DNA of 64,000 nucleotides, taken from an uncultured Thermodesulfobacteriota bacterium. Its GTDB lineage: Bacteria; Desulfobacterota; Thermodesulfobacteria; Thermodesulfobacteriales; Thermodesulfatatoraceae. Positions 1-64,000 of the stretch are shown here, one piece after another; within the stretch, counting starts at the first letter, position 1, and the number at the start of each line of letters is the position of its first letter. Where the stretch lies: NCBI GenBank assembly GCA_964630855.1, contig CAZVXP010000021.1, positions 29,038-93,037 of the forward strand, given 5' to 3'. The notes under the pieces were generated by a model. That model had not been told where the DNA came from. It made no database searches and worked only from the letters and a program-made list of their open reading frames with translations. The position numbers and the translations under genes were made by a program.

Positions 1-16
1 AAAAACGGGAGGTGTT

Positions 17-415
17 ATGTCAACTCGACCTCTTCCTCCGGATCTTCCTGAACCGAGCAGTGTGGCCAGGGAAGTGGTCCTTTCTCTCGTTACTTGTGGC
101 CTTTGGGATATCATCTGGCAATACAAACAAATGAAAGTGGTCAATCTCCTTTTGGGTGAAGAGGAATTTTCCTTTGGAAAGTGGCTCGTGTTTACCATTC
201 TCACTTGCGGTCTCTATCACCTTTATCACGAATACCTGATGGGACGGGCCATCGTGAGAGTACAGCATCTTTATGGACTACCTCCTAGCGAGAGTCTGCC
301 GGCGATCTCTATTGTTATGGCCCTTATTTCTTTGGGGATTATTACCGATGCCATCCAACAAAAAGAGATCAATCTCATATTACAGGAACTACGACAAAGG
401 AGAGGCCGCTTTTGA
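17..415 (+). CDS. small integral membrane protein, DUF4234-like
   Basis: 132-aa ORF. Two hydrophobic segments each carry a TCGL(W/Y) motif (LVTCGLWDIIWQY, ILTCGLYHLYHEY), as I recall for DUF4234 proteins. Motif-level call only. Confidence 0.55.
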   Translation: MSTRPLPPDLPEPSSVAREVVLSLVTCGLWDIIWQYKQMKVVNLLLGEEEFSFGKWLVFTILTCGLYHLYHEYLMGRAIVRVQHLYGLPPSESLPAISIVMALISLGIITDAIQQKEINLILQELRQRRGRF

Positions 416-770
416 GCGTTTTCTCGCACGAATCCTGGTTTTACTGGCCCTGGCCCTTTCTGTGCTTTCTTGGGCTGGCTGGTTAAATTTAAAAGATCTT
501 AGACTTCCCTGGCTTTGTCCGATAAAGTCCCTTACAGGACATCCCTGTCCGGGATGTGGACTCACAGATGCCTCACGAGCCTTGCTTGAAGGCCATCTTG
601 TGGAGGCGGCCCGGTTAAATCCTAACGTTTATCTTCTCTTTTTTTGGCTTCTGATAGTGGCTTTTTTACCAGAAGAAAGACGCAGAAGATGGCAAAAAAG
701 TAAAGGTCGTCCTTGGTTTTATGGAATTTGGCTCTTGGGAGCTCTTATCTGGTGGGCCTTGAGATGGTGA
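348..770 (+). CDS. DUF2752-like membrane protein (CPxxxxTGxPCPGCGxT motif)
   Basis: The ORF frame is open from 273. The conserved core is LCPIKSLTGHPCPGCGLTDA, preceded by a TM helix and followed by two more. ATG 348 keeps the pre-motif TM helix and limits overlap with the upstream gene to 68 nt. The start is uncertain (273 and 462 are alternatives). Confidence 0.55.
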   Translation: MPSNKKRSISYYRNYDKGEAAFERFLARILVLLALALSVLSWAGWLNLKDLRLPWLCPIKSLTGHPCPGCGLTDASRALLEGHLVEAARLNPNVYLLFFWLLIVAFLPEERRRRWQKSKGRPWFYGIWLLGALIWWALRW

Positions 771-798
771 AAGAGGCGGGCAAACGCCCGCCTCTTTT
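771..798. terminator. bidirectional rho-independent terminator between convergent genes
   Basis: A perfect 10-bp GC-rich stem, aagaggcggg (771-780) / cccgcctctt (787-796), is flanked by A/T runs. It lies between the stop at 770 (+) and the acs stop at 801 (-). Confidence 0.65.
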
Positions 799-800
799 GG

Positions 801-2789
801 TTATTTCTTCATCAGTTCCTCGCGTCCTTTGATGAGCTCGTCGATGACCGAAGGATCCGCCAGGGTGGAAGTGTCTCCTAAGTCTTCGTATTGGCCGGTG
901 GCAATCTTCCGCAGGATGCGGCGCATGATCTTCCCGCTGCGGGTCTTGGGCAACCCTGAAACAAATTGCAGGAATTCCGGAGTAGCAATGGGGCCGATGA
1001 CTTGGCGCATATGCTGCTTGAGTTCCTTGCGAAGCTCTTCAGAGGGTTCATATCCTTCCTTTAAGATGACAAAGGCGTAGATGGTCTCACCTTTTACTTC
1101 GTGTGGAACTCCAATGACCGCGGCTTCTGCTACAGCTGGGTGAGCTACCAGGGCACTTTCAAGTTCCATGGTCCCCAGGCGGTGTCCGGAGACGTTGATA
1201 ACGTCGTCAAGACGCCCCATGATCCAGAAATAGCCGTCTTCATCTCGCCGTGCTCCATCTCCGGTGTAGTAGTAGCCAGGGAAGCGGCTGAAATAGACTT
1301 CTTTGAAACGCTTGGGATCTCCCCAGACTCCGCGGAGCATGCCAGGCCAGGCCCGTTTCATGCAGAGATGGCCACCTTCGTTAACTCCCGCCGGGGTACC
1401 ATCGTCTTTGAGGATGACCGGTTCTACTCCGGGAAGCGGAACGGTGGCAGAACCCGGCTTTTGCGGAATGGCGTAAGGTAGAGGAGAGATGAGAAAGCCT
1501 CCGGTTTCGGTCTGCCACCAGGTGTCCACGATGGGGCAACGGCTGCGACCTACGTGTTTGTGATACCAAAGCCAGGCTTCGGGATTGATGGGCTCACCAA
1601 CTGAGCCCAAAATCCGTAGTGAGGAGAGGTCAAACTTGTGAGGCCATTCGTCACCCTCCCGCATGAGGGCCCGGATGACCGTGGGGGCCGTATAGAAGAG
1701 GGTGACCTTGAACTTTTGGCAGAGCTCCCAGAAGCGACCAGGATGTGGATAGGTGGGCACCCCTTCATACATGATCTCCGTGGCTCCCAAGCTCAAAGGT
1801 CCGTAGACAATGTAGGAATGACCCGTGATCCAGCCAATGTCAGCGGTGCACCAGAAGATGTCATCGGGTTTGAGATCGAAGACCCATTGCAAGGTGTGAG
1901 CCACGTAGACCAGGTATCCTCCGGTGGTGTGGAACACGCCTTTGGGTTTGCCCGTGGAGCCGGAGGTGTAGAGAATAAAGAGGATGTCTTCGGCGTCCAT
2001 CTCCTCGCAATCACACCAGTCGGAGATGTCTTCGGCGTTGATGGCTTCGTGATACCAGATGTCACGTCCATCGACCCAGTTGATGTCAAGCCCCAGACGT
2101 CTGACCACTATACACTTCTCCACGGTGGGGCAGTGTTCCAGGGCGGCGTCGGCGTTTTTCTTGGCCTCGATCTTGCGCCCGGCACGCCAGTAGCCGTCAG
2201 CCGTAATGAGAAGTTTGGCTTCACAGTCCTGAATGCGGGTCTTGAGGCTTTCGGCAGAAAATCCACCAAAAACTACGGAATGAATGGCCCCGATCCGAGC
2301 ACAAGCGAGCATGACAACGGGAAGTTCCGGGATCATGGGAAGGTAAATGGCAACGCGATCTCCTTTTTTGATTCCCAATTTCTTGAGAACGTTGGCAAAG
2401 CGGCAGACCTCCCGATGAAGCATCTGGTAGGTATAGACCCGGACCTCTTCGTCCGGTTCGCCTTGCCAGATAATAGCGGCTTTGTTTTTGTTTTCGTCGT
2501 TCAAATGGCGGTCAAGGCAGTTGTAACAAGCGTTGAGCTTGCCTCCTTCAAACCACCTGATCTCCGGTTTTTCAAAGTCCCAGTAACAGGTGCGATCCCA
2601 GAGCTTGAACCAGGTGATTAGTTCCTTGGCACGTTCGCTCCAGAATCCATCGGGATCTTCCATGGAATACTTGTAGATTTGTTCATACTCAAACTTGGAA
2701 CCGATGTAGGCCTGATCACGCCCCTCCTGAGGAGGATAGAAGATCCGCTCTTCCTTCAGAACGCTTTCGATTTTGGTGGGTTCGGACAT
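801..2789 (-). CDS. acs: acetyl-CoA synthetase (AMP-forming)
   Basis: Full-length Acs-like sequence with [58 protein letters not shown] and [11 protein letters not shown] motifs. I chose the start at ATG 2789 (MSEPTKIE) because GGAGG lies 6-10 nt upstream. The 2852 start in the ORF track is an upstream extension. Confidence 0.95.
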
Positions 2790-2824
2790 AGCCAACCTCC
2801 TTGATAGATTTTTCGGGGGATGGT

Positions 2825-2852
2825 GTGAGAAAAAGATAAATAATTTTCTCAC
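2825..2852. promoter_or_regulatory. 9-bp perfect inverted repeat in the acs upstream region (candidate operator)
   Basis: gtgagaaaa (2825-2833) and ttttctcac (2844-2852) are separated by 10 nt and lie 36-63 nt upstream of the acs ATG. Confidence 0.25.
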
Positions 2853-2872
2853 TGATGGCTAGGTTATAAACA

Positions 2873-2901
2873 GTTACGGGGCGGATTGTCCGCCCCGTAA
2901 C
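2873..2901 (-). terminator. rho-independent terminator downstream of the porin gene
   Basis: A 12-bp perfect stem, gttacggggcgg / ccgccccgtaac, with a 5-nt loop lies 26 nt after the porin stop codon (2927) on the minus strand. Confidence 0.6.
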
Positions 2902-2926
2902 TTATCGAAACCTTCAAAAAATCTGA

Positions 2927-4225
2927 TTAGAAGAGATATTGCATGGAAATGGTGAACCGGTTCCCGGTATCAGTATAAGAGTGGCGCTCGGTCTCGATAT
3001 GGATGATTTCTGCACCGAACTTAAGGGGTTTCGAGAACTGATACCAAACGTTGGCAAAATACTGCGTGTTCTTGGTAAACTGGCGGTCACTCATGACATT
3101 AGCCGTTGGCATATCACTATTGTTGGGATTGTCGAAGCCAGCACCGATGGTAGCAGACCAGCGCGGTGCGAACTTCCAGGTAAGGTCAGCCCAGCCACCA
3201 TAAGCCTCGGCCGGAGAACCATCTGGAGCCCGGTCCAGTTTGTAGCGGAGGAAGCATTCCCCAATTCCTTTTCCATACCAAGCTTCACCTTTGAAGAGGA
3301 TACGCTTGTCAAGAAAGTGGAACTTCCATTCACCCACCACCAGGTAACGGTCGATGTCTCGGGAATCAGCCTCACCATAACTTGCGTGCCGATAACCCAC
3401 GCCCAGAGCTACCATGTTTCCATCGCCAAGGATGCCACCGGTATAAGCTACCCGGCCTAGGAGCCAGGGCATCCGGTCTTCCCGGGCGGTGCTGGTGCGC
3501 CGATGTTTCATCAGAGAGACCAAAAATTCAAAGTTGTCAAAAGCTTTCTGGCGCAGAGTAATCTGAGGAACTCGCCACCAGAGGTTCCCTGCGGCGGTAA
3601 GAATACCAAAGTCCACGGTGCTGGGGTTGAGCCGGGCTATAGGGATCCAGTCCTGACCAATCAGGAGGCTGGTTTTGGTACGCACGTTGGTCAAGTTGGC
3701 GTAGGAAAGCCTCATTCGGGGGATGAGGTTGTTGCCGTTGTTGTCTCCGTAAAAATCGATTTCAAAGCGGCCTTTGATCAGCCAGTCATCGCGTTTGTGT
3801 GCCGCCCAGAAACCAAAACGCGTGTCACGAGGGTTGAAATTGGTGGAATCGTTTTTGTAATCAGGATGCCCAGCCCGATTGGCCACGGCCCCTACGAAGT
3901 CATTGTATCTCACAAACTGGGCTGTATCGTAATTTGCATCAAACTTGATCTTTCCGTAAAGCAACCATTCGGTGTTTTTACCACTGAAGACCGGGTTCCC
4001 CTCTTTAGTCACCCATTTAGGCGCTACTCCTTGACTCTGAACTTGTTCGAGTTTTTTTTGCAGGGCCTCGATCTGGGCCTGCATTTGTTTTTGCATCTCC
4101 ATCATTTGGCGTTTGAGGGCCTCGATTTGGGCTTTAAGGGCTTCCGGATCTTCAGCACAAAGACCGGTCGAGGCCAGTAGGAAGAGACCCACCAACAAGA
4201 CCACCAAAAATCTACAGAATTTCAT
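2927..4225 (-). CDS. outer-membrane porin with N-terminal coiled coil (DcaP / OprO-P-like architecture)
   Basis: Signal peptide MKFCRFLVVLLVGLFLLASTGLCA, then a heptad coiled coil (EALKAQIEALKRQMMEMQKQMQAQIEALQKKLEQ). The rest has alternating beta-strand character rich in Y/G/N/D and a C-terminal ...SMQYLF. GGAGGTG sits upstream of the ATG. Confidence 0.7.
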   Translation of the reverse strand: MKFCRFLVVLLVGLFLLASTGLCAEDPEALKAQIEALKRQMMEMQKQMQAQIEALQKKLEQVQSQGVAPKWVTKEGNPVFSGKNTEWLLYGKIKFDANYDTAQFVRYNDFVGAVANRAGHPDYKNDSTNFNPRDTRFGFWAAHKRDDWLIKGRFEIDFYGDNNGNNLIPRMRLSYANLTNVRTKTSLLIGQDWIPIARLNPSTVDFGILTAAGNLWWRVPQITLRQKAFDNFEFLVSLMKHRRTSTAREDRMPWLLGRVAYTGGILGDGNMVALGVGYRHASYGEADSRDIDRYLVVGEWKFHFLDKRILFKGEAWYGKGIGECFLRYKLDRAPDGSPAEAYGGWADLTWKFAPRWSATIGAGFDNPNNSDMPTANVMSDRQFTKNTQYFANVWYQFSKPLKFGAEIIHIETERHSYTDTGNRFTISMQYLF

Positions 4226-4403
4226 AAAACACCTCCTTGTGCAGATTTAGCTCTTGATAAGTCCACAATATTTCTTCGGGCATAGCAGATCTTTTCAGAT
4301 CTGTGAAGTCCGGAGTTTTGGTCCTGATCGAAAAAAATCTTTCAATTTGTAGCTGAAATCTCAAGCAACCGAAAAAAATTGGAAGGGATTTTAAGGGGTA
4401 TCC

Positions 4404-6410
4404 ATGCGTTTACCTCGCCGCTGGCCTTTGGAATTGCGGATTATCTTTCCCTTTGGCTTTTTCTTGGGGATGGCCTTTTTTATCACCAATTATTTGACCC
4501 TTTCAGAGCTTAATACCTATCGGGAAGTTTTACTCAAAGAGGAACTTCAACTCGGTCGAGAAAATGTGCACTATTTTGAAGCTATTGCTCAGTATAATAT
4601 GCATTTAGCAGGTACTTTAGTCAAAAACCCTCGTTTTTTAGAATCTTTGATCTCTAATAAGGAACCAGAGGCTTTTCTTAATCGTCAGGCAATTCTTTTA
4701 AGTCGAGAAGCTCCGTTCCCTTATTTCGTATCTTTTAGGCAGTTAGAAAACTCGTCCGAGGCTTTTTGGCAACTTGAAAGACAAGGAGATGACTTATTTC
4801 TCTCTGGAGCAGCTCCCGTTATTTCTGGGGAGAAGTTGTTGGGTTTTTTGGTAGTTTCTTGCCGTCTAAAAGATGTTATCCATAGATTAGAACATATTGC
4901 ACATTTTCAAGCGGGTCTTCTCCTTCTAGATTCTGATAAAAGGCTTAAAATTCTCAAAGAAGTTCCGTTTCCCGTCGAAGAGAAGCTTCGGAAAAATCTT
5001 CAATATTTTTTACGTCAAAATCAAGCATTGAAAATAGGCCATCAGGTTGTTTTACTTTTCCCCTTACGCGATGCCAAAGGTGAAGTGATAGGTTTTTTTG
5101 TAAGGAGTACATTTTCTCCTTCTTTTTATTTTTCTCCTTATAATCTCCTCAAAAACAACATTTTTCCTACAGCGCTTCTTTTTGGTTTAGCTTTAATAGT
5201 CGCCATATTTTTTACGCGTCAATATCTTTGCGAACCACTGCGCAAATTTAATGATCAATTAAAAGAAATTTCTCGGGTTATAGGAAAGCGTTTGCGTCAA
5301 CCTGTAGAAGAATCTGTTCTAAAGGTAAGTGGTGATGATGAATTAGCTAATTTAGCTCGAACCATTAATGAACTCGTACGTGAACTTGACGAGCTAGCTT
5401 CATTTCGACAGGCTATTGAAACAGATGAAACTCCTCAGGAAATCTATAGTAGATTAGCTCGAGTAATTAAAAAGAAATTTGATTTTTCAAATTTTGTCAT
5501 TTTTGAAGTTTCTAATAGTCAAAATCGTATAGAACCTGTAATTGTTGAGCCATCTTGCCTTTTAGAAGAATGTTGTTATCAAGAAATAGAAGGCCGTCCG
5601 GCTCTTTGTCGAGTACTTCGGAGGGCCATTAAAGCTTCTTCTCTTCATTTTACAGAAACATGTGAATACTTTCGTGACCCTGATCTTAATTATTTATGTT
5701 TACCTCTTTATACTGGCGGTCATGTTATAGGTATTATTCATTTTCTTCTTCCTATAACTTTCCGTTTGGAAGAAAAATATCGTACAATTCTTAACCGAAT
5801 AGAGGCATATCTTCAGGAGGCAGCTCCTGTGCTGGAAGCTAAACGTTTTGCTCAAAGTTTGAGAGAAATTTCATTGCGAGACACTCTTACTGGTCTTTAT
5901 AATAGACGTATTTTGGATGATTTGGTTCCACAAATTGCAGCTGGTGTTGTTCGTAGAGATAGTATTATGGGCGTCTTGATGATAGATATCGATCATTTTA
6001 AGATAATTAATGATACATATGGTCATTCTTTTGGAGATCGTATTCTTAAATCTGTTGCTAGCATGGTGCAAGATGAGCTAAGATCTAGTGATTTAGCTAT
6101 CCGTTTTGGTGGAGAAGAGTTTCTTTGTCTTCTAGTCGATGTTGAAGAAGGTATAAGCTTTGCTATAGCTGAAAGAATTCGAGAGAAAATAGAAACAAAT
6201 TCTTTTGTCTTTGAAGGTCAGTTAGCAGCGGTAACAGTCTCTATTGGTGTAGCAGAATTTCCCCTTGACGACCGCAATCTTTGGAATGTCATCAGTTTTG
6301 CAGATCTAGCCCTTTACAGGGCTAAGCGGCAAGGTCGTAACCAATGCGTTCGTTTCGATCGGACGTTTTTGTTGGAAGAGAAGCCTAGAGTTTTAAATAG
6401 AAGACCTTGA
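4404..6410 (+). CDS. membrane sensor diguanylate cyclase (2 TM + periplasmic domain, HAMP, GAF-like, GGDEF)
   Basis: The C-terminal GGDEF domain has DIDHFKIINDTYGHSFGD, I-site RSSD, an active-site GGEEF (RFGGEEFLCLL) and ADLALYRAKRQGRN. The N-terminal half has two TM helices flanking about 230 aa. Confidence 0.9.
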   Translation: MRLPRRWPLELRIIFPFGFFLGMAFFITNYLTLSELNTYREVLLKEELQLGRENVHYFEAIAQYNMHLAGTLVKNPRFLESLISNKEPEAFLNRQAILLSREAPFPYFVSFRQLENSSEAFWQLERQGDDLFLSGAAPVISGEKLLGFLVVSCRLKDVIHRLEHIAHFQAGLLLLDSDKRLKILKEVPFPVEEKLRKNLQYFLRQNQALKIGHQVVLLFPLRDAKGEVIGFFVRSTFSPSFYFSPYNLLKNNIFPTALLFGLALIVAIFFTRQYLCEPLRKFNDQLKEISRVIGKRLRQPVEESVLKVSGDDELANLARTINELVRELDELASFRQAIETDETPQEIYSRLARVIKKKFDFSNFVIFEVSNSQNRIEPVIVEPSCLLEECCYQEIEGRPALCRVLRRAIKASSLHFTETCEYFRDPDLNYLCLPLYTGGHVIGIIHFLLPITFRLEEKYRTILNRIEAYLQEAAPVLEAKRFAQSLREISLRDTLTGLYNRRILDDLVPQIAAGVVRRDSIMGVLMIDIDHFKIINDTYGHSFGDRILKSVASMVQDELRSSDLAIRFGGEEFLCLLVDVEEGISFAIAERIREKIETNSFVFEGQLAAVTVSIGVAEFPLDDRNLWNVISFADLALYRAKRQGRNQCVRFDRTFLLEEKPRVLNRRP

Positions 6411-7803
6411 GAAAGAAACCTTTTTCGTCTTTTCCACACCCGAGAAGCCCGCGTAAAAAATTGATTTGCCAGTTTTCTTTCTTGCGATGGATCTGTAACA
6501 AAAAACCGATATCTACGAAATCTTCTTCATCTGTATGATCGTGTCGGTAAAGACCCCAAAACCATCGCGAGCGAGAAAAACCCCGTGGATCCTGGATGTA
6601 TTCGTACAGTCTTAGTAAGGGGGCATAGTTGCGATCAATTCCTTCAGAATGGAAGGGGATCAAGGCCGGAAAAAAGAAACACTCGAAGCCATCTGCTCGT
6701 CTGATCTTTTCTCCCAGAGGCCAGACCCGATGAGCCTCATAAGTGAGTTTTCCATTTTCGTCCCAGACCTTTTCAAATTTGGTGAGAAGATAAAATCGTC
6801 GTACTTCACGCCGGAAAAGACGTCCGTTGTGTTTGACTTCTTCGAGCTGATATTTGTAAAGCGGCCATAAAAAGAAATGAGAATAAGTATTTTTGCGTCT
6901 TTCATATCCTATGAGAGGCCAAAGTTTTCGTTCTCGGTGAGGGGTTTTCTGACTTTCGGCGTATCGAAAAAAGGGCCAAGGCAAATCAAGGGCTAAGGTT
7001 TCCTCTCTAAAGTTCCGGTAATAACGAAAAAAAGGCCACAGAAAGGTCCTGTGTTCGTGAACCGGACTGCGTTCGTTTATCCAGAAGGGGAAAAACATGT
7101 CCCGCGTAGTGGGGTTGGTGGCCAGATTGAATTCTTCGTGCCAGAAAAAGGGCCAAAGAAAAAAGCGTCGGTCAAAGACTCCTTTTTTGACCTTGTGTCC
7201 ATAGATAGGCCAGAATTTGCGTTCATAAAAAGTAGGGCCATCTGTGCGGTTGTAGATAGGCCAGAGCCAGGTACTCGAATGGTTTCCTTCCCAATATGAG
7301 GTCACTCGAAGAGGCCAGAGGGTGAAGCGGGTTTCTTCTTTTCCGTTCCAGTCAAGGAGGCGGCCAAAAAATGGGAAGATTCCCCAATATTTTTCTCCCT
7401 CTTCTGAACGCCCCCAAAACACTAATATAAAACTATGATGATCTTTTCTGGTTTCTTGTTGTGAGTTCTGCCCTAAAAAAGGGACCAAACGCGAGCGGCT
7501 GTACTCACCACATTCCTGATAGTGTCCCAATGGACTCAAATAATAGACATCCCGACATCCCTGGGGACGCTCGATAGTGGATAAAAAGGGTCTGATGGAA
7601 GATCCCGATTCCTCAGGACTTTCATAGCGATAAAAGAAAGGGCCCAAAAATTCCAGCTCGCGAACCCGATGGTCCGTAGAAGTTTGATAGAAAAACAAGG
7701 GCCAAAAATTGAGTCTGGTGCGGAAGCCTTCTTCTGCTTCACAAATCGAAAGAGAAAAAAGAAAGAGAATTGCTACTAAAATAACAATCCGTCCCAGTCC
7801 CAT
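6385..7803 (-). CDS. secreted repeat protein with about 18 (F/L)WP(L/F/I)-type repeats, function unknown
   Basis: The ORF is open to 7836 (TTG). ATG 7803 gives a classical signal peptide, MGLGRIVILVAILFLFSLSICEA. The body has at least 10 exact WP cores (FWPLFFY, LWPLRV, LWPIYN, FWPIYG, FLWPFFW, FLWPFFRY, PWPFFRY, LWPLIGY, LWPLYKY, VWPLGE) plus degenerate copies. It is the last gene of the mla operon. Confidence 0.7.
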   Translation of the reverse strand: MGLGRIVILVAILFLFSLSICEAEEGFRTRLNFWPLFFYQTSTDHRVRELEFLGPFFYRYESPEESGSSIRPFLSTIERPQGCRDVYYLSPLGHYQECGEYSRSRLVPFLGQNSQQETRKDHHSFILVFWGRSEEGEKYWGIFPFFGRLLDWNGKEETRFTLWPLRVTSYWEGNHSSTWLWPIYNRTDGPTFYERKFWPIYGHKVKKGVFDRRFFLWPFFWHEEFNLATNPTTRDMFFPFWINERSPVHEHRTFLWPFFRYYRNFREETLALDLPWPFFRYAESQKTPHRERKLWPLIGYERRKNTYSHFFLWPLYKYQLEEVKHNGRLFRREVRRFYLLTKFEKVWDENGKLTYEAHRVWPLGEKIRRADGFECFFFPALIPFHSEGIDRNYAPLLRLYEYIQDPRGFSRSRWFWGLYRHDHTDEEDFVDIGFLLQIHRKKENWQINFLRGLLGCGKDEKGFFLKVFYLKL

Positions 7804-7813
7804 AATCCATTTT

Positions 7814-8872
7814 CTATTGAAGGACCATCGTGCCAATGGTTCCCAGAATAGTTACAGGCATTTGTTCTTGGACCCCAGAGGCCGCTTGATTCACACTCTG
7901 GAGGGTCTTTTTGGCCTCGAAATAAAGGCTGTCATCGTTGATCAGCTTACCAAGAGTCCCTTCTCCTTTGTCAATTTTTTCTGAAATGCGACGCAAGGTA
8001 ACAATAGTTTGGTTTAGATTGTTGTATAAGCTTTCATCAGCTATGAGTTTGCCCAGCGTTCCTTCGCCTTTTTCTATTTTGGAAGCAATTTGATTTAAAG
8101 TTTCAGCAGCGCGGTCTATATGGATGATAGTTTGTTTAAGATCATAATACAATTCGTCATCATTGATTAAACGACCAAGTGTGCCTTCATTGCGATTTAA
8201 CTTTTCAGCTATTTGATTAAGATTTATGCTGAGCTTTTCTAACTGAGCATAAAGAGAATCATCCACCAATAATTTGCCCAATGTTCCTTCACCTTTTGTT
8301 AACATCTCTCCTACCTGTCGAAAAGACTTAGCTGCTTCACTAATGTTGTTTACCATAGCCTGTAAATTGTTCTTCCCTTCGGTAGTTCCAAGTAGATCTT
8401 TGAGACCAGCTGTGATGTCGCGCAGATCTTTTAAGGCCGGTCCCACTTCCGCCAGTATTTCATCAAGATCTACAGGGGATACCGTCTTGGCAATCATGCC
8501 ACCCGGGGGGAGACTTTCTGGACTTTTCCCTTGGCGAATCTCGATATATCGATCTCCAAGCACTCCTTTGGTTCTGACCATAGCTACAGCATCTTTAGCT
8601 ATTTTTACACCTTGGTAGATATTCATCTTCACACGGGCTTTGCCATCAGCTAAGGAAATATCTGCCACTCGTCCGATCTCCACGCCTGCCATTTCAACTC
8701 GTGCCCCCACTACCAGACCTGAAACGTCGTCAAATAGGGCTTCTATCGGATAGGTCTTTTTGGTGCTAATGGTTTCCTCGCCCAATTTGAGACTCAGATA
8801 AGTCAAAAAAGCCAGGGCAATAAGGACGAAAAGACCAACTTTTATTTCGATCCCGGTATCTGTCCTTTTCAT
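7814..8872 (-). CDS. mlaD: MCE-domain protein (MlaD family) with a long C-terminal helical repeat extension
   Basis: N-terminal TM anchor, then an MCE core (FDDVSGLVVGARVEMAGVEIGRV...LGDRYIEI). The C-terminal roughly 140 aa consists of EGTLG(K/R)LI repeats. Its ATG overlaps the mlaF stop (ATGA). Confidence 0.85.
   Translation of the reverse strand: MKRTDTGIEIKVGLFVLIALAFLTYLSLKLGEETISTKKTYPIEALFDDVSGLVVGARVEMAGVEIGRVADISLADGKARVKMNIYQGVKIAKDAVAMVRTKGVLGDRYIEIRQGKSPESLPPGGMIAKTVSPVDLDEILAEVGPALKDLRDITAGLKDLLGTTEGKNNLQAMVNNISEAAKSFRQVGEMLTKGEGTLGKLLVDDSLYAQLEKLSINLNQIAEKLNRNEGTLGRLINDDELYYDLKQTIIHIDRAAETLNQIASKIEKGEGTLGKLIADESLYNNLNQTIVTLRRISEKIDKGEGTLGKLINDDSLYFEAKKTLQSVNQAASGVQEQMPVTILGTIGTMVLQ
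7883..8296 (-). repeat. four tandem 34-41-aa coding repeats inside mlaD
   Basis: The repeat KGEGTLGKL(L/I)xDDSLYxxLxxxxxxLxxIxxKI has EGTLG at residues 195, 229, 269 and 304 of the protein. Confidence 0.7.
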
Positions 8873-9621
8873 GACTCGCCTCCTTCAAGGACCGGGCATT
8901 TGAGGGCCCGTAAAAACTCTCTGACAAAGGGCTTCTGAGAGAGCCGGATTTCTTCCGGAGTTCCTTCTTCCAAGATAATACCTTCGTGGAGAAAGGCGAT
9001 CTTGTCAGCAATGGCAAAGGCCACGGGGATATCATGGCTGATGACGACACAGGTAAGATGATGACTCTCTTTGGTTTCCTTTATGAGTTTGGCAATGCTC
9101 ATCTGCATGATTGGATCGAGTCCGGTAGTAGGTTCGTCAAAAAGGACTACTTCTGGCTCTAAGGCCAGAGCCCGGGCCAAGGCAGCACGTTTCTTCATTC
9201 CTCCTGAGAGCTCCGAGGGCATTTTATCTATGTCCTTCAGGAGTCCTACCTGGGCCAGTTTGGCTTCCACTCGAGCCCATATCTCTTTTTCGGAAAGGCG
9301 GGTGTGTTCACGCAGGGGAAACGCCACGTTTTCTCCCACGGTCATGGAATCGAAAAGAGCTCCTTCCTGGAAGAGCATACCGAAACGCTTTCGGATTCGA
9401 GCTAGTTCCCGTTCGCTCATGGAGGTGATATCCTGTCCATCGATGAGGATCTGGCCAGAATCGGGTTCTAAGAGACCGATAATATGCTTGAGAAGAACGC
9501 TTTTTCCCGTGCCGCTTCTTCCCATGATGAAGGTGATCTGTCCCTTGGGGATCTCCAAGTTAACCCCTCGCAGAACCTGCTGATCTCCAAAGCTTTTGTA
9601 GAGGTCAACGATTTTGATCAT
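8869..9621 (-). CDS. mlaF: ABC transporter ATP-binding protein (MlaF family)
   Basis: Walker A GRSGTGKS, signature LSGGMKKR, Walker B VVLFDEPTTGLD and an H-loop ISHD. It sits between the mlaE and mlaD genes. Confidence 0.9.
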   Translation of the reverse strand: MIKIVDLYKSFGDQQVLRGVNLEIPKGQITFIMGRSGTGKSVLLKHIIGLLEPDSGQILIDGQDITSMSERELARIRKRFGMLFQEGALFDSMTVGENVAFPLREHTRLSEKEIWARVEAKLAQVGLLKDIDKMPSELSGGMKKRAALARALALEPEVVLFDEPTTGLDPIMQMSIAKLIKETKESHHLTCVVISHDIPVAFAIADKIAFLHEGIILEEGTPEEIRLSQKPFVREFLRALKCPVLEGGES

Positions 9622-9630
9622 TGCTTTGTC

Positions 9631-10404
9631 CTATCGAAAGAGGAGCGAAGTCAAAATGTAGTCCCCAGCCAAAATACTAATAGAAGAGATTACTACTGCT
9701 TCGGTGGTGGCACGTCCTACTCCCTCAGCTCCGCCCCGAGCATGGTAACCCTTGTAACAACCAATAAGCGTTAAGAGTCCTCCAAAGACAAAGGCTTTAT
9801 AAAGACCGTTTAAAATGTCAGAAAGTTCTACTAATTCCCGCATTTTGGCCACAAAGATTCCCTGATCGATATGAAGAAGGATTACACCTACGAAATAACC
9901 ACCGGCTATTCCAATGACATCAGCCAGTACGGTGAGAAGGGGCACCATGAGCACCCCCGCCCAAAAACGAGGAACTACCAAATAATGAATAGGGTTGACC
10001 GCCATCACGGTTAAGGCGTCAATTTGTTCGGTGACACGCATAGTGCCAAGCTCTGCTGCAATGGCTGAGCCTGCGCGGGCCGTGACCATCAGCCCGGTGA
10101 GTACCGGACCAAGTTCCCGCACCAGAGAAAGAGCTACCGTGGCTCCGAGAAGAGATTCTCCTCCAAACTTGCGGAAACCGTAATAACCTTGCAAGGCCAA
10201 AACCATGCCTGAAAAAAGGCCTGTCAAAAGGACCACCAAAGTAGATTTGACACCAATAAATTCCATTTGTTTGAAAAAGAGCCGGAAGCGAAAAGGAGGA
10301 CGAAAGGTAAAAAAAAGAGTTTTTAAAAGCATGAGGGCCATGCCCCCCATTTCACCAACCAAAAGGATGCTCCCGCGCCCCAATGCCGCAATAGGATTAA
10401 TCAC
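9631..10404 (-). CDS. mlaE: ABC transporter permease (MlaE family)
   Basis: 257-aa polytopic protein with the MlaE-type conserved block LGPVLTGLMVTARAGSAIAAELGTMRVTEQIDAL. GTG start with AAGGAGG upstream. Confidence 0.9.
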   Translation of the reverse strand: MINPIAALGRGSILLVGEMGGMALMLLKTLFFTFRPPFRFRLFFKQMEFIGVKSTLVVLLTGLFSGMVLALQGYYGFRKFGGESLLGATVALSLVRELGPVLTGLMVTARAGSAIAAELGTMRVTEQIDALTVMAVNPIHYLVVPRFWAGVLMVPLLTVLADVIGIAGGYFVGVILLHIDQGIFVAKMRELVELSDILNGLYKAFVFGGLLTLIGCYKGYHARGGAEGVGRATTEAVVISSISILAGDYILTSLLFR

Positions 10405-10506
10405 CGAAATCCTCCTTAATTAGGGCCCTGTTGCTACCATTAACATCCGTCTTTTTTTGTTCAATGGTCAAGGGACGTTTAAAATCATTTTGCGCCCAAA
10501 TAAGCC

Positions 10507-11874
10507 TTAAAAAAGACTCTGGTCCATTCTTGGAGTTTCATCGAGAAGAGACGAAATTTTATGTGATTTTAATAGAGTTCCATATAGAGTTTCATTGACC
10601 AATCGTTCCACCCTGACCGGGCGAATGCTACCTTCCAACCCTGGCGGCCCTGTAAAATGTACTGTCACATAGTTTTCCGTAAGTCCTTGATAAAGTCCCC
10701 TTTCTGGGTCGTATCGTCGTTCTACCAGGACGTGTAAAGTCCGACCGATCTGTTCGGAATAGAAGGCCTTCTTTTTGGCGCGTCCCAGTTCTTGGAGAGC
10801 CTTTGCCCGGCGAGCTATCTGGTGTGGAGGTAGCTGGGCCCACTGGGCAGCTTTGGTCCCAGGACGGGGAGAGAAAGGAAAGACATGAAGGTAAGAGACA
10901 GGGAGTCTTCTCAGGAGCTCGTACGTTCTTTTGAAAGCTTCTTCGCTTTCACCAGGGAAACCCACGATGACGTCAGCTCCGATAGCCGCTTCCGGGAAAC
11001 GTCTCTTTATTTTTGAGACCACTTCTTCAAAGAGCGCAGCCTGATAAGGACGCCCCATCTGTTTCAAGACGTTATCATCTCCACTTTGGAGGGAAAGATG
11101 AAAATGAGGGCATAGGAGCCCGCTCTTTTCCGCCCAGTCCAGCAACCCAGGACTTATCTCCGAAGGGTGGAGTGAACTAAGGCGCAAGCGGGGTGGTTTT
11201 ATGGCTTCTAGGGCCTGAAGAAGCTCGAGCAGCTCTCGCGGAGGTGAGAGATCCTTTCCCCACAGGCCCAGGTGGACCCCTGTGAGGACGATTTCAGCAA
11301 AGCCGGCTTCTTTGAGCAGGCAAGCTTGTTCCAGCACCTCTTCAAGGGAGAGACTCCTTGCCGGTCCTCGAGCCAGAGGCACGATGCAATACGAACAGAA
11401 AGCGTCACAGCCGTCCTGGACCCTGAGAAAGGCGCGATGGTGTCCCGGAAAACGCCTGTAGCGAAATGGTTCACACCGACGCAGGCGTTGAACGTCTCCT
11501 ACTAGGAGAAGGGATTCTTCCAAGGGTAGAGAAATCTGGTTCATAATTTCTGGAATGCGAGCTTTGCGATCTTGTCCCACGAGGAGGACCGGGCCATCTA
11601 TACGTTCCAGGATCTCTTGGGCTCCAACCTGGACGTAGCATCCAGTGGCTATCACCAGGAGGGGTTTTCTCTTCAGGGCCCGTCGAATGAGCTGACGACT
11701 TTCATAGGCGGCACGAGCAGTAACGGCGCAGGTATTGATCAGGTAAATCTCAGCCGGCTCTTTAAATGAAACCAAACGGCTTCCCTTTTCCTCCAGCTTT
11801 TCAAGGAGGGAGGCCGTTTCTACCTGGTTTATCTTACAGCCGAGGGTAGCGGCTGCTAACCGAAGTCCTTTCAT
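10507..11874 (-). CDS. mtaB: radical SAM tRNA methylthiotransferase (MtaB/MiaB family)
   Basis: N-terminal UPF0004 domain (TLGCKINQVE...NTCAVT), radical SAM CDAFCSYCIVP and a C-terminal TRAM-like region. Its ATG overlaps the ychF stop (ATGA). Confidence 0.85.
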   Translation of the reverse strand: MKGLRLAAATLGCKINQVETASLLEKLEEKGSRLVSFKEPAEIYLINTCAVTARAAYESRQLIRRALKRKPLLVIATGCYVQVGAQEILERIDGPVLLVGQDRKARIPEIMNQISLPLEESLLLVGDVQRLRRCEPFRYRRFPGHHRAFLRVQDGCDAFCSYCIVPLARGPARSLSLEEVLEQACLLKEAGFAEIVLTGVHLGLWGKDLSPPRELLELLQALEAIKPPRLRLSSLHPSEISPGLLDWAEKSGLLCPHFHLSLQSGDDNVLKQMGRPYQAALFEEVVSKIKRRFPEAAIGADVIVGFPGESEEAFKRTYELLRRLPVSYLHVFPFSPRPGTKAAQWAQLPPHQIARRAKALQELGRAKKKAFYSEQIGRTLHVLVERRYDPERGLYQGLTENYVTVHFTGPPGLEGSIRPVRVERLVNETLYGTLLKSHKISSLLDETPRMDQSLF

Positions 11875-12905
11875 ATGCTGAACCGGAAGAGGATTACATC
11901 TCCGTCTTTAACTTCGTAATCTTTGCCTTCTAAACGGATCTTACCGGCTTTTTGAGCTGCTTGGTAGGAACCCAAGGCCACTAATTCTTCGTATCCGATG
12001 ACCTCAGCCCGAATGAAACCCCTCTCCATGTCGGAGTGAATGGTCCCCGCGGCTTTGACGGCCTTCGTGCCTCTTGGAACGGGCCAGGCACGGGTTTCTT
12101 TTTCACCGCCGGTAAAGAAACAAATGAGATCCAGAATCTCAAAACTTTTACGAATGAGCAGGGGAAGGGCCGGCTCAGAAAGACCGTATTCTTCTCGAAA
12201 GAGATCGGCTTCTTCCGGTGTCATCTCTATCAAATCGGCCTCCAGTCGCCCTTTAATGGCTACGGCCTCTGCACCTGGAGGAAGCTCCAGAGTTGGTATT
12301 TCGTCTTCTTCTCCAGTATTTATCACGACTAAAAGGGGTTTGATGGACAAAAAGGTATATCCCCGTAAAAGGGGATTGGTACGGAGGCCCTGGTCCACTC
12401 GAAGAGGCTGGCCAGCTTCGAGTAATTCGCGGGCTCGGTACAAGGTTTCAAGCTCTCCTTCTTTGGGGAGCTTGCCCTTTTTGACCTCTTTTTCCAGTCG
12501 CTCAAGGCGGCGTTCTACCATGGCCAGATCCGAGAGAATCATCTCTTCGTGGAGGGTATCTAATTCTTTTTGCGGTTCAGCAGGGAGTCCGGCCAGTTCG
12601 AAGTTCCTTACCACCAAGAGGAGGGCGGCGGCGGTTTTGAGCTCGTTGAGAAGACGCTCCAGATCGCTCTGGCGCCCTTCTCTTTCGCGTAGATCAAAAG
12701 CCAGATCCAGATATTCTACCTGGGCCGGAGTAATCTTGGGGGAAGCGAAGATTTTTTGGAGCACCGCAAGCCTTTCATCCGGCACTTTGACCACGGCTCG
12801 TCGCAGGGAGCCGGTCTTTTCCTCCGCCGAAGCAAAACTCCCTGCTGCTGCTCGAAAGATGGTGGTCTTGCCCGATTGCGGTAGCCCCAATATGCCCAGC
12901 CGCAT
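11871..12905 (-). CDS. ychF: YchF/OLA1-family P-loop NTPase
   Basis: G1 motif GLPQSGKTT. The C-terminal YchF-type domain is FFTGGEKETRAWPVPRGTKAVKAAGTIHSDMERGFIRAEV...KDYEVKDGDVILFRF. Confidence 0.8.
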   Translation of the reverse strand: MRLGILGLPQSGKTTIFRAAAGSFASAEEKTGSLRRAVVKVPDERLAVLQKIFASPKITPAQVEYLDLAFDLREREGRQSDLERLLNELKTAAALLLVVRNFELAGLPAEPQKELDTLHEEMILSDLAMVERRLERLEKEVKKGKLPKEGELETLYRARELLEAGQPLRVDQGLRTNPLLRGYTFLSIKPLLVVINTGEEDEIPTLELPPGAEAVAIKGRLEADLIEMTPEEADLFREEYGLSEPALPLLIRKSFEILDLICFFTGGEKETRAWPVPRGTKAVKAAGTIHSDMERGFIRAEVIGYEELVALGSYQAAQKAGKIRLEGKDYEVKDGDVILFRFSI

Positions 12906-12915
12906 GATGGTGATT

Positions 12916-13863
12916 TTAATCCGCTGGGGAGATGAGGGCTACCGTCGGTCTGGTGGCCAGGTGCAAGACCCGGGACGAAACGCTGCCCAAGATGATCTCA
13001 CGTAGTCCGGATTTTCCCGTCCGGCCCATCATGATGATATTGTATGAACCTTCTTCTGCTACGCGGACAATTTCTTCGGCTGGATCCCCAAAGACCAAGA
13101 TGGTCTGAAGTTTTTTTTCTGATATTCCAAGGGAAAGAAGGAGTTCTTTGGCCTCTTTCAAGATCTTTTGACCCTCTCCGTCCGTCTGCTCGTAAGCTGC
13201 TTCGACTACATAGAGAGTGGAGATTTCGATAACTTCGTCCGGAAAGGCCAGGGCTAAAGCGGCGGCTTCTTTCAGCGCGTTCGTTGCAAAACGGGACCCG
13301 TCTACCGGTACCAGAATGCGGGGGACTGGGCAGGCATGGATGTCAATTTCTTCCAGCCCAACAATGTAATCCGTGTGTCGTCCCGGACGGTGGGAGACCG
13401 CATAGCTGCAACTTCCAAGGACTCTTTCTGCTAGAGCCGATCGCCGTCGCCGTCCCATGACGATGGTATGGATCTTTCCTTTGAGGGCGAAATTGATGAT
13501 TTCCTTGGTGGGGTCCCCTTCGATGACCTGACGAGTAATCTTGCACTTTACACCAGCTTCTCTGAGGAGCCCTTCCACCTCCTCCATGAAAGGCTGGATC
13601 TCTTTTTCCACGTACTCGCGAGCCAGTTTTTTGAAAAGCGGGGTTTCCTTTAGGGCCGCGATGCGAAGATCAATGTTGGCAGCCATCTTTTCTAGGAAAC
13701 TGACTCCTAAGACGTGGAGGAGAACAATTTCTTGTACTACGCCATTGGTCAGAGGAGCCAGAAGGCAGGCGGCAAAACGCACCGCTCGGTCTGAGGCGTC
13801 ACTCTGGTCCACCGGGATGAGAACGCGATCCATATTGGGAAGCAGTTTTTTGATCTCCGTCAT
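12916..13863 (-). CDS. tandem universal stress protein (two UspA domains)
   Basis: Two Usp modules, each ending in the ATP-binding-type motif (IVMGRRRRSALAERVLGS and IMMGRTGKSGLREIILGSVSSRVL). Confidence 0.85.
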   Translation of the reverse strand: MTEIKKLLPNMDRVLIPVDQSDASDRAVRFAACLLAPLTNGVVQEIVLLHVLGVSFLEKMAANIDLRIAALKETPLFKKLAREYVEKEIQPFMEEVEGLLREAGVKCKITRQVIEGDPTKEIINFALKGKIHTIVMGRRRRSALAERVLGSCSYAVSHRPGRHTDYIVGLEEIDIHACPVPRILVPVDGSRFATNALKEAAALALAFPDEVIEISTLYVVEAAYEQTDGEGQKILKEAKELLLSLGISEKKLQTILVFGDPAEEIVRVAEEGSYNIIMMGRTGKSGLREIILGSVSSRVLHLATRPTVALISPAD

Positions 13864-13876
13864 AGAGGCCTCCTTA

Positions 13877-15622
13877 TTAATAGAAAATTAGAAGCCAAGC
13901 GTTGGCCAGGCCAACACTAATGATCATGTAGAGAAACGCCACCTTCATAAATCCGAAGAAGGTGACGCGATGGCCAGCGCTTTCGGCGATACCCAGAGTG
14001 ACCACGTTGGCACTCGCTCCAATCATGGTTCCGTTACCGCCGAAACAAGCACCAAGGGCCAGAGCCCACCAGAGAACGCCGGATTCCGCTCCTGGAATGA
14101 CCTTGGTGAGATAAGCCGTGATGGGGAGCATGGTGGCGGTAAAGGGGATATTGTCCACAAAGGCACTCATGATGGCGGAGACCCACAAAATAAGACAGAT
14201 AGCCGCTACCAGGCTGCCATGAGAAAGATGAAAGACCCAATCCGCGATCATGTCCAGCAGGCCCACATCTTCCACGGCACCCACTAAAATGAAAAGGAAG
14301 ATAAAGAAGAGCAAAGTGGGCCATTCGATGTCTTTCTCTATGAGATGTAAGAGATCGATCTTTTTGGTTACTAGGGCGTATGTGAAAAGCACGCTCGCCC
14401 CGAAAAGGGCGGCAATGGATACTTCCATGTGAAGCACTCCGTGAAGGAGGAACATCACAATTACTACGGCCATCACCGCCAGACCAAAGCCCAGGAGAGT
14501 GGAGTCGGTGATGCGGTATTCCTGGCGGAGTTGTTCGATGAAGGCTTGGATATCTTCGATTTTGGCCCGGCTGTATTCACGCTTATAGACAAAACTAGTA
14601 TAAAGAAAAAGGACTATCATGGAAACGACGCATACCGGTGCCAGGTTTTTAACGAAGTCCATAAAAGTTAGTCCGGCGTAAGAACCAATCATAATGTTGG
14701 GAGGGTCCCCGATGAGGGTGGCGGTACCACCGATATTGGAGGCCAAGATTTCGGGAATGAGAAGCGACATGGGAGAGATGCCCAAAGAAAGGGCGATCTC
14801 AATGGTGACCGGGGTGAGGAGGAGCATGGTGGTCACGTTGTCGAGAAAGGCCGAAGAAACCGCGGTGAAGATCATCAAGATGAGAGAGAGCACGATCACG
14901 TTTCCCCGGGCCAACTGATAGCATTTGTAGGCACACCACTGGAACACCCCGGTGTTTTTCAAGATACCTACAATGATCATCATACCCATGAGGAGGAAGA
15001 CCACGTTCATATCAATGGAATGGATGGCACTTTCGTAGGAGAGGATATGATATTCAGGGTTGAAGGTTCCAATAGTATAGCTGATGAGCAACATAACTGA
15101 AGCTCCGAGCATGGCAGCCAGAGTTCGATGGAGGAGTTCGAATGAGATGAGGATGTAAGCCAGGATGAAGACCACCGTAGCGATCCAGAAAGCGGGTCCT
15201 TTGGTACGAGGGATAATTATTTCCACTTTGGCGTAGTATTCTCCGTTTTTGATGGCAAAGTCTTGTGGTTTGAGGGTCAAAACCGTTTTCTTATAACTGG
15301 GTTTGAAGATAACCAGTTTGATCTCTCCCTTTTCGATGGTTTCCTTCGGGAGATCAAGCTCCACCTGAAAGCTTCCGTCAAACTCGGTGGTGAGTCCTTC
15401 TCCGACAGGTCCATGTCCTTTCGCTGGAGGATGAAATTCTTGACCGTTGACGTAGATGGAAATTTCTGCATCTGGTACCCCTTTTTTGTGGGGATTGAGG
15501 ATGCGGCCAAAAAGATTAAGGCGGGCTAGTTCCTCTTGAGAGGAGCTCTTTTCCATGGCCCAGGCCCCTTGCGTCAGGAGCCAGATCATGACCAAGACGA
15601 TCCCCCACCACCGGTACCTCAT
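13877..15622 (-). CDS. ArsB/NhaD (citrate-transporter-like) superfamily permease with N-terminal extracytoplasmic beta-sandwich-like domain
   Basis: Signal or anchor sequence, about 120 aa of beta-rich domain, then about 11 TM helices with the GGTATLIGDPPNIMI and GGNGTMIGASANV hairpin motifs typical of this superfamily. Confidence 0.8.
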   Translation of the reverse strand: MRYRWWGIVLVMIWLLTQGAWAMEKSSSQEELARLNLFGRILNPHKKGVPDAEISIYVNGQEFHPPAKGHGPVGEGLTTEFDGSFQVELDLPKETIEKGEIKLVIFKPSYKKTVLTLKPQDFAIKNGEYYAKVEIIIPRTKGPAFWIATVVFILAYILISFELLHRTLAAMLGASVMLLISYTIGTFNPEYHILSYESAIHSIDMNVVFLLMGMMIIVGILKNTGVFQWCAYKCYQLARGNVIVLSLILMIFTAVSSAFLDNVTTMLLLTPVTIEIALSLGISPMSLLIPEILASNIGGTATLIGDPPNIMIGSYAGLTFMDFVKNLAPVCVVSMIVLFLYTSFVYKREYSRAKIEDIQAFIEQLRQEYRITDSTLLGFGLAVMAVVIVMFLLHGVLHMEVSIAALFGASVLFTYALVTKKIDLLHLIEKDIEWPTLLFFIFLFILVGAVEDVGLLDMIADWVFHLSHGSLVAAICLILWVSAIMSAFVDNIPFTATMLPITAYLTKVIPGAESGVLWWALALGACFGGNGTMIGASANVVTLGIAESAGHRVTFFGFMKVAFLYMIISVGLANAWLLIFY

Positions 15623-15672
15623 CCTTATACCTCCTTGAGAAAGGGTTCTTTTAACTTATCGACCGCTGGGCC

Positions 15673-15705
15673 AAATAAAAAAGCCCGGCCCACGCAGGCC
15701 GGGCT
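15673..15705 (-). terminator. rho-independent terminator after the DUF1634 gene
   Basis: On the minus strand, AGCCCGGCC-TGCGTG-GGCCGGGCT is followed by TTTTTTATTT, 18 nt after the stop at 15723. Confidence 0.65.
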
Positions 15706-15722
15706 TCTGAGTTGGCGGGATT

Positions 15723-16157
15723 TTAATGACCACCCACGCCGGGCAGGATGATGGGTTTGAGGATAGCGAAGAGGTATTCCACCACCAGGATCAGGAAGAG
15801 TAAGGTAAGCACGCGGTGCGTGGCCCCTACCTTGGGCCAGGCCGCCAAAATTGCAGCGAGAGGAGCAAGAGCCAAAATGCAGATACCGATCATGGAAAGA
15901 CAGTCCATACAGGTAAGGTTTTTAAGGAACCAGCTATAGCCAGAGATATGGATCCCCACCACGTTGTGCCAAAAGTGGCCTACTGGATGATGCCACTGGG
16001 CGATGGCGTGTTTCATCTCTACGTAAGCCGGAAGCCCGAAAAGATAAAGGAGACCAAAGATAATCATTACGGCAATACCAATATAGGTCACTATCTCCAT
16101 AGCTCGGGCAAACACCAAATTGGCCGGATCAACGTAGACCTGGTTTTTGTCTGCCAT
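15723..16157 (-). CDS. DUF1634-like membrane protein (usual partner of TauE/SafE permeases)
   Basis: 144 aa with 4 TM helices, immediately downstream of a TauE/SafE-type gene. GGAGGG lies upstream of the ATG. Family call is by architecture and context. Confidence 0.65.
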   Translation of the reverse strand: MADKNQVYVDPANLVFARAMEIVTYIGIAVMIIFGLLYLFGLPAYVEMKHAIAQWHHPVGHFWHNVVGIHISGYSWFLKNLTCMDCLSMIGICILALAPLAAILAAWPKVGATHRVLTLLFLILVVEYLFAILKPIILPGVGGH

Positions 16158-16194
16158 TTGTTGAACCCTCCTTAATAAGGTTTCGATTCAAATT

Positions 16195-17211
16195 TTAAAT
16201 GATATGAAGTCCCTTCAAACCTTTGATGATGTTAAGGGCGGCTGCCAGAAGCATGATACCCATCACTAAAATCTTAACAAAAGCCGGTTTGGCTTTCACG
16301 GCCAGTTTGGCTCCGATGCGGGCTCCGATAGAGATTCCCAGAACCGAAGGGACTACGATAAGGGGCAACACCGCACCCTTGGCCAGATAAATCCAGGCCG
16401 CTGCGGCGTCATTGATGGCGATGATGGTCATGCTCGTGGCTACTGCTACTTTGATGGGAGCTCCCATGATGAGGTTAAGCACCGGAACGTTGGCCCAGCC
16501 AGCACCCAGACCAAACATTCCCGCGATGAACCCCACTGCGGCAAAGCAAATGAGTCCTATAGGAAGCCGGGTCAACTTATATTCAACAACTTTGTTAAGA
16601 GTCGGCTCAAACCAGCTCCCTGAAAGGGCCAAGGCTTTGGAGAGGCCGTCCTGTTCCTTGACCTCTGGGAATTCGACCCTTTTGGAGGTTAGCATCACGA
16701 AGAAGATGAGAAGGAGCACCAGACCAAGGGCGATGGTGATGTAGTGTTTACCAGCAGGAAAGGCGTTGGTGATCCAGAGACCAACGATTCCGCCCAAGAT
16801 CGAGGTCACCATCGAGACGCAGACGAGGGGTGTCATGATCCGGATGTTGGCCAATCCTTTGCGGATGAACTGGGGTGAGGCCGAAAGGGCACTGGTTAGG
16901 GCCATGATGAGACCGGCACCACGAATGAAGTCCACGCTAAAGGGAAAGAAAGCCGTGGAAAGGGGTACAAAGAGGACCCCACCGCCCACTCCAGAAAGAG
17001 GAGCTATGATTCCGATGACAAAGGTGAAACCAAAGAGAATGATGGGCCAGAGCCACCACGCGATGCTTGAAGGGCGGGCTTCAACCTCTTGAACGGCTTC
17101 TTTGGCCGCTTCCGTGACCGAATGAGGTTCCTGTGCCCATAAGTAAGTTCCCAAGAGGAACAGAAAGACCAAAAGACTCATGAACAAAAGCCATCTTCGT
17201 TGAGATAACAT
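16195..17211 (-). CDS. TauE/SafE family sulfite/anion exporter
   Basis: Polytopic protein with duplicated GxGGG motifs (PLSGVGGGVLFVP, MFGLGAGWANVP). I chose the start at ATG 17211 (MLSQRR) because of a strong AAGGAGG 9 nt upstream. The 17259 start is an extension. Confidence 0.85.
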   Translation of the reverse strand: MLSQRRWLLFMSLLVFLFLLGTYLWAQEPHSVTEAAKEAVQEVEARPSSIAWWLWPIILFGFTFVIGIIAPLSGVGGGVLFVPLSTAFFPFSVDFIRGAGLIMALTSALSASPQFIRKGLANIRIMTPLVCVSMVTSILGGIVGLWITNAFPAGKHYITIALGLVLLLIFFVMLTSKRVEFPEVKEQDGLSKALALSGSWFEPTLNKVVEYKLTRLPIGLICFAAVGFIAGMFGLGAGWANVPVLNLIMGAPIKVAVATSMTIIAINDAAAAWIYLAKGAVLPLIVVPSVLGISIGARIGAKLAVKAKPAFVKILVMGIMLLAAALNIIKGLKGLHII

Positions 17212-17442
17212 TTCAGGAAACCTCCTTCCCCAAAGAATTTTAGAAAGCCGTAAAAACACTACAGCGGACCTTCAAGGTCCATACTGCTGGCCAGGGGAGT
17301 TTGTCAAAGCCCTTTAAGGCCCACCAGATACCGTTCTACTCTCTTAGATACCGAATTTCCGAACAAAGAGGTCTTTTGGCCTCCTAAGCCTTCCAGGCTT
17401 GAAGAAAAGGGCAATTTGATTGAAAAATTGGTTCAATCCCTT

Positions 17443-18093
17443 TTAAACCCTGGTGAAGCGGGCCAGGTATTCCTTGCGTCCAAGAAGGAATAATTCTTCG
17501 TCCTTTTCAATGATATGTTCTGCCGGAGGGAGGATCAGAATGCGGTTGGTCAGCTTGTTGCGGATGGCAACGACGTAGACATGGTGCTTGCGGCGAAGAT
17601 CGAGCTCCTTGAAACTTTTGCCAATGAATTCGGCAGGAGGATCGACCCGAGCGACGGCGAACTCTGGTAGCAAGGGCAAAAAGTCGACGATGTTTGGGGT
17701 GGTAAGGGCTCGGGCTTCACGAATGGCAGAGTCTCTTTCTGGAATAACTACCTGATCTGCTCCCACCAGAGATAAAATGCGGGCGTGGTCTTCATCAAGG
17801 GCCTTGGCAAGGATGAATTTGGCTCCTAATTCCTTCAGGTAAAGGGTAATGAGGACACTGGCCGAAAGATCACCGATGGCTACAACCACTTTTTCGGCCT
17901 CTGAAATCCCCAGGCCTCGCAATACGTCTTTGCGTGAGGCGTCTCCCACCACAGCTTCTGAAACGAATTCGCTAATCTCCTCCACCAGATTTTCGTCGCG
18001 GTCGATACAGAGGACACTTTGTTTTTCTTCGGCCAGGGTCTTGGCCAGGTAATAGCCAAACTTGCCCAGACCAATCACTACGAAACGAGCCAT
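17443..18093 (-). CDS. trkA: K+ uptake system NAD-binding subunit (TrkA/KtrA, RCK_N + RCK_C)
   Basis: MARFVVIGLGKFGYYLAKTL Rossmann motif and a C-terminal TrkA_C-like domain. The ATG overlaps the trkH TAA (TAATG). The 419-aa ORF in the track is an out-of-context extension into trkH. Confidence 0.9.
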   Translation of the reverse strand: MARFVVIGLGKFGYYLAKTLAEEKQSVLCIDRDENLVEEISEFVSEAVVGDASRKDVLRGLGISEAEKVVVAIGDLSASVLITLYLKELGAKFILAKALDEDHARILSLVGADQVVIPERDSAIREARALTTPNIVDFLPLLPEFAVARVDPPAEFIGKSFKELDLRRKHHVYVVAIRNKLTNRILILPPAEHIIEKDEELFLLGRKEYLARFTRV

Positions 18094-19451
18094 TATCCCA
18101 CCATAACCTCTTCTGGGGCGTAGGAATAGGGTTTGGGACGTTGTACCTGGGCCAGGACCGAAAGGAGAGAAAGCAGCCCCACTCGTCCTAAAAACATGGC
18201 CAAGATAATCAGGAGCTTTCCAAGAGGATGCAAGGCCGGGGTGATGCCTGTCGAAAGACCGACGGTGCCAAGGGCCGAGACCACTTCGAAGAGGGTGGCC
18301 AGGAACTCCCCCTGGGCCTGATAAAAGGGAAAGCTTGGTACGGCGTAAGTGAGCAAGAAATGGAGGACGACCACGGTGGTCACAGCAGCGACCAGGAGAG
18401 TCATGGCCTTGCTTACCAAAAGATCCGGAATAGTACGCTTGAAAGCGATGGTGCGAAAATATCCTTTTAGACGACTCAAGGCCGTGGCCCAGATCACGGC
18501 GGCGGTGGTGGTTTTGATTCCTCCCCCGGTTGATCCCGGACACGCTCCGATAAACATGAGAAGGGTGATGAAATATAGGCCATGTTCGGAAAACCGGGCC
18601 ATCTCTACGGTGTTGAAGCCTGCGGTGCGGGCGCTCACGCTGTGAAAAAGAGCTGCCAGAAACTTGAGCCCTGTTGGCAGGGGCGCAAAAGCAGCCTTCC
18701 ACTCTGAGGCCAGGAGGACAAGGGTCCCCAGGAACAACAAAAAGAAATGGGTGAAGAGCGTGAGCTTGAAATGGAGAGAAAAATGACCGCGGTGTCGCCG
18801 AATGCGATTCAGCAATTCATATGCCACAGGGAAACCCGTGTTGCCCAGGAAGACGGCGATCATGATGAGACAGGGGACCAGGAAGTGATGTTGGTAAAGA
18901 ACGAGACCTTCTCGAAAGGTAGAGAAACCGGCGTTGCAGAAAGCAGAGATAGAATGAAAGACGGCGTGAAAGAGGGCTTCGCCTGGAGGGAAACGCAAGA
19001 GGAAACAAGCAAAGAGCAAGACAGCCACCGAACTTTCCACCAAAAGGGTGTAGAGAAAAATAGTACGCAAGAGATCTTTTAGGTCGGCAGGACCGTAAGG
19101 TAAAAAGGCCTCGGTGATTACCAGGCGACTTTTCAGCCCGAGACCCTTTTTGAAGCCCAGGGCGATCAAGATGGAGAAACTCATCACTCCCAGGCCACCC
19201 AGCTGGATAAGGAGGAGGATAACCAGTTGTCCCAGTCTGGTGAAGGCTTCAGCGGTGTTGACCACGGTAAGCCCTGTGACGCAGATCGCTGAAGTAGCGG
19301 TAAAAAACGCGTCCAGGACCGAGAGAGGACCCCGGTGCATGAAAGGCAAGAGCAAGAAAAGGGCTCCCACCAGATCGGCCAGGGCGAAGGAAACAATCAC
19401 CAGGGAGGCTGGATGGTTACGGAGACGGTGCCCTGAGAGTTTGAACCGCAT
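18093..19451 (-). CDS. trkH: K+ transporter membrane subunit (TrkH/KtrB family)
   Basis: 452-aa polytopic protein with repeated pore-loop motifs (TGLT, NAGFS, TAGFN, TVGLSTG). Confidence 0.9.
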   Translation of the reverse strand: MRFKLSGHRLRNHPASLVIVSFALADLVGALFLLLPFMHRGPLSVLDAFFTATSAICVTGLTVVNTAEAFTRLGQLVILLLIQLGGLGVMSFSILIALGFKKGLGLKSRLVITEAFLPYGPADLKDLLRTIFLYTLLVESSVAVLLFACFLLRFPPGEALFHAVFHSISAFCNAGFSTFREGLVLYQHHFLVPCLIMIAVFLGNTGFPVAYELLNRIRRHRGHFSLHFKLTLFTHFFLLFLGTLVLLASEWKAAFAPLPTGLKFLAALFHSVSARTAGFNTVEMARFSEHGLYFITLLMFIGACPGSTGGGIKTTTAAVIWATALSRLKGYFRTIAFKRTIPDLLVSKAMTLLVAAVTTVVVLHFLLTYAVPSFPFYQAQGEFLATLFEVVSALGTVGLSTGITPALHPLGKLLIILAMFLGRVGLLSLLSVLAQVQRPKPYSYAPEEVMVG

Positions 19452-20494
19452 TACAGGGTGTGGCGCTGACTGAAAGCTACTAGTTCTTCGAGCTTGTCGA
19501 GGGCCTTGCCGGAGGCCAAAATTTCAAGGGCCTTCTTTACTCCGGCCTTGAGGTCTATGCTTTGCCCTGTGGCATAAAAAACGGCCCCAGCGTTCAGGGC
19601 TACCATGTCTCGTTTAGGACCTTCTTCCTGCCCGGCCAGGATTTTTCGGATAAGGCGCGCGTTCTCGAAGGCATCTCCTCCTTTGAGTTCAGCCGGGTCC
19701 TCACATCGTTCAAGGCCCACGTCCTCTGGGTCAACATAATAGGTGGTAATACGACCTTCCCGCAATTCCGAAACCTTGGTAGAACCCGTTACTACGAATT
19801 CGTCATATCCTCCTTCACCAAAGACCACCAGTGCCCGCATGCAACCCAGGGCATCCAGAGCGAAGGCCATCTTTTCTGTAAGACGGAAATCATAGACCCC
19901 CAATACCTGAATGTTAACCCCCGCTGGGTTACAAAGAGGCCCCAGGAGGTTGAAAATGCTTCGGAAACCAAGCTCCCGCCGCGGACCAGCTACGTTTTTC
20001 ATGGCAGGATGGTAAAGCGGGGCGAAGAGGAAGCAGAGACCGAGTTCCCGCAAGCATTCTGCTGCCATTTCAGGGGGCATATCAATTTTGACACCCATGG
20101 CCTCCAATACGTCTGCACTACCGCACCGACTGGAAACAGAACGGTTACCATGTTTGGCTACCCGTACCCCTCCGGCGGCGGCCACAAAGGCCGCGGCGGT
20201 AGAGACATTGAAGGTGCCCTTCTGGTCGCCGCCGGTGCCACAAGTATCAACTAGAGGTTCGCCTGCCGGAAGCTGATGGGGTACGGAGAGGGCGTGTTGG
20301 CGCATGACACGTGCGGCTTCGGCAATTTCTTCCCAGGTTTCTCCTCGCAGTCGTAAAGCCGCCAACAAAGCCCCTATTTGGGCGGCACTCGCCCGTCCAG
20401 AAATCATCTCTTCAAAGGCCTGGCGTATTTCAGGACGGGACAATTCTTTTCCTTCTACGGCCTTGGCCAGAATGGGCTTCAAGGCTTCAGACAT
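19451..20494 (-). CDS. trpD: anthranilate phosphoribosyltransferase
   Basis: Motifs GALLAALRLRGET, DTCGTGGD, KHGNRSVSSRCGSADVLE and NLLGPLCNPA. The stop overlaps the trkH ATG by 1 nt. Confidence 0.9.
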   Translation of the reverse strand: MSEALKPILAKAVEGKELSRPEIRQAFEEMISGRASAAQIGALLAALRLRGETWEEIAEAARVMRQHALSVPHQLPAGEPLVDTCGTGGDQKGTFNVSTAAAFVAAAGGVRVAKHGNRSVSSRCGSADVLEAMGVKIDMPPEMAAECLRELGLCFLFAPLYHPAMKNVAGPRRELGFRSIFNLLGPLCNPAGVNIQVLGVYDFRLTEKMAFALDALGCMRALVVFGEGGYDEFVVTGSTKVSELREGRITTYYVDPEDVGLERCEDPAELKGGDAFENARLIRKILAGQEEGPKRDMVALNAGAVFYATGQSIDLKAGVKKALEILASGKALDKLEELVAFSQRHTL

Positions 20495-20527
20495 ACGGCC
20501 CCCGTTTTTTTGAGGGCTACTTTAGCC

Positions 20528-21001
20528 CTAAACGTAAAGCTTGGCCACCTTATCTACCAGACGTTCAGCCTCAAGCCAGTCTTCCAGGGCCTTGCCAGGT
20601 TCCTTCCCTCGGCGGAGATAGAATTCGTAAGCGATTTTTTCGATGAGTTCTTTCTTCAGGCGCTGAGCTTCTTCTGGTGGCCCTATGAATTCCACGGTCA
20701 CGTTTGGGTCTTTGGCGCTTTGAACCTCGATTCCCTTTACGTCGCCGTTTTCCCTCAACACGTATATGGCCCGCGGAGAAACCAGGGTATGGATAAGATG
20801 AGAAGGCCGTTCTACATCCACACCACCCACAAAAACCTCAACGTCCTTTTTCTTGGCCTCGTAAACCAACCCCATAAAGGGAAGGTCGTGACAAATTTCC
20901 TGCCCTCCTACGGAAATACGAACCGGACGAAACTGGTGTTCGGCGTTGAAGTTTTTGAGAAACGTAGGCCAGTCCTTTTTGAGAATGCGCTCCTTCTTCA
21001 T
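20528..21001 (-). CDS. hypothetical protein, DUF5335-like N-terminus with DUF2934-like C-terminal helix
   Basis: The C-terminal IAYEFYLRRGKEPGKALEDWLEAER matches the DUF2934 motif as I recall it. I chose the start at ATG 21001 (MKKERIL) because of TAAGGAGGGG upstream. Confidence 0.5.
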   Translation of the reverse strand: MKKERILKKDWPTFLKNFNAEHQFRPVRISVGGQEICHDLPFMGLVYEAKKKDVEVFVGGVDVERPSHLIHTLVSPRAIYVLRENGDVKGIEVQSAKDPNVTVEFIGPPEEAQRLKKELIEKIAYEFYLRRGKEPGKALEDWLEAERLVDKVAKLYV

Positions 21002-21180
21002 GGTCCCCTCCTTAGAATGAATTTGCAGCAAAAACTTCTCTGCACTAAAAGATAAGTCTGCCACTTGAGGCTTTCTGCCCTTTTCCCGCTAAAAACGTGA
21101 ATGGAGGAGCTAAAAGATGCTTGCCACCTCCTGGACCAAGCTGTAAACCCATGAAAGAAATCCCCCGAAGGAGGTCCATC

Positions 21181-22890
21181 ATGGCTGAAAGAGTAGTGGT
21201 GATCGGAGCTGTGGCCGCGGGACCCCGAGCCGCTTGTCGACTCAAAAGACTTCGTCCCGAAGCCGAGATCTACCTTGTCGACAAAGACGATCTCATTTCC
21301 TACGGGGGGTGCGGGATACCCTATTACGTCTCCGGGGACATCCCTGACGAGAACGAGCTCCGGAAGACGGCCTTTCACATGCTGCGCAACGAGGCCTTCT
21401 TCGAAAACGCCAAGGGGCTTCACGTTCTCACCAAAACCCTTGCCACCAAGATAGATCGCGAAAAGAAGGTTGTCCACGTAAAAAACTTAGACAGTGGCCA
21501 GGAAGATACCCTGCCCTACGACAAACTTGTTCTCACTACCGGGGCTTCCCCTTTCATTTTGCCTTTGCCGGGGCGCGATCTCGATGGCGTTTTTGCCATT
21601 TCTAACCTTCACTCCGCCATTGAGATCAAGGAGCGTGTGGCCAGGGGACAGGTCGAGAAAGTAGTTATTATCGGTGCCGGGCCCATCGGACTCGAGATGG
21701 CCGAAGCCTTCCGCGATCTTTGGGGACTTGAAGTCACGGTGCTCGAATACTTTGATCAACCCCTTCCTCGCATTGTGGACAAACCCATGGCCCGCATCGT
21801 GGCCCATCACCTGCAAGAAAAAGGAGTCAGGCTCGTTGTAAACGCCCGGACTAAAGAAATAGAGGGAAAAGATGGCAAAGTGGTGGCGGTGGTCACCGAA
21901 GACGGCCGTTATGAGTGTGACCTGGTGCTCATGGCCACCGGTGTGCGGCCAAACAGTCAGCTGGCCCGGGAGGCGGGTCTTCTAGTTTCTCCCCTCACCG
22001 GGGGAATCGTGGTCAACGAGCGTCTTCAAACCTCCGATCCAAACATCTATGCTGGAGGAGATTGTATTGAAGTCACCCACCTTATCACCGGCAAAAAGGT
22101 GGTTTTACCTCTGGGCTCCCTGGCCAACCGTCATGGCCGCATCATTGGAACCAACCTGGCCGGGGGAACGGAAACCTTTCGCGGGGCCGTAGGGGCCTTT
22201 GTCATGAAGTGTTTTGATCTGGCTATCGCCGCCTGTGGTGTTTCATACACGGTGGCCAGGGCTGAAGGTTTCGACGCCTTCTTCGCCCTCCACAACCAGA
22301 CCGAACGGGCTCATTATTACCCTGGAGCGGAGTTCATCTTCGTCGAGATTGTGGCAGATCGGCGTGACCGCCGAGTATTAGGTTTCCAGGCCGTAGGCCC
22401 CATGACCGACGGGGCCATGGCCCGGGTGAACGCCCTAGCCAAGCTTCTGGAGTTCAAGCCTCGCCTGGAAGACACAGCCTACATGGAGCTTGCCTACGCT
22501 CCTCCCTTCAACACCGCCCTTGATCCCATAAACGTGGTCTCCATGGTGGCCAGCAACCTGGCTGATGGTCTATTCAAGCCCACGACCTGGGATGAAGTGC
22601 GTGAGAGGCTTGAGAAGAATGACCCGGATACGATCTTTGTTGACGTGCGCCATCCTAAGGAAGCCGAACCTTTTGTCAAGAAATATCCGGGGCGCTGGAT
22701 CAATGTAGTTTACGATCAGGTGCGTCACAATCTGGACAAGATTCCCAGGGACAAAGACGTGATCCTCATTTGCAACTCTTCCATGCGTTCCTACGAAGCG
22801 GCTCGGGTACTATATGGAGCGGGTTACGAACGGGTTTATGTGCCCCTTGGAGGTTTAAACTTTCCCCGCCGTTGGGGTTGGGAATTTTAG
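21181..22890 (+). CDS. CoA-disulfide reductase / NADH-dependent persulfide reductase-type flavoprotein fused to a rhodanese domain
   Basis: FAD motif VVVIGAVAAGPRAA, redox Cys in SYGGCGIPYY, NAD motif VVIIGAGPIGLEMA and a C-terminal rhodanese with active-site ICNSSMRS. The start at ATG 21181 has GAAGGAGG upstream. Confidence 0.85.
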   Translation: MAERVVVIGAVAAGPRAACRLKRLRPEAEIYLVDKDDLISYGGCGIPYYVSGDIPDENELRKTAFHMLRNEAFFENAKGLHVLTKTLATKIDREKKVVHVKNLDSGQEDTLPYDKLVLTTGASPFILPLPGRDLDGVFAISNLHSAIEIKERVARGQVEKVVIIGAGPIGLEMAEAFRDLWGLEVTVLEYFDQPLPRIVDKPMARIVAHHLQEKGVRLVVNARTKEIEGKDGKVVAVVTEDGRYECDLVLMATGVRPNSQLAREAGLLVSPLTGGIVVNERLQTSDPNIYAGGDCIEVTHLITGKKVVLPLGSLANRHGRIIGTNLAGGTETFRGAVGAFVMKCFDLAIAACGVSYTVARAEGFDAFFALHNQTERAHYYPGAEFIFVEIVADRRDRRVLGFQAVGPMTDGAMARVNALAKLLEFKPRLEDTAYMELAYAPPFNTALDPINVVSMVASNLADGLFKPTTWDEVRERLEKNDPDTIFVDVRHPKEAEPFVKKYPGRWINVVYDQVRHNLDKIPRDKDVILICNSSMRSYEAARVLYGAGYERVYVPLGGLNFPRRWGWEF

Positions 22891-22917
22891 CGAGATCCGT
22901 TTGCTGTTCCTCTAGCT

Positions 22918-23292
22918 ATGCCCGAGCTGCTTTTGGTGGGTCTTGGTGGTTTTTGCGGAGCCATGGCGCGTTATCTTCTGGCCGGGCTCTTTTGGCGGCT
23001 TTCGCCTCTTTTTCCCTGGGGGACCTTTACGGTGAACGTTCTGGGAACTATGGCCCTGGGCTTCCTGATGACGCTGGCCACAGAGACGCTTCTCATTTCT
23101 CCAGCCCTCAGGGTCTTCTTGGCTATAGGATTTCTGGGATCCTTTACCACGTTTTCCACTTTTGCTTACGAAACAAGCGCTCTTCTGGATGATGGCGCCC
23201 TTGTTCCAGCTTTGCTAAATGTAGTCTTTAGTCTCCTGGCTGGTCTTTGTGGTGTGCGCCTGGGAGCATGGCTGGCCAGATCATTCTTTTAG
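22918..23292 (+). CDS. crcB: fluoride ion channel CrcB/Fluc
   Basis: 124 aa with 4 TM helices and motifs GGFCGAMARY, GTFTVNVLG and GFLGSFTTFSTF. Confidence 0.9.
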   Translation: MPELLLVGLGGFCGAMARYLLAGLFWRLSPLFPWGTFTVNVLGTMALGFLMTLATETLLISPALRVFLAIGFLGSFTTFSTFAYETSALLDDGALVPALLNVVFSLLAGLCGVRLGAWLARSFF

Positions 23293-23301
23293 GAGGCCGA
23301 A

Positions 23302-23625
23302 ATGGCCTACAAAAGGCTTACCATCTACGTCGATGAGGACGATCATTTTGGGAAGCGTCCCCTTTACGAAGAAATTCTCCACTTTTTGCGTCAAAATGGT
23401 ATCCGCGGGGCAACAGTCTTTAAAGGCGTCTTGGGCTGGGGACCGGATGGAGTGGTGCACACCGTGCGTCTCTTACGCGCCAGCGGTAACCTTCCCCTAA
23501 AGATCGAAGTCATAGAAACAGAAGAGAAGGTGGCCGCTATCCTGCCGGAATTGCAAAAACGCCTGCTAAAAGGTCTTCTCACTCTGGAAGATGTGGAAGT
23601 GTTAAAAGGCTATCCCGAGAGTTGA
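23302..23625 (+). CDS. DUF190 domain protein (frequent crcB neighbour)
   Basis: 107 aa with RPLYEEILHFLRQNGIRGATVFKGVLGWG, which is characteristic of DUF190. GGAGG lies upstream of the ATG. Confidence 0.8.
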   Translation: MAYKRLTIYVDEDDHFGKRPLYEEILHFLRQNGIRGATVFKGVLGWGPDGVVHTVRLLRASGNLPLKIEVIETEEKVAAILPELQKRLLKGLLTLEDVEVLKGYPES

Positions 23626-23681
23626 CGCTCCCGGTGGGTTGTGAAAAGGTCTAAAACCATAGTTCCCCAAAGGAGGCCAAA

Positions 23682-26600
23682 ATGCTCGCCAGGATCGAAG
23701 TGGCCCTCAAGCCTGAACTCCGCGATGCCCTGGGTGAAAAAACAGCCCGGCGGATGCGTGAGGACCTGGGACTTTCTGTCTCTTCCTGCCGAACCATCCG
23801 CGTCTACCTGGTAGAGGCTGAGATAAACGAAGGAGAGCTTGAGGCCTTTGCCTCCGGCCCCCTTTGTGATCCGGTGACCCAGCTTTACGCTGTAAGAAAG
23901 CCACTGGCCCCGCTTTTCGGTTTTGATTGGCTTATCCAGGTCGGGTTCCGGCCCGGGGTCACCGACAACGAGGGCAAGGTGGCCAGAGAAGCGCTTGAAC
24001 TCCTGCTTGGTCGAAAACTCTCAGAAGAAGAAAACGTTTATTCTCTCATGCAATATTTGGTGAAGGGGGAACTTTCCAGAGAAGATGCAGAACGAGCCGC
24101 CCGGGAGCTTCTGGCCAACGAGCTTATCGAGCGTTTTTGGATCATTTCACCTTCAGAGTTTGATGAAGAGCGTGGTCTTGAAATCCCTCCTCCCAAAGTG
24201 ACCGAGGAACCCGAGATTCGGGTGGAGCTTTTCGATCTTTCGACCCTCTCAGATGAAGAGTTGCTCAAGCTTTCGCGAGAAAGGGTGCTGGCCCTGAATC
24301 TTCGAGAAATGCAAACCATTCGAGACTATTTCAAGCGGCCGGAATTTCTGGATCTCCGGCGCCAACACGGCCTCGACCATCGGATCACAGACGTAGAGCT
24401 CGAATGTCTGGCCCAGACCTGGTCCGAACACTGCAAACACAAGATCTTCAACGCCAAAATTACTTACACCGACGAAACCACCGGTAAGACCGAGGTCATA
24501 GACAGTCTCTTCAGGACCTATATTCGGAGGGCCACGGATGAGATCCGGCAGGCCAAGGGAGAAAGGGATTTTTGTCTTTCGGTCTTCGTGGACAACGCCG
24601 GTGTCATTCGTCTGAACGAGAAATGGAACGTGGCCATGAAGGTGGAGACTCACAACAGCCCCTCAGCCCTTGATCCCTACGGTGGTGCGCTCACCGGCAT
24701 CGTGGGAGTGAATCGGGATCCTTTCGGCACAGGCAAGGGCTGCCTCCTGGTCTTTAACACCGACGTTTTCTGTTTCGCTCCCCCCGATTGGGACAGACCC
24801 CTGCCTCCCAGGCTCCTTCATCCCAAGCGTATCTTCGAAGGGGTACGTGAGGGGGTGGAGCACGGTGGCAACAAGAGCGGTATCCCTACGGTCAATGGCT
24901 CCATCGTCTTTGACTCACGTTATCTTGGTAAACCTTTAGTTTTTTGTGGCACGGGTGGGATCATGCCGGCCGAAGTCTGCGGGGAACCCAGCTGGAAAAA
25001 AGGGGCCCGCCCCGGGGATCTGGTGGTTATGGTGGGGGGAAGGATCGGAAAGGACGGCATTCACGGAGCTACCTTTTCTTCGGAGGAGCTTCACGAAGGA
25101 AGCCCTGCCACGGCGGTCCAGATCGGAGACCCCATCACCCAGAAGAAGATGTTCGACTTCTTGCTTGTGGCCAGGGACGAGTGCCTCTACACCTCCATCA
25201 CGGACAACGGCGCGGGGGGACTTTCTTCTTCCGTGGGTGAGATGGCCCGAGAGTCGGGTGGGGCGGAACTCGACCTTGAGAAGGCCCCCCTCAAATACCA
25301 CGGCTTACAGCCTTGGGAAATCTTGGTTTCGGAAAGCCAGGAGCGAATGACGCTAGCGGTGCCGCCGGAACATATCGACCGTTTTCTTGAGCTTGCCAGA
25401 AAGATGGACGTGGAAGCCACGGTACTTGGAAAGTTTACGGATTCGGGCTTTTTCCACGTGCGCTACGAGGGGAAAACAGTGGCCTTACTTCCGCTTGACT
25501 TTCTGCACGAAGGGGTGCCTCAGCTTGAGCTGCGGGCCATCTGGAGCCCCCCGGAACACGAAGAACCGGCTCTTCCAGTGCCGGAAGATTGCGGTGCCGT
25601 GCTCAAGGAGCTCCTTTCTCGCTACAACGTCTGTTCCAAGGAATACGTGGTGCGCCAGTATGACCACGAAGTGCAAGGGGGAAGCGTCATCAAGCCGCTG
25701 GTGGGGGTAAGAGATGATGGCCCAAGTGACGCGGCCGTGCTGCGGCCTGATCTTGAGCGTCTGGACGGCCTGGTGGTGGCCCACGGAATTTGTCCCAAAT
25801 ATTCCGATCTCGATACTTACTGGATGGTAATGAACGCGGTGGATGAAGCGGTTCGAAATGCAGTCTGTGTGGGGGCAGATCTCGAGCATATGGCAGGCCT
25901 TGATAATTTCTGCTGGTGTGACCCTATTCAGAGCGAAAAGACCCCGGATGGGCACTACAAATTGGCCCAGCTGGTGCGAGCCAACCAGGCCCTTTATGAG
26001 ATCACCACGGCTTACGGGGTCCCCTGTATTTCGGGGAAAGACTCCATGAAGAATGATTATCTGGCTGTAGGTCTTGGTTTGAGCCCGGAAAACAACCCTT
26101 ATGGGACGGGGGTGGTGCTTCCTGACGGAAGTCTCAAGATCTCCGTTCCCCCCACCCTCCTCTTTTCCGTTATCGCCCGAATCCCTGATGTCAGGCGCGC
26201 GATGACCATGGACGTCAAGCGTCCCGGAGATCTCATCTACCTTTTGGGAATGACCAGGGACGAGCTCGGAGGATCAGAGTATTTTCGAGCTCGTGGTTTC
26301 GTAGGGCAGAAGGTCCCGCAGGTGCAACCCGAGGCGGCTCGAGATCGCTATCTTCGCCTGAGGGAAGCCATTTATTACGATCTAGTTTCCGCAGCTCACG
26401 ATTGCTCAGATGGCGGTCTTGGTGTAGCTTTGGCAGAAATGGCCTTTGCCGGGGGTCTGGGGGTGCTGGTTGATCTTTCTGCTGTGCCTTACGAAGGGGA
26501 AGCACGGCCCGATTTCGTGCTTTTTTCTGAATCCGCAAGCCGTATTGTGGTCACGGTGCCGCGAGAGAAACAGCGGGAGTTTGAAAAGCTCTTTTCGGGT

Positions 26601-26732
26601 TCGGTTTACGCGCTCATCGGAGAGGTGGTGGCGGAGCCGGTCCTTATAGTTCGAAACGGTCGCGGAGAGACCCTCATAGAAGAGAACATCTTTGACCTCA
26701 AAGCCGCCTGGCAAAAACCCTTAAATTGGTAG
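23682..26732 (+). CDS. purL: phosphoribosylformylglycinamidine synthase, long PurL form with a PurS-like N-terminal domain and no glutaminase domain
   Basis: Motifs CKHKIFNA, VETHNSPSALDPYGGALTGIVGVNRD, GDPITQKK and ITDNGAGGLSSSVGEM, with duplicated AIR-synthase-like halves. AGGAGG lies upstream. Confidence 0.85.
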   Translation: MLARIEVALKPELRDALGEKTARRMREDLGLSVSSCRTIRVYLVEAEINEGELEAFASGPLCDPVTQLYAVRKPLAPLFGFDWLIQVGFRPGVTDNEGKVAREALELLLGRKLSEEENVYSLMQYLVKGELSREDAERAARELLANELIERFWIISPSEFDEERGLEIPPPKVTEEPEIRVELFDLSTLSDEELLKLSRERVLALNLREMQTIRDYFKRPEFLDLRRQHGLDHRITDVELECLAQTWSEHCKHKIFNAKITYTDETTGKTEVIDSLFRTYIRRATDEIRQAKGERDFCLSVFVDNAGVIRLNEKWNVAMKVETHNSPSALDPYGGALTGIVGVNRDPFGTGKGCLLVFNTDVFCFAPPDWDRPLPPRLLHPKRIFEGVREGVEHGGNKSGIPTVNGSIVFDSRYLGKPLVFCGTGGIMPAEVCGEPSWKKGARPGDLVVMVGGRIGKDGIHGATFSSEELHEGSPATAVQIGDPITQKKMFDFLLVARDECLYTSITDNGAGGLSSSVGEMARESGGAELDLEKAPLKYHGLQPWEILVSESQERMTLAVPPEHIDRFLELARKMDVEATVLGKFTDSGFFHVRYEGKTVALLPLDFLHEGVPQLELRAIWSPPEHEEPALPVPEDCGAVLKELLSRYNVCSKEYVVRQYDHEVQGGSVIKPLVGVRDDGPSDAAVLRPDLERLDGLVVAHGICPKYSDLDTYWMVMNAVDEAVRNAVCVGADLEHMAGLDNFCWCDPIQSEKTPDGHYKLAQLVRANQALYEITTAYGVPCISGKDSMKNDYLAVGLGLSPENNPYGTGVVLPDGSLKISVPPTLLFSVIARIPDVRRAMTMDVKRPGDLIYLLGMTRDELGGSEYFRARGFVGQKVPQVQPEAARDRYLRLREAIYYDLVSAAHDCSDGGLGVALAEMAFAGGLGVLVDLSAVPYEGEARPDFVLFSESASRIVVTVPREKQREFEKLFSGSVYALIGEVVAEPVLIVRNGRGETLIEENIFDLKAAWQKPLNW

Positions 26733-26741
26733 GTAGCCCAG

Positions 26742-28100
26742 ATGAAGATTATGGTTTTTGGTCGACCGTCGGTTTCTTTTGGCCCGGAGGTTGAAATCGT
26801 TCCTTCGAAAGAAGGAACTTTAGCTGATCTTTATCTCATTGGTCCAGAAGAGATGAATCTTCCGAAACTCCTCACCCTGCGTTCCGATCCAGAAAAGGCC
26901 TTATCTCCCGTTTATCTGACGGAATTCACCGAAGATCGGCGACTTCTGGAAGTGGCAGATGGCCTCTGGCGTGGGGAAGAGACTTTGGCAGAAGTGGCCA
27001 AGATAAAGAAACGTCTGTCTTCCTTGCCTGCCCCTTCGGTCCGTCTCTCAGATACGGAGAGGCGTTTAATACTTTTTTTGAGATTTTTGTGGAGTCGCAG
27101 AAGAGAGGAATTTCATCCCTTTCCCGAGGTGAACTCGCGGGTGGGTTATCACTATCCCCTGCTTCAGGGGTTTCTCGGTTTTCAGCCTGGTGAAGAAATA
27201 GATCATCTGGAACAGATGTTCGCCCTGGGGGTGATACGACCTTTTCGACTCATCAATCGAGTGCCCATCTGTCCGCACGATGGACACTATCAGCTTGTCT
27301 TTCGTGAGATCTGTCCTCAGTGTGGATCCCTCAATTTGGAAGAAACGGAACTCTACTACCATTTTGATTGTGGTTATGTTGGACCGCGAGAAGATTTCGT
27401 GAGAGAGGAGATTTTGCGTTGTCCTAAATGTCACCAGGCCTTGCGACATCTGGGCGTGGATTACGAGATACCCAATCGAGTCTTTCGGTGTCTGGATTGT
27501 CATTATCTAGCAGAAGAGCCAAAAGTGGAGGTCTTTTGTCTTCATTGTGAAAGGAGTTTTTCTCTGGAATCCCTGCATTTCTTTGAAGCTCAAATTTATC
27601 AAATTACAGCTTTGGGTTTTCAGTCGGCAGAAGAAGGCCAGCTTCCAGTTCGGGCTGTGGAAGAGATTTTTGATCGTCTTAATCTGGTGAGATGGAATAT
27701 CTTTCAGTTTGTAGTGGACTGGGAGAAGAAGAAATACGAACGTTATCAACACCCTTTTAGTTTGCTTATTGTAAGTTGGGATTGGAAACGCATTGAAGAG
27801 TTGGCAGAGACGTATGGTATTTCAGCTATAAGATCTTATTTCGAAGAAGTAATAGGTTATTTGCGCGAGAGTTTGCGCTCTGTGGATATCGGAACTCGTT
27901 ACGAACTTGGACGTTATCTCTTTTTGTTGCCAGAAACTCCCGGAGATAAAGCTGAAATTGTTCGTCAACGTCTAAGCGAAAAAATCAAACATATCAAAAC
28001 AGATCTTCCCGTCCCTAAAGTTGATTTTCATCTTGAATCCTGCCCTGGAAGATTGGAAAGTATGGATCTTGAAGCCATTTTGCGTGATCTTCAAGCCTAA
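26742..28100 (+). CDS. cytoplasmic zinc-ribbon protein with a degenerate GGDEF domain retaining the RxxD I-site (candidate c-di-GMP receptor)
   Basis: Ten Cys lie in CxxC-type pairs (ICPHDG, CPQCG, CPKCH, CLDCH, CLHCE). The C-terminal domain aligns to GGDEF: FSLLIVSWDWKRIEELAETYG ... RSVD-IGTRY-ELGRY-LFLLPET versus the canonical RxxD-xxxRx-GGDEF-xxxLPxT. Confidence 0.75.
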   Translation: MKIMVFGRPSVSFGPEVEIVPSKEGTLADLYLIGPEEMNLPKLLTLRSDPEKALSPVYLTEFTEDRRLLEVADGLWRGEETLAEVAKIKKRLSSLPAPSVRLSDTERRLILFLRFLWSRRREEFHPFPEVNSRVGYHYPLLQGFLGFQPGEEIDHLEQMFALGVIRPFRLINRVPICPHDGHYQLVFREICPQCGSLNLEETELYYHFDCGYVGPREDFVREEILRCPKCHQALRHLGVDYEIPNRVFRCLDCHYLAEEPKVEVFCLHCERSFSLESLHFFEAQIYQITALGFQSAEEGQLPVRAVEEIFDRLNLVRWNIFQFVVDWEKKKYERYQHPFSLLIVSWDWKRIEELAETYGISAIRSYFEEVIGYLRESLRSVDIGTRYELGRYLFLLPETPGDKAEIVRQRLSEKIKHIKTDLPVPKVDFHLESCPGRLESMDLEAILRDLQA

Positions 28101-29407
28101 TGTTTGATTTTTATTATTTTCTTCAGCAATTAAGTCATTATTTTCGCCATTTTGTCTTAAGTGAACCTTTATTACAAATTCTTATTTTAACTCCTGCTTT
28201 CTGGATTGAATATCCCTGGTATTTCCTTATGACAATACTTCCCTTTTTTCATCGCGTTTTCCCTTCTTATTTGCAGGATTATTCTCCTCCTGTTGGTATC
28301 ATTGTGACAGCTTATCGTGAACCATCGAGTGATATTTTGCGCAATTTGCGAACCATTCTTTATCAGGATTATCCTGGAAAGATAGAGATTGTTTTAATTT
28401 TTGATTCTCCAAGGGATGTTACTTTTTTTAAAAATCTTGAACTTCCTGCACGAAGATTTTTAAAGGTTATAAGTAAATATTATCGTGGTGGCAGGGCATC
28501 ATCTCTGAATTTAGGTCTAAAGCTTCTTTCTCCAGAGATAGAAATTGTGTTAGCTGTTGATGCTGATACTTCTCTTGACTATGACGCTTTGCGTCTTCTT
28601 CTACGTCCTTTTAGCAATCCACGCGTAATAGCGGTCTCGGGAAACATCAAAGTGCGCAATGCCAAGGATAGCATCTGGACAAGATTTCAGCATATCGAAT
28701 ACGTAATTTCCATAGCCCTGGCTCGTTTAACCCTTTCTCGTCTTTTTGGTACGGTGAACAATATCTCTGGAGCTTATGGAGCTTTTAGGCGAGGTTTTTT
28801 GGAGTTGGTTTATGGTTGGGATTCGGGAACGGCGGAAGATCTGGACCTCACGGCAAGACTTAAGATAGCAGCTTCTTTTTATCCAGAGGCTCGCTTTGCT
28901 TTTGTGCCAGAATCCGTGGCACGCACCTCTGTGCCCGAGACTTTTGCCGGACTCATCAAACAGAGACAGCGGTGGGATGGTGATTTGGTGTGGCTCTTTT
29001 TTAAAAAATACCGACGATTTTTGGTGCCGGCTTTTCCTAATTGGAGAGACTTTTTCCTATTTCTTGACCTTAATCTTCTCCTTCAATTTGTTATGCCCGT
29101 GGCCATGTTCGTATATAACGTTTATCTCTGGTTGAATTACGGTCTGGTGGGCCTTTTGGTGGTTGATCTCTTTATCCTTGCCGTTTATGCCTTGTGGACT
29201 TTAGTTATGTATTTTTCTTATCTCTTGACTATTTCCCGAGAACGTGCTTATGATCTCTCATTCTTTGGATATCTCCTGATTTATCCTTTGTATAACTGGA
29301 TTTTGCGGTTACATGCTTTGAAGGCTTATTTTGACGATTGGTGTGGAGATTTGCATAAGTATTCATCATACGTGCCACGATGGGTGTCAAGAAGATTGCC
29401 TTTTTAG
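28100..29407 (+). CDS. processive family-2 glycosyltransferase (membrane-embedded beta-glycan synthase, PgaC/BcsA/NodC-like core, no PilZ)
   Basis: Motifs VTAYRE (UDP-binding D region), AVDADT (DxD), GTAEDLDLTARL (TED) and QRQRWDGD (QxxRW). There are 2 N-terminal and about 3-4 C-terminal TM helices. The ATG overlaps the upstream TAA (TAATG). Confidence 0.85.
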   Translation: MFDFYYFLQQLSHYFRHFVLSEPLLQILILTPAFWIEYPWYFLMTILPFFHRVFPSYLQDYSPPVGIIVTAYREPSSDILRNLRTILYQDYPGKIEIVLIFDSPRDVTFFKNLELPARRFLKVISKYYRGGRASSLNLGLKLLSPEIEIVLAVDADTSLDYDALRLLLRPFSNPRVIAVSGNIKVRNAKDSIWTRFQHIEYVISIALARLTLSRLFGTVNNISGAYGAFRRGFLELVYGWDSGTAEDLDLTARLKIAASFYPEARFAFVPESVARTSVPETFAGLIKQRQRWDGDLVWLFFKKYRRFLVPAFPNWRDFFLFLDLNLLLQFVMPVAMFVYNVYLWLNYGLVGLLVVDLFILAVYALWTLVMYFSYLLTISRERAYDLSFFGYLLIYPLYNWILRLHALKAYFDDWCGDLHKYSSYVPRWVSRRLPF

Positions 29408-31383
29408 TTTTAATTTTTGTCATCTGGGATCATAGCTCTTGGGCTCTAAGATATAAAGAATTGCCCCTTCTTGTAGACGGATCACCTCTCTTCTCTTCCT
29501 ATAGTTACCATCTGAAACAGATTGAATCCCGTATTAAGCGCCTCTCTTTAGAGAATGGCTGGTGGCTTTCTTTGAGTGGCACATATTATTTCAATAATAG
29601 TTATGCTAAAGATGTTATTGGCTATACTTTTGGTTTATCACTCAAGCTTAATAAAGATTTTGGAGGATATAACTCCAATAATTTATTTCAGCGTTTTTTG
29701 GCCCGACTTGACTTTTTGAAAGTTGGTCTTGCTAAAGATGAGAGAAAGGTTTTGCTCCTTTGGCGTCTTCGTTTTCTTTTCATAGAATATCTTCTCCTTG
29801 AACAAAAGATTCAGATTTTGAAAAATCTCGAACAAGAAATTGAAACCATCCTCTCTCCTTTGAGAGAGAGGATGATCCATGGTCTTGAGAAAAGAGAAGA
29901 CGTGGACTTCTATGTTGATCGTCTTTTTCGTTATCGTCTGGAGGAGAACCTTTGTCGCCAACAACAGAAAAAGATAGAAGAACTATTTTCTCTTATATTA
30001 AATTGCGAAGATTGTCGTCCGGAAAAGGAAAATCTTTATTTGACCTTGCCCTTAAACCTTCCCTCTCCGGAAAAGACAGATTTTCTGGAGAAAGTCTCCG
30101 AACAACTGGCTGAGCTTTCGAAAAGACGATTTTATCCTCGTTTCAAATTTTCTCTTGGTGTAGATCGAACCTGGGACGACAATTCTGGCAGTCTCTGGAC
30201 AGGTTTCTCGGTCTCCGTCCCTTTGCACTTTCAGGCCTCGGAAAGGGCTCGCCAGGAGGAGATCTTTGCCCTGTGGCAACGCCTTAAAGCCGAAGAGGAG
30301 CTGCGAGAGACGCGCCTGAAGAACCAGGCCTTTGAACACCTCATGGGTTTGATCTCTTATCAAAGCGATCTTCGTTTCCTGGCTCGCCGCTTTTCCTCCG
30401 CTCTTTTGGAGAAGCCTCCCCCGGTCTTTGATCGTTCCTGGGCCAGGTCCAGGATCAAAGCGTTGGAGATCCTGAAAGATTATTACGACGTTCAGATCCG
30501 GATCTTTGCCTTGTGGGCTTCCTTGGGAGGTGCTTTACAACTTAAGGATTTCCCGGTCTCGCATGACAGAGGTCTATGGGTCGCTTTACCTCCTCGCGAC
30601 TTGGCAGCTTGGTGGTGGGCCAGTGAGCCTTCGGTTTCTCACGTTCGCCAGGTTTCAGATTCTTTAGGGCTTACCCGGCTTTATTTTTCTCTAAACGCTA
30701 AACAGATCGAAGAGTACCTTCAAAAAGGGAATCCGGAACTTTCACGCTTTATTGTCGATCTGTATCAACAGGGAACAGTGACTGAAATCCTCCTCGGAGA
30801 ACCCACTTGGATCTTCCCTCAGGCTCGAAAGAAACTCTTTCAAATTGTCTCTTGGCTGGAAAAACGCCTTTATCCTTTGGTTCAGGTGGTTCATCTCGAT
30901 TTGGAACCCCACGCCCTTTCGGATTTTTCCCGTAACAAAGAAAGATATCTTCGTCTCTATTTGGATACCTTGGCAGAACTTCGAAAAGAAACCCCTATGG
31001 ATCTGATCGTAGATGTTCCTCTTTATTTCTTCAGGGAAAAAATTTCTTGGCAGGGAAAGGAAGCCCTTTTGATTGATCATCTGGTGCCTTTGGTCAACGG
31101 AGTGGTAGTGATGAACTATTTTGGTGATCCTGATCTTTTTGAGCGCTGGGCCAAAAAAGTAGCTCAAATGCTAGAGGCACGAAGCCTCCCTTACTGGATA
31201 GGCCTTTCTCTGGAAAAGGACATCCCCTCTGAAGAGAGTCTCAAAGACCTTTCGGTTGAAGTATTTCGGCAGTTTTTGAGAGAAGAACTCTCACAGATTT
31301 CTCCTTCTTATTTTTTCCGAGGTTTGGCGGTGCAAAATTTCAAGGAGTTAGAGAAATATGCTGCACCTTCGCAGACTCCGTAG
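29380..31383 (+). CDS. secreted two-domain protein: TolC/OEP-like N-terminal half fused to a TIM-barrel glycoside-hydrolase-like C-terminal half (tentative)
   Basis: Signal peptide MGVKKIAFLVLIFVIWDHSSWA. The N-terminal half alternates beta segments (WWLSLSGTYYF, FKFSLGVDRTW, GFSVSVPL) with long helices. The C-terminal half has a beta/alpha periodicity with RLYFSL, EILLGEPTW, VVHLDLEPH, LIVDVP and VVVMNY strands. It overlaps the GT2 gene by 28 nt. Confidence 0.55.
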   Translation: MGVKKIAFLVLIFVIWDHSSWALRYKELPLLVDGSPLFSSYSYHLKQIESRIKRLSLENGWWLSLSGTYYFNNSYAKDVIGYTFGLSLKLNKDFGGYNSNNLFQRFLARLDFLKVGLAKDERKVLLLWRLRFLFIEYLLLEQKIQILKNLEQEIETILSPLRERMIHGLEKREDVDFYVDRLFRYRLEENLCRQQQKKIEELFSLILNCEDCRPEKENLYLTLPLNLPSPEKTDFLEKVSEQLAELSKRRFYPRFKFSLGVDRTWDDNSGSLWTGFSVSVPLHFQASERARQEEIFALWQRLKAEEELRETRLKNQAFEHLMGLISYQSDLRFLARRFSSALLEKPPPVFDRSWARSRIKALEILKDYYDVQIRIFALWASLGGALQLKDFPVSHDRGLWVALPPRDLAAWWWASEPSVSHVRQVSDSLGLTRLYFSLNAKQIEEYLQKGNPELSRFIVDLYQQGTVTEILLGEPTWIFPQARKKLFQIVSWLEKRLYPLVQVVHLDLEPHALSDFSRNKERYLRLYLDTLAELRKETPMDLIVDVPLYFFREKISWQGKEALLIDHLVPLVNGVVVMNYFGDPDLFERWAKKVAQMLEARSLPYWIGLSLEKDIPSEESLKDLSVEVFRQFLREELSQISPSYFFRGLAVQNFKELEKYAAPSQTP

Positions 31384-32341
31384 GCGAATTCCTCTGGGGG
31401 TCCCGGAATCATTACGAGAAGGCCCTAAGCCCAAAAGCCGCCGCGGATACTATCTTCTGGTCCTGTTCTTTTTACTGATAGGTTTGGCCCTTTATTTCTA
31501 TTACTACCATCTCTTGGTAAAGGGCTCGGGGCTGGTAGTCGGGGAGGTATTGGCTATCCGTTCTCCCCTAAAAGGACAGGTGGTTTCAGTACCCGAACTG
31601 GGAAGCGCCTTTCAGATGGGAGATCCTCTCCTTTCACTCAAACCTTATGCCCTCTTCGATGAAATTCCTTACCTTGAAGAAAAGAGAGAGACGCTTGAGG
31701 CCAGTTACGAAGTCTTGAACGCCGAAAGATGGAATCTCTTGCGGGAGAAAGAGACCCTCCAGAAACAACTCTCCGAACTCAATGCCCTGTATCGGCGACG
31801 TTTGGTCACTCTTCCGGAAAAGCTGAGTCTGCTCTCCGCCCTTCGGTCCTTAAACGCCCAAATTTTGAGTTTTGAGCAGGGATTAAAAAGGATAGATCTT
31901 GAGCTTCTGGAGGTAGAGAAAAGATTGGCCGAAGCCAAGAAGAGACAAGAGTCCTATGTATTTCGGGCTCCCGAAAGGGGCTTCGTTTTGGAGAGATTGG
32001 TTAGCCCTGGAAGTCTGGTCTTCCCGGGAGACTATCTCCTTCGTATTTCTTGTGGTCCTCCTCGGTATCTTTTGGTCTATTTTTCCCTAAAAGATGTTCC
32101 GTATATTTATCCGGGCCTGACCGTCAAAGTCCGTCTGGACCGGGGCGTGGTTTTCAAGGGTGTGGTTCGTGATATCTTGAAGGAAACCGCCTACAAGCCT
32201 CCTTATCTTCTGCGCACCTTCGAGAAACGCGCGCTTTCCCTTCAAGTATTGGTGGAGATCCCGGATCTTGAAGAGCCCCAGCTCCTCTTGCAAGAACCCG
32301 TTTGGGTGAGTTTCCGGCGTCCTTTTCCGTGGTTTCATTGA
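31358..32341 (+). CDS. HlyD-family periplasmic adaptor (membrane fusion protein)-like
   Basis: N-terminal basic segment plus a single TM helix (YYLLVLFFLLIGLALYFYYY), split lipoyl-like halves (IRSPLKGQVVSV ... FRAPERGFVLERLVSPGSLVFPGDYLLRI) flanking a coiled coil, and a C-terminal beta-barrel-like region. It overlaps the upstream gene by 26 nt. Confidence 0.7.
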   Translation: MLHLRRLRRRIPLGVPESLREGPKPKSRRGYYLLVLFFLLIGLALYFYYYHLLVKGSGLVVGEVLAIRSPLKGQVVSVPELGSAFQMGDPLLSLKPYALFDEIPYLEEKRETLEASYEVLNAERWNLLREKETLQKQLSELNALYRRRLVTLPEKLSLLSALRSLNAQILSFEQGLKRIDLELLEVEKRLAEAKKRQESYVFRAPERGFVLERLVSPGSLVFPGDYLLRISCGPPRYLLVYFSLKDVPYIYPGLTVKVRLDRGVVFKGVVRDILKETAYKPPYLLRTFEKRALSLQVLVEIPDLEEPQLLLQEPVWVSFRRPFPWFH

Positions 32342-32378
32342 TCTTCCCTTCCCGAGTTTCTCCTGTTAAGAAGGGCTC

Positions 32379-33143
32379 ATGAAGCTGGCCATTTGCGGTA
32401 AGGGAGGCGTGGGAAAATCAACGGTGGCGGCCCTCCTTGTTGAGGCCCTACTCGCTTCGGGGTATCGGGTCCTGGCCATCGATGCTGATCCTAGCCCTCA
32501 TTTGGCACGCCTTCTGGGGGTGCCAGGGGCCGAAGAGATCGTGCCTATTGCCGAGATGAAGGAGCTCCTTCTTGAGCGCGCTCAAAAAGACGGTCCCTTT
32601 TACGTCCTGAACCCCAAGGTGGATGATCTTCCGGCCAGGTTCATGAAAGAAAGAAACGGACTCAAACTCATGGTCCTTGGGGCGGTGCGCGAAGCGGGAG
32701 GCGGTTGCGCCTGCCCGGAACAAACCGTCTTAAGGCGTCTGCTCTCACTTTTGCTCCTTCAGAGCCAGGAGGCGGTAATCGTCGATCTGGAGGCCGGTGT
32801 GGAACCCTTTGGCCGGGCTACGGTTTCAGCCCTGGAGGCAGTTTTGATCGTGGTTCAGCCTTATCGGGGTAGCCTGGAGACCGCCAGGCAAATCCGAAAA
32901 ATGGCCCAGGATCTCGGGGTGAAGCGTGTCTTTTTGGTGGGGAATCTCTTCTCTCAGGAAGAAGACCGTTTGTTCGTGGAAGAGGCCCTTGCTGAAAAAC
33001 TTTTAGGCTATCTTCCCCGGGATGAGGAGTTATCACGGGCCGAACGAATGGGAAAACCTCTTCGGGAGGTGAGGGGGCCCGCCTGGAAAGCGGCTCAAGA
33101 ATTGGCGCGCAAGCTGGAGAAAGAGCTTTCTCATGGAGCTTAA
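32379..33143 (+). CDS. CooC-type MinD/ParA-family NTPase (metallocentre maturation ATPase-like)
   Basis: Deviant Walker A ICGKGGVGKST and a CxC metal motif GGGCACPE. Size and order resemble CooC/AcsF accessory proteins. Confidence 0.75.
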   Translation: MKLAICGKGGVGKSTVAALLVEALLASGYRVLAIDADPSPHLARLLGVPGAEEIVPIAEMKELLLERAQKDGPFYVLNPKVDDLPARFMKERNGLKLMVLGAVREAGGGCACPEQTVLRRLLSLLLLQSQEAVIVDLEAGVEPFGRATVSALEAVLIVVQPYRGSLETARQIRKMAQDLGVKRVFLVGNLFSQEEDRLFVEEALAEKLLGYLPRDEELSRAERMGKPLREVRGPAWKAAQELARKLEKELSHGA

Positions 33144-33975
33144 AGACGTACAAAACCAGCCGGACTTTCGACAGATAGAAATAGATAAAGTTGGCATAAA
33201 AGGCATTCATTATCCCATTTCAGTGTTGGACCGGCGCAAAGGGGTCCAGCACACCGTTGCTACCATCAATATGTACGTGGATCTTCCGCACCATTTTAAG
33301 GGGACCCACATGAGCCGTTTTGTGGAGATCCTCAACGAGTACCGCCATGAAATCCACATGAAGAAGATTCCCCGGATCTTGGAAGAAATGCGCCGGAGAC
33401 TTTCTGCCAAGATGGCCCATCTGGAGATAGAGTTCCCCTTTTTCATGGAAAAAGAGGCCCCGGTTTCTGGAGCGCGGGGTCTGATGGAATACGGTTGTAA
33501 GATCTATGGTTCTTTAGGAGAAGGTTTTCGGGATCTAATGGTAGAGGTTCGGGTGCCGGTGATGACAGTTTGCCCCTGCTCGCAGGAGATCAGCGAGCGG
33601 GGGGCCCATAACCAGCGCGGTTTGGTACGGGTCCGGGTTAGATTCAAAAAATTTATCTGGATCGAAGAGTTAATCGAGATTGTCGAGAAATGTGCTTCTT
33701 CTCCGGTCTATCCTTTGCTCAAGAGACCGGATGAAAAATTCGTTACCGAATGGGCCTATGATCACCCCATGTTCGTGGAAGACGTGGTGCGCGAGGTTTG
33801 TCGCCGCCTCCTCGCCCACCCGGAGATCACCTGGTTTTCGGTGGAAGCGGAAAACTTTGAATCCATTCATGCTCACAATGCATACGCCTTTATCGAAAGG
33901 TCCAAAGAAGATCAGGCAGATTGTTGTTCTTCGACTTCAAGTTCGAGTTCGAAGAAACTCTCACCACAATCATAG
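33133..33975 (+). CDS. folE2: GTP cyclohydrolase FolE2/MptA (type IB)
   Basis: Motifs QNQPDFRQIEIDKVGIKGIHYPI, DLPHHFKGTHMSRF, TVCPCSQEISERGAHNQR and ESIHAHNAYA. The last roughly 25 aa (Ser-rich tail) look like non-conserved read-through into the convergent gene. Confidence 0.9.
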   Translation: MELKDVQNQPDFRQIEIDKVGIKGIHYPISVLDRRKGVQHTVATINMYVDLPHHFKGTHMSRFVEILNEYRHEIHMKKIPRILEEMRRRLSAKMAHLEIEFPFFMEKEAPVSGARGLMEYGCKIYGSLGEGFRDLMVEVRVPVMTVCPCSQEISERGAHNQRGLVRVRVRFKKFIWIEELIEIVEKCASSPVYPLLKRPDEKFVTEWAYDHPMFVEDVVREVCRRLLAHPEITWFSVEAENFESIHAHNAYAFIERSKEDQADCCSSTSSSSSKKLSPQS

Positions 33976-34124
33976 CATTTTACGTCCAGAGTGTTATCAA
34001 ACAAAGAAACGTAAATTTCGTCGCAACCGCAAGCTGGGCAGGGCCCCTCAATCTGCTCCTCGATGACCTTTCTGATCTCCTCCTGAATATCCGCAGGAAT
34101 ATCAGGATCAAAGAAAATCTTCAC
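33912..34124 (-). CDS. small acidic zinc-ribbon protein (CxxC...CxxC), function unknown
   Basis: 70-aa ORF with a GTG start 6 nt after GGAGG. It has CPACGC and CYDCG pairs and its own promoter-like element upstream. Confidence 0.55.
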   Translation of the reverse strand: MKIFFDPDIPADIQEEIRKVIEEQIEGPCPACGCDEIYVSLFDNTLDVKCYDCGESFFELELEVEEQQSA

Positions 34125-34152
34125 GATAACCTCCTCTTTTTAAGCGGCCTGC

Positions 34153-34181
34153 ATAGTAACAATCGGCCTCTATATTGTAAA
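34153..34181 (-). promoter_or_regulatory. sigma70-like promoter for the small zinc-ribbon gene
   Basis: On the minus strand, TTTACA, a 17-nt spacer, then TACTAT, ending about 29 nt upstream of the GTG at 34124. Confidence 0.35.
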
Positions 34182-34198
34182 GCGCACCGCAGGGTTTT

Positions 34199-34762
34199 TT
34201 AAGGATTTTTTGTCAGAATTTGAAAATTTTTCTGTCTTCGATAGAACCTCCAGAAGCGCAGGACTCGTTCCAGATATGATATCGTTTCACTAAAAGGTGG
34301 CACTCCGCGATAGAGCCTTACCCGTTCTGGTCCGGCATTGTAAGCCGCTAAAGCCAAACGGACGTCTTGAAATTCCGCAAGCAAGTCTCGCAAATAAGCC
34401 GCAGCTCCTCGAACGTTTTCTTCTGGGTCAAAGGGATCTTTTACGCCATAGGCTTGCGCAGTCTCTGGCATGAGTTGCATGAGTCCCAACGCTCCTTTGG
34501 GAGAAACCGCCCCCGGATTGAAATTGGATTCTGCCCGGGCAATGGCTCTAAGCAGAGCCGGATCAAGATCATAGAGACGGGCGGCTTCTTCAAAATAATC
34601 TTTGGGATGGAAACGCTTCCAGGTTTGCCCCATGGGAATGTTGGTTACGTGTAGGACCCCGTTGGCGTCGCGATAGAGATAGAGTTCAGCCTGGCTCAAG
34701 GCAGGCCAAAATATTAACCAGAAGAAGCAGAGGAGTGCTCTTTTAAAAATTTTTGGCGGCAT
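34199..34762 (-). CDS. lytic transglycosylase (SLT domain) with DUF4124-like N-terminal segment
   Basis: Signal peptide, LYLYRDANGVLHVTNIP, and the catalytic block AIARAESNFNPGAVSPKGALGLMQLMPETA ... AAYNAGP. Confidence 0.85.
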   Translation of the reverse strand: MPPKIFKRALLCFFWLIFWPALSQAELYLYRDANGVLHVTNIPMGQTWKRFHPKDYFEEAARLYDLDPALLRAIARAESNFNPGAVSPKGALGLMQLMPETAQAYGVKDPFDPEENVRGAAAYLRDLLAEFQDVRLALAAYNAGPERVRLYRGVPPFSETISYLERVLRFWRFYRRQKNFQILTKNP

Positions 34763-35010
34763 TCTTCACTACAAAAATAATAGACCTTGCCCTTCCAGAT
34801 GGCGGTGTAAGCCGTGCTCTTTGGGCAATAGACCCCGCATACTGGGTCCTCTACCAGTTTATCGGTCACTGGAAATCTTGATCTTGAGGAAGAAGATTTT
34901 TGGGAAGGTGATGGCCGCCGCCTGAAAAGCTGTTTCAAGTCTTTGAGGATGGAACGCCCCACCCAGATGATGAGAAATAAAAGAAACAGAATGATTATAA
35001 GACGAATCAT
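34714..35010 (-). CDS. membrane-anchored YHS/TRASH-domain metal-binding protein
   Basis: N-terminal TM helix, with a C-terminal DPVCGVYCPKSTAYTAIWKGKVYYFCSEECRQKF (YHS/TRASH Cys pattern). The ATG overlaps the folK stop (ATGA). Confidence 0.75.
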   Translation of the reverse strand: MIRLIIILFLLFLIIWVGRSILKDLKQLFRRRPSPSQKSSSSRSRFPVTDKLVEDPVCGVYCPKSTAYTAIWKGKVYYFCSEECRQKFLKEHSSASSG

Positions 35011-35513
35011 GGTTCCACAAAGACTAGGAAATCTACCCGTTCCTTGGACGAAAGAGAATTCAAAAGTTCCTGAAAAGTTTGGCCTATGAGGGGATGTTTC
35101 TCCCTAGCAACAAGATCTGTCAAGGGGCGAAGGACAAAAAGGCGCTCATGAAGATGGGGATGGGGCAAGGTGAGTACCTTCGAGGACAAGGTGACCCCCT
35201 GATAGAGCAGGAGATCGAGGTCAAGGGGGCGATCTGAAGGGCCTCTTGGGCTGGTACGCCTGCGTCCAGCTTGACATTCAAGCTTCCACAAAACAAAGAG
35301 TAGGGCCCAGGGGGAAAGGGAGGTCTCTATTTCCACCACGAAATTGAAGAACCAATGTTGGGAATAAAAACCTACGGGTTCGGTCAAATAAATAGCAGAC
35401 CACCTCAAGAGACGAATCCCTGGCTGGCTGCGCAAAGCAGCTAGGGCCTGACGGCAATGGTTCAGCCGATCTCCCAGGTTGGAACCTACACCAATGTAGG
35501 CCTTCTTTAGAAT
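35007..35513 (-). CDS. folK: 2-amino-4-hydroxy-6-hydroxymethyldihydropteridine diphosphokinase (HPPK)
   Basis: RPLDLDLLLY and LTLPHPHLHERLFVLRPL identify the family. The conserved N-terminus AYIGVGSNLGDRLNHCRQAL is encoded at 35442-35501, upstream of the first canonical start (TTG 35435). The only in-frame candidate there is ATT 35513. The 5' end is uncertain. Confidence 0.75.
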   Translation of the reverse strand: MLKKAYIGVGSNLGDRLNHCRQALAALRSQPGIRLLRWSAIYLTEPVGFYSQHWFFNFVVEIETSLSPWALLFVLWKLECQAGRRRTSPRGPSDRPLDLDLLLYQGVTLSSKVLTLPHPHLHERLFVLRPLTDLVAREKHPLIGQTFQELLNSLSSKERVDFLVFVEP

Positions 35514-36670
35514 TTGAGGTTGGCTATTCGTGCCAAGGCCTCCTTGAGACGGTCCTTGTCAACGGTGAGAGCGATGCGGAAAAATCCCTCTCCTGGATCA
35601 CCGAAGCCGTTGCCCGGGGTAACCACGATACCAGCTTCCTGGAGGAGTTTGGCACAAAAATCCGCAGAAGAATAGCCAGCAGGTACTTTCGCCCAAACAT
35701 AAAAGGTGGCTTTGGGTTTTTCTACCTGAAAGCCCAGTTTTTGGAGACCTTCAACCACCACGTCTCGTCTCTCCTTGAAGATACGGCGAAATTCCTCCAC
35801 ACAACTTTGGTCTCCAGTAAGGGCAGCGATGCCGGCCTCTTGTACGGCTTGAAAGGCACCGGAATCCACGTTGTTTTTGACCTTGGCCAGGCCTGAAATC
35901 AATTCTGGATTGCCTACCGCAAAGGCAATCCGCCAGCCCGTCATGCAATAAGTCTTGGAAAGACTGTGGAATTCAAGGCCTACTTCTTTAGCTCCTTCAG
36001 CTTGTAAAAGGCTTGGAGGACGATAATCGTCGAAATAAAGCTCCGTATAGGCAGCGTCGTGAGCTACGATTAAGCCGTGTTTCCGAGCGAAATCTACCAC
36101 TTGATTGAAAAAGCCCACGTCCGCTATCGCGGCGGTGGGATTGTTAGGATAATTTAGCCAGAGAATCTTGGCTCGTGAAAGGACTTCTGACGGAACAGTC
36201 GAAAGGTCCGGCAAAAATCCATTCTCTTCGAGCAATGGAAGATAATACGTCTCCCCTCCAGCAAATAAGGTTCCGATGTGATAAACCGGATAAGAGGGGG
36301 TGGGAACCAGGACCACTTCTCCCGGGTTAACAAAAGCCAGGGGGAAATGGGCAATGCCTTCTTTGGAGCCAATAAGAGTGACCACCTCCGTATCGGGATC
36401 AAGAGAAATCCCGAAACGTTTTTCAAACCATTGGGCAGCTGCCTCCCGGAAGCTCCTCATTCCTATACTTGAGGGATAATGGTGATTTTCTGGCTTTTTG
36501 ACCGCTTCTATAGCGGCCTGAACGATGTGATCTGGGGTGGGGAGATCCGGATCCCCCACCCCGAGATCGATGACATCAACTCCTCTGGCCTTGGCTTCTG
36601 CCTTGAGACGATCAAGTTCCACAAAGAGATAGGGTGGAAGACGTTTCAAGCGTTCGGAAAAGGTGAACAT
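35507..36670 (-). CDS. class I/II PLP aminotransferase, LL-diaminopimelate aminotransferase-like
   Basis: N-terminal RLPPYLFVELDRLKAEAKARGVDVIDLGVGDPDLPTP, NYPNNPT, and a PLP lysine in FHSLSKTYCMTGWRI. I did not verify the substrate assignment. Confidence 0.8.
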   Translation of the reverse strand: MFTFSERLKRLPPYLFVELDRLKAEAKARGVDVIDLGVGDPDLPTPDHIVQAAIEAVKKPENHHYPSSIGMRSFREAAAQWFEKRFGISLDPDTEVVTLIGSKEGIAHFPLAFVNPGEVVLVPTPSYPVYHIGTLFAGGETYYLPLLEENGFLPDLSTVPSEVLSRAKILWLNYPNNPTAAIADVGFFNQVVDFARKHGLIVAHDAAYTELYFDDYRPPSLLQAEGAKEVGLEFHSLSKTYCMTGWRIAFAVGNPELISGLAKVKNNVDSGAFQAVQEAGIAALTGDQSCVEEFRRIFKERRDVVVEGLQKLGFQVEKPKATFYVWAKVPAGYSSADFCAKLLQEAGIVVTPGNGFGDPGEGFFRIALTVDKDRLKEALARIANLKF

Positions 36671-36681
36671 TTGAGCCCCCT

Positions 36682-37788
36682 TTAACGTTCACGTTTGCCC
36701 TCGATGAACTCGATTACCATCTGTCGAGCGACGTTGTCAGGATATTGTTGTGGAGGGTGTTTCATCGTGTAGGCCGAAATGGAGATCAAAGGCCCGGAAA
36801 CACCTCGATCCATGGCCAGCTTGGCGCAACGAATGGCATCCACCGCCGAGCCAGCAGAGTTGGGGGAGTCTTCTACGCTGAGTTTCAACTCAATGTACAT
36901 TGGTACGCCGCCAAAAAGCTCCCCTTCTAGCCTAATGTAAGCGATCTTGTTGTCTTTGAGCCAGGGAATCCAGTCTGAAGGACCGATATGGATATTGTCT
37001 TCGCCAATGTCATAGGGCAGAAGAGAGGTTACAGCTTCGGTTTTGGAGACTTTTTTGGTCTTCAGCCTTTCACGTGCCAGCATGTTCAGGAAATCGGTGT
37101 TGCCGCCGAAATTGACCTGATAGGAGCGTTTGACTGGCACCCCTCGGTCTACCATGAGCTTGGTCAGCACGCGATGGACAATCGTGGCTCCCACTTGGCT
37201 CTTGATATCGTCTCCTACCGCTGGGATACCCGCTTCTTCAAAACGTTTGCCCCAATCTCCAGACACGATGAAGGTGGGCATGGCATTGACAAAGGCTACT
37301 CCTGCCTTGAGGCAGGCCTCAGCGTAGAAACGAGCAGCTTCTTCCGAACCGACTGGTACGTAGTTGATGAGGACATCGGCTTGGCGCTCTTTAAGCACGG
37401 CTACGACGTCTTCCAGTTCGTCTTCTTTGGCTTCTGAGAGAACGAAAGTCTTCTCTTCGGGATAGTGGGCCATGTGCGGAGCACAGCCGTCGAGGACCTT
37501 ACCCTTACGGACCTCAACGCCCAGTTCGGGGACGTCCCGATAGAAGACCGTCGTGCAATTTGGAAGGGCGAAAATGGCCTGCGAGACATCTTTACCCACC
37601 TTACGGGCGTCGATGTCCCAGGCAGCCACAATCTCCAAATCCCAGGGTTTGTATCCACCAATGTCTGGAAACATCACACCTTGGGTGACGTCCAGACCCT
37701 TTTCGCGATAATAGAAGATGCCTTGAATCAGGGCGCTAGCACAATTTCCTACTCCCGCGATCGCCACCCGAACTTTTTTGCCCGACAT
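36682..37788 (-). CDS. ino1: myo-inositol-1-phosphate synthase (archaeal/bacterial short type)
   Basis: Motifs VRVAIAGVGNCASALIQGI, GDDIKSQVGATI and NFGGNTDF, and the size (368 aa), are typical of the family. GGAGGTGAG lies upstream. Confidence 0.88.
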   Translation of the reverse strand: MSGKKVRVAIAGVGNCASALIQGIFYYREKGLDVTQGVMFPDIGGYKPWDLEIVAAWDIDARKVGKDVSQAIFALPNCTTVFYRDVPELGVEVRKGKVLDGCAPHMAHYPEEKTFVLSEAKEDELEDVVAVLKERQADVLINYVPVGSEEAARFYAEACLKAGVAFVNAMPTFIVSGDWGKRFEEAGIPAVGDDIKSQVGATIVHRVLTKLMVDRGVPVKRSYQVNFGGNTDFLNMLARERLKTKKVSKTEAVTSLLPYDIGEDNIHIGPSDWIPWLKDNKIAYIRLEGELFGGVPMYIELKLSVEDSPNSAGSAVDAIRCAKLAMDRGVSGPLISISAYTMKHPPQQYPDNVARQMVIEFIEGKRER

Positions 37789-37859
37789 GGCTCACCTCCC
37801 TGCTAATTTTGGTGCCAAGGGCTAAATGTAATCACACCCCCGGTGCGATCAAGAAGGCT

Positions 37860-38750
37860 TTAACCGTAGTTTTTGAAAAAATCTATAAAAATTTGTGCTA
37901 TAGGTGAAAGCGTTCGCCTCTCCTGGGTGATGAGATAAAAGTTTCTCTCAATCTTGAGACCTACGATTTCCACTTCGCGGATGAGTCCGCGCTTAAGCTC
38001 TTCTTCCACGGCTTTCTTGGAGATAAAAGCCCCTCCAATTCCCCCTTTAATGGCTTGTTTTACGGCCTCGGTGGAACCAAGCTCCGCCACGATGGGTAAT
38101 TTTTCCGCAGAAATCCCAGCGGCTTTAAGGGCTTTTTTGGCTGTCAGCCAGGTACCAGATCCTTTCTCTCGTACGATAAGCGGAAGGTCTCGCAAGCTTT
38201 CTGGCGAGATAGGGCTTGGCAGTTCCCAATCTCCTGGTACAGCTAGGATGATCTCATCACGAAAATGGGGTTCAAAACGTAATTCTCCCTCGAAAACTTT
38301 GGCCCCCACTACACCCAGTTCCAATTCTCCTTCACAAACTAGACGAGAAATTTCTTTGGTGTCAGCAATTTTGAGGGTTATTTCTACGTCTGGATGGATC
38401 TTTTTGAAGGCCCCCAAGACTTGGGGAAGGATGTATTGTCCGGGGATAGTACTTCCCCCCAAGAGGAGTTTGCCCTTGCCACCAGATTTGAAAAGGGCCA
38501 TCTCTTGCTCGAGGTCGTTGACCAGCCGTACGATCCTTTTGGCGTAACGATACAGAAGAAGGCCGGCTCTGGTGGGGAGTACCTCCCGGGTGTGACGGTC
38601 AAGGAGAGTGATGCCCAGAGCCTCTTCCAGAGCCTTGATGTGTCCGGAGACCGTGGGCTGTGAGAGATGGCAGATCTCTGCTGCCTTGGAAAAACTTCGC
38701 TGTTCCATGACCGCCACGAAGACCTGCAGTTTCTTCAGGTCAAACTGCAC
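37860..38750 (-). CDS. LysR-family transcriptional regulator
   Basis: The wHTH reads LKKLQVFVAVMEQRSFSKAAEICHLSQPTVSGHIKALEE, followed by a LysR substrate-binding fold. I chose the GTG 38750 start. The longer 38819 start would overlap the upstream gene by 80 nt. Confidence 0.85.
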   Translation of the reverse strand: MQFDLKKLQVFVAVMEQRSFSKAAEICHLSQPTVSGHIKALEEALGITLLDRHTREVLPTRAGLLLYRYAKRIVRLVNDLEQEMALFKSGGKGKLLLGGSTIPGQYILPQVLGAFKKIHPDVEITLKIADTKEISRLVCEGELELGVVGAKVFEGELRFEPHFRDEIILAVPGDWELPSPISPESLRDLPLIVREKGSGTWLTAKKALKAAGISAEKLPIVAELGSTEAVKQAIKGGIGGAFISKKAVEEELKRGLIREVEIVGLKIERNFYLITQERRTLSPIAQIFIDFFKNYG

Positions 38751-39108
38751 CCTTCTCCACCTCTCCCAAAACAGCTTCTCTGATACGAGCTGGCAGGAGC
38801 TTGGCTCCCCAAGAGACAATCTTCTTGAGAATAGGGATGATATCTTCGTCTCCAGGCCAGTGGCTCCGTAAAACCTCTTCGTCTACGTGGTTTAAGAGAC
38901 GCAATACCGCCAGGGCCACGAGATAAAGGTCATCTACCAGGCCGAAAAACGGGATTACGTCTGGAATGAAATCAGCCGGATTCAACAGATAAGCTAGGGC
39001 CGCTATTAATATGGCCTTGTCTTCCATGGGAACACGTGAATCTTTGAGGAGTCCTAAAAGGAGTTTCAAAAAATGAGGTAATAAGGAGAGATACTTTTTG
39101 ATGGCCAA
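38740..39108 (-). CDS. DUF1232 (YkvA-like) membrane protein
   Basis: LAYLLNPADFIPDVIPFFGLVDDLYLVALAV is the DUF1232 signature. TTG start 5 nt after GGAGGGGG. Confidence 0.8.
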   Translation of the reverse strand: MAIKKYLSLLPHFLKLLLGLLKDSRVPMEDKAILIAALAYLLNPADFIPDVIPFFGLVDDLYLVALAVLRLLNHVDEEVLRSHWPGDEDIIPILKKIVSWGAKLLPARIREAVLGEVEKGAV

Positions 39109-39189
39109 AGATTCCCCCTCCTTGAGCTGGTTCCAGATTTATTGCTTACACCTATCGTAGCAGGTCAAAAGTGTTATACTCTTAATAAG

Positions 39190-40278
39190 ATGAACCGGCA
39201 AGGAAGGCTGCGAAAAAAGACGAGGGTCATTTACGTGGGCTCTGTCCCGATAGGGGGAGAACATCCAGTAGTTGTGCAATCAATGACCAACACTGATACC
39301 CGGGATGTCAGCTCTACAGTGGCTCAGATCAAACGGCTCGAAGAAGTGGGGTGTGAGATCATCCGTGTAGCGGTCCCGGATGAGGAGGCGGCCCGGGCCA
39401 TCAGTGCCATTAAGAAAGAAATTCGTATCCCTCTCATCGCTGACATTCACTTCGACTGGCGGCTGGCCTTATTGGCCCTTGAGCACGGGGCAGATGGTCT
39501 AAGAATCAATCCAGGGAATATAAAGGGGCTGGACAACGTAAAAAGGGTCATTTTAGCGGCCAAGGAGCGAGATGCAGCGGTGCGCATAGGGGTTAATGCG
39601 GGCTCTCTGGAAAGGGATTTGCGTCGTCGCTACGGAGGAGCTACGCCGGAAGCCTTGGTGGAAAGCGCTTTGCGTCATCTCGATTTTATCGTAGGTGACC
39701 TCGGTTTTGAAAACCTCAAAGTCTCTCTCAAATCTTCTGACGTTTGGACCACCCTAGCGGCTTACCGGCTCTTTGCCGAAAGGAGCGATTTCCCTCTGCA
39801 CTTGGGGGTCACAGAAGCTGGAGGACTTATCGCAGGGACAGTCAAAAGTGCTTTTGCCCTAGGGCTTCTTCTGGCCGAAGGTATTGGTGATACCATCCGG
39901 GTCTCACTCACACGGGATCCCGAAGAAGAGGTTCAGGTAGCTTATGAGATCTTACGGACCGTGGGGCTCCGACAGAGAGGGCCGGAAATCATTTCTTGTC
40001 CTACTTGCGGGCGTTGCGAAATCGATCTCTTTCGGATCGCTGAAGAAGTGGAACGTTTTGCCCGCAAGATCGAGTATCCTCTCAAACTGGCGGTCATGGG
40101 GTGCGTGGTCAACGGTCCGGGAGAGGCGCGGGAAGCCGACGTTGGTTTGGCTGGTGGAAAGGGAGTGGGGCTTATCTTTCGTAAGGGAAAGATCTTGCGA
40201 AAGGTGCCAGAGAAAGAGATTTTGCCCGCTTTTTTCGAAGAAGTGGAACGTCTCTTGCGAGAACTCAAGCCTTCCTGA
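39190..40278 (+). CDS. ispG: 4-hydroxy-3-methylbut-2-en-1-yl diphosphate synthase (flavodoxin)
   Basis: Motifs VGSVPIGGEHPVVVQSMTNTDT, RINPGNI and CPTCGRC, with a third Cys-region GCVVNGPGE. ATG 39190 gives the usual N-terminus. Confidence 0.92.
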   Translation: MNRQGRLRKKTRVIYVGSVPIGGEHPVVVQSMTNTDTRDVSSTVAQIKRLEEVGCEIIRVAVPDEEAARAISAIKKEIRIPLIADIHFDWRLALLALEHGADGLRINPGNIKGLDNVKRVILAAKERDAAVRIGVNAGSLERDLRRRYGGATPEALVESALRHLDFIVGDLGFENLKVSLKSSDVWTTLAAYRLFAERSDFPLHLGVTEAGGLIAGTVKSAFALGLLLAEGIGDTIRVSLTRDPEEEVQVAYEILRTVGLRQRGPEIISCPTCGRCEIDLFRIAEEVERFARKIEYPLKLAVMGCVVNGPGEAREADVGLAGGKGVGLIFRKGKILRKVPEKEILPAFFEEVERLLRELKPS

Positions 40279-41128
40279 GTTTGAGGCCCAGGCGGTAGAG
40301 CTCTTTGGCAGAAAGAGCTGTTTCGCGGGCCAGGAGGCGGCTTGCTTCCTTGAGAGGTATCCCCTGGGCAAGCAGTTGACCAAGCTTCTCTCGAACTTCA
40401 TCCAGAGGGATATCCCTCTTTTGGTGGGGAGCACCTTCAAGTATTAAGCTGATTTCTCCCCGCGGTTCTTCTTGGTGAAAACGTTCTCTGAGCTGGCTCA
40501 GGGTTGTCAGGATGTATTCTTCGTGGACCTTGGTCATCTCTCGGGCTAGAAAGACCCGTCTTTCGCCAAAAGTCTTCAAAAGGTCTTCCAATGTCTCGCG
40601 CAAACGGTGAGGACTTTCGAAAATAACCAAAGGGCGTCTTTCTCCCGCCACTTCGGCCAGAAGTCTTTTCCGTTCTCCTCTTTTGGCCGGGAGGAAACCC
40701 AGGAAGAGGAATCCCTGGTGCAGGTCAAAGCCCGAGACACTAAGGGCCGTGGCCAAGGCCGAAGGTCCCGGAATCGGACGCACGGGAATACCTTCTTCGT
40801 GGGCCAAGGCTACCAGTCTGGCTCCGGGATCGGAAATCCCAGGCGTTCCGGCTTCACTTACCAAGGCAAGTTTTTGTCCTCCTTTAAGACAGGCCAGGAG
40901 CTGCGGAGCCCGCTCGGTTTCGTTGTGTTTGTGGAAAGGTATCAACTTGGGACCTTTGATACCAAAGTGGTTGAGAAGTTTGAGCGTGGTACGGGTGTCT
41001 TCGGAGGCGATAAGATCCACTTCTTTTAAGACTTCTAGGGCCCGGAGGGTAATGTCTTTGAGATGACCAATGGGAGTGGCAACCACGTAAAGCAGGCCAA
41101 CTTCAGGCTTTGGAGCAACGCCAGACAT
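40265..41128 (-). CDS. rsmI: 16S rRNA (cytidine1402-2'-O)-methyltransferase
   Basis: Tetrapyrrole-methylase fold motifs LYVVATPIGHLKDITLRALEVLKEVDLIASEDTR and SEAGTPGISDPG. Confidence 0.9.
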   Translation of the reverse strand: MSGVAPKPEVGLLYVVATPIGHLKDITLRALEVLKEVDLIASEDTRTTLKLLNHFGIKGPKLIPFHKHNETERAPQLLACLKGGQKLALVSEAGTPGISDPGARLVALAHEEGIPVRPIPGPSALATALSVSGFDLHQGFLFLGFLPAKRGERKRLLAEVAGERRPLVIFESPHRLRETLEDLLKTFGERRVFLAREMTKVHEEYILTTLSQLRERFHQEEPRGEISLILEGAPHQKRDIPLDEVREKLGQLLAQGIPLKEASRLLARETALSAKELYRLGLKLRKA

Positions 41129-41693
41129 GGATGATACGCTGAAGGGCCGTAAAATTGGCGAAGAAAGCCAGGGCCGCCAGCACAGGAAGTAACCAGCCTG
41201 TCAATAACCCGATGGTCAGAAGAAGCAATCTTTCAAAGCGCGTGAGGAGGCCAACCTTGCATTCAAAACCCAGGGCTTCGGCTCGAGCGCGGGTGTAACT
41301 GACCATTAAAGAGCCAGCCAGCGCGAGAAAAAGAAGGATCACCGGCCAGAACTGAGATGTTTCCAAAAGATAGTAGAGCAACCCCCCAAAGATGGCGATT
41401 TCGGAATAGCGGTCGAGGGTTGAGTCCAAGAAGGCCCCGAATTTGGTTTGCTGTCCGGAACGGCGGGCCAAAAGGCCATCTACCGCATCCAACGGGCCAA
41501 AAACCACCAAGAGCAGCCCTCCTAGACGAGGATAACCCAGCGCCAGTACTATCCCTACGGCTACGCACCCCAGGAAACCCAGAATGGTGACCGTATTGGG
41601 TGAAACCCGCCATTTGGCCAGGAAATCGGCAATCGGGGCCAAAAATGGCTGACTGAGGGCTCGAACGCGGTCTGTGAGGGTGAAGGTTGACAT
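41103..41693 (-). CDS. CDP-alcohol phosphatidyltransferase family protein
   Basis: DAVDGLLARRSGQQTKFGAFLDSTLDRYSE matches D-G-x2-A-R-x8-G-x3-D-x3-D. The protein is 196 aa and polytopic. Confidence 0.85.
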   Translation of the reverse strand: MSTFTLTDRVRALSQPFLAPIADFLAKWRVSPNTVTILGFLGCVAVGIVLALGYPRLGGLLLVVFGPLDAVDGLLARRSGQQTKFGAFLDSTLDRYSEIAIFGGLLYYLLETSQFWPVILLFLALAGSLMVSYTRARAEALGFECKVGLLTRFERLLLLTIGLLTGWLLPVLAALAFFANFTALQRIIHVWRCSKA

Positions 41694-41751
41694 GCTTCAG
41701 CTCTCCCTGCAGCGAATAATAACCCTTTTATCGCGGAGAAGCCAAGACTTT

Positions 41752-42618
41752 TTAAGAGAGAGCGATGAGGAAGACCCCGGTCAACATGAGGGCGGCTCCA
41801 AAGAGACGGCTGGCCATAGCCTCTTCCCGGAAAAAGAGGCCGCCCATCACGACTCCGAAAAGGACACTTAAACGTTTGACGGCGATCATGTAAGCAGCTG
41901 GGGCCAAACTGATGGCCCACATGTGACAGATAACCATGGCACTCTGGGCCAGTCCGACCAGGAGGACTCCTTTGGGACAGGCACGTACTATTTCTCCAGC
42001 TCGAGCCTTAAAGAAGAAGCGCAAGACCAGTACGGCGAACAGGCCGTGGACAATAAAGTAAAAACAAGCAAAGAAAAATGGGTTGGAATGAGTGACAGCC
42101 AGTTTACCCAACACCGAGGTAATGGCATATAAGAAAGCCACAAGCAACATGAGAAGGGAACCCCTTTCTCGAATGATGGCTCGCAAGGGGGCCAAAAGCC
42201 CTTGTTTCAAGGTGTTAAGATGCAAGGCATAACTGCCACCCACGATGAAGAAAATACCGATTATGCCTTGGAGACTCAGATGTTCACCTAGGATCAAGGC
42301 CCCGGTAACGATCATGAAAGCTGGGGTGAAGGCCAAGAAGGGAACGGTGAGGGAAAGAGGGGAGATTCGTAGGGCCTCCATATAGCATAGTAGGGCTGTG
42401 GTTTCCAAAGGGAGCAAGATGAAGACCGTGCGCCAGAAGATCCAGTCCAGTTGGGGCCAGGGTTGGAGTAGGAGCAAGGGGAAGAGGAAGAAGATTGGCC
42501 CCAAGACCCGGGCCAGGGCCATCCTGGCCGTGCCAAAGGGACGTAGATAGTGTTTGACCAGGGCGTCACCAGCCGCCGTAAAAAAGGCGGTGGCTATCGC
42601 AATTCCAAGCCAGAGCAT
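41752..42618 (-). CDS. EamA/DMT-superfamily transporter
   Basis: 288 aa with 10 predicted TM helices in two EamA-like halves. Confidence 0.75.
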   Translation of the reverse strand: MLWLGIAIATAFFTAAGDALVKHYLRPFGTARMALARVLGPIFFLFPLLLLQPWPQLDWIFWRTVFILLPLETTALLCYMEALRISPLSLTVPFLAFTPAFMIVTGALILGEHLSLQGIIGIFFIVGGSYALHLNTLKQGLLAPLRAIIRERGSLLMLLVAFLYAITSVLGKLAVTHSNPFFFACFYFIVHGLFAVLVLRFFFKARAGEIVRACPKGVLLVGLAQSAMVICHMWAISLAPAAYMIAVKRLSVLFGVVMGGLFFREEAMASRLFGAALMLTGVFLIALS

Positions 42619-42663
42619 GTTTCCATCTAAGAGAGAGCCTGCAGGGCGTCAAGAGGAGGAAAG

Positions 42664-43971
42664 ATGAAGACCAAAGTTTTGACCGCCAAAGTTGTTTTAC
42701 CAGCCTGGGATGAGGAACCCCTGAGAGACGGAGCGGTGGTGGTAGAGAAAGACCAGATTTTAGCGGTGGGGAAGAAAGAGGAAATCCTTGCCCTTTATCC
42801 TGAGGCTGAGGTCCTGGATTTCCCTCACGGTATGCTGCTGCCTGGTCTGGTTAATGCACATACCCACGCCTCCATGACCATCTTTCGAGGATTGGCTGAC
42901 GATCTTCCCCTCATGACCTGGCTTGAAAACTACATTTTTCCCGTGGAAAAGCACCTTCGGCAGGACTGGGTTTACTGGGGGGCGAAACTGGCCATAGCCG
43001 AGATGCTGCGTTCTGGAGTGACGATTTTTGCTGACATGTACCTCTTTGAACCAGAGGTCATCCGGGCCGTGGAAGAAGCGGGAGTGCGTGCCGCTTTAGG
43101 AGAGGGCCTCTTTGATTTTCCCTCTCCGAGTTACGGTCCACTCGAGAAGGGGCTAGCCCTTACAGAAGAACTTTTGCAACAATTTGCCGAACATCCCAGG
43201 ATCAAAATCCTGGTCTGTCCCCACGCCACCTATACTTGTTCCCCCGAGACCCTTCGAAGGGCCAAAGAGATAGCCGATCGGTTTGGGGCTTTGCTACACA
43301 TTCATCTTTCCGAGACCAGGGAAGAGGTCTCTTTGATCAAGGCCCGTTACGGTAAGCGTCCTCCGGCTCATCTGGATTCTCTGGGACTGCTCAATGACCG
43401 GCTTCTGGTGGCACATGCGGTGCAGCTCACAGACGAAGAGATTGAACTCTTCGCCCAAAAAGGGGTACGGGTGGCTCACTGCCCGGAAAGCAATCTCAAG
43501 TTGGCCTCCGGGGTGGCTCCGATAAGCGCCCTCCTTGAGACCGGAACCACGGTGGGGATAGGCACAGACGGGCCTGCCAGCAACAACGATCTGGATCTCC
43601 TGACAGAGATGCGAACCGCTGCTTTCTTGCAGAAGGGTCTTTCCTTTGACCCCACCAAACTGCCGGCCCGTACGGTGTTTCGCCTGGTTACGGAGATGGG
43701 GGCGCAGGCTTTGGACTTCAAGGGCTGCGGGCGCCTGGCTCCGGGATGGGCGGCAGATTTGGTGGTGCTTGATCTCAAGAAACCCCATCTCACCCCCCTT
43801 CACGACCCATTTTCTCTTCTGGTTTACAGCGCCCGGGGAGGAGACGTGAGTCACGTGATGGTAGCTGGAGAGTTTGTCTTATGGGAGGGGCAGGTGGTGC
43901 GCTTTGATGAGGAGGAGGCCCGGCAACAAGTCCAGCGGATTGGAGAAGAAATCCGAGAGATGCTTGCTTAA
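42664..43971 (+). CDS. mtaD: amidohydrolase, 5-methylthioadenosine/S-adenosylhomocysteine deaminase-like
   Basis: Motifs LPGLVNAHTHASMTIFRGLADDLPLMTWL, HLSET, HAV, GTDG and SNN. GGAGGA lies upstream. Confidence 0.85.
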   Translation: MKTKVLTAKVVLPAWDEEPLRDGAVVVEKDQILAVGKKEEILALYPEAEVLDFPHGMLLPGLVNAHTHASMTIFRGLADDLPLMTWLENYIFPVEKHLRQDWVYWGAKLAIAEMLRSGVTIFADMYLFEPEVIRAVEEAGVRAALGEGLFDFPSPSYGPLEKGLALTEELLQQFAEHPRIKILVCPHATYTCSPETLRRAKEIADRFGALLHIHLSETREEVSLIKARYGKRPPAHLDSLGLLNDRLLVAHAVQLTDEEIELFAQKGVRVAHCPESNLKLASGVAPISALLETGTTVGIGTDGPASNNDLDLLTEMRTAAFLQKGLSFDPTKLPARTVFRLVTEMGAQALDFKGCGRLAPGWAADLVVLDLKKPHLTPLHDPFSLLVYSARGGDVSHVMVAGEFVLWEGQVVRFDEEEARQQVQRIGEEIREMLA

Positions 43972-44447
43972 AGCGAGACCCTTTTGACCTCCAGAAGCTC
44001 AAAGACGCGGGTTACCGCCTCTTCAGGAGTCTCGACATAGTGGACACCTTCAATCCCGGGCCAGGTGTGCAACCCCACCACGGGCTTCCACATTTTGAGG
44101 GCCAAAGCGATTTCAGAAAGAGTGCCGTAACCCCCGGAGATGGCAATGGCTGCCTCGGCCGAGCGTACCAGTACTACGTTTCGGGCTTGGCCAAGATCTG
44201 TGACAATCGGAATCTGGACGTAAGGATTGGCGTCTTCGGCGCGGTTTCCCGGGAGGACACCCACGGTGAGTCCTCCGGCCTCTAGTGCCCCTCGGGAAGC
44301 CGCTTCCATCACCCCTCCCAACCCTCCAGTGAGGACAATGGCCTTAGAGGCCAGAAGGCGGCCCACTTCGTAGGCCAACCGATAAATTTCGCCCTCGCAG
44401 ATCCCGGCTCCAAAGACGGCGATGCGACGTTTATTCCGGAAATCCAT
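43968..44447 (-). CDS. TIGR00725-like (LOG/lysine-decarboxylase-like Rossmann) protein
   Basis: Motifs [23 protein letters not shown] and [10 protein letters not shown]. Confidence 0.75.
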
Positions 44448-45081
44448 GTTCTCCCACCAGTTTGACGAAACGCACGGCTCCTAGGTTTTCTTTAACCAAC
44501 CTGGGTCCCTTTTTGACCACCTTGATGAGATACTGCGACCATTCGTCACCCACAGGCATCACTAAACGTCCACCATCCTTCAACTGTTCGAGCAAGGGTT
44601 CAGGGATCTGTGGACCAGCGGCGGTCACAATGATGGCATCAAAGGGAGCGGCTTCTGGCCAGCCCTTGGTACCATCGCCCACGCGAATGTGGACGTTTCG
44701 ATATCCGAGTTTTTCCAGAAGCCGTTTGGCCCGGTGAGCCAGACTCGGATAGCGTTCAATGGAATAGACTTCATCAGCCAGTTCCGCCAGGATGGCCGTC
44801 TGATAACCAGAACCCGTACCTATTTCCAGGACCTTTTCCGGGCCCTTCAGTTCAAGGGCTTCGGTCATGAGGGCTACGATGTAAGGCTGGGAAATGGTCT
44901 GTCCTTCACCGATGGGCAAAGGATAATCACCATAGGCCTGGTCTCTCAGGGCCTCGTCCACAAAGAGATGGCGCGGGATCTTTCGCATGGCAGCCAGCAC
45001 CCTCGGGTCACGAATACCCCGGGCGGCTATCTGGGTCTGAACCATCCGATCTCTGGCGCGCTGGTAGATATCAGGCTCCAT
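44431..45081 (-). CDS. pcm: protein-L-isoaspartate O-methyltransferase
   Basis: Motifs [19 protein letters not shown] and [13 protein letters not shown]. Confidence 0.92.
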
Positions 45082-45083
45082 GG

Positions 45084-45425
45084 TTACTCCTTTTTACGAC
45101 GCACGAAATAGATACAATCCGAAGCCCGGTCCCCCACAAAACTAATGCGCAAGATCTCTATTTCTTCCTTCCCCAGACTTTTCCCTAACAAAGGGACCTT
45201 CTTCAAAGTGCTCTCATTGACATGATAGTAATACCATTCCTCCCGGTCAGGAGGATGGCGAACAACTCTGTCTGGAGGGCCCAGGAGTTGATAGACTTCT
45301 TGCTTAGTGGAAAGACCTTTTCTTATGAGACAGGCTTCAGAGGCCAGGTTTCTTTCGGGTGCCCCCGAACAATTTAAGAGGCCCAGGGTCAAAAAGACGA
45401 TAAAGAAAAAGTAGAGCCGTTTCAT
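45084..45425 (-). CDS. small lipoprotein, BamE (SmpA/OmlA)-like
   Basis: The start at ATG 45425 gives [19 protein letters not shown] (a lipobox), followed by [16 protein letters not shown], which resembles the BamE motif. The longer track ORF (45536) lacks support. Confidence 0.5.
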
Positions 45426-45473
45426 ACGGCCCTGATTATAAACAATCTTTGATCCTTCTGGCCAGGAGGAAAA

Positions 45474-45944
45474 ATGCGCTGTCCAAAATGTAAGCTTGTA
45501 GTGGCGGAATACCTTCGTCTCTGTCCGGAGTGTCAAACTGATCTCCGAAACCTAAACGAACTGTTCGGCCCCTTCTATGAGCCCCATCCCGAGGCCTTTC
45601 TAGGACTTTTTGAAGAAGGGCTCCAGGTAGAAGAGGGGCTGGAAGAGGACTTCCTCTTCGTAGAGGAACCAGAACCTCAAGAGGAAATGCCCCTTCAAAC
45701 CTTAGGAGAAGAGGAACTCCCTCTTGAAGAAGAGGCCCCGGAACTCGATCTCTCAGACCTGGACCTCCCCGAAGAACCCGAGGGGGAATCTCTCTTGGAA
45801 GCAGAGGAGGAAGCCCCTGAGGGAGAGATTGTCCTGGAAGAGCTTGAAGAGGAACCCTTGGAAGAGATCCACGAAGAGTTATTGGAAGGCTTGGAGGAGA
45901 TAGAAGACCTTCTTCCTGGTGAACCCGAAAAGGAGGCTACCTAA
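45474..45944 (+). CDS. zinc-ribbon protein with extremely acidic Glu/Leu/Pro-rich tail, function unknown
   Basis: MRCPKCK...CPECQ N-terminus, with AGGAGGA upstream of the ATG. The C-terminal roughly 110 aa are low complexity (EE/LE/PE). Confidence 0.55.
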   Translation: MRCPKCKLVVAEYLRLCPECQTDLRNLNELFGPFYEPHPEAFLGLFEEGLQVEEGLEEDFLFVEEPEPQEEMPLQTLGEEELPLEEEAPELDLSDLDLPEEPEGESLLEAEEEAPEGEIVLEELEEEPLEEIHEELLEGLEEIEDLLPGEPEKEAT

Positions 45945-46677
45945 CCGGGCGCCCCCAGTAATCTTTAAGAGTTCCCTCGGCCAGGGCCTTGGTCTCTTCC
46001 AAGGCTTTGGCATAGTATCTTTGCACGAGAGAGCGGGCTTTGGTGGCGGCTCTGGTTTCCGGATAGGTTTGTAGGAGATAGAGGATGCGATAGTAAGCCG
46101 CCCGGTATCGCTTCGTACGGTAGTAGAAGTGTGCGACGTAGAGCTCATGCTCCCCGAGTCGTTCCCTGCCCTCACGGATGCGCTTTTTGGCTTCTAGGGT
46201 GTAAGGGGAATCCGGAAACTGTTTGATAAGTCGTTCGTAGGTCTCGATGGCCTTCTTAGTAAAACTCTGATCCCGGTCAGGAGGGAGCATTAGTTTGTAG
46301 TAGCAAGTACCAATCTGAAACACTACATACGGAATAGCTTCGTTGGTGGGATGGAGTTTTTCAAACTCTTCGTAGAGAACGATGGCTTCCAGATACTGTC
46401 CAGCATAGAACTTACAGTCTGCCAGTTTCAATTCTGCCCACAGAGCGTAAGGAGAATCCGGATAGCGGTCCCGTATGGTGCGAAAGGCCTCTTCAGCCAG
46501 CTCCCAGTATCCCTTACGATAATAACGTAAGGCTTTCTCGATGAGTTGAGCCAGCTGACCGGAAGGTTCTTCGTGTTTCTTTTTAAACCAGGAGAGAAGT
46601 CCCCCTTGATGCTCTCCACCACAGGCAGAGAGCAAAACTAACAGACAAAAACAAATAATGAGAAAACGACGAATCAT
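45937..46677 (-). CDS. bamD: outer membrane protein assembly factor BamD (YfiO-like TPR lipoprotein)
   Basis: Lipobox LLSAC and TPR-like repeats (YRKGYWELAEEAF, KFYAGQYLEAI, YYRTKRYRAA). The ATG overlaps the trxB stop (ATGA). Confidence 0.8.
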   Translation of the reverse strand: MIRRFLIICFCLLVLLSACGGEHQGGLLSWFKKKHEEPSGQLAQLIEKALRYYRKGYWELAEEAFRTIRDRYPDSPYALWAELKLADCKFYAGQYLEAIVLYEEFEKLHPTNEAIPYVVFQIGTCYYKLMLPPDRDQSFTKKAIETYERLIKQFPDSPYTLEAKKRIREGRERLGEHELYVAHFYYRTKRYRAAYYRILYLLQTYPETRAATKARSLVQRYYAKALEETKALAEGTLKDYWGRPVR

Positions 46678-47597
46678 TTTTGAGCCAGGTAGTGTTCCGC
46701 CATAAAAGCAGCCGTGGCTCCGTCTCCGGCGGCGGTAACAATCTGGCGACAGGCCTTGGCACGGACGTCTCCGGCTGCAAAGACCCCTGGGACTTCAGTG
46801 CGCATCTCGGCATCCGTGAAGATGAATCCCTTTTCATCCGTAGGAAGGACCCCTTTGACGAACTCGGACTGGGGAGAGATGCCCACGAAGACAAAGACCC
46901 CTTGTACTTTGAGGGTCTCGGTTTCTCCGGTCTGAACGTGACGAAGACGCAGTCCCTCGACCTGTTCCTCTCCGAGGATTTCTTCTACCACGCGGTTCCA
47001 GAGGATGGTGATCTTTTCGTTGGCCAGAGCCCTTTCTTGAAGGATCTTCTGGGCACGAAGTTGATCTCGCCGGTGGACGAGATAGACTCGCCTAGCAAAG
47101 CGTGTAAGGAAGATGGCTTCCTGGACAGCGGTATTTCCACCACCTATAACCGCGACTTCCTGATCGCGGAAAAAGGGGCCATCGCAAGTGGCACAATAAG
47201 AAACTCCCCTTCCGGTAAGCTTTTCTTCTCCTGGAACACCGAGGCGATTGGGACGAGCCCCGGTGGCAATGATCACCGCCCGCCCTGTGACTTTCCGACC
47301 GTCGGTGAAAATTACTCTTTTGAGTTCTCCTTCTATTTCAAGCTTTGCCACTTCACCGTTGATGATTTTAAGGCCGAGTTTTTTAACCTGGGCCAAGAAA
47401 CGATCCATGAGCTCAAACCCGGAAAGGGGTTCGGGAAAGCCCGGATAGTTTTCCACCAGGTCTGTAACCAGGACCTGACCGCCGGGTGATAGTTTTTCCA
47501 CCAGGACACAATTGAGGCGGGCCCGCGCGGCATACAAATAGGCCGTAAGCCCCGCGGGGCCACCCCCTATGATTATCAAGTCAAAGATTTCCGCCAT
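46674..47597 (-). CDS. trxB: thioredoxin-disulfide reductase
   Basis: Motifs IIIGGGPAG, the redox-active CATCDG, VIGGGNTAVQEA and GVFAAGD. Confidence 0.93.
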   Translation of the reverse strand: MAEIFDLIIIGGGPAGLTAYLYAARARLNCVLVEKLSPGGQVLVTDLVENYPGFPEPLSGFELMDRFLAQVKKLGLKIINGEVAKLEIEGELKRVIFTDGRKVTGRAVIIATGARPNRLGVPGEEKLTGRGVSYCATCDGPFFRDQEVAVIGGGNTAVQEAIFLTRFARRVYLVHRRDQLRAQKILQERALANEKITILWNRVVEEILGEEQVEGLRLRHVQTGETETLKVQGVFVFVGISPQSEFVKGVLPTDEKGFIFTDAEMRTEVPGVFAAGDVRAKACRQIVTAAGDGATAAFMAEHYLAQK

Positions 47598-47598
47598 C

Positions 47599-47925
47599 TC
47601 AAGCCGAAAGCAGGCGTTTGATCACGTTTTCAATGGTGGATTTGGCCACCGCTCCGGTAATCATGTCTACCGCCTGCCCGTTCTTAAAGAAAATAAGAGT
47701 CGGGATGGCCCGGATACCAAATTTGCCAGGAGTGATAGGATTTTCGTCAACGTTCATCTTGCACACTTTGAGCTGGCCCGCATATTCCTCGGCAAGCTCT
47801 TCAATGACCGGAGCAATGGCCCGACAAGGCCCACACCAAGCCGCCCAAAAGTCAACCAAAACCGGGATATCAGACTGGAGGACTTCCTTCTCAAAGTTCT
47901 GATCCGTCACGTGCACTACACCCAT
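47599..47925 (-). CDS. trxA: thioredoxin
   Basis: 108 aa with [12 protein letters not shown] and [14 protein letters not shown]. Confidence 0.93.
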
Positions 47926-47993
47926 CGCGCGCCTCCTAAAGGGGGAGTTTGCTGAATCATAATGCGAGGCCCAAGATGGTGCAAGGAAACTTT

Positions 47994-49332
47994 CTAGCGG
48001 AAAAGTCCCTCAAGGAGCTCCTGTAAATTCGAGATCTCGATAAATTTTATTGGAAACATCTGGCTAACGTTTCCCTGTGGTAAACAGACAACATCAAAAC
48101 CCAATCTCAGGGCTTCCTTTATTCTTTGTTCCGCGTGGGACACCGGACGGACTTCGCCTGTGAGGCCAACTTCTCCGAACAAGAAGAGCCCGGGAGGCAG
48201 GGTTTTTTCCAGGCGGCTTGAGACCAGAGCCGTGGCCACGGCCAGGTCTGCCCCTGGTTCGGAGAGTCTCAGCCCTCCTACGACATTGAGATAGATGTCT
48301 CGGTCGTAAAAGGAAAGTCCCAGACGCTTTTCCAGAATGGCAGCCATCATAGAGAGTCTTTGGGGATCGTAGCCCACGCTGGTGCGTCGTGGTACAGCGA
48401 GGGGAGTTCCTGCCACCAGGGCTTGGACTTCCACCAAGATGGGACGGGTCCCTTCCACGGTGGCCAGGATTACGGCGCCTGGCTGGGAGGTGCTAGCCTG
48501 TGAAAGGAAGAGGGCTGAAGGATTTTCCACAGGCTTCAACCCCCGGGGTTGCATTTCGAAGACCCCGATTTCGTTGGTGGAACCAAAGCGATTCTTTACG
48601 GCTCGTAGGATTCGGTAGTTTGCCCCTCGATCCCCCTCAAAATAAAGGACCGTATCTACCAGGTGTTCCAATACCCTCGGTCCGGCGAGGAGACCCTCTT
48701 TGGTCACGTGCCCCACCAAAAAAGTAGCGATCCCCTTTTTCTTGGCCAACCTCAAGAGGCGAGCGGCACATTCGCGCACCTGGGCCACGCTGCCAGGGGC
48801 GGAGGTGACCTCTTCTAAGTAAACGGTTTGAATAGAATCCACGACAAACAAAGAGGGTTTTAGGGTTTCCGCCGCTTCCAAGCCCTGGTTCAGATTGGTT
48901 TCCGCCAGGACGAACAGTTTTTCGGGCTGTGTCCCGAGTCTTTCGGCTCGCAGCTTGATTTGCTGGGGGGATTCCTCTCCGGAAAGGTAGAGGACGGGAT
49001 GTTCCTCCGCGAGGTGACGGGCTATTTGAAGAAGGAGAGTGGATTTCCCGATTCCAGGATCTCCCCCGATAAGAACCAGAGAACCGGGAACAATACCACC
49101 TCCCAGGACCCGGTCGAGCTCCTGGAGTCCGGTTGAAAGCCGTGGAGTTTCGGTTACAGAGACAGCCGACAGGGGAAGAGGAGGAGTCTTTTTGCCCTTT
49201 GGGGAAAAGGGGGAAGAGACCTCTTCTACCAGACTCTCCCACGTCCCGCAGGATGGGCAACGCCCAAGCCATTTGGGACTCTGATAGCCGCATTCCTGAC
49301 AGACAAAACGCTTCTTGGCCACCTCTTCTATC
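47994..49332 (-). CDS. radA: DNA repair protein RadA/Sms
   Basis: Zinc finger [23 protein letters not shown], Walker [11 protein letters not shown], the KNRFG motif and a Lon-like C-terminus. GTG 49332 gives the usual [10 protein letters not shown]-terminus. TTG 49370 is the alternative. Confidence 0.9.
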
Positions 49333-49426
49333 CTAACGCCAAGGCTGGGAAAGCCAAAATTTGGTTGCAAATGAAGGGGCTTATTCGTATAAAGATCTAA
49401 GCATATTACTTCCGAGGAGGGAAACT

Positions 49427-49768
49427 ATGAAGAGGGTCAAAAAGTGGATTGGGGCTATAGGTTTGGCTTCTCTGCTCATCGTACCTATCGGTTGTTCGGG
49501 ACTTTCTAAAGAAGATCGGGCCCTAATGGAAGAGGCCATCAAGGCTTCTCAAGAAGCAAAGGCGGCAGCGGCTCAGTGTCAAGCGTTGCAGCAATCCATT
49601 GCGCGGGTAGAAGCTGCGGCGCAGCGGGCAGAAGCTGCTTCTCAGGCCGCAGCAATGGCTGCAGAAAGGGCGGACGCTGCGGCTAACCGGGCGGCCCAGG
49701 CTGCCGCCAAAGCCGAAGCAGCGGCCACCAAAATCGAACGCGTCTTTGAAAAGAGCCTGCGAAAATAA
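49427..49768 (+). CDS. alanine-rich coiled-coil lipoprotein, Braun lipoprotein (Lpp)-like, ending in Arg-Lys
   Basis: GAGGAGG lies upstream of ATG 49427. The signal peptide has a lipobox-like IVPIGC. The mature part is an Ala/Gln/Glu heptad coil, and the C-terminus is ...EKSLRK. Confidence 0.6.
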   Translation: MKRVKKWIGAIGLASLLIVPIGCSGLSKEDRALMEEAIKASQEAKAAAAQCQALQQSIARVEAAAQRAEAASQAAAMAAERADAAANRAAQAAAKAEAAATKIERVFEKSLRK

Positions 49769-49781
49769 GAGAATAGAAAGA

Positions 49782-50684
49782 CTAACGGCGTCTCCGCTTG
49801 GCTTTCCCCACCACGGCGGGGACGCCATTTGTCTCTTCAAGGACTTTTTGCACCTGATCAAAATAAAGGATTATTTTCTGCCCTAATTCTCTTTCGAGAC
49901 GGTTGGCCAACCTTAAAATCTCAAATCGTGCGTTGGGAATTCGTCTTTCGAAGTCTGGAAAAGCTTGCAAATAGACCTTGCCTTCCTTTACACCCAATTT
50001 GAAGGGCTGATACACGATGAAAACAGGGGTTCCTATCGCGACCAGGGGAAAGAGGGCTTCTATGTCTTCGGGATAGAGTCGGATGCAGCCGTGACTCACG
50101 CGTCGTCCAATGCCCCAGGGTCGGTTGGTGCCATGGATGGCGTAAGCCCCACGTGAAAGATAAAGCGCATAAGCTCCTAAAGGGTTGTCCGGCCCCGGAG
50201 GGACCACTTCTGGCAAAGTGGGATCTTCTTCGCGAATGGACTTGGGTACGTGCCAGGCAGGGTTTTTCTTTTTCCGAATAACGGTATAGACTCCCAGCTC
50301 TGTGAGCTTTCCCTCTACTCCCACTCCGATTGGAGCGGTATAGACCACCTTCTGCCCCAGTTCTTGACGGAAGAAATAAAGTCTCATCTCAGCCAAGTTG
50401 ACCACCAGTCCGCTCTTTTTCTCTGGCAAGACGTAACAAGAAGGAATGAGGATCTCCGTGCCCTCAGGGGGGATCCAGGGGTCTATTTCGGGGTTAGCCA
50501 GGACTATTTGATTGTAGCCCAAGTTATACCAGCGGGCGATATCGAGCAGGGTCTCTCCCTCAGACACCACGTGGGTGATGAGTTTGCCTATCACTGAGTG
50601 CTCTGGAGTCCAGATGAAGCGCTCCAGACCCCAGCCCGGAGTCGCAACAAGCAACCATAAGAATAAGAAACCAAAAATCTTCAT
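49782..50684 (-). CDS. LysM-domain L,D-transpeptidase (YkuD family)
   Basis: Signal peptide MKIFGFLFLWLLVATPGWG, LysM HVVSEGETLLDIARWYNLGYNQIVLANP and the YkuD active site IHGTNRPWGIGRRVSHGCIRL. The ATG overlaps the upstream stop (ATGA). Confidence 0.88.
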   Translation of the reverse strand: MKIFGFLFLWLLVATPGWGLERFIWTPEHSVIGKLITHVVSEGETLLDIARWYNLGYNQIVLANPEIDPWIPPEGTEILIPSCYVLPEKKSGLVVNLAEMRLYFFRQELGQKVVYTAPIGVGVEGKLTELGVYTVIRKKKNPAWHVPKSIREEDPTLPEVVPPGPDNPLGAYALYLSRGAYAIHGTNRPWGIGRRVSHGCIRLYPEDIEALFPLVAIGTPVFIVYQPFKLGVKEGKVYLQAFPDFERRIPNARFEILRLANRLERELGQKIILYFDQVQKVLEETNGVPAVVGKAKRRRR

Positions 50685-51982
50685 CGCAAAGGTGGATTGA
50701 AATATCCAAACCTCAATCGGGGAAACTCCCGGGCCAGAGCCCTTACCAGACCCTTTATTCCCAAGGTCTCCCCCTGTGGTTTGAAACGAATCTTTTTGAG
50801 CAACCACATCGGATCCACCGCCATATTTCGTAATTGAACATAATCCACGCCCAATCTCAAAAGATCGCATAGGGCTTCGAATTCTTCGCGTTCGTCGGTG
50901 AATCCCGGAAATACGAAGAGATTGAGGGAAATAAACCCTCCCTTTTCCTTCATCTGTCGAATACTTTCCTTGACCTCCGAAAGCCCAAAGCCTCTCGGGC
51001 GGAAATAGGCTTGATAGTACCTTTTGCGAGCGCTAAAGAGACTGACCCGCATGGAATCGAGACCGGCTCGTCTGAGACGCGCTACCGCTTCAGGCCGACT
51101 GGCGTTGGTATTGAGGTTGATGGTTCCCCGAGGAGTACTTTGTCGCATAAGGAAAATTGCTCTCTCAAGGACCTTTTCCTGTAAAAGGGGTTCCCCTTCA
51201 CAGCCCTGGCCAAAGGAGACCATGGCCCTGGGAGCTTCTTTCAGGTGAGGAACCATGGCTTCTGCGATTTCCTCTGGCGAGGGGACGAAAGAGAGTCGTT
51301 CTTGAGCCAGGTGGGGTCCGTCTTCTTCTTGAAGAGAAAGACAACCCAAACACCGGGCGTTGCAGACTGGAGAAGTGGGAATCGGGGCTTCCCAGCGTTT
51401 TAGGACGAAATTCCTGGCAGCTGGACAACGATAGCGTGTCACACAATTTTCTATCAGGTGTCTTACCAGACGGTTTCGAGGGAACCGGGAAAGCAGACTT
51501 TTGCCCCCTTTTTGGAGACGCTCTTCATCGAAGAAGCGCACTTCCTGGCGGTGATCAAAATCCGAACGAAAAGCTGTGACGTAAAAGCGGCCGTTCCACC
51601 AGCCTACACAGGCGTAGGAGAACAACGGCAAGGGGGAAAGATTTTTTTCTGCTTCAAGATAGGGGCAGAGGTAGAGTTGAGTATGAGCGGGCGCCAGATA
51701 GGCTGCCACGGCCCAGGCCGGTTCTCCAGCTGAAAAGGGGTTTTCGCGCAGAATGATCGGGGTCTCGGTTTGAGGATCGAGTCCCACAGGATGTCGGTGA
51801 GGCAGCACGTAAAGCGCGCTTCCTACCGGCAAGGGGATGAAGTCTTCAGGAGCAGGGAGGATGACATCCAGACCCGAGAGCCCTAAGGCCAGGAGTGAAG
51901 GATGATCATAAAGACGACCTCTTGAATCTGCAAAAAGGAGTCGGGGAGAAGAGGAGGGATGGGAGCTGAGTTTGGGCCACAT
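50681..51982 (-). CDS. radical SAM protein with a roughly 190-aa N-terminal domain of unknown function
   Basis: CNARCLGCLS (CxxxCxxC) followed by a typical radical SAM half-barrel (GQGCEGEPLL, NLNTNAS). I did not recognise the N-terminal domain. Confidence 0.75.
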   Translation of the reverse strand: MWPKLSSHPSSSPRLLFADSRGRLYDHPSLLALGLSGLDVILPAPEDFIPLPVGSALYVLPHRHPVGLDPQTETPIILRENPFSAGEPAWAVAAYLAPAHTQLYLCPYLEAEKNLSPLPLFSYACVGWWNGRFYVTAFRSDFDHRQEVRFFDEERLQKGGKSLLSRFPRNRLVRHLIENCVTRYRCPAARNFVLKRWEAPIPTSPVCNARCLGCLSLQEEDGPHLAQERLSFVPSPEEIAEAMVPHLKEAPRAMVSFGQGCEGEPLLQEKVLERAIFLMRQSTPRGTINLNTNASRPEAVARLRRAGLDSMRVSLFSARKRYYQAYFRPRGFGLSEVKESIRQMKEKGGFISLNLFVFPGFTDEREEFEALCDLLRLGVDYVQLRNMAVDPMWLLKKIRFKPQGETLGIKGLVRALAREFPRLRFGYFNPPLR

Positions 51983-52022
51983 GACTTTACGCTAAAAGGC
52001 TGACTTAGGCTTGTAAAGAGTT

Positions 52023-52574
52023 TCAAAAGAGGAGTCCCGGGGAAGGTTTGCCTACTTCTAAGAGAACCGGTTCTTCCAGATAAAAAAGAAAGGCCTTTGG
52101 TTTTTGGCCCTGGATTTCTTCTAGGAGTCTCTGATAGAGGCGGACTTGTTCCCAGTGGCTGCGACGTCTCACCCCCAGCTTGAATTCCAAGATCACCGGG
52201 CCTTCGGGGGAGAATACCAGACGGTCCAGACGATGAAACTCACCAGAACTATCTTGGATTTCTACTTCCCGGTAAGCTTTGATCCCTTCTTCGAAGAAAG
52301 GCCGGGCTTCCGGTAGAAGGAGGGCCCTGACAAGGACCTTGGTCAGGAAAGAAGCCACTTCGTTGAAGTCTTCCCTGAAGCGGGGATCGGAAAGGGCCAA
52401 GGCCTGGCGAACGGCTTTTTCTACCAATCGGACCACTGTCTGGCGGCTGGCCCCTCTGGGCAGAGCGGGTAGGAGATAGAGGGCCTGATGGGCCAGCTCT
52501 CCGTAACTGATCTCCCGTCCCCTTTCACCGAGAAGTTCGAGATCGTAACGGCGCACCCGTAGTTTGGGTCTCAT
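52023..52574 (-). CDS. PD-(D/E)xK (RecB-family) nuclease domain protein, separately encoded or frameshifted C-terminus of the upstream helicase
   Basis: Motifs in order are GELAHQAL, RLDRLVF (D), ILEFKLG (ExK) and QVRLYQRLL (QxxxY). ATG 52574 is preceded by AAGGAGG at an 11-nt spacing. It overlaps the helicase 3' end by 50 nt in another frame. Confidence 0.65.
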   Translation of the reverse strand: MRPKLRVRRYDLELLGERGREISYGELAHQALYLLPALPRGASRQTVVRLVEKAVRQALALSDPRFREDFNEVASFLTKVLVRALLLPEARPFFEEGIKAYREVEIQDSSGEFHRLDRLVFSPEGPVILEFKLGVRRRSHWEQVRLYQRLLEEIQGQKPKAFLFYLEEPVLLEVGKPSPGLLF

Positions 52575-55035
52575 CTCCAAGGAATCCTCCTTCTTCAAGG
52601 AGACGTTTGACAATGTCACCTGTCCCAAAACGACAACCCCGTCCCCCGGTCTCTTGCGGGACGAAAAGATAGAGTTCTTCACGTGCCCGAGTGAAGGCCA
52701 CGTAGAGGAGATTGAGCATCTCCAAGCCTTGTAGGCATTTCTCTTCCAAAACCCTCTCCCTAATAGGGCCAGGATAGGGGCGTTGAACATAACCCAAATA
52801 TCCCTCGGGGAGGGTAACCAAGTTTGTGGTCCGGATCTCCCAGTGGAGATAAGGCAGCACCACGACGTCGAATTCGAGCCCCTTGGCAGCATGAATGGTG
52901 AGGATTCGCACAGCGTGGATTTCCTCAGGGAGCCCCAGTCGTTCTTCAAGACCTCTTTCCATCCATCGTTCTAAAAAAGCCGATAAGCCCGCCCCCTCTT
53001 GTTCGAAGAAAAGGACAAGAGAGAGGAAACGATTGATAAAGGCCTCTTCCTGGGGGAAACGTTCGAGCACTTGGAAACGCTGGAGGATTTCGCGGACCAG
53101 ATCATATGGAGAGAGGAAGCCGACTTTCTCAAGCAACGGAGCCAGGTAAAGGGAGAAAGCCTCTGGTGTCTTCTCCCGCAAAGCCTCAAGTAGAGAACGA
53201 TCCTTGGCTTCGGTGAAGAAGCTGGAATCCAAGGTAAAGAAGGGTTGGGCCAGTTCGCTTCTCAAAAAACCTGCCAAAGCCACGTCATTTCCGGGGTAAT
53301 CCAAAAAGCTTAAAAGAGAGATCAGGGCTCGAATAAGCCTTGAGCTCGAAAGACGAAGGGCGTTTTCCGTGACAGCGGGGATCTTTAGTTCAAAGAGGAG
53401 ACGAGCCATTTCTTCGGCCTGCTCGTTGGTGCGTACCAGAATGGCCAGATTCTTGCCTTCACGATTTAAACGTTCGAAGAGTCCAGGGAGGAGGTGCTCA
53501 GCTATTTGCCGGGCCCTTTCTTCTCGCTCCCGGCTGCTCTTGCCAGGGCAGGGGATTATTTCGACCCGCCCTCCAGGTTTTTTTCGCGGAAGATCCTGTG
53601 AGACGCGGGAAAAGATCTCTTTCAGGTGCGACGCCAGTCGTGTCACCCACGGACACCGCGAGGTCTCTTTTCGGCCCTGACGCCCGTGGAGTAGGGAACT
53701 TGCTATCCAATAAGACAGAGGGGTATCTGCTAGTTTGGCGAAGAACCGATTGTTAAATTCCACGAGACTTTCAAGAGAACGCCAGTTGAACGGCAGGGGC
53801 TCTTCTGTGAGACGCGCCGGAAGCTCTCCCGGTACTTCTACAAAGAGTCTGGGATCTCCCCCCCGCCAGACATAGATGGCCTGTTTAATATCTCCGACAT
53901 AGGTGAAACTACCACCTTGGGCAAGGGCGTTTTCTACCAGTGGTTTGAGGGCCTCCCATTGTTGGCGACTGGTATCCTGGAATTCATCAATGAGGAAATG
54001 ACGGAACCTTGCTCCAAGTTTGCAATATACCAAGGGGACTCCTTCTTCTCGCAGAACTTTCCCGACCAGGACGGTCCAGGCCCCCCCGTGGATGAGTCCT
54101 TCCTGTTCTCGCAAGGTCTCGAGTTCTTTTTTCAGATGGTGGTAAAGCCTGGCGTATGGTACGAGGCGCACGATGGCCCTGGTGAGGAGGAAGTCTTCCA
54201 GGGCTTGGCGGAAGGTTTGGTAAGCCTCTTCAAGTGCCTCCCAGTCTTTAGCGTGAGAGAGGATCTCGCGCACGGATTCCTTGTGTAGAACCGGAGCTCC
54301 GGGATCTTCGAGGGGATTTAAAAATTTCTCCTCCCAAGTCTTCCAGCGGAACCGGGCCCTTTGATGGGCTACGGCTTCGAGGAAGAGATGGGCCTTTCCC
54401 TCTACCTCAAGGGCCAGCTCTTCCAGGGCTGTCTTGATCGGTGCTTCGTGCAAAAGATGTCCCTTTTGTTCATAGCGAAAAAGATCCAGCAAGACATAAC
54501 GGATGCGCCGTTCGGGATTAAATCCACCGCGGGCCTCTATTTCCAAAAAGGTGAGTAGCACTTCGCGGAAAAGAGATCGTAGTTCTTCTTGGGTGCGCAA
54601 ATTGAGAAGGAGGCGATCGTAAGCCCGAGAGAGCAGGAGATCTTCTTTGAGTTCTGCTTCAAGGTCCGGGCGAAGACCAATCTCAAGGGCCACGCCCTTG
54701 AGAATGGTAAAGACCAAAGAATCAATGGTGCGGACCTGAAGATTTTGATAATGCTCAAAGATGATATCAAGCCAGCGTCTGGCTTTCTCAGGGGAAAGGC
54801 CGGTGGAAGCAGCTCGTTCCTTGCCAGTTGGTGTGGCAAGGGCGATTTCTTTCAGGGACCGGATGAGGCGTTCCTTCATTTCCGCCGCCGCTTTGTTGGT
54901 AAAGGTGATGGCCACGATCTGACGTAAGGCCTCTGGAGAGGGAGGAAGTTGGCTCAGAAGTTCCAGAAAACGGCTGGTCAAGCGGAAGGTCTTGCCCGCG
55001 CCTGCTGAGGCCTCGATCTTCAGGATCTGGCTCAT
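52525..55035 (-). CDS. UvrD/AddA-like superfamily 1 DNA helicase
   Basis: Walker A ASAGAGKT, motif Ia ITFTNKAAAEM, motif II FLIDEFQDTS, motif V-VI TIHAAKGLEFDVVVLP and YVAFTRAREELYLF. The ATG overlaps the upstream stop (ATGA). Confidence 0.88.
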   Translation of the reverse strand: MSQILKIEASAGAGKTFRLTSRFLELLSQLPPSPEALRQIVAITFTNKAAAEMKERLIRSLKEIALATPTGKERAASTGLSPEKARRWLDIIFEHYQNLQVRTIDSLVFTILKGVALEIGLRPDLEAELKEDLLLSRAYDRLLLNLRTQEELRSLFREVLLTFLEIEARGGFNPERRIRYVLLDLFRYEQKGHLLHEAPIKTALEELALEVEGKAHLFLEAVAHQRARFRWKTWEEKFLNPLEDPGAPVLHKESVREILSHAKDWEALEEAYQTFRQALEDFLLTRAIVRLVPYARLYHHLKKELETLREQEGLIHGGAWTVLVGKVLREEGVPLVYCKLGARFRHFLIDEFQDTSRQQWEALKPLVENALAQGGSFTYVGDIKQAIYVWRGGDPRLFVEVPGELPARLTEEPLPFNWRSLESLVEFNNRFFAKLADTPLSYWIASSLLHGRQGRKETSRCPWVTRLASHLKEIFSRVSQDLPRKKPGGRVEIIPCPGKSSREREERARQIAEHLLPGLFERLNREGKNLAILVRTNEQAEEMARLLFELKIPAVTENALRLSSSRLIRALISLLSFLDYPGNDVALAGFLRSELAQPFFTLDSSFFTEAKDRSLLEALREKTPEAFSLYLAPLLEKVGFLSPYDLVREILQRFQVLERFPQEEAFINRFLSLVLFFEQEGAGLSAFLERWMERGLEERLGLPEEIHAVRILTIHAAKGLEFDVVVLPYLHWEIRTTNLVTLPEGYLGYVQRPYPGPIRERVLEEKCLQGLEMLNLLYVAFTRAREELYLFVPQETGGRGCRFGTGDIVKRLLEEGGFLGDETQTTGAPLRSRTSR

Positions 55036-56465
55036 TTTTCCACCGGTCGATTGATGCGAATCTCAAGCAAGATTTTGGCTCGGGCTTCAGGGTCCAACCT
55101 GAAGCGCCAAACTGCCCGGCCCTCTGGGGAGAGTTCCTCCCACGGAGGGTCTGCAGAAGCTTTGATACGTATTTCTTTTTTCTTGGCAATAGGTATGCGA
55201 TCGATCACCTCTACTTCGAAGGGCCGTTGGTAATGGTTGACAAGGGTGGTACGAAACACCTTTTCGATGATCTCTCGTTCCCGAGAGAAAAGAGGATGCC
55301 CGGAGGTGTCTTTCAGTATCTCTCGTTTGACTTCAAGGAGATGGGCCGTTCCGAAATAAAAGGCCTTTTTCACCCCGGGGCTCAGGGCTTCCAGACTTCC
55401 TTGTCCGACGTAGGTTCCATCCAGGTAAAAGTCCGCTCGGGTGCGTGGCACGCTAATCTTGGGTACCACGTCTGCCCGGAAATAGGCCTTATTGACGGCG
55501 TAAACCGGCACTTCTAGGAGAATCTTCTTGGCTGGGAGACGATAGTGTGCCAAGGGGATCAGGGTCTCCTGGCCGCAGGGTAACTCCACACCCTCGATTA
55601 CGATCCTTTCCCACAGCGCACCAGGAGACTCCTCCCGACGGGGTGAGAGAGGAAGTTTGGCGGCTAGTTTTTCGAGTTTTCCTTTGAGCAAACCTAGAGG
55701 TTGCGGGAGATCTATTATCCATGGCTTGAAAGGTGGAGGGGAGAGAATGGCTCCTGGTTCAAAGCGCGGGTAAAAGCGTACTTCTACTCCGGACCAGTCT
55801 TCTCCAGAGCGCTGTTTGAGAACCGCCTGCCCGCTCAAAAGGACGACCTTCTCTTGGGTCACAAGGTCCAGCCGATAGAATCGACGCCAGGAAAGGAGTC
55901 CCGGGGCTGGGTAACGCACGACCAGGTGTCCGGGCTGAAGGACTTCGGCCCGAAGTACACTGATACGGCCCCGAGGAAGCAGCTCTTCCAGCTTCTTTAT
56001 CTCCTTTTTCAACTGTTTCTCTTGCTCCTCGAGATCTTTGAGCTTGGAGTACAGTCTTTCGTAGAGCTCAAAATATTGTTTCAAAATTGAAGGATCCGGA
56101 ATGGAATCTTGGTTTTCGAGCGTCGTTTGGAGAAGGGAAAGTTTTCTTTCAAGGAGCTTCTTTTGTGCTTCAAGCCCCTGGAGCTCTTTTCTGCGTTTTT
56201 GGAGTCTTTCGGCCAGGGTTCCGGCAGGTAGGGCTTCTTCCAAAGAGAGGACGAGAATTTGCGTTCCTCTGGGTTCCACCTGAATTTCCGAGGTATTATT
56301 GAGATGGGCCTTGAGAGGTAGTCGATTGAGGCCTGCTTTCACGGAGAATTCTTCTTCCAGGAAGACATTTCCAGGATAAACCTCTACCACGGTGACCCGG
56401 GCCAGGGCTGTTTGTGTCCACCACCATAGATTCAGGATCAAACCAATGAGAACGAAGTATCTCAT
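55032..56465 (-). CDS. DUF4139/DUF4140 (MuiA-like) protein with N-terminal signal/anchor
   Basis: The start at ATG 56465 (MRYFVLIGLILNLWWW) has GGAGG upstream. There is a central coiled coil (KELQGLEAQKKLLERKLSLL ... KDLEEQEKQLKKEIKKLEE). The C-terminal beta-rich part with ADFYLDGTYVGQGSL and TLVNHYQRPFEVEVIDRIP resembles DUF4139, from memory. Confidence 0.65.
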   Translation of the reverse strand: MRYFVLIGLILNLWWWTQTALARVTVVEVYPGNVFLEEEFSVKAGLNRLPLKAHLNNTSEIQVEPRGTQILVLSLEEALPAGTLAERLQKRRKELQGLEAQKKLLERKLSLLQTTLENQDSIPDPSILKQYFELYERLYSKLKDLEEQEKQLKKEIKKLEELLPRGRISVLRAEVLQPGHLVVRYPAPGLLSWRRFYRLDLVTQEKVVLLSGQAVLKQRSGEDWSGVEVRFYPRFEPGAILSPPPFKPWIIDLPQPLGLLKGKLEKLAAKLPLSPRREESPGALWERIVIEGVELPCGQETLIPLAHYRLPAKKILLEVPVYAVNKAYFRADVVPKISVPRTRADFYLDGTYVGQGSLEALSPGVKKAFYFGTAHLLEVKREILKDTSGHPLFSREREIIEKVFRTTLVNHYQRPFEVEVIDRIPIAKKKEIRIKASADPPWEELSPEGRAVWRFRLDPEARAKILLEIRINRPVEK

Positions 56466-56512
56466 AAGGGACCTCCCAGAAAAAACTAAACCCTTGTTCT
56501 CTCCCTGACAAA

Positions 56513-57652
56513 TCAATAGGAGACATAGGGCCTTGCCCGAGAGATGAAGCTCTCCGGTCCAAGACCGGAGAGATCCCGGAGCCGTCTCTGGCGCCGGAGT
56601 TTCAGGATGCGCTTGGCCAAAGTGGGTCCGATACCCGGAACCCTCAAAAGCTCTTCGTAAGAGGCGCGGTTCACGTTTACCGGAAAGAACTCCGGATGGG
56701 CCCGGGCCCAGGCCGTCTTGGGGTCTATCTCCAGATCCAGAAAGCCGTTTACCAGAGGAATCTCTTGGGCTTTGAAACCGTAGCGACGAAGTAGAAAATC
56801 TACCTGATAGAGACGATGTTCACGGGTGCGAAGATCCAGACGTCTGGCCAGGGTCTCTCCTGGCAGTTCGGGGCGTCCGCAACCAGGTTGATAGGCGGAG
56901 AAATAGACCCGGTTGAGACCAAGTTTATGATAGAGGGCTTCGGTGATGCGAATAAGATCCTCGTCACTTTCCCCGGCTGCGCCTACCACCAGCTGAGTGG
57001 TGTGGGAGAACTTGAAGGATTCTTTCAATTGTGCCAGATAGCGGCTCAGGGTGATGAGGTCTTCAAAGCGTTTTCTTTGAGAAAGAAGGGTGAAATATTG
57101 TTTTTTCGGGGCCTCTAAATTGAGGGAGAGGGCGTCTGCCAGGCGAGCGGCTTCTTCCACCGCAGCTTTGCTGGCCCCTGGAATGACCTTTAGATGGAGG
57201 TAACCACCAAAGCCCTCTTTTTCTCGTAGAATTTGGGCCGTGCGTAAAAGGAGCTCCATGGTGGTGTCCGGGTCCTTCACTACCCCGGAGGAAAGAAAGA
57301 GCCCCTGGACCAGTTTTTGGCGCCAGTAGCTCATGAAGGCCCGGGCCAGTTCCTCGGGACGCAGACTCACTCGGCGTGGATCCCGATCGGATCGCAGGGG
57401 ACAGTAGGCGCAATCATTCACGCAGACGTTTGTGAGAAGGATGCGAAAGAGGGTCATTTGTCGTCCGCTGGGAAGTACCACCGGATAGATCCACCGTCCA
57501 AAGCTTCCGCGCCGACGACCCCGACCCGAAGGATCCTTGGCACATGAGCCAGCCAAGTCATAGCGTGAATCTTCTGCCAGGAGATGGAGGCGTTCCTCAA
57601 GAGAAGGCGAAACCACGATGCCAAAGAGGTTCTTCTGGCGGGGCACCGGCAT
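56513..57652 (-). CDS. putative DNA modification/repair radical SAM protein (TIGR03916-like) with C-terminal helix-hairpin-helix
   Basis: Motifs AEDSRYDLAGSC, LFRILLTNVCVNDCAYCPLRSDRD (CxxxCxxC), GLFLSSGVVKDPDTTME, GYLHLKVIPGA and the HhH LLRVPGIGPTLAKRIL. Confidence 0.8.
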   Translation of the reverse strand: MPVPRQKNLFGIVVSPSLEERLHLLAEDSRYDLAGSCAKDPSGRGRRRGSFGRWIYPVVLPSGRQMTLFRILLTNVCVNDCAYCPLRSDRDPRRVSLRPEELARAFMSYWRQKLVQGLFLSSGVVKDPDTTMELLLRTAQILREKEGFGGYLHLKVIPGASKAAVEEAARLADALSLNLEAPKKQYFTLLSQRKRFEDLITLSRYLAQLKESFKFSHTTQLVVGAAGESDEDLIRITEALYHKLGLNRVYFSAYQPGCGRPELPGETLARRLDLRTREHRLYQVDFLLRRYGFKAQEIPLVNGFLDLEIDPKTAWARAHPEFFPVNVNRASYEELLRVPGIGPTLAKRILKLRRQRRLRDLSGLGPESFISRARPYVSY

Positions 57653-57688
57653 ATCTTTCTTGATACCAGACCGGTGCCCCCAAGGGAA

Positions 57689-58792
57689 CTAGGCCACGGG
57701 ATAGGCCTTTTCAGGCCGTTGTTCTACCAGCTGCACGTTGGTGGCCCCTTCGTCGAGCTGGACGATCTTTGTCCTAGTAACCACCCTTTCCGGCAGCTCA
57801 ATGAGACGCCCTCGGCGTCTGATGGTGGTGGGGGCAAGACGGGTCTTGTAGGTGATCTTTACCCCGAAGACCTTGCGTCCAAAACGCGTGGTATATTCTC
57901 CGGGACCTTCGAGTTTGATGTCAAAGGCGTCTCCCGGGAAATAGACCCTTTTCACCCTCAGTCGGGGATAGGTACGTCCCCCTTTGTATTCGTGAGGACT
58001 TTCGTAGACCAGCCAGAGGGTCTTACCACTTCGATAACGGGCCTCGGTGGGGATATAGGTTTCGGCCTTTTCCTCCTCGGCCAAAAGCCGCTGGAGATAT
58101 TCCTCGATGGTTTCTTCCTGGACAAATTCATCCTCGTTCCAGGGCTCATAGACGATGTCCCACTGGTTGACCGCGGCTATGATGTTGGCCAATTTTACCG
58201 CCCGCTCGTTCTCTTGGAGGGCGATCTCGCGGAGCTTGACCACGTGTTCCCCCAATCGTCGTTCAAGTTCTCGAGAATAGGTTAGGGTGACCAGGAAGTC
58301 CGCGTACTTTTTGAGTTCTGTAAGTTCTTCTGGTTCATCCACAAAGAGCATGGCTTTACGCAGACGGCAAAATTCACGTCGCAGGACGTCGAGTTCTTGC
58401 TGAATTTCCTCAAGAATCTCAAGGGGTCTGGCCTCTTCAATCTCTCTGATCAAGGCGTCGTCAAGCTCGTCGAGTTTTTTCTCAATTTCAGCGGCGCTTT
58501 CAGCTCCCCAGGCGGCATAATGTTTGTCCCAGCCTTGATAACGGGCCACGTAATTGGCCAACCTTACCGTGGCCACGTTTTCTTCACGGGCTACCTGGCG
58601 CAGTTCGTCTACCCGGGGGCCGAATTTTTTGCGCCAGAAAGGACTATAAGTAAGGGTGCACAGGTAGTCCGACCGTTTTTTCAGGTCTGTGAGTTCTTCG
58701 GGACTCTTGACCGCCAACATTTCATCTCGGATGATACAATTGATGCGTCTGATGTCCTCTGCGCCGTTTACCGGACCATAGATCCAGGCCAT
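57689..58792 (-). CDS. hypothetical protein with an internal 74-aa duplication and a beta-rich C-terminal domain
   Basis: 367-aa ORF. Residues 22-95 and 145-218 align without gaps (PEELT(D/E)LKK..D(Y/F)L.TLTYS ... (R/K)LAN..A....WD..Y..W). I recognised no family. Confidence 0.6.
   Translation of the reverse strand: MAWIYGPVNGAEDIRRINCIIRDEMLAVKSPEELTDLKKRSDYLCTLTYSPFWRKKFGPRVDELRQVAREENVATVRLANYVARYQGWDKHYAAWGAESAAEIEKKLDELDDALIREIEEARPLEILEEIQQELDVLRREFCRLRKAMLFVDEPEELTELKKYADFLVTLTYSRELERRLGEHVVKLREIALQENERAVKLANIIAAVNQWDIVYEPWNEDEFVQEETIEEYLQRLLAEEEKAETYIPTEARYRSGKTLWLVYESPHEYKGGRTYPRLRVKRVYFPGDAFDIKLEGPGEYTTRFGRKVFGVKITYKTRLAPTTIRRRGRLIELPERVVTRTKIVQLDEGATNVQLVEQRPEKAYPVA
58139..58729 (-). 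repeat. intragenic duplication (two roughly 222-nt copies offset by 369 nt)
   Basis: Copy 1 is at 58508-58729 and copy 2 at 58139-58360. The similarity is at the protein level, with conserved W, Y and acidic positions in register. Confidence 0.6.
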
Positions 58793-58858
58793 CTTCCCAC
58801 CTCCTTCCTCCGGTTTCCTTCAACGAGAAAGATAGGTACGAAAGACTCTTTTGTCTGG

Positions 58859-60052
58859 TCAGGATTGAGAAAAAGTGTGCCGGAAAAGCGTCCTCATCTC
58901 CTCAGGAGAGAGGTCTTGGAGTCGGATGACCAGTTTCTCCAAGGGATCAGCCACTTCGTAGCCTCGAGCGGTTTGTCGGATTCGGTTGTGACGCAGCAGA
59001 GTTTGGAGGGTCTTCTGGACGGAGGAGGCGGTGAGATGGGTTTTCTTGAGGAAGGAAGCCCCGTAAGGGTCAGATACCGGACCAAAGAGGGCTATGGCGC
59101 GCAAAAGTTCCCGTGCTCTGACAGAAAGGAAGGCGTTTAAGTCTTCGTAACGTTTCTTCTCAAGTACCACCAGTTCTTCGAGTAATTCCGCCCAGATTTG
59201 AGGATCATTGAGGATCTTCTTTTTCAAAGAGGCCTCGCGCCACAGGCGATGAAAAAAGAAGTTCATGGCATAAGGATGGCCCCCGATGATTTCCAAGAGC
59301 TTACGTACCAGGACCCTTTTGGGGGCTTGTTTGAGGGTCTCCTTGAAACAAGAAACCACGAAGCTTTCGGCTTCTTGAAGAGGGAGGGGTTCGCATTCGT
59401 AAACGGTGACCATGCGATAGAAAGCAGCCCGGTCGTCGTTCATCATCTGTAGGAGGAGGGAGCGTTCGGAGCCAGCGAAGAGGGCGGAAAAGAAGCTCTG
59501 GCGTCCTTCAAAGACGCGGCGCATGGTCCATTCGATCTCCCCCTTGGGAGAGAGGCGGCGTATGTTCTGGAATTCGTCGATCACCAGCCAGAAGGGCTTT
59601 TTCGTTTTCTCGGCGTGTGTCACCAGGCTGAGGAGGAGTTCCCGCAGGAAGGCGTAGGCGTCTTTTTCGTCAACTAGGCGGGGAATCAGGCGAAGATCTC
59701 CGGTTCGAGGATCAAGGCCTAGCTCCATTTCGGGTCGCCAGGAAAGGCTCTTTTTGAGACGAAAGAGGAGCCTCTCCTTGGTGGATAACTTGGAAAGCCC
59801 CTTTTCTAGATGAGATATCAGGTCTTCCAGGCGAAAGACATCGCTTAGATCCAGGCGTAAAACTTCCACCTTTTGGGCCAGACGTCCTTCGAGCTGATTG
59901 ATGAGAGAGGTCTTGCCCATCCTCCGGATGGAGACCAGACAGATAAGCTCGGCTCCGAACACGCCCCTTTCGAGATAGCCGAGCTCCTTGGAGCGATTGC
60001 AAAAGGGTTCTCCGTAACGGATGGGGCGCTGGTATATAAAGGGGTTTTCCAT
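58859..60052 (-). CDS. AAA-type ATPase of the archaeal-ATPase (PF01637-like) class with C-terminal winged-helix
   Basis: N-terminal FIYQRPIRYGEPFCNRSKELGYL, Walker A SIRRMGKTSL, Walker B WLVIDEFQNI and a C-terminal wHTH-like LLRAIALFGPVS...VQKTLQTLLRHNRIRQTARGYEVADPL. Confidence 0.78.
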   Translation of the reverse strand: MENPFIYQRPIRYGEPFCNRSKELGYLERGVFGAELICLVSIRRMGKTSLINQLEGRLAQKVEVLRLDLSDVFRLEDLISHLEKGLSKLSTKERLLFRLKKSLSWRPEMELGLDPRTGDLRLIPRLVDEKDAYAFLRELLLSLVTHAEKTKKPFWLVIDEFQNIRRLSPKGEIEWTMRRVFEGRQSFFSALFAGSERSLLLQMMNDDRAAFYRMVTVYECEPLPLQEAESFVVSCFKETLKQAPKRVLVRKLLEIIGGHPYAMNFFFHRLWREASLKKKILNDPQIWAELLEELVVLEKKRYEDLNAFLSVRARELLRAIALFGPVSDPYGASFLKKTHLTASSVQKTLQTLLRHNRIRQTARGYEVADPLEKLVIRLQDLSPEEMRTLFRHTFSQS

Positions 60053-60062
60053 CTGAAAATGG

Positions 60063-60085
60063 GGATTATCCTTTTAGGATAATCC
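60063..60085. promoter_or_regulatory. perfect 9-bp inverted repeat (operator or 5' stem-loop) just upstream of the ATPase gene
   Basis: GGATTATCC (60063-60071), TTTTA, then GGATAATCC (60077-60085), 11-33 nt upstream of ATG 60052. The nested palindrome cttttaggat/atcctaaaag extends it to 60091. Confidence 0.35.
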
Positions 60086-60113
60086 TAAAAGTTAAAGGAT
60101 CTTCTGTAAAGTA

Positions 60114-60138
60114 AAAAGGGGGCGTTTCGCCCCCTTTT
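60114..60138 (-). terminator. rho-independent terminator of the dap operon
   Basis: AAAAGGGGGCG-TTT-CGCCCCCTTTT is a perfect 11-bp stem overlapping the dapB stop codon, flanked by A and T runs. Confidence 0.7.
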
Positions 60139-60943
60139 AGTCCTTGAGTCCCAAGACGTCGTGCATGTCATAGACCCCTGGAGCTTTGCCCACGACCCAG
60201 ATGGCGGCTTTTACGGCTCCACGGGCGAAGGTGTCACGGCTGGCAGCGCGGTGAGTAAGTTCTAGACGCTCCCCAGTGCCGGCAAAAAGGACCGTGTGTT
60301 CTCCCACAATCTCTCCCGCCCGGATGGTCTGAATACCGATTTCCTTTTTGGGACGTTCACCGATGATCCCTTCCCGACAGAAACGAAAAGTGGAATCGTC
60401 CCAACCCAAGGTCTTGGCGATGACGTTGGCTAGAGCGATGGCTGTACCACTCGGGGCGTCTTTCTTCATCCGATGATGGGCCTCAACGATCTCGATGTCG
60501 AAATCATCCCCTAACACCTTGGTGGCCATCTCCACCAATTTGTAGAGCAGGTTGATCCCCAGGCTCATGTTGTAGGCTTGTACCAATGGGAAGTGTTCCC
60601 GGGCGAGACGATGGATCTCTTCAAGCTCTTCTTTCTTAAAGCCGGTGGTACCGATGACCATGGCTTTTCCATACCGGGCGTTGATCCTTGCGTGAGCCAG
60701 GGAGGCCTCGTGAAAGGTGAAGTCGATGATTACGTCGCCTTTTTCGATGACCTTTTCCAGGCTGTCTTCAATCAGGATACCGGTCTGGGGCAGACCAACT
60801 ACTTCACCCACGTCTTTCCCCACCGCAGGGCTGTCTGGTCGCTCAAAAGCAGCGACCAATTCGATGCCCTCGGTGGCCATGATATTATGAATGATGCGGC
60901 TGCCCATACGCCCCGCCGCGCCAGCGACTATGGCTCTTACCAT
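60137..60943 (-). CDS. dapB: 4-hydroxy-tetrahydrodipicolinate reductase
   Basis: Motifs VAGAAGRMG, IDFT, GTTG and EAHHRMKKDAPSGTA. Confidence 0.93.
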   Translation of the reverse strand: MVRAIVAGAAGRMGSRIIHNIMATEGIELVAAFERPDSPAVGKDVGEVVGLPQTGILIEDSLEKVIEKGDVIIDFTFHEASLAHARINARYGKAMVIGTTGFKKEELEEIHRLAREHFPLVQAYNMSLGINLLYKLVEMATKVLGDDFDIEIVEAHHRMKKDAPSGTAIALANVIAKTLGWDDSTFRFCREGIIGERPKKEIGIQTIRAGEIVGEHTVLFAGTGERLELTHRAASRDTFARGAVKAAIWVVGKAPGVYDMHDVLGLKD

Positions 60944-61710
60944 GGCATTTGTCCTCCTTGAGGCATGGGATAAGACATCTTCTTGTAACCCTCGGGTACC
61001 GCGAAGAAGCTCTTTGACAAGCGCTTCTTTTCCACTTTGGTCACTTCCATTTGATACCGGTCTTCGTAGGAGATCTCTTTCAAGGGAAAACCCAGTTCTT
61101 CATACTGGTCGGCTTCGACGGTAGAACCTCCACCGCGGCCTTTCCATTCTTCCGGTAGAAAGGCTTCGGTCATTTTGGCCAGCTTCTCAAGGTCGCAACA
61201 TTTACCCAGGTCGTGTCCTACCTTCTTGGAAACCCAAACCTCGCTTACGGGTTTTCCATCTTCGTAAACAATCACCTGTTCTACCTTGTAACCGGCTATC
61301 TTGGCCTTTTGGCCGGTCTTTTTGTAGGTCACTTTGGGCTGGTGTGGTTCTTCAGCGGGAGGGGTCTCCGCTGTCCCTCCTCCAAAGAGCTTGCCAAACT
61401 TCTTCTCCATGGCCCCCAGGGCCTTTTTCATCTTTTCCATCTGTTCTTCCATGGCCTTCAGACGTTTGCGGCTTTCTTCCGCCGAGGTGGCGTAATAGGT
61501 CCTGTCTTTGGTGAAGATCGTGTAGGTCATCTGGTGTTTGGCATCCATGATGGTGTAGACCTCATCGGTGCCCATGCGAAAAAGACCATCTTCACAAGCC
61601 CAGAGAAAACGTTCTCCCTTGTTGGTGCGAGCCTCCATCAACATCCCAGCCAGGACCGAAGACACGCCAAAGAAGAGAACAAATCCCAAAACAAGTCCCA
61701 GTTTTTTCAT
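60937..61710 (-). CDS. secreted protein of unknown function (possibly DUF4412-like) embedded in the dap operon
   Basis: Signal peptide MKKLGLVLGFVLFFGVSSVLA, a central Lys/Glu/Met-rich helix, and GQKAKIAGYKVEQV, which resembles the DUF4412 motif. It overlaps the dapB start by 7 nt. Confidence 0.55.
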   Translation of the reverse strand: MKKLGLVLGFVLFFGVSSVLAGMLMEARTNKGERFLWACEDGLFRMGTDEVYTIMDAKHQMTYTIFTKDRTYYATSAEESRKRLKAMEEQMEKMKKALGAMEKKFGKLFGGGTAETPPAEEPHQPKVTYKKTGQKAKIAGYKVEQVIVYEDGKPVSEVWVSKKVGHDLGKCCDLEKLAKMTEAFLPEEWKGRGGGSTVEADQYEELGFPLKEISYEDRYQMEVTKVEKKRLSKSFFAVPEGYKKMSYPMPQGGQMPW

Positions 61711-61736
61711 CTTTAAGCCCCCTTTTAAAGAGATTG

Positions 61737-62666
61737 CTACACCAATTTATATTCGGCCAGGACCGCCTTGAGCTTTTCCACGTTTTCTTCACTCATGGCC
61801 GAAAGGGGCAGGCGGACTTCAGGGGTTGCGATTTTGCCCATCAGCCACAGGGCGGTCTTGGCTGGGACCGGATTGGTCTCAATGAACATGGCCTTGAATA
61901 GAGAATAAAGTTTGTAATGGAGCTTGCGACCTTTATCCCAGTTGCCCTTGAGACAGGCGTTCATCATGTCGGCCATTTCTTTGGGCATGACATTGGAAGC
62001 TACAGAGATTACCCCCACTCCCCCCAAGGCCATGGTGGGATAGGCAGTGAAGTCGTCACCGGAGAAAAGGAGGAAACGATTACTACACTGGCGAATGATC
62101 TCCGTGACCTGACGCATATTTCCCGTGGCCTCTTTGATACCCACGATGTTCTTGATCTTTGAGAGACGGGCTACGGTCTCCGGGGCGAGGGAGACGCTGG
62201 TGCGCCCCGGGACATTGTAGAGGATGATGGGAATCTTTTTCACGGCTTCGGCCACCGCCTTGTAATGTTGATAGAGCCCTTCCTGGGTGGGTTTGTTGTA
62301 GTATGGCGTGACCATCAGGACGGCGTCCACTCCAATGTCTGCGGCCAGCTTAGTCAGCTCGATGGACTGAGCGGTATTGTTAGTACCTGTGCCAGCGATG
62401 ACCGGAACGCGTCCGTTGGCGATCTCTACTGTCAATTCGTAAAGACGCTTTTTTTCTTCAAGGGAAAGGGTGGCAGACTCTCCGGTAGTCCCCACCGTAA
62501 GGAGCCCGTGGGTGCCACTTTTGATCTGCCATTCTACGAGTTCCCGATAGGATTCTTCATCCAGTTTTCCATCTTTGAAAGGGGTGACGAGAGCAACGAT
62601 GGCTCCTTCTAAGGCCTTTTTGTTTTTGGTGTTTTTGGTCTTTCTTCGGGCACATTTGGCGGCCAT
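61737..62666 (-). CDS. dapA: 4-hydroxy-tetrahydrodipicolinate synthase
   Basis: Motifs GAIVALVTPF, VGTTGESATL, YNVPGRT and GIKEATG. The start at ATG 62666 has GAAGGAGGAAG upstream. The 62774 start is an extension. Confidence 0.92.
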   Translation of the reverse strand: MAAKCARRKTKNTKNKKALEGAIVALVTPFKDGKLDEESYRELVEWQIKSGTHGLLTVGTTGESATLSLEEKKRLYELTVEIANGRVPVIAGTGTNNTAQSIELTKLAADIGVDAVLMVTPYYNKPTQEGLYQHYKAVAEAVKKIPIILYNVPGRTSVSLAPETVARLSKIKNIVGIKEATGNMRQVTEIIRQCSNRFLLFSGDDFTAYPTMALGGVGVISVASNVMPKEMADMMNACLKGNWDKGRKLHYKLYSLFKAMFIETNPVPAKTALWLMGKIATPEVRLPLSAMSEENVEKLKAVLAEYKLV

Positions 62667-62688
62667 TTTCTTCCTCCTTCTTGCTTTA

Positions 62689-63528
62689 TTATTCCAAAGC
62701 CTCCCTGGAGAGGCGCCCGCGATAGATGAAACGGGCCTCACCTTCCAGGTAGACATCTTGTCTCTGCTCATCAAAGAAGATGGTCAAGACTTCGCCTCCC
62801 TGAGTGAGCACTTCCACGGGAGAGGTCACCAGGCCCTTTTCTATGGCGACCAGCGCTGCAGCTGTAGCTCCAGTCCCGCAGGCCAGGGTTTCATCTTCTA
62901 CGCCTCGTTCATAGGTGCGAACCTGCAGACGTTTGGGGCCTAATACCGAGACGAAGTTCACGTTGGTTCCCTGGGGAGCGAATGTTTCATGAAACCGGAT
63001 TTTTCTACCTCTTTCCTTTACCGGCACAGAGGTCAGGTCTTCTACGAAACACACCACGTGCGGCACACCGGTATTGATGAAGGAGACCGAAAGCTTCCCC
63101 TCGGGAAGCCAGAGATCAAAGTCCAGTTGCAGGTCTTTGGGAGGAGAGAGTCTTATCTTGACCCTTTTACCCCTGACCTCCGCCCAGATGGGACCAGCCA
63201 GGGTCTCGAAAACCAGGGGATTGGGGGCCAGCCTTTCTTCCACGGCAAACCTTGCGGCACAACGCCCGCCGTTTCCGCACATCTCGGCTTCGCTTCCATC
63301 AGCGTTAAAAAAACGCCATGCAAAGGCTGCTTCTCCTTGAGCAGGTTCCAAAAAGATTAGGCCGTCGGCTCCCACGGAGATGGCACGTCGACACAGCTTC
63401 TTAGCCAGCCAGGAACCATGTTCCGGAGGGATGGTACGAGAGAAGTTATTGATCAGAATAAAGTCGTTTCCCGAGGCGCTCATCTTGGTAAAGGGAAGTC
63501 CTTCATAGGCCTCGGTGTGGGTGTCCAT
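62689..63528 (-). CDS. dapF: diaminopimelate epimerase
   Basis: FTKMSASGNDFILI, with catalytic Cys motifs MCGNGGRC and ACGTGATA. Confidence 0.92.
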   Translation of the reverse strand: MDTHTEAYEGLPFTKMSASGNDFILINNFSRTIPPEHGSWLAKKLCRRAISVGADGLIFLEPAQGEAAFAWRFFNADGSEAEMCGNGGRCAARFAVEERLAPNPLVFETLAGPIWAEVRGKRVKIRLSPPKDLQLDFDLWLPEGKLSVSFINTGVPHVVCFVEDLTSVPVKERGRKIRFHETFAPQGTNVNFVSVLGPKRLQVRTYERGVEDETLACGTGATAAALVAIEKGLVTSPVEVLTQGGEVLTIFFDEQRQDVYLEGEARFIYRGRLSREALE

Positions 63529-63560
63529 GTTCTCTTTAATAGCAAATTTGCGGCCTGTGT

Positions 63561-64000
63561 CTACCGGAGAAAATCCGGGATGCGTTCTCCGGCTACCAGA
63601 CGGGCGTAATTTTCACGTCTTCGCACTACGAAAAAGCGATCTCCATGGACCAAGACCTCCGGAGGTCTGGGGCGGGAATTGTAGTTGGAAGACATCACGA
63701 AACCGTAAGCCCCAGCACTCATCACTGCCAGGAGCTCTCCAGGTCTGACCAGGGGCAATTTCCGGTCCTGAGCCAGAAAGTCTCCAGTTTCACAAATAGG
63801 ACCTACCACGTCGGTTACGATTTCGGGCCTTTCTTTGTGAACAACAGGGACTATCTCGTGATAGGCCTGATAGAAGGCCGGGCGGAGCAGGTCGTTCATG
63901 CCAGCGTCCACAATGATGAACTTCTTAGCTGGTGTTTCCTTGAAATAAAGGACCCTGGTTACCAGGATCCCGGCGTTTCCTACCAGTACGCGTCCGGGTT
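63561..64000 (-). CDS. lysA: diaminopimelate decarboxylase, C-terminal part (gene continues beyond the window)
   Basis: Motifs [39 protein letters not shown] and [22 protein letters not shown]. The frame is open to position 64000. Confidence 0.88.

Follow-up and report, generated by a model that had tools for sequence, protein, structure and literature searches.

A Trp-Pro hairpin-repeat protein linked to needle-type mlaEFD genes is a candidate outer-end component of the Mla bridge

Introduction

In canonical Mla systems, a short MlaD is combined with a soluble shuttle, and MlaA forms an alpha-helical ring that lies in the inner leaflet and binds OmpC/F. Tripartite MCE systems carry PqiC-like outer-membrane lipoproteins, which include PqiC of E. 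coli, PA3214 in the PA3211-PA3214 system of P. aeruginosa and the Mpc lipoprotein of Brucella. The step by which lipids pass into or out of the outer membrane at the far end of an MCE bridge is not yet understood. According to a 2026 JBC paper, the only known partners are porin-like barrels, MlaA-like lipoproteins and PqiC-like lipoproteins, and some systems have none. In PA3213/PA3214 and PqiB/PqiC, hydrophobic C-terminal tails of the MCE protein dock on the outer-membrane lipoprotein (PMC13631591). The long type accounts for 85% of MlaDs, a barrel is predicted in only ~10% of MlaD sequences, and "as yet unidentified proteins" have been invoked (Grasekamp et al. 2023, PMC10665443).

The window analysed here is a stretch of 64,000 nucleotides from an uncultured Thermodesulfobacteriota bacterium, in which an exported repeat protein, X, is encoded next to mlaEFD genes with a needle-type MlaD. 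As the missing outer-end component of the Mla bridge, X is a strong candidate, though an unproven one, and its family is a concrete candidate for one large group of the systems that lack a known partner.

Results

Gene X and the mlaEFD operon

The genes for MlaD, MlaF and MlaE were found upstream of X on the same strand (Table 1). The open reading frame of X extends over 6385..7836 (-), and an in-frame ATG at 7803 gives a protein of 472 aa. As the initial annotation had stated, X starts 10 nt after the mlaD stop codon (TAG, 7814-7816). No terminator-like site was found in this spacer (aaaatggatt), and from these two features X appears to be co-transcribed with mlaEFD.

Table 1. Features of the X locus in the window
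Feature	Position	Strand	Evidence
Gene X, exported W-P hairpin-repeat protein, 472 aa	6385..7803 (including stop codon)	-	ORF and translation
X signal peptide, residues 1-23	7735..7803	-	Probable SPase-I cleavage after CEA
X array, ~19 beta-hairpin units of ~19 aa, residues 27-385	6649..7725	-	Model, repeat statistics, family alignment
X C-terminal module, residues 386-472	6388..6648	-	DSSP of model: short helices in family-conserved motif, then ~8 more strands
mlaD, single MCE domain and long helical region	7814..8872	-	PF02470, E 7e-21; 352 aa
MlaD C-terminal hydrophobic tail QEQMPVTILGTIGTMVLQ	7817..7870	-	Tail motif conserved at very C-terminus
mlaF (ABC ATPase)	8869..9621	-	PF00005 (ABC_tran), E 2e-37
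mlaE (permease)	9631..10404	-	PF02405, E 1e-86

The N-terminus of X, MGLGRIVILVAILFLFSLSICEA followed by EEG at the probable cleavage site, is a signal peptide of the signal peptidase I (SPase-I) type, with a basic n-region, a hydrophobic core of 15 residues and small residues at -1 and -3. A lipobox was looked for in X itself and was absent; the nearest homologues have AxA-type sites without Cys. A lipobox without Asp at +2 was found in ~59 of 251 relatives, about a quarter of the family, and ~60% of the relatives, including X, are not lipoproteins.

The helical region of MlaD contains four GEGTLGKL-x-D-x-SLY repeats, and MlaD homologues have a precomputed Pfam Helical_needle match. The tail motif EQ-x-P-[IV]-[TS]-[VI]-[LM]-G-T... 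is kept at the C-terminus of X-linked MlaDs across the phylum, in a survey that left out two loci unreadable from N runs. The MlaD encoded next to X has no outer-membrane domain, and a C-terminal beta domain is missing from the X-linked MlaDs. All MlaDs of the genome that contains the window are X-linked, and no PqiC-like gene was found in it. Neither MlaA nor MlaC was found in the operon, in agreement with the initial annotation, or in the whole assembly; the check for MlaB covered the operon.

Repeat array and predicted structure

The protein had been described as secreted and built of W-P-core repeats behind a signal peptide, and the signal peptide and the repeat statistics bear this out. 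Each of the ~19 units is ~19 aa (17-21 aa) long, shorter than the 20-25 aa first given; the ten or more W-P cores first counted agree with the 10 found here. A Pro turn is present in 17 units: W-P in 10 (residues 34, 163, 181, 198, 217, 256, 276, 295, 313 and 361) and GP, RP, SP, VP, FP, FP and IP in the other seven. While 1.26 WP dipeptides are expected, the highest count in 5000 shuffles was 6. Pro-Pro pairs 17-21 residues apart numbered 18 against 7.9 expected, a value reached by 6 of 5000 shuffles. The hydrophobicity autocorrelation has peaks at ~16-21, 35-41 and 54-57 residues, and the composition is rich in aromatics (F+Y+W 21.7%) and Arg (10.3%). The repeats had been thought to fill nearly the whole mature protein, which holds for residues ~27-385; the remaining residues form a less regular and well conserved module. 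Residues 378-392 (FPALIPFHSEGIDRN) are one of the three best-conserved stretches, and the family consensus at this motif is ERNYGPLLRLYEY.

The AlphaFold2 model of X (pLDDT 93.1) consists of ~46 short strands, mostly of 5-6 residues (43 of 45 strands have 4-8 residues), predicted to form one long antiparallel hairpin meander. The signal peptide is a lone helix followed by a linker of low confidence. The W-P turns lie on one edge of the sheet, which is aromatic, and charged residues mark the other; in this model, the aromatic edge may be no more than the core of the protein itself. A second run on residues 136-338 (203 aa) was equally confident. Foldseek against the PDB returned no structure with TMq >0.22 for the full model, and the best TMq for the second was 0.36. 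The best matches were single-layer or meander beta-sheets, namely the CPAP TCP10/G-box domain, the central sheet of Borrelia OspA and the teneurin/Rhs YD-repeat shell (the latter with TMq 0.15-0.20), with rmsd values of 8-35 Å. Propellers in the list had TMt values of only 0.06-0.17, and no superposition of the model on the closed ring of 4-stranded blades of solved propellers was obtained. The structure of X is predicted with confidence but has no solved analogue, and the meander fits none of the solved examples of the solenoid, propeller or barrel suggested by the initial annotation.

Alternatively, X might be a beta-barrel integral to the outer membrane, or a partner of the porin type, comparable to TGD4 of chloroplasts or to the barrel of Veillonella MlaD. 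It is all-beta and rich in aromatics, it alternates with barrel-bearing MlaDs (see below), and while X itself ends in ...FYLKL, its close clade ends in ...F. We consider this very improbable. The strands predicted are too short to span a bilayer, and the hydrophobicity lies on one edge, graded along the strands toward the W-P turns, without the alternation of hydrophobic and polar residues in strands of ~9 or more residues of BAM-dependent barrels. A conserved C-terminal beta-signal with a terminal aromatic was not found either; the terminal Phe is not conserved, and in many relatives a polar tail follows the last strand, after KLFY-x-P. Some members have a lipobox, and no porin or barrel was among the meaningful Foldseek matches.

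The X family

A first search found 540 homologues of X and an exhaustive search 2631 cluster representatives, and every source name seen was "hypothetical". The family of ~2,600 representatives is unnamed. It is characterised by a length of ~450-500 aa, a signal peptide, ~19 hairpin units, an invariant turn Pro and Trp (in an alignment of 43 homologues with 28-80% identity to X) and a C-terminal motif of the ERNYGPLLRLYEY type, all of which are found in X. Members were also seen in MAGs that carry the labels Nitrospinae, Tectomicrobia and Planctomycetota. Some hosts can be cultivated, such as Thermodesulfatator indicus DSM 15286. In one genus (g48), "open frames" of 650-850 aa around X are high-GC read-through, and the true start is at the lipobox signal peptide.

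The initial annotation had not recognised the repeat family, and profile searches of X and of the 43 relatives against Pfam (E up to 0.1 for X and up to 1 for the relatives), NCBIfam and PDB sequences gave no match. This includes, for X and the 43 relatives, PF03886 (PqiC-like/ABC_trans_aux, an alpha/beta domain of ~160 aa), PF04333 (MlaA) and PF05494 (MlaC). X matched no YD/Rhs repeat profile of Pfam or NCBIfam and no propeller family of Pfam (WD40, PQQ, YWTD and others). A literature search found no paper on the family, and no described function was found, such as a well-characterised one unrelated to MCE systems.

Linkage and distribution in the phylum

X was present in 79 of 201 sampled genomes of the phylum (39%). 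The family does not lie mostly away from MCE operons, the outcome that would have spoken against the first reading: of 76 evaluable loci, 67 adjoin mla genes on the same strand, in the order E-F-D-X (59 loci) or X-E-F-D (8 loci). The nine unlinked loci include a whole sister family as sampled (6 genomes), and all nine genomes carry a long MlaD elsewhere. In some loci, mlaD and X are separated by ~600 nt. These gaps contain N-terminal extensions of X and, in one case, an LMWPc gene (low-molecular-weight phosphatase), but no hidden PqiC-like gene. An apparent 855-aa MlaD-X fusion in one genome (G070, locus L022) was an artefact of an N run between the two genes.

X could also have no functional tie to mlaEFD, as an envelope protein that only shares its transcript with these genes, given that its function is read only from context and that 12% of its loci are unlinked. 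The linkage, however, outlives both the change of gene order and sequence divergence down to 25-30% identity, and a chance neighbour would hardly explain the complementarity with three alternative outer-end solutions described below. We regard this explanation as improbable.

Among the 201 genomes, which are not phylogenetically independent, MlaA was found in 9 of 79 with X and in 77 of 122 without X (odds ratio 0.075), MlaC in 13 of 79 and 93 of 122 (odds ratio 0.06), and PqiC-like genes, also rarer with X, in 15 of 79 and 62 of 122. Counted by taxonomic family, the odds ratio for X and MlaA was 0.145 (p 1.5e-4). No PqiC-like gene was found inside the X operons, and the PqiC-like matches listed in X genomes are on a different contig from the X locus or distant from it. 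The anticorrelation of X with MlaA and MlaC points to an equivalent function on the side of the outer membrane. Of the 29 genomes without X, MlaA and MlaC, the MlaD frame reaches at least 460 aa in 27, and all 21 of these long MlaDs that were read have at their end a conserved beta-rich domain, to which X has no similarity by BLAST. Together with the complementarity to MlaA and MlaC, the complementarity to beta-domain MlaDs and the presence of a lipobox in roughly one in four members point to X as a replacement for the usual outer-end Mla parts.

These data also bear on an explanation in which X belongs to the same Mla system and acts away from the outer membrane, as a carrier that binds lipids in the periplasm, or as a sheath or chaperone of the needle, closer to MlaC in function. 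Its anticorrelation with MlaC is as strong as that with MlaA, in most members the signal peptide is cleaved and a lipid anchor is lacking, and acyl chains could be bound by the long aromatic strip. With a needle-type MlaD already spanning the periplasm, however, there would be no need for a shuttle (PMC10665443), and X alternates with the MlaD C-terminal beta domain, which was localised to the outer membrane in Veillonella (Grasekamp et al., PMC10665443). In addition, about a quarter of the members are membrane-tethered lipoproteins, and X at 450 aa far exceeds known carriers in size. We therefore think a carrier or sheath unlikely, though less so than the other two alternatives.

Discussion

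Taken together, X is probably an exported accessory subunit of a needle-type MlaFED lipid transporter, acting at the outer-membrane end of the bridge, and is best read as a positional analogue of PqiC/PA3214. The initial annotation had proposed an outer-membrane or periplasmic MCE partner; linkage, complementarity and the lipobox agree with it, and we infer the location of X, its binding, including the contact with MlaD, and its three-dimensional shape. X would sit under the outer membrane, anchored by a lipid in some lineages and by the Trp/Phe-Pro rim in others, and would take up the tip or the C-terminal tails of the hexameric MlaD needle, with transport driven by ATP hydrolysis at MlaF. 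Chances seem about even that X founds an undescribed class of outer-end component for MCE bridges, with a fold lacking a solved relative, a single hairpin ribbon of ~46 strands. If true, this class would explain the outer-membrane link of part of the large group of long MlaDs without a barrel, whose outer-membrane partner is not named in the literature.

Compared with known systems, the X locus is closest to those with PqiC-like lipoproteins. In both, the operon consists of an MlaE-like permease, an MlaF-like ATPase, a single-MCE needle protein and then the gene of an exported partner, and the MCE protein has a hydrophobic C-terminal peptide, which in the PqiC-like systems docks on the lipoprotein (PMC13631591; PMC12436622). 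In contrast to the PqiC-like alpha/beta domain of ~190 aa, X is all-beta with ~450 aa and does not match PF03886, only about a quarter of its family are lipoproteins, and a large monomer is more likely than an octameric ring. Like MlaA (VacJ) and MlaC, X is tied to the MlaFED ABC transporter, and its phyletic pattern and theirs are mutually exclusive, whereas it matches neither PF04333 nor PF05494 and its partner MlaD is needle-type, not short. The C-terminal beta-barrel of the long MlaD of Veillonella parvula is, as proposed for X, an outer-end solution for a needle-type MlaD in genomes without MlaA or MlaC (Grasekamp et al. 2023, PMC10665443), and the MlaD C-terminal beta domain alternates with X in the phylum studied. 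That barrel is fused to MlaD, with ~170 aa and bilayer-spanning strands, whereas X is a separate protein of 450 aa with strands of 5-6 residues. The CPAP TCP10/G-box domain, the Borrelia OspA sheet and the teneurin/Rhs shell share with X consecutive antiparallel hairpins of short strands; they differ from it in having no sequence relation, no W-P turn motif, no link to lipid transport and low TM-scores.

Operon and export of X

The gene for X, the exported W-P hairpin-repeat protein of the window, follows mlaE, mlaF and mlaD on the same strand, as shown in the table below. As the initial annotation had stated, only 10 nt separate the mlaD stop codon (TAG, 7814-7816) from the start of X, and no terminator-like sites were found when the mlaD-X interval was scanned. 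The window MlaD consists of one MCE domain, four GEGTLGKL-x-D-x-SLY helical repeats and a hydrophobic tail. The N-terminus of X is an SPase-I type signal peptide, with MGLGRIVILVAILFLFSLSICEA before the cleavage site and EEG after it. The Cys in this signal peptide is not kept in homologues of 76-80% identity, which have plain AxA sites.

Coordinates of X, its neighbors and related features
Feature	Coordinates	Strand	Remarks
dCache-HAMP-GAF-GGDEF diguanylate cyclase	4404-6410	+	window; convergent with X, 26-nt overlap with X 3' end
X open reading frame	6385..7836	-	window; in-frame ATG at 7803, 472 aa
mlaD	7814-8872	-	window; PF02470, 352 aa; upstream of X
mlaF	8869-9621	-	window; upstream of X
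mlaE	9631-10404	-	window; upstream of X
Second X copy	5647-7059	+	L036 (contig C19 of G000, the window's own assembly; 1-12397)
Phosphatase gene	6023-6475	-	L047; between mlaD and X
LMWPc gene (Pfam)	4845-5243	-	L001, Thermodesulfatator indicus; directly upstream of mlaE

The G+C content of the GGDEF gene is 0.36-0.38, well under the 0.47-0.56 of the flanks farther out, and a GGDEF gene is likewise convergent just downstream of X in a MAG labelled Nitrospinae (L005).

X and 43 relatives had no match in Pfam, NCBIfam or PDB sequences, and no literature on the family was found. A word-indexed search returned 540 homologues, all those seen being named 'hypothetical protein' at source, and an exhaustive HMM search returned 2631 representatives of 50%-identity clusters at E <= 1e-3 (975 at E <= 1e-30). 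Nearly all homologues are 440-520 aa long and align end to end, and the labelled sources are Thermodesulfobacteria, Desulfobacteria, Desulfobacca, 'Deltaproteobacteria', Nitrospinae, Tectomicrobia and Planctomycetota MAGs. SPase-I type N-termini were found in about 155 of 251 members and a lipobox (e.g., LVSGC-A, LASGC-A) in about 59, none of the latter with Asp at +2. By these N-termini, the family is exported and in part lipid-anchored.

Repeat architecture and predicted structure

The W-P repeat array recognized in the initial annotation is real: the WP dipeptide occurs 10 times against 1.26 expected (maximum of 5000 shuffles, 6), 18 Pro-Pro pairs lie 17-21 residues apart against 7.9 expected, and the autocorrelation of hydrophobicity has maxima near 19, 38 and 56 residues. 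The period is about 19 aa and not the 20-25 aa first given. Aligned on the turn Pro, 17 units approximate phi-x-phi-(L/F)-W-P-(L/F/I)-(F/Y)-x-Y, with a polar stretch after it, and the array covers residues ~27-385. Residues 386-472 are less regular, yet well conserved (family consensus FPAL-x-PF-x-DEG-x-ERNYGPLLRLYEY). Across family members of 28-80% identity, the Pro and Trp residues of the turns do not vary. The mature protein contains 21.7% F+Y+W and 10.3% Arg, with a pI of 9.3. In four giant proteins, P0163 (1767 aa), P0252 (1402 aa), P0223 (1080 aa) and P0192 (1018 aa, from a MAG labelled Planctomycetota), the X profile matched 6-12 separate stretches each; this shows that hairpin arrays can be multiplied and suggests that the repeat architecture is open-ended.

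The AlphaFold2 model of X, built from a 43-sequence alignment (pLDDT 93.1, pTM 0.76), has about 46 strands, nearly all of 4-8 residues, joined by turns of 2-6 residues; helix is limited to 387-397 and a pair of brief helical turns farther on. The pTM of the model is fairly high, which points to a compact and well-defined shape, be it a ring, a coil or an arch. Foldseek found no PDB match to the model with TMq > 0.22. The list was headed by WD40 proteins (TMt <= 0.17), the teneurin YD shell, OspA and the CPAP TCP10 domain, the last with the top TMt (0.46, rmsd 9.6 Å). Residues 136-338 modelled alone reached equal confidence (pLDDT 93.1, pTM 0.73) and had no match at E <= 1e-3, the highest TMq (0.36) being to an engineered OspA whose single-layer sheet is extended. 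The matches of any weight are meanders of antiparallel strands; no parallel solenoid, propeller or membrane barrel is among them. Averaged over the alignment, hydrophobicity shows no alternation along the strands but climbs to each W-P turn and drops to the opposite charged turn, and therefore the sheet has one aromatic and one charged edge. That X itself is an integral barrel is very improbable, being contradicted by its strand length and edge polarity, by the lipoboxes within the family and by the lack of a conserved beta-signal.

Linkage of X to mla genes

Among 201 genomes of the same phylum (142 genera), X was found in 79 (53 genera), and the flanks were read at all 79 loci. Three were cut by contig ends and could not be evaluated. 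The order mlaE-F-D-X on one strand was observed at 59 of the other 76 and X-mlaE-(F)-D on one strand at 8, which bears out the co-occurrence with MCE genes proposed as a check in the initial annotation. The remaining 9 had no mla gene within 1.5-4.5 kb; six of them came from a single sister family within the same taxonomic order. All nine of these genomes encode a long MlaD elsewhere, in G066 at 5.5 kb upstream of X.

The wider mlaD-X gaps hold N-terminal extensions of X and, once, a gene for a low-molecular-weight phosphatase (LMWPc); no PqiC-like gene was found in them. The phosphatase gene of L047 was called by eye from a CxxxxxR-type motif. The association of LMWPc with X/mla loci may be recurrent or due to chance. 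MlaF was not detected between MlaE and MlaD at the X-linked loci L040, L041, L051, L057, L058, L062 and L085, for which the ATPase gene may be located elsewhere in the genome. An 855-aa frame resembling an mlaD-X fusion in L022 (G070:C204) was rejected as spurious because of an N run at the junction, and in L023 an N run breaks mlaD itself.

The 12.4-kb contig C19 of the window's own assembly carries a second mlaE-F-D-X operon, with identities to the window of 50% (X), 61% (MlaD), 83% (MlaF) and 82% (MlaE), preceded by a radical-SAM methylthiotransferase 62% identical to that of the window. Since X is single-copy in every other X-positive genome sampled, apart from one split gene, this copy may belong to a relative binned along with the genome (contamination 2%) and not be a paralogue.

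Distribution of X and other outer-end parts

In the same genomes, which are not independent samples, MlaA (PF04333) was present in 9 of 79 with X versus 77 of 122 without (odds ratio 0.075, Fisher 7e-14), and MlaC (PF05494) in 13 versus 93 (odds ratio 0.06, Fisher 4e-17). PqiC-like proteins (PF03886) were present in 15 versus 62, the matches listed lying away from the X locus. Collapsed to 85 taxonomic families, 7 had both X and MlaA, 20 only X, 41 only MlaA and 17 neither (odds ratio 0.145, p 1.5e-4).

X, MlaA and MlaC were all absent from 29 genomes, in 27 of which the MlaD open frame runs to 460 aa or more. The 21 MlaDs read from such genomes (L101, L103, L104, L106-L113, L115, L117-L121, L123, L124, L126, L127) are 477-581 aa long, and all 21 share a conserved C-terminal beta-rich domain of ~170 aa (consensus ...HLKA-x-A-x-Y-x-F-x-KYF-x-x-TAG-x-DDF ... 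F-x-G-x-G-x-x-F-x-DDDLKYLL) that matched no Pfam model. Long MlaDs with a C-terminal outer-membrane barrel have been described in Veillonella (Grasekamp et al., PMC10665443), and judged by sequence this domain is most simply, and probably, a barrel of that type. The MlaDs of MlaA/MlaC genomes are short (146-159 aa), while X-linked MlaDs are mostly an estimated ~310-430 aa and, at all readable loci (two were excluded for N runs), end in EQ-x-P-[IV]-[TS]-[VI]-[LM]-G-T-(hydrophobic)6-8-COOH. Therefore, the phylum has three largely exclusive architectures: a short MlaD together with MlaC and MlaA; a needle MlaD that ends in a hydrophobic tail, accompanied by X; and a needle MlaD with a fused beta domain. 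Of these, the window's own assembly contains the second alone. [quoted passage not shown]

It is hardly probable that X is merely co-transcribed with mlaEFD, since the linkage persists through the change in gene order and the three-way complementarity is hard to reconcile with such a reading. A periplasmic carrier or sheath would agree with the anticorrelation with MlaC and with most family members having no lipid anchor; however, it fits poorly with a needle that spans the periplasm and with X alternating against an outer-membrane domain, and we consider it unlikely.

Proposed role of X

X is exported, operonic with a needle-type MlaFED, carries aromatic and charged edges, and takes the place of the outer-end parts in the phyletic pattern. 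It is very likely a functional part of the window's Mla system, and we think it reasonably likely that its specific role is that of outer-end partner. As such, X would lie beneath the outer membrane and accept the MlaD hexamer at its tip or by its tails, and the Trp/Phe-Pro rim of X could face the lipid or insert into the leaflet.

Outer-membrane partners known for MCE systems are barrels, MlaA-like lipoproteins and PqiC-like lipoproteins (August 2026 JBC paper); X would be a partner of a new class and with a new fold, in keeping with the known theme of MCE systems that cross the envelope. The proposed role is analogous to that in PA3213/PA3214 and PqiB/PqiC, where a needle MCE protein has an outer-membrane lipoprotein partner: the needle threads the lipoprotein ring and its C-terminal peptides are docked in a hydrophobic groove (PMC13631591). 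The Brucella Mpc system offers a second comparison for the mechanism (PMC12436622).

Follow-up and report, generated by a model that had tools for sequence, protein, structure and literature searches.

The window analysed here, a 64,000-nucleotide stretch of DNA from an uncultured Thermodesulfobacteriota bacterium, carries four overlapping genes, A to D, which, like the features mapped within them, lie on the forward strand. Gene A (26742..28100) encodes a predicted cytoplasmic regulator of 452 aa, in which an alpha/beta domain at the N-terminus is followed by TackOD1 and then by a degenerate GGDEF domain. Gene B (28100..29407) encodes a putative membrane-embedded processive GT2 synthase of 435 aa, gene C (29380..31383) a protein with a signal-like peptide, a TolC-family half and a TIM barrel, and gene D (31358..32341) a predicted single-TM periplasmic adaptor of the EmrA/HlyD type (327 aa). 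The A/B junction is TAATG, an overlap of 1 nt, while B and C overlap by 28 nt and C and D by 26 nt; the ORF coordinates thus agree with the co-directional, overlapping arrangement given in the preliminary description. The module lies 9 nt behind purL, and no promoter of its own was found above chance. A search for a c-di-GMP riboswitch or other Rfam element near the module found none. An intact, active-looking cyclase with dCache-HAMP-GAF-GGDEF architecture is encoded at 4404-6410 of the same window.

The four encoded proteins

In protein A, no TM segment was predicted. Its TackOD1 domain (27060..27599, residues 107-286; Pfam E value 3e-48) contains Cys/His zinc-ribbon motifs, with CxxC/HxxC motifs at residues 191, 207, 227, 250 and 266. 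The conserved cysteines at positions 177, 191, 194, 210, 227, 230, 250, 253, 266 and 269 showed no variation in 8 homologues and little or none in 39. TackOD1 is also found beside archaeal type IV pilus genes (cf. PMC5847659) and is therefore not synthase-specific. The C-terminal domain (27639..28097, residues 300-452) was assigned from alignments to the GGDEF domains of 3ign and WspR. The AF2 model of A had a pLDDT of 86.6, and Foldseek gave the C-terminal domain a target-normalised TM-score of up to 0.70 against the GGDEF domains of DosC and WspR, with GGDEF-domain proteins in all 50 of the 50 matches listed; the Pfam GGDEF match (residues 330-426, E value 1e-4) remained below threshold. ELGRY stands at the GGDEF position (27903-27917), and the active-site residues are replaced in the WspR alignment. 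The I-site RSVD (27876..27887, R379-D382) aligns with WspR RSSD (R242xxD245), and the accessory R334 (27741-27743) with WspR R198. A further accessory arginine, R410 (27969-27971), was, like R334 and R379, retained in all non-Bacteroidota homologues sampled. All three were jointly lost in most Bacteroidota, whose versions show the module to be capable of working, or at any rate of persisting, when they are missing; D382 stays nearly invariant even in homologues that lack R379. Thus, the soluble zinc-ribbon protein with a GGDEF-less GGDEF fold and a retained RxxD, as first described, was recovered in each of these respects. By these alignments the fold has a dead active site and an intact I-site, from which c-di-GMP binding can only be inferred.

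Protein B has predicted TM segments at both ends (residues 18-36, 320-344 and 352-375) and gave no PilZ match. Motif reading and homologue alignment placed its DxD motif, DAD, at 28559..28567, preceded by the catalytic D102 (28403-28405) and followed by QHIEY (QxxEY, 28688-28702), AED (28832-28840; the TAED of the preliminary description, whose account of B otherwise stands unchanged) and QRQRW (28961-28975). Residues D102, D154, D156, Q197, E200, Y201, D247, Q288, R289, R291 and W292 showed no variation among 20 homologues drawn from about ten phyla. Pfam returned Chitin_synth_2 (3.5e-21) together with GT2 families. The NCBIfam family PgaC_IcaA matched at 1.3e-35 and was the best curated match for 20 of 20 B homologues tested; the window protein scored 123 bits against an equivalog cut-off of 422 bits, so far below it that the sugar and linkage are guesses. 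A family profile matched hyaluronan synthase (1e-30) over positions 66-405, including the transmembrane region, as well as BcsA (1e-16) and chitin synthase (1e-14). On the strength of these motifs and profiles, B bears all signatures of a processive, membrane-embedded synthase, its predicted nearest relatives being PgaC/IcaA, NodC, hyaluronan synthases and chitin synthases.

Protein C begins with a signal-like peptide, MGVKKIAFLVLIFVIWDHSSWAL (29380..29448), in which direct reading of the sequence found no lipobox cysteine. The TolC-family half (29449..30579, residues about 24-400) is divergent in the window protein: the Pfam OEP match (5.7e-4) reached 20.2 bits, just under the 22-bit threshold, and AF2 modelled residues 1-400 with low confidence. 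In homologues, OEP matched in two repeats at 1e-15 to 1e-19. A profile built from 26 homologues, headed by the window protein, matched whole TolC-family factors, led by VceC (4e-14) and followed by OprN, MtrE and OprM, and for the barrel it matched the family of PDB 10yv. Judged by this profile, the N-terminal half is a real TolC-family outer-membrane factor, fused to a TIM barrel.

The barrel (30583..31365), which the preliminary description had left unidentified, was modelled by AF2 at residues about 402-662 as an eight-stranded (beta/alpha)8 barrel with pLDDT 70-96; the outline of C given there, as signal peptide, TolC-like half and barrel-like half, holds. We describe the barrel (residues 402-662) as a GH18-like putative glycosidase. 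Two of its motifs, DxE in HLDLEP at the end of strand 4 (30892-30909) and MxY in MNY at the end of strand 6 (31111-31119), align with GH18 chitinases, and D507, E509, P510, M578 and Y580 were invariant or nearly so in fused and free-standing members, the latter being secreted paralogues that occur in large numbers. Foldseek placed a GH18 chitinase at the top, with other glycoside-hydrolase TIM barrels and some non-glycosidase ones among the matches, at target-normalised TM-scores of only about 0.5. The barrel family profile matched GH18 chitinases at 0.005-0.05 with both motifs aligned; GH18 matches in Pfam were sub-threshold in several family members and reached the threshold in none. Of the GH18 motif DxxDxDxE, the first two Asp residues are missing, with H505 at the position of the second. 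The same profile matched PDB 10yv at 2.7e-32, which places it in the barrel's family. That entry, deposited as 'Putative GH97 from Cellulomonas fimi', has 275 residues and does not look like a GH97 enzyme; no publication on it was found.

Protein D has one TM segment (residues 30-48, 31445-31501). Pfam HlyD_3 matched above threshold (3.6e-6), NCBIfam membrane-fusion-protein subfamilies were also matched, and the family profile ranked EmrA best (3.2e-33), followed by LipC, MacA and HlyD. D is accordingly, by homology, a membrane fusion protein of the EmrA/HlyD type, in keeping with the single-TM HlyD-like adaptor originally suggested.

Co-conservation of the four genes

The prediction that the four genes would prove co-conserved was met by a survey of gene neighbourhoods. 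Relatives of A were found in at least 580 GTDB species representatives. Among the best 80 loci, 59, from more than ten phyla, carried all four genes together and co-directional, in the orders ABCD, CDAB and BACD. The two Actinomycetota loci in this set, where an outer membrane is assumed to be lacking, had A and B only. In some Gamma- and Alphaproteobacteria, A, B and D are present and a dedicated duct is missing. Among plasmid replicons, the top GT2 matches fell on exactly those that carry a TackOD1 gene. A hybrid histidine kinase often adjoins the Bacteroidota versions, and in Roseibium a REC-type TackOD1 'response regulator' lies next to the GT2 gene, with Hpt and CHASE-kinase neighbours. 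No other inner-membrane transporter was found in the module or conserved beside it at the loci inspected, which leaves synthase B as the only candidate inner-membrane partner of adaptor D. The four overlapping genes are a conserved machine of hundreds of bacterial species that so far has no name, their co-conservation across phyla being directly observed.

Comparison with known systems

No paper was found that describes the gene set, the fusion of TolC to a glycosidase or the receptor with TackOD1, nor was any named EPS system found to have this set of genes, which had not been recognised as one in the preliminary description either. The principle of tripartite export by synthase, adaptor and TolC is itself not new, having been proposed for Xcs and Bgs (PMC8892547, PMC12430437, PMC13438883). 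The cyanobacterial HlyD/TolC cellulose system named in the preliminary description is correct (Maeda 2018, as cited in PMC8892547, PMC12430437). Xcs of Thermosynechococcus and other cyanobacteria comprises XcsA (GT2-PilZ), the HlyD-like XcsB, the endoglucanase XcsC and TolC (PMC8892547, PMC12430437). Xcs fills the same four roles (processive GT2, HlyD-type adaptor, glycosidase and TolC-type duct), likewise lacks BcsB and BcsC equivalents and is under c-di-GMP control, which for the module is inferred. Its synthase is of the BcsA type with a fused PilZ, whereas the module has a PgaC/HAS/NodC-like GT2 without PilZ and a putative receptor as a separate protein with TackOD1 and a degenerate GGDEF domain. 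Its TolC is an unlinked housekeeping gene and its endoglucanase separate, in contrast to the dedicated, operon-encoded TolC paralogue of the module and the GH18-like barrel fused to it.

In Bgs, which makes a rhizobial mixed-linkage beta-glucan, BgsA (GT2) and BgsB (HlyD family) work with TolC (PMC5567048, PMC13438883). As in the module, the GT2 and membrane fusion protein share one operon; Bgs is c-di-GMP-activated, as inferred for the module, and genetically depends on TolC. The c-di-GMP-binding site of BgsA is in the C-terminal domain of the synthase itself, the product is a glucan, and the glycosidase, dedicated duct and TackOD1 protein that the four-gene module has are all absent. The three-gene A-B-D versions (Aeromonas, Plesiomonas, Alphaproteobacteria) resemble Bgs most; sets without a duct match both Xcs and Bgs, since these use an unlinked (housekeeping) TolC. 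PgaABCD/IcaADBC, for poly-beta-1,6-GlcNAc, includes the best curated match for B (PgaC/IcaA), and Pga depends on c-di-GMP and includes, in the periplasm, a glycosidase domain with a TIM-barrel fold, the C-terminal domain of PgaB. In contrast to Pga/Ica, the module lacks PgaD/IcaD, the CE4 deacetylase and the PgaA porin-TPR protein, and its export hardware is an MFP plus TolC. PelD (Pel) and PssE (Listeria Pss) are degenerate-GGDEF I-site receptors in EPS operons (PMC4125290; bioRxiv 10.1101/768473). Like A, they have a dead GGDEF and a retained RxxD, and their genes adjoin that of the glycosyltransferase thought to be activated. PelD is membrane-anchored with a GAF domain and PssE has another architecture, whereas A is soluble with TackOD1; outside the GGDEF fold, no homology of A to either was detectable. 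EmrAB-TolC and other tripartite pumps in which the inner-membrane partner has no periplasmic domain offer counterparts to D (EmrA) and C (VceC/OprN/MtrE/OprM); in the module, the inner-membrane partner would be a glycosyltransferase rather than an MFS, ABC or RND transporter, and the duct bears an extra enzyme domain.

Proposed mechanism and alternatives

We consider it fairly probable, on sequence evidence from which function is inferred, that the four genes form a self-contained exopolysaccharide machine of the synthase-dependent kind, with the architecture of a tripartite efflux pump and c-di-GMP as its switch. At the inner membrane, B would polymerise a beta-linked chain, probably one that contains GlcNAc, and thread it through its own transmembrane channel; the GH18-like barrel and the GT2 affinities favour a polymer with GlcNAc over a glucan, the nature and production of the polymer being inferred. 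D, held by one TM helix, would bridge the periplasm to the N-terminal half of C, a dedicated trimeric TolC-type duct across the outer membrane; passage through D and C is likewise an inference. The barrel, which would be anchored where the duct meets the periplasm, may trim, release or clear polymer. Elsewhere such counterparts are BcsZ, the PgaB C-terminal domain, PslG, PelA and AlgL. A sealed D-C conduit would keep a glycosidase in the periplasm away from the exported chain, so the barrel's role, itself inferred, is unclear. A would be the cytoplasmic switch, c-di-GMP binding the I-site (R334, R379xxD382, R410) of its dead GGDEF domain and TackOD1 relaying the signal to B through a contact that is also inferred.

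It is possible, though we give it only a minority weight, that the same hardware responds to a signal other than c-di-GMP, with A a scaffold or the sensor of something else: redox state or zinc through the Cys-rich TackOD1, phosphorylation via the N-terminal domain, or a different nucleotide in the I-site, RxxD then being conserved for structural reasons. The persistence of D382 without R379 does suggest that part of the motif is structural, and the arginine-less Bacteroidota versions, often beside a hybrid histidine kinase, the Roseibium protein with its Hpt and CHASE-kinase neighbours and the obscurity ascribed to TackOD1 function (PMC5847659) are all compatible with this possibility. Yet the three arginines, which align with known c-di-GMP contacts, occur jointly in each sampled lineage outside the Bacteroidota, and disappear jointly in most Bacteroidota, a phylum whose early genomes were reported to be without diguanylate cyclases (PMC1183210). 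An active-looking cyclase is encoded in the window, and PelD and PssE are a direct precedent for c-di-GMP reception by A.

It is also conceivable, if unlikely, that the barrel is not a hydrolase and is instead a carbohydrate-binding or chaperone module, or a transglycosylase, guiding or remodelling the chain at the duct entrance. The C-terminal domain of PgaB was at first likewise thought non-hydrolytic. The unmet GH18 threshold, the lost Asp residues with H505 for the second and the moderate Foldseek scores would allow this; the near-invariant D-x-E-P and M-x-Y on strands 4 and 6, however, are the pattern expected of catalytic residues, and many free-standing secreted paralogues are expected of enzymes. 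More doubtful still is that B makes short chito-oligosaccharides, as NodC does, or a glycolipid, the D-C pump exporting a signal or surface lipid. NodC is among the closest curated families and has motifs in common with B, the case for TolC/MFP export is firmer with small molecules and glycolipids than with polymers, and it is still unproven that a polysaccharide passes directly through TolC (PMC13438883). Counting against a short product, the module contains no ABC, MFS or RND transporter that could feed the adaptor, the C-terminal transmembrane bundle of B aligns with polymer-translocating hyaluronan synthase, a conserved endo-type glycosidase-like domain fits a polymer better, and Nod-type acyltransferase and deacetylase genes were absent from the neighbourhoods inspected. 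That the genes are accidental neighbours, an efflux-pump remnant beside an unrelated envelope glycosyltransferase and a signalling protein, could be supposed from a module wedged behind purL without a promoter of its own above chance. We give this almost no credence: the overlapping start and stop codons and the coincidence of GT2 and TackOD1 genes on plasmids speak against it, and the synteny of 59 of the 80 best loci, in three gene orders, has already effectively refuted it.

Layout and genomic setting of the module

The module consists of four co-directional genes on the forward strand, A (26742-28100, 452 aa), B (28100-29407, 435 aa), C (29380-31383, 667 aa) and D (31358-32341, 327 aa), which encode, respectively, a regulator with a TackOD1 domain and a degenerate GGDEF domain (GGDEF*), a GT2 synthase, a fusion of a TolC-like half with a TIM barrel, and an adaptor of the EmrA/HlyD type. 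Genes A and B meet in the sequence TAATG, while B and C overlap by 28 nt and C and D by 26 nt. The preliminary description had reported this arrangement, along with a series of protein motifs; the open reading frames of the window confirmed the overlaps, and every motif was found at its reported place. Gene A starts 9 nt behind the stop codon of purL, and a scan for promoter- and terminator-like sites of the module revealed none above the shuffled expectation. The terminator scan also returned an inverted repeat at 29843-29878 on the reverse strand, GGATCATCCTCTCTCTCAAAGGAGAGAGGATGGTTT, with 16 pairs and a 4-nt loop, which sits in the part of gene C that codes for the TolC-like half. An Rfam search of the whole window gave no match, and neither a c-di-GMP riboswitch nor a fluoride riboswitch was detected.

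The G+C content of the module is 0.40-0.50, as compared to 0.56-0.57 for its flanks, purL (23682-26732) and the downstream gene (32379-33143). Among related Thermodesulfobacteriota loci, all four with an annotated upstream flank (L001, L003, L004 and L005) carry the module directly behind purL, an adjacency that was not seen in the other phyla examined. The lower G+C content and the confinement of the purL-adjacent position to these relatives suggest a horizontal origin and hint that the insertion is old. Upstream of purL, at 21097-23625, a gene for a pyridine-nucleotide disulfide oxidoreductase-rhodanese fusion is followed by crcB and a DUF190 gene; these family names were taken from a syntenic relative (L003).

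The gene located 38 nt behind D (32379-33143, forward strand) encodes a P-loop ATPase of the CbiA/MinD/ParA type with a weak match to BcsQ (1.8e-5). We considered whether it might be a BcsQ-like fifth component, and rejected this possibility because the ATPase gene was found only with the three closest relatives (L003-L005). The T. atlanticus locus (L001) lacks it, and it did not emerge among the conserved neighbours in other phyla; it is probably no component of the module.

Synthase, adaptor and putative duct

Protein B is a family-2 glycosyltransferase with hydrophobic or transmembrane segments at both ends (residues 18-36, 320-344 and 352-375). In all 20 homologues compared, from about ten phyla, D102, D154xD156, Q197xxE200Y201, AED247 and Q288RxRW292 were invariant; the window protein reads QRQRW at 288-292, and the D, DxD, (T/A)ED, QxxRW criterion of processive GT2 synthases is met. 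The profile of the B family matched hyaluronan synthase at 1e-30 over positions 66-405, with the transmembrane region aligned too, and also matched BcsA (1e-16) and chitin synthases (1e-14). PgaC/IcaA (TIGR03937) was the best curated family for 20/20 homologues, the lowest E among the 20 being 1.5e-60. The score of the window protein against this model was 123.2 bits, far below the equivalog cut-off of 422.3 bits, and by this measure B is a relative of PgaC/IcaA and not an equivalog.

That score, together with the absence of pgaA, pgaB and pgaD, led us to reject membership in the Pga/Ica system. Pga/Ica systems include pgaD/icaD, a CE4 deacetylase (pgaB/icaB) and the PgaA porin, whereas the module comprises A-D only; none of these partner genes was present in the window module, and no further conserved neighbour family appeared in the best 80 loci. 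Assignment of B as a Bcs-type cellulose synthase failed as well. The CelA model (TIGR03030) had no match to window B at E <= 0.1 and matched only 12 of the 20 homologues at E <= 1e-5, with PgaC, NodC and HAS scoring much better; neither PilZ nor any other extra domain was found in B with Pfam and NCBIfam, and BcsB and BcsC are both absent.

Protein D has one transmembrane helix (residues 30-48), coiled-coil matches at 99-200 and an HlyD_3 match above the Pfam cut-off (28.1 versus 22.2 bits). Its family profile matched EmrA at 3.2e-33 over positions 17-293, followed by LipC, MacA and HlyD. These results agree with the earlier reading of B as a GT2 with processive motifs and without PilZ, and of D as a single-TM HlyD-like adaptor. 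Adaptors of the EmrA type serve inner-membrane partners without a periplasmic domain, and D thus fits with the GT2 as its partner.

Protein C begins with a signal-like peptide. Its match to the Pfam OEP model (PF02321) was limited to one stretch of 20.2 bits, as compared to a 22-bit cut-off. Homologues at the same operon position have two OEP repeats (57-100 bits, E 1e-15 to 1e-19), and a profile of 26 homologues with window C first (profile A4) matched full-length TolC-family factors, VceC at 4e-14 and then OprN, MtrE, OprM and CmeC. When full-length C was modelled with AF2 from a 5-sequence alignment, the TolC half was of low confidence. Residues 402-662 were modelled by AF2 as an eight-stranded beta/alpha barrel (pLDDT 70-96), for which the best Foldseek match was a GH18 chitinase, then GH113, GH164, GH20 and GH10, plus some non-glycosidase barrels.

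The barrel profile matched PDB 10yv (275 residues, 'putative GH97', Cellulomonas fimi) at 2.7e-32 and GH18 chitinases at 0.005-0.05. The H-L-D-x-E-P motif of the barrel family aligns with D-x-D-x-E of GH18, and its M-x-Y with M-x-Y-D of GH18, including 5xwf; D507, E509, M578 and Y580 of C are invariant or nearly so and, in the model, lie where strands 4 and 6 end. From the GH18 signature DxxDxDxE/MxYD, only the last D-x-E and the M-x-Y are kept, with H505 at the position of the middle Asp. Several family members matched Pfam GH18 (PF00704) below threshold (best 25.1 bits versus a gathering score of 29.6 bits), and this model found no match in the window barrel domain. Our reading, based on motifs and predicted fold, is that the barrel is a GH18-like putative glycosidase and not a GH18 member. 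TolC has its termini at the periplasmic end of the molecule, so the barrel of C should be periplasmic, with three copies per duct.

The barrel also occurs on its own in secreted proteins of ~300 residues (e.g. the C relatives P0020 and P0048), which form a large family without a Pfam model. The one solved structure in this family, PDB 10yv_A (275 aa), is apparently unpublished, and its label 'putative GH97' is ill-suited to its size; a literature search on PDB 10yv or 'GH97 Cellulomonas fimi' found nothing relevant. Additional free-standing barrel copies are located near the module in two loci (L014, 2860-3729; L028, 5048-6424). A long form of C (about 1000-1100 aa; P0005, P0007-P0015; L002:2556-5714; L070, L086), found in Hydrogenedentota and Rhodothermota-type loci with the gene order BACD, carries an added N-terminal 300-400 residues before the OEP and barrel parts, and a Pfam search of this added region gave no match.

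The TackOD1 regulator and its proposed input

No hydrophobic segment was found in protein A. TackOD1 (PF18551) spans residues 107-286 (E 3e-48; 164.3 bits versus a 32-bit cut-off in Pfam), with its CxxC/HxxC pattern conserved, and the Pfam match to GGDEF was sub-threshold (1e-4). In the AlphaFold model of A (pLDDT 86.6), an alpha/beta domain at the N-terminus is followed by a middle part of helices and zinc ribbon and by a C-terminal domain for which 50/50 of the Foldseek matches listed were GGDEF-domain proteins (target-normalised TM-score <=0.70). A canonical receiver was considered for the N-terminal domain and found no support, given that there was no Response_reg match and that the invariant D29 starts, rather than ends, the third strand. 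Alignment to the GGDEF domains of 3ign and WspR placed ELGRY at the GGDEF position of A, with substitutions at the residues of A that line up with the conserved active-site stretch of WspR. The RxxD of the I-site is retained as R379SVD382, five residues upstream of the GGDEF position; R379 and D382 align with R242xxD245 of WspR, R334 aligns with WspR R198, and R334 and R410 are the accessory arginines. We take WspR R198/R242/D245 and PleD R313/R359/D362/R390 to be residues that bind c-di-GMP. With its active-site residues replaced and its I-site residues kept, A is not a plausible producer of c-di-GMP, yet it retains the residues that bind this nucleotide in inhibited cyclases.

In a comparison of 89 A homologues, D382 was nearly invariant (84/89), and every lineage other than Bacteroidota had R334, R379 and R410 together. 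Most Bacteroidota homologues have all three arginines replaced; loci with this form of A are among L032-L088 (e.g. L033, L035 and L040). Early Bacteroidetes genomes have been reported to contain many histidine kinases and no diguanylate cyclases (PMC1183210). We regard the joint loss of three arginines that align with c-di-GMP contacts, in the one phylum reported to lack the ligand, as the strongest in-silico support for ligand binding by A, although binding itself is inferred. The sole recurrent neighbour of the best 80 loci was a hybrid histidine kinase (HisKA-HATPase-REC), which lies beside the module in 17 loci, mostly of Bacteroidota (e.g. L035:11725-13788, reverse strand). It looks as though the input of the Bacteroidota modules has been switched from c-di-GMP to a phosphorelay.

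The source organism itself probably makes c-di-GMP, since the window encodes a 668-aa dCache-HAMP-GAF-GGDEF protein (4404-6410, forward strand) with intact RSSD...GGEEF (Pfam GGDEF 1.9e-43). This protein is a plausible source of the ligand. The lowest G+C content of the window (0.385 for 4001-6000) is found around its gene, which may have been acquired horizontally. We lean towards c-di-GMP gating of the module in this organism; binding of c-di-GMP and activation of the glycosyltransferase by A are inferred.

The function of TackOD1 has been called 'obscure', and archaeal TackOD1 has been linked to type IV pilus loci (PMC5847659). A stand-alone, archaeal-type TackOD1 protein of 403 aa (L093:6001-7212) is encoded directly behind a T2SSE ATPase gene and two T2SSF platform genes. 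With an archaeal-type TackOD1 gene adjoining such pilus genes, to call the domain synthase-specific would be too strong. The domain might serve more generally as the output part of secretion or assembly platforms embedded in the membrane; beside the synthase it is the constant part, and the GGDEF* or REC domain is the exchangeable input.

Distribution, related systems and proposed mechanism

Word-indexed searches recovered only 5 proteins related to C and 14 related to A, and their suggestion of rarity proved wrong. An exhaustive profile search found 2169 representatives related to C, 645 with E <= 1e-10, including many OEP-barrel fusions of 700 or 1000 residues and many free-standing signal-peptide barrels of ~300 residues, and a genome scan with the A alignment found an A relative in at least 580 species representatives. 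The best 80 A loci of these at least 580 were annotated with our own A-D profiles. The four-gene neighbourhood recurred in other genomes, with all four genes co-directional within 6 kb in 59/80 of these best loci, in the orders CDAB (36), ABCD (21) and BACD (2); many of the incomplete loci were cut by contig ends. Adjacency of the genes for the GT2 and the HlyD-type adaptor was conserved in most of the best 80 loci, and clustering of all their neighbours revealed no fifth conserved gene (deacetylase, acetyltransferase or epimerase). The phyla include Thermodesulfobacteriota, KSB1, Calditrichota, Planctomycetota, Bacteroidota, Desulfobacterota, Omnitrophota, Nitrospinota and Hydrogenedentota, and the module is also present in Gammaproteobacteria, including Thiodiazotropha symbionts. 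Both Actinomycetota loci (2/2) contain A and B only, as expected on the assumption that the cells are monoderm and have no outer membrane.

The combination of a GT2 synthase, an HlyD-type adaptor and TolC is described for the Xcs system for cyanobacterial cellulose and the Bgs system for rhizobial mixed-linkage glucan; the module shares with them the adjacent GT2 and adaptor genes and encodes a TolC-family domain in the operon, whose part in export is inferred. Xcs comprises XcsA with PilZ, XcsB, XcsC, which is an endoglucanase, and a TolC encoded elsewhere (Maeda 2018, via PMC8892547 and PMC12430437). Its three genes are not linked to one another; the literature says that the model 'lacks experimental validation' and calls for cases organised as operons (PMC12430437). 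Bgs comprises BgsA, BgsB and TolC (PMC5567048, PMC13438883), and for this TolC an indirect role 'cannot be ruled out' (PMC13438883). The tripartite GT2/HlyD/TolC principle has thus already been published, and the module is best filed as a variant of tripartite synthase-dependent EPS secretion. In Xcs and Bgs, c-di-GMP is sensed by the synthase (PilZ of XcsA, C-terminal domain of BgsA), whereas the candidate receptor of the module is a separate TackOD1-GGDEF* protein, A; their synthases are of the BcsA-type beta-glucan kind, whereas B is PgaC/NodC/HAS-like. The module also differs in having a dedicated TolC-family duct that is encoded in the operon and fused to a glycosidase-like barrel, and in its far wider taxonomic range. 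PelD and PssE resemble A in receptor logic, with homology to A only in the GGDEF fold. By these comparisons the module falls outside the Pga, Bcs, Pel, Pss and Alg systems, and a full-text literature search on TackOD1 and component combinations found no description of this gene set, in keeping with the preliminary description, which had not recognised it as a named EPS system.

In the proposed mechanism, the I-site of A would bind c-di-GMP and A would activate B via TackOD1. B would then polymerise and translocate a beta-linked chain, probably containing GlcNAc, a D oligomer would link B with C at its TolC-like half, and the duct would provide the exit for the chain, with the tethered GH18-like barrels trimming, releasing or clearing polymer in the periplasm. 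This scheme is built on observed domain identities, motif conservation and synteny, while binding, processive synthesis, translocation and the role of the TolC half in export are inferred; the interpretation offered at the outset, of c-di-GMP-gated tripartite EPS secretion, is supported as far as sequence analysis reaches. That the architecture serves EPS synthesis and export is likely, with polymer synthesis and export themselves being inferences. For a GlcNAc-type polymer we regard the case as evenly balanced, as it depends on two independent, weak leads, the affinities of the GT2 (PgaC, NodC, HAS and Chs) and the GH18-like signatures. True GH18 enzymes use substrate-assisted catalysis via the N-acetyl group.

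Taken jointly, the module may represent an unrecognised, broad EPS class (at least 580 species, more than ten phyla), in which a chitin- or PNAG-like polymer from a PgaC/HAS-like synthase exits by a dedicated TolC paralogue with its own GH18-like glycosidase, and in which TackOD1 is the on-switch of the synthase, driven in most phyla by c-di-GMP, acting through a dead GGDEF domain, and in Bacteroidota and some Alphaproteobacteria by a phosphorelay. We hold this joint reading as possible, with doubt slightly outweighing confidence. If true, it would be the first system with a TolC-type duct genetically dedicated to polysaccharide, and TackOD1, for which it offers a first testable functional hypothesis, would gain its first functional assignment. 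Whether TolC-type ducts carry polysaccharides directly is open for Xcs and Bgs alike; this should be easier to test with the module, where the duct is operon-encoded, dedicated and glycosidase-fused and the genetic confound of a housekeeping TolC is thus gone. The module is widespread in groups that matter environmentally and have been little studied (KSB1, Calditrichota, Planctomycetota, Bacteroidota, Omnitrophota and sulfur-oxidising symbionts) and probably specifies an unrecognised biofilm matrix polymer. The apparent rewiring of one effector from c-di-GMP to phosphorelay input provides a natural experiment.

A three-gene version, which comprises A, B and D and lacks a duct of its own, occurs in Plesiomonas shigelloides (L089, p1, NZ_CP062197.1 62216-65916), Aeromonas australiensis (L083), an Aeromonas caviae plasmid (L090) and some Alphaproteobacteria, with Plesiomonas and Aeromonas being tractable hosts. 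The Plesiomonas A homologue is named 'diguanylate cyclase' in RefSeq. The one such homologue checked, from A. australiensis (L083), has ADDRL at the GGDEF position, and judging from this motif the name is probably wrong for A homologues of the three-gene version. Among plasmids, the best GT2 matches were on exactly those replicons with a TackOD1 gene. On a Roseibium aggregatum plasmid (L091), a 626-aa TackOD1 'response regulator' is encoded beside a GT2, in a neighbourhood that also includes CHASE-kinase, Hpt and cyclase genes. A plasmid of Alisedimentitalea scapharcae (L092) encodes a 312-aa hypothetical protein that corresponds to query residues 1-302, without the GGDEF-like part, as well as a GT2-HlyD pair followed by galE.

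What the first reader, a model, noticed from the sequence alone, without database searches (positions are those of the whole stretch)
26742..28100. Zinc-ribbon protein with degenerate GGDEF (ELGRY) and precisely positioned RxxD I-site
Seen: LRSVD-IGTRY-ELGRY-LFLLPET lines up residue for residue with the canonical RxxD-x5-GG(D/E)EF-xxxLPxT (compare RSSD-LAIRF-GGEEF-LCLLVD in the active cyclase at 4404-6410 of this window). The metal-binding DxD region is also degenerate (VSWDW versus DIDHF). Upstream are five Cys-containing motifs (ICPHDG, CPQCG, CPKCH, CLDCH, CLHCE).

Inference: the protein is catalytically dead but competent to bind c-di-GMP, with a metal-binding module. That module may relate to the TackOD1-type output domain, but this is recollection only and unverified. 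The stop overlaps the synthase ATG, which argues for stoichiometric co-production.
Basis: partly seen in the sequence, partly recalled or inferred. Interest (0 to 1): 0.7.

Follow-up and report, generated by a model that had tools for sequence, protein, structure and literature searches.

The report
c-di-GMP sensor subunit of polysaccharide synthase
This gene encodes a catalytically dead relative of the enzymes that make the bacterial messenger c-di-GMP; it keeps only the messenger-binding pocket, is fused to a triple zinc-ribbon (TackOD1) domain, and is most likely the signal-sensing subunit of a sugar-polymer export machine found in many phyla, a kind already known from Shewanella MxdA.

Summary
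ORF 26742-28100 (+) encodes a soluble 452-aa protein with three parts: a pseudo-receiver, TackOD1 (Pfam E=3e-48) and a degenerate GGDEF domain. RSVD-x5-ELGRY aligns column for column with RSSD-x5-GGEEF of the window's own cyclase. The stop overlaps the GT2 start (TAATG).

The GGDEF fold is confirmed by a family profile (E=9e-15 to a c-di-GMP-bound GGDEF structure) and by an AlphaFold model (pLDDT 95; TM 0.71 to DosC). Catalytic residues are absent in every aligned relative. Four arginine/aspartate positions (R334, R379, D382, R410) are kept in 42-44 of 45 non-Bacteroidota homologues, but the three arginines are kept in only 0-8 of 33 Bacteroidota ones.

The gene heads a four-gene module: sensor, PgaC/chitin-synthase-like GT2, a TolC-like protein with a glycosidase-like domain, and a HlyD-like adaptor. 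GT2 follows the sensor directly in 69 of 80 species loci.

The literature counterpart is Shewanella mxdABCD, whose MxdA has a degenerate GGDEF domain and binds c-di-GMP. I could not compare sequences with MxdA directly.

Best reading: an I-site c-di-GMP receptor subunit that switches on an exopolysaccharide synthase. Binding and the TackOD1 output step are inferred. It is a new member of a known kind, of moderate interest.

The parts
26742..28100 (+). Gene for the 452-aa REC*-TackOD1-GGDEF* protein (called TG here). Soluble, pI 5.5, no TM segment.
26742..27041 (+). N-terminal pseudo-receiver (aa 1-100). Truncated CheY-like beta/alpha pattern. Gly at the phospho-acceptor position (aa 34). No acidic pair after strand 1.
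   Evidence: Model secondary structure. Weak receiver hits with the family profile: 3lua E=0.057, 8svz E=0.2. Position 34 is Asp in only 33/128 relatives.
27060..27599 (+). TackOD1 domain (aa 107-286): a helical subdomain that looks winged-helix-like, followed by three zinc ribbons.
   Evidence: Pfam PF18551 E=3e-48. Domain model pLDDT 94.7. No PDB neighbour at E<0.001.
27270..27548 (+). Zinc-ligand region, C177 to C269. Inferred sites: C177/D180/C191/C194, H207/C210/C227/C230, C250/C253/C266/C269.
   Evidence: Ligand columns are 122-128/128 Cys in relatives, except column 207, which is Cys in 101 and His in 27. The query has C180->D, C207->H and H206->Y; the C180->D and H206->Y changes occur in only 5 of the 128. 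The grouping into sites is inferred from the CxxC spacing.
27624..28097 (+). Degenerate GGDEF domain (aa 295-452).
   Evidence: Profile vs PDB GGDEF domains E=9.3e-15. Foldseek: DosC 4zve TM 0.71, rmsd 2.9.
27876..27887 (+). I-site RxxD (R379-S-V-D382).
   Evidence: Aligned to RSSD of the window's cyclase and RQSD of 3ign. R 125/128, D 126/128.
27969..27971 (+). R410, the Arg 31 residues after R379 (third I-site residue).
   Evidence: Aligned to the R of (A/C)ERIR in the window's cyclase and in 3ign. 102 R plus 18 K of 128. Equivalence to PleD R390 is from my own knowledge.
27741..27743 (+). R334, a conserved Arg at the end of the first GGDEF helix. Possible secondary I-site.
   Evidence: 123/128. 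43/45 outside Bacteroidota and 0/33 inside. The secondary-site role is inferred.
27903..27917 (+). A-site remnant ELGRY in place of GG(D/E)EF.
28098..28102 (+). TAATG: stop of TG overlapping the start of GT2.
   Evidence: tight spacing recurs across loci
28100..29407 (+). Membrane GT2 synthase, 435 aa. DAD at aa154, EDLD at aa246, QRQRW at aa288. TM segments at both ends. No PilZ or other known c-di-GMP-binding domain detected.
   Evidence: Chitin_synth_2 3.5e-21, Glyco_trans_2_3. PgaC_IcaA 1.3e-35, below cut-off; NodC 1.5e-20..
29380..31383 (+). 667-aa exported protein: TolC-like (OEP) N-terminal part plus a conserved C-terminal glycosidase-like domain with an invariant HLDxEP motif (aa 505-510, nt 30892-30909).
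   Evidence: OEP is weak here (5.7e-4) but 1.5e-16 and 2.2e-15 in orthologues. C-domain profile vs PDB 10yv_A E=5.8e-16 and GH18 chitotriosidases E~0.016.
31358..32341 (+). HlyD-type periplasmic adaptor (membrane fusion protein), 327 aa, with an N-terminal TM anchor.
   Evidence: HlyD_3 3.6e-6. NCBIfam adaptor families..
4404..6410 (+). Context only: an active-type diguanylate cyclase (dCache-HAMP-GAF-GGDEF, GGEEF, RSSD). It shows the organism can make c-di-GMP.

Best explanation
The protein is an MxdA-type c-di-GMP receptor: a regulatory subunit of a synthase-dependent exopolysaccharide machine.

Shown:
- It is a soluble three-part protein: pseudo-receiver, TackOD1 (a helical subdomain plus three zinc ribbons) and a GGDEF-fold domain.
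- The GGDEF domain has lost the catalytic GG(D/E)EF and metal-binding Asp residues. It keeps the allosteric I-site residues (R379, D382, R410) and a further conserved Arg (R334).
- The gene is translationally coupled to a PgaC/NodC/chitin-synthase-like GT2. It sits in a module with a TolC-like protein carrying a glycosidase-like domain and a HlyD-like adaptor. This module is conserved across many phyla.

Inferred:
- When c-di-GMP rises (made, for example, by the dCache-GGDEF cyclase 22 kb upstream), it binds the I-site, probably as an intercalated dimer. This may cross-link two GGDEF* domains through R334.
- The resulting change is passed through TackOD1 and/or the pseudo-receiver to the cytoplasmic face of the GT2. 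That switches on polymerisation, and the polymer leaves through the adaptor and outer-membrane channel.
- The polymer is probably N-acetylhexosamine-based.

TackOD1 is proposed as the docking and output module because it is the part that stays next to the GT2 even in relatives without the receiver and without RxxD.
For: Domains: TackOD1 E=3e-48. GGDEF by family profile E=3.6e-13 and 9.3e-15. AlphaFold model pLDDT 95.2, pTM 0.80, with Foldseek TM 0.59-0.71 and rmsd 2.6-3 A to isolated GGDEF domains.

Dead A-site, live I-site: hmmalign against the window's own cyclase. In 128 non-redundant relatives, R379 is 125, D382 126, T381 105, R410 102 (plus 18 K) and R334 123. At A-site positions 388-392 no residue exceeds 48/128, and none reads GG[DE]EF.

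Phyletic test: outside Bacteroidota (n=45), R334/R379/D382/R410 are kept in 43/43/44/42. Inside Bacteroidota (n=33) the counts are 0/8/30/4. An early census found no diguanylate cyclases in four Bacteroidetes genomes (PMC1183210).

Context: a GT2 homologue starts within 40 nt of the TG stop in 69 of 80 loci, and 45 of these overlap. OEP-like genes are present in 69 loci and HlyD-like genes in 58. A 340-aa relative with no receiver and no RxxD still overlaps a GT2 gene. The GT2 shows no PilZ or other receptor domain.

Literature: in Shewanella oneidensis mxdABCD, MxdA has a degenerate GGDEF domain, binds c-di-GMP, self-interacts, and binds CheY3 and the cyclase PdgA. MxdB is a GT2 needed for three-dimensional biofilm. 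MxdC resembles an efflux pump (PMC7666153, PMC11395469, PMC3409153, PMC3691769). Gammaproteobacterial family members show the same order: TG, GT2, HlyD, then a small unknown gene.
Against: - No binding experiment exists for this protein. Conservation of RxxD/R is indirect evidence.
- Sequence homology to MxdA (SO_4180) itself could not be tested, because no Shewanella sequence was reachable.
- The single-sequence Pfam GGDEF score is just below the curated cut-off.
- The TackOD1 helical part looks winged-helix-like, so a DNA-binding output is not excluded.
- Bacteroidota keep the operon without the arginines, so c-di-GMP is not required by the machine in general.
- About 6 of 80 loci have the gene without a neighbouring GT2.
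- My choice of the GT2 start codon nearest the stop favours short distances.
- The contact between TackOD1 and the GT2 is pure inference.
Confidence: 0.7

Rival explanations
1. A c-di-GMP-responsive transcription factor. The helical, winged-helix-like part of TackOD1 together with the zinc ribbons binds DNA, and c-di-GMP at the I-site controls transcription of the polysaccharide operon rather than the synthase protein.
For: The model shows a three-helix unit followed by a beta-hairpin at aa 104-190. Its pI is 8.6. A TackOD1-Mrr nuclease fusion exists. Galperin et al. compare the Cys pattern with the PriA zinc insert (PMC5847659). Many c-di-GMP effectors are transcription factors (own knowledge).
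Against: No HTH family hit at E<=1. No structural match to any DNA-binding protein at E<0.001. The whole protein is acidic (pI 5.5) and the zinc part has pI 5.4. Only 9 nt separate purL from the gene here, and there is no promoter-like site above chance. The stop/start coupling to the GT2 is conserved across phyla. Archaeal-type TackOD1 genes sit beside pilus ATPase and platform genes, another membrane machine (PMC5847659).
Confidence: 0.12
2. A structural or scaffolding subunit of the synthase that does not sense c-di-GMP. On this reading the conserved RxxD/R residues serve another ligand (for example another guanine nucleotide) or a protein contact.
For: Bacteroidota orthologues keep the gene and its coupling to the GT2 without the arginines, so the protein has a c-di-GMP-independent role. 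A PleD structure with ppGpp alongside c-di-GMP is in the PDB list (9g85). I did not examine where ppGpp binds.
Against: The residues conserved are exactly the I-site set, at the same spacing as in the window's own cyclase and in 3ign, a GGDEF domain crystallised with c-di-GMP. They are lost together in the one phylum reported to lack cyclases. MxdA, the probable counterpart, is reported to bind c-di-GMP.
Confidence: 0.12
3. A working diguanylate cyclase, as NCBI's pipeline names many homologues.
For: Homologues in Aeromonas, Aliivibrio, Agarivorans and Plesiomonas are annotated as 'diguanylate cyclase'.
Against: ELGRY replaces GGEEF, and both Asp of the DxD metal site are gone (S345, K349). 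No aligned relative has GG[DE]EF at the A-site. The upstream DxLTGLxNR region is not conserved.
Confidence: 0.01

Closest known systems
Shewanella oneidensis MxdA and the mxdABCD cluster
   Same: The first gene encodes a protein with a degenerate GGDEF domain that binds c-di-GMP. It is followed by a GT2 (MxdB) and an efflux-pump/HlyD-like protein (MxdC). The cluster is needed for biofilm matrix (PMC3409153, PMC3691769, PMC7666153, PMC11395469). Gammaproteobacterial members of the present family have the same order: TG, GT2, HlyD, small unknown gene.
   Different: In the window the order is TG, GT2, TolC-like/glycosidase fusion, HlyD. The host is an uncultured organism whose closest genome match is a Thermodesulfobacteriaceae MAG, at 50% identity. 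None of the Mxd papers I could read (all open-access) mentions the TackOD1 domain or a distribution beyond Shewanella.
PelD (Pseudomonas Pel), PssE (Listeria Pss) and BcsE (enterobacterial cellulose): degenerate-GGDEF I-site receptors of polysaccharide synthases
   Same: A dead GGDEF domain that keeps RxxD and is encoded in the operon of the synthase it controls. BcsE also carries a degenerate receiver (PMC4125290, PMC7439463, PMC7112168, plus own knowledge).
   Different: None of them has TackOD1. PelD and PssE are membrane-anchored, while this protein is soluble. The partner synthases and export routes differ: here a GT2 with a TolC-like channel and a HlyD-like adaptor.
TackOD1 output domain of archaeal response regulators (PF18551)
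   Same: Full-length match to the Pfam model. A receiver-like domain lies upstream, as in REC-TackOD1. Same CxxC/HxxC pattern (PMC5847659).
   Different: Bacterial host. The receiver is degenerate. A GGDEF* domain is appended. The neighbours are polysaccharide genes, not type IV pilus genes. Two Cys ligands are replaced by Asp and His.
Diguanylate cyclases with product-inhibition I-site (PleD, WspR, 3ign)
   Same: Same fold. RxxD lies 5 residues before the A-site. Arg at +31.
   Different: No catalytic or metal-binding residues, so the I-site cannot serve feedback inhibition.
BgsA/BgsB (mixed-linkage glucan) and Alg8/Alg44 (alginate): GT2 plus HlyD-like adaptor under c-di-GMP control
   Same: A processive GT2 paired with a membrane-fusion-type protein and activated by c-di-GMP (PMC5567048, plus own knowledge).
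   Different: In those systems the receptor is part of the synthase (BgsA C-terminus) or of the adaptor (the PilZ domain of Alg44). Here it is a separate soluble protein.

Membership tests
GGDEF domain (PF00990) fold | Significant match to the family model or to solved GGDEF structures | tested here: met
   The single sequence scores 22.5 bits, below the 23.8 cut-off. Family profiles score E=3.6e-13 and 9.3e-15. Foldseek TM 0.71 and rmsd 2.9 to 4zve. The window's own cyclase scores 8.7e-12 against the family's C-terminal HMM.
Active diguanylate cyclase | GG(D/E)EF active-site motif | tested here: not met
   ELGRY. The positions are unconserved in 128 relatives.
Active diguanylate cyclase | Metal-binding Asp residues of the DxD strand | tested here: not met
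   S345 and K349 lie opposite the two Asp residues.
I-site c-di-GMP receptors with degenerate GGDEF (PelD/PssE/BcsE/PopA type) | RxxD exactly five residues upstream of the A-site position | tested here: met
   R379-S-V-D382, then IGTRY, then ELGRY. R 125/128, D 126/128.
I-site c-di-GMP receptors with degenerate GGDEF (PelD/PssE/BcsE/PopA type) | Third I-site residue: Arg about 31 residues after the RxxD Arg | tested here: met
   R410 aligns with the R of ERIR in the window's cyclase and in 3ign. 102 R plus 18 K of 128.
I-site c-di-GMP receptors with degenerate GGDEF (PelD/PssE/BcsE/PopA type) | Measured c-di-GMP binding that depends on the I-site | not testable with these tools
   Needs purified protein.
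TackOD1 (PF18551) | Match above the curated cut-off over the full model | tested here: met
   164.3 bits against a cut-off of 32; model positions 8-186 of 188.
TackOD1 (PF18551) | Eleven conserved Cys forming five CxxC motifs plus one HxxC motif (PMC5847659) | tested here: inconclusive
   Four CxxC motifs are intact. The first reads CPHD (C180->D). The usual H-C-x-x-C reads Y-H-F-D-C (H207 replaces Cys). Both replacements can still bind zinc. Metal content was not measured.
Receiver (REC) domain | Phospho-acceptor Asp after strand 3 and acidic pair after strand 1 | tested here: not met
   G34 sits at the acceptor position, and the sequence after strand 1 is GRPS. Fold resemblance rests only on weak profile hits (E=0.057) and on the model's secondary-structure pattern.
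Mxd system (Shewanella mxdABCD) | Operon: degenerate-GGDEF protein, then GT2, plus a HlyD/efflux-like protein | tested here: met
   The order here is TG, GT2, OEP fusion, HlyD. Gammaproteobacterial relatives have TG, GT2, HlyD, unknown.
Mxd system (Shewanella mxdABCD) | Sequence homology of the first gene to MxdA (SO_4180) | not testable with these tools
   No Shewanella sequence was reachable. Cluster look-ups, a plasmid search and a primer scan of metagenomes all failed to yield one.
PilZ / MshEN c-di-GMP receptor on the synthase itself | Receptor domain within the GT2 | tested here: not met
   Only GT2-type families hit the 435-aa protein.

The most novel reading that the evidence does not exclude
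TackOD1 may be a general cytoplasmic docking domain for membrane-embedded polymer-export machines: GT2 synthases in bacteria and type IV pilus platforms in archaea. On this reading the TG, GT2, TolC-like/glycosidase and HlyD module is a largely unrecognised, pan-phylum, synthase-dependent exopolysaccharide pathway that exports through a tripartite efflux-type conduit. It would be c-di-GMP-gated in most phyla and secondarily uncoupled from c-di-GMP in Bacteroidota. The TackOD1 fold has no counterpart among solved structures.
Probability: 0.35. Interest if true: 0.7.

Novelty: new member of a known kind. Interest (0 to 1): 0.48.

Why it matters
Degenerate-GGDEF I-site receptors that switch on polysaccharide synthases are an established class, and Shewanella MxdA is already reported to bind c-di-GMP. 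The finding therefore does not open a new category. It does add three things.

1. It gives TackOD1, whose function the describing paper calls obscure, a concrete and testable context: constant, translationally coupled partnership with a GT2 synthase.

2. It shows that the Mxd-type module is widespread.

3. It provides a natural experiment. Bacteroidota kept the machine but lost all three arginines, which points to the residues to mutate. It also suggests how a second-messenger input can be removed from a machine without dismantling it.

It also flags a systematic mis-annotation of these proteins as 'diguanylate cyclase'.

Tried and rejected
- The word-indexed homologue search gave only 14, 15 and 10 hits even with alignments as queries. 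The family size came from the genome scan and the full HMMER search instead.
- Getting an MxdA sequence failed. Two cluster look-ups found Aliivibrio, Aeromonas and Agarivorans members but no Shewanella. Plasmid tblastn found none. The mxd promoter primer from PMC3691769 matched nothing in the metagenome contigs. The Thormann 2006 and Rakshe 2011 papers are not held. The supplements searched had no mxdA primers.
- My recollection that MxdA reads NVDEF found no match in any fetched protein. It remains unverified.
- I guessed that Vibrio fischeri VF_A0476 was the family member. The published primer encodes MLSFIYMS, whereas the Aliivibrio homologue starts MKMESSV. Rejected.
- The gammaproteobacterial fourth gene (255 aa) is not homologous to the C-terminal domain of the TolC-like protein and has no Pfam hit. 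My impression of a GH16-like EIDIE motif in it is unsupported.
- Longer relatives (971 and 752 aa) show no informative extra domain.
- The promoter/terminator scan of 23400-34200 was at chance level.
- The TackOD1-only model found no PDB neighbour, so structure gave no functional lead for that domain.
Full report
**Observation.** The ORF 26742-28100 (+) exists and encodes 452 aa. It starts 9 nt after the stop of a large purL. Its TAA stop shares a base with the ATG of the next ORF (TAATG at 28098-28102). The comparator at 4404-6410 is a genuine dCache-HAMP-GAF-GGDEF cyclase carrying RSSD-LAIRF-GGEEF and DIDHF.

**Domain anatomy.**
- Pfam gives TackOD1 at aa 107-286 with E=3e-48 (164 bits, cut-off 32). 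It gives GGDEF at aa 330-426 with only E=1e-4 (22.5 bits, just under the 23.8 cut-off).
- Profiles built from homologues remove the doubt. They score 3.6e-13 (9 sequences) and 9.3e-15 (128 sequences) against solved GGDEF domains, with the family's RxTD column opposite the RxxD of those cyclases.
- An AlphaFold model built on 128 relatives is confident (pLDDT 95.2, pTM 0.80). Its C-terminal domain superposes on isolated GGDEF domains: DosC 4zve at TM 0.71 and rmsd 2.9 A, 3ign at rmsd 2.8 A.
- The first 100 residues have a shortened CheY-like strand/helix pattern. They give only weak receiver hits (3lua E=0.057). They lack the phospho-acceptor Asp: the query has G34, and only 33 of 128 relatives have Asp there. 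I read this as a pseudo-receiver.
- TackOD1 modelled alone is also confident (pLDDT 94.7): a helical unit followed by a beta-rich region. No solved structure matches it at E<0.001; the best is 0.09.
- The Cys/His ligand columns are 122-128/128 conserved in relatives, except column 207 (Cys 101, His 27). The query has C180->D, C207->H and H206->Y; the C180->D and H206->Y changes occur in only 5 of the 128.
- The protein has no hydrophobic segment and has pI 5.5.

**Dead A-site, conserved I-site.** An HMM alignment with the window's own cyclase gives these pairs:
- S345 and K349 opposite the two Asp of DID;
- ETYGIS opposite DTYGHS;
- RSVD opposite RSSD;
- ELGRY opposite GGEEF;
- R410 opposite the Arg of AERIR, which is 31 residues after the first Arg in both proteins.

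From my own knowledge, this is the spacing of PleD R359/D362/R390. Across 128 non-redundant relatives, R379 is kept in 125, D382 in 126, T381 in 105, R410 in 102 (plus 18 Lys) and R334 in 123. At positions 388-392 no residue exceeds 48/128. No member has GG[DE]EF at the A-site. A catalytically dead domain has no use for feedback inhibition, so this pattern argues that the pocket itself is the function.

**A phyletic control.** I compared the 78 aligned species-representative homologues (two truncated ones set aside).
- The 45 from outside Bacteroidota keep R334, R379, D382 and R410 in 43, 43, 44 and 42 cases.
- The 33 from Bacteroidota keep them in 0, 8, 30 and 4 cases.
- The only two non-Bacteroidota loci lacking R379 are L048 (an unclassified MAG) and L069 (a MAG labelled Kuenenia). 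In the displayed motif segments, L069 is nearly identical to the Fluviicola (Bacteroidota) locus L065.

The three arginines therefore behave as one unit. They are lost together in the phylum for which an early census found no diguanylate cyclases in four genomes (PMC1183210). That census is old and small, so this is supportive rather than decisive.

**Genomic context.**
- The next gene (28100-29407) is a membrane GT2 with DAD, EDLD and QRQRW motifs. Its best family matches are chitin synthase, PgaC/IcaA (well below cut-off) and NodC. It has no PilZ or other receptor domain.
- The 667-aa product of 29380-31383 has a signal-like N-terminus and a TolC-type OEP region. OEP is weak here but scores 1.5e-16 and 2.2e-15 in orthologues.
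- It also has a C-terminal domain of about 260 aa that Pfam does not recognise. A profile of 22 such domains matches PDB 10yv_A ('Putative GH97 from Cellulomonas fimi') at 5.8e-16 and GH18 chitotriosidases at about 0.016. The HLDxEP motif is invariant.
- The fourth gene (31358-32341) is a HlyD-type adaptor with a membrane anchor.

**How widespread the module is.**
The 80 kept come from KSB1, Calditrichota, Desulfobacterota, Planctomycetota, Nitrospinota, Actinomycetota, Gammaproteobacteria and Bacteroidota. The closest is a Thermodesulfobacteriaceae MAG at 50% identity.
- A full HMMER search counted 1112 clusters at 50% identity with E<=1e-30.
- In the 80 loci, a GT2 homologue begins within 40 nt of the TG stop in 69, and 45 of these overlap. 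I chose the in-frame start nearest the stop, which favours short distances.
- OEP-like genes are present in 69 loci and HlyD-like genes in 58.
- The order is TG, GT2, OEP, HlyD in most phyla, and OEP, HlyD, TG, GT2 in Bacteroidota.
- About six loci have an orphan TG gene.
- The window itself is a metagenome contig. The same purL, TG, GT2, 667, 327, ParA-like, folE2 order holds in a 75%-identical relative.

**What TackOD1 tracks.** A 340-aa relative with no receiver and no RxxD still overlaps a GT2 gene. An archaeal-type TackOD1 protein lies directly after a T2SSE ATPase gene and two T2SSF platform genes. This agrees with the original description of TackOD1 in thaumarchaeal pilus loci, where its function was called obscure (PMC5847659). 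One fusion to an Mrr nuclease domain also exists. The common denominator is a membrane polymer-export machine, which is why I propose TackOD1 as a docking and output module. That step is inference.

**Literature counterpart.** In Shewanella oneidensis mxdABCD:
[quoted passage not shown] This comes from Gambari et al. 2019, as cited in PMC7666153 and PMC11395469.
- MxdA self-interacts; the MxdA-MxdA pair is used as a two-hybrid positive control.
- MxdB is a GT2 needed for three-dimensional biofilm, MxdC resembles an efflux pump, and MxdD has no homology (PMC3691769).

Gammaproteobacterial members of the present family show exactly this layout. A Plesiomonas plasmid is annotated 'diguanylate cyclase', 'glycosyltransferase', 'HlyD family efflux transporter periplasmic adaptor subunit'. 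Wastewater contigs carry TG, GT2, adaptor and a 255-aa unknown gene. NCBI and UniRef name homologues in Aliivibrio, Aeromonas and Agarivorans 'diguanylate cyclase' or 'TackOD1 domain-containing metal-binding protein'. I could not obtain an MxdA sequence, so the identification rests on architecture, gene order and the published description. I rate it likely, but it is untested.

**Mechanism and rivals.**
- Most likely (0.7): a soluble I-site c-di-GMP receptor subunit that activates the GT2 post-translationally. The polymer then leaves through the HlyD-like adaptor and the TolC-like channel, and the attached glycosidase-like domain trims or processes it. The GT2 family matches and the GH18-like motif suggest an N-acetylhexosamine polymer; this is inference.
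- Transcription-factor reading (0.12): suggested only by the shape of the helical subdomain. Against it are the absence of any HTH or DNA-binding match, the acidic charge, the 9-nt gap to purL and the conserved translational coupling.
- Scaffold without c-di-GMP sensing (0.12): true for Bacteroidota orthologues, but it fits poorly where the arginine set is intact.
- Active cyclase (0.01): excluded by the sequence.

**Novelty.** The finding is a new member, in a new phylum, of a known kind: degenerate-GGDEF I-site receptors of polysaccharide synthases such as MxdA, PelD, PssE and BcsE. Three points appear under-described in the open-access literature I could search: TackOD1 inside these proteins, the breadth and fixed composition of the module, and the loss of the I-site in Bacteroidota. 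Only one paper in the library mentions TackOD1. Ten papers mention mxdABCD; nine are Shewanella studies and the tenth is a general biofilm review.

Noticed in passing
window 29380-31383 (motif HLDLEP at 30892-30909): The TolC-like outer-membrane protein carries a conserved C-terminal domain of about 260 aa with no Pfam family. Its profile matches PDB 10yv_A ('Putative GH97 from Cellulomonas fimi', E=5.8e-16) and, weakly, GH18 chitotriosidases. Asp and Glu in the HLDxEP motif are invariant. A glycosidase-like domain fused to an outer-membrane channel protein seems unusual.
   Followed up: partly
loci L028-L080 (Bacteroidota subset) versus the other loci: Bacteroidota orthologues keep the gene, the GGDEF-like domain and the coupling to the GT2, but have lost R334 (0/33), R379 (8/33) and R410 (4/33). 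Gene order is also permuted to OEP, HlyD, TG, GT2.
   Followed up: partly
window 4404-6410 and 26742-31383: Third-position GC is much lower in the cyclase (0.245), TG (0.395), GT2 (0.346) and the OEP fusion (0.437) than in flanking housekeeping genes (purL 0.616, ParA-like 0.596). The cause could be old horizontal acquisition or codon usage tuned for low expression. The synteny is nevertheless shared with a 75%-identical relative.
   Followed up: partly
window 32379-33143: A ParA/MinD-type P-loop ATPase with a faint BcsQ-like match lies 38 nt after the adaptor gene, and is kept there in a 75%-identical relative. It might belong to the operon, as BcsQ does in cellulose systems. It was not seen beside the module in the other loci; the only other hits (L020, L022) lie about 7 kb upstream of TG.
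   Followed up: partly
window 26733-26741: Only 9 nt separate the purL stop from the TG start. No promoter-like or terminator-like site above chance lies between 23400 and 34200, so the polysaccharide genes may be co-transcribed with purL.
   Followed up: partly
L081 (Plesiomonas plasmid NZ_CP062197.1) 6779-10479; protein clusters: Public annotation names these catalytically dead proteins 'diguanylate cyclase' in Plesiomonas, Aeromonas, Aliivibrio and Agarivorans. This is a systematic mis-annotation.
   Followed up: yes
L088/L089 5001-5945; L087 1615-6212: TackOD1 also occurs fused to an Mrr-type restriction endonuclease domain (WOR-3 bacterium). As a stand-alone protein it lies directly after a pilus ATPase gene and two platform genes.
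   Followed up: partly
L090 10798-11565: In a gammaproteobacterial-type module, the fourth gene encodes a 255-aa protein with no Pfam hit and no similarity to the OEP C-terminal domain. It sits in the position of Shewanella mxdD. It contains the string NEIDIEM, which reminded me of GH16 active sites, but nothing supports that.
   Followed up: partly
L082 (Aeromonas caviae pKAM345_3, 29 kb, mobilizable) 6653-8035: A family member sits on a small mobilizable plasmid, so the sensor gene can travel horizontally. The record ends about 1 kb after the gene, and I did not check across the origin for a GT2.
   Followed up: no
L067 9824-13636; L053 19-2405: A few homologues are orphans with no adjacent GT2. 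One is next to a PhoB/PhoR pair and one is next to an LPG_synthase_TM-family membrane protein. Their targets are unknown.
   Followed up: partly
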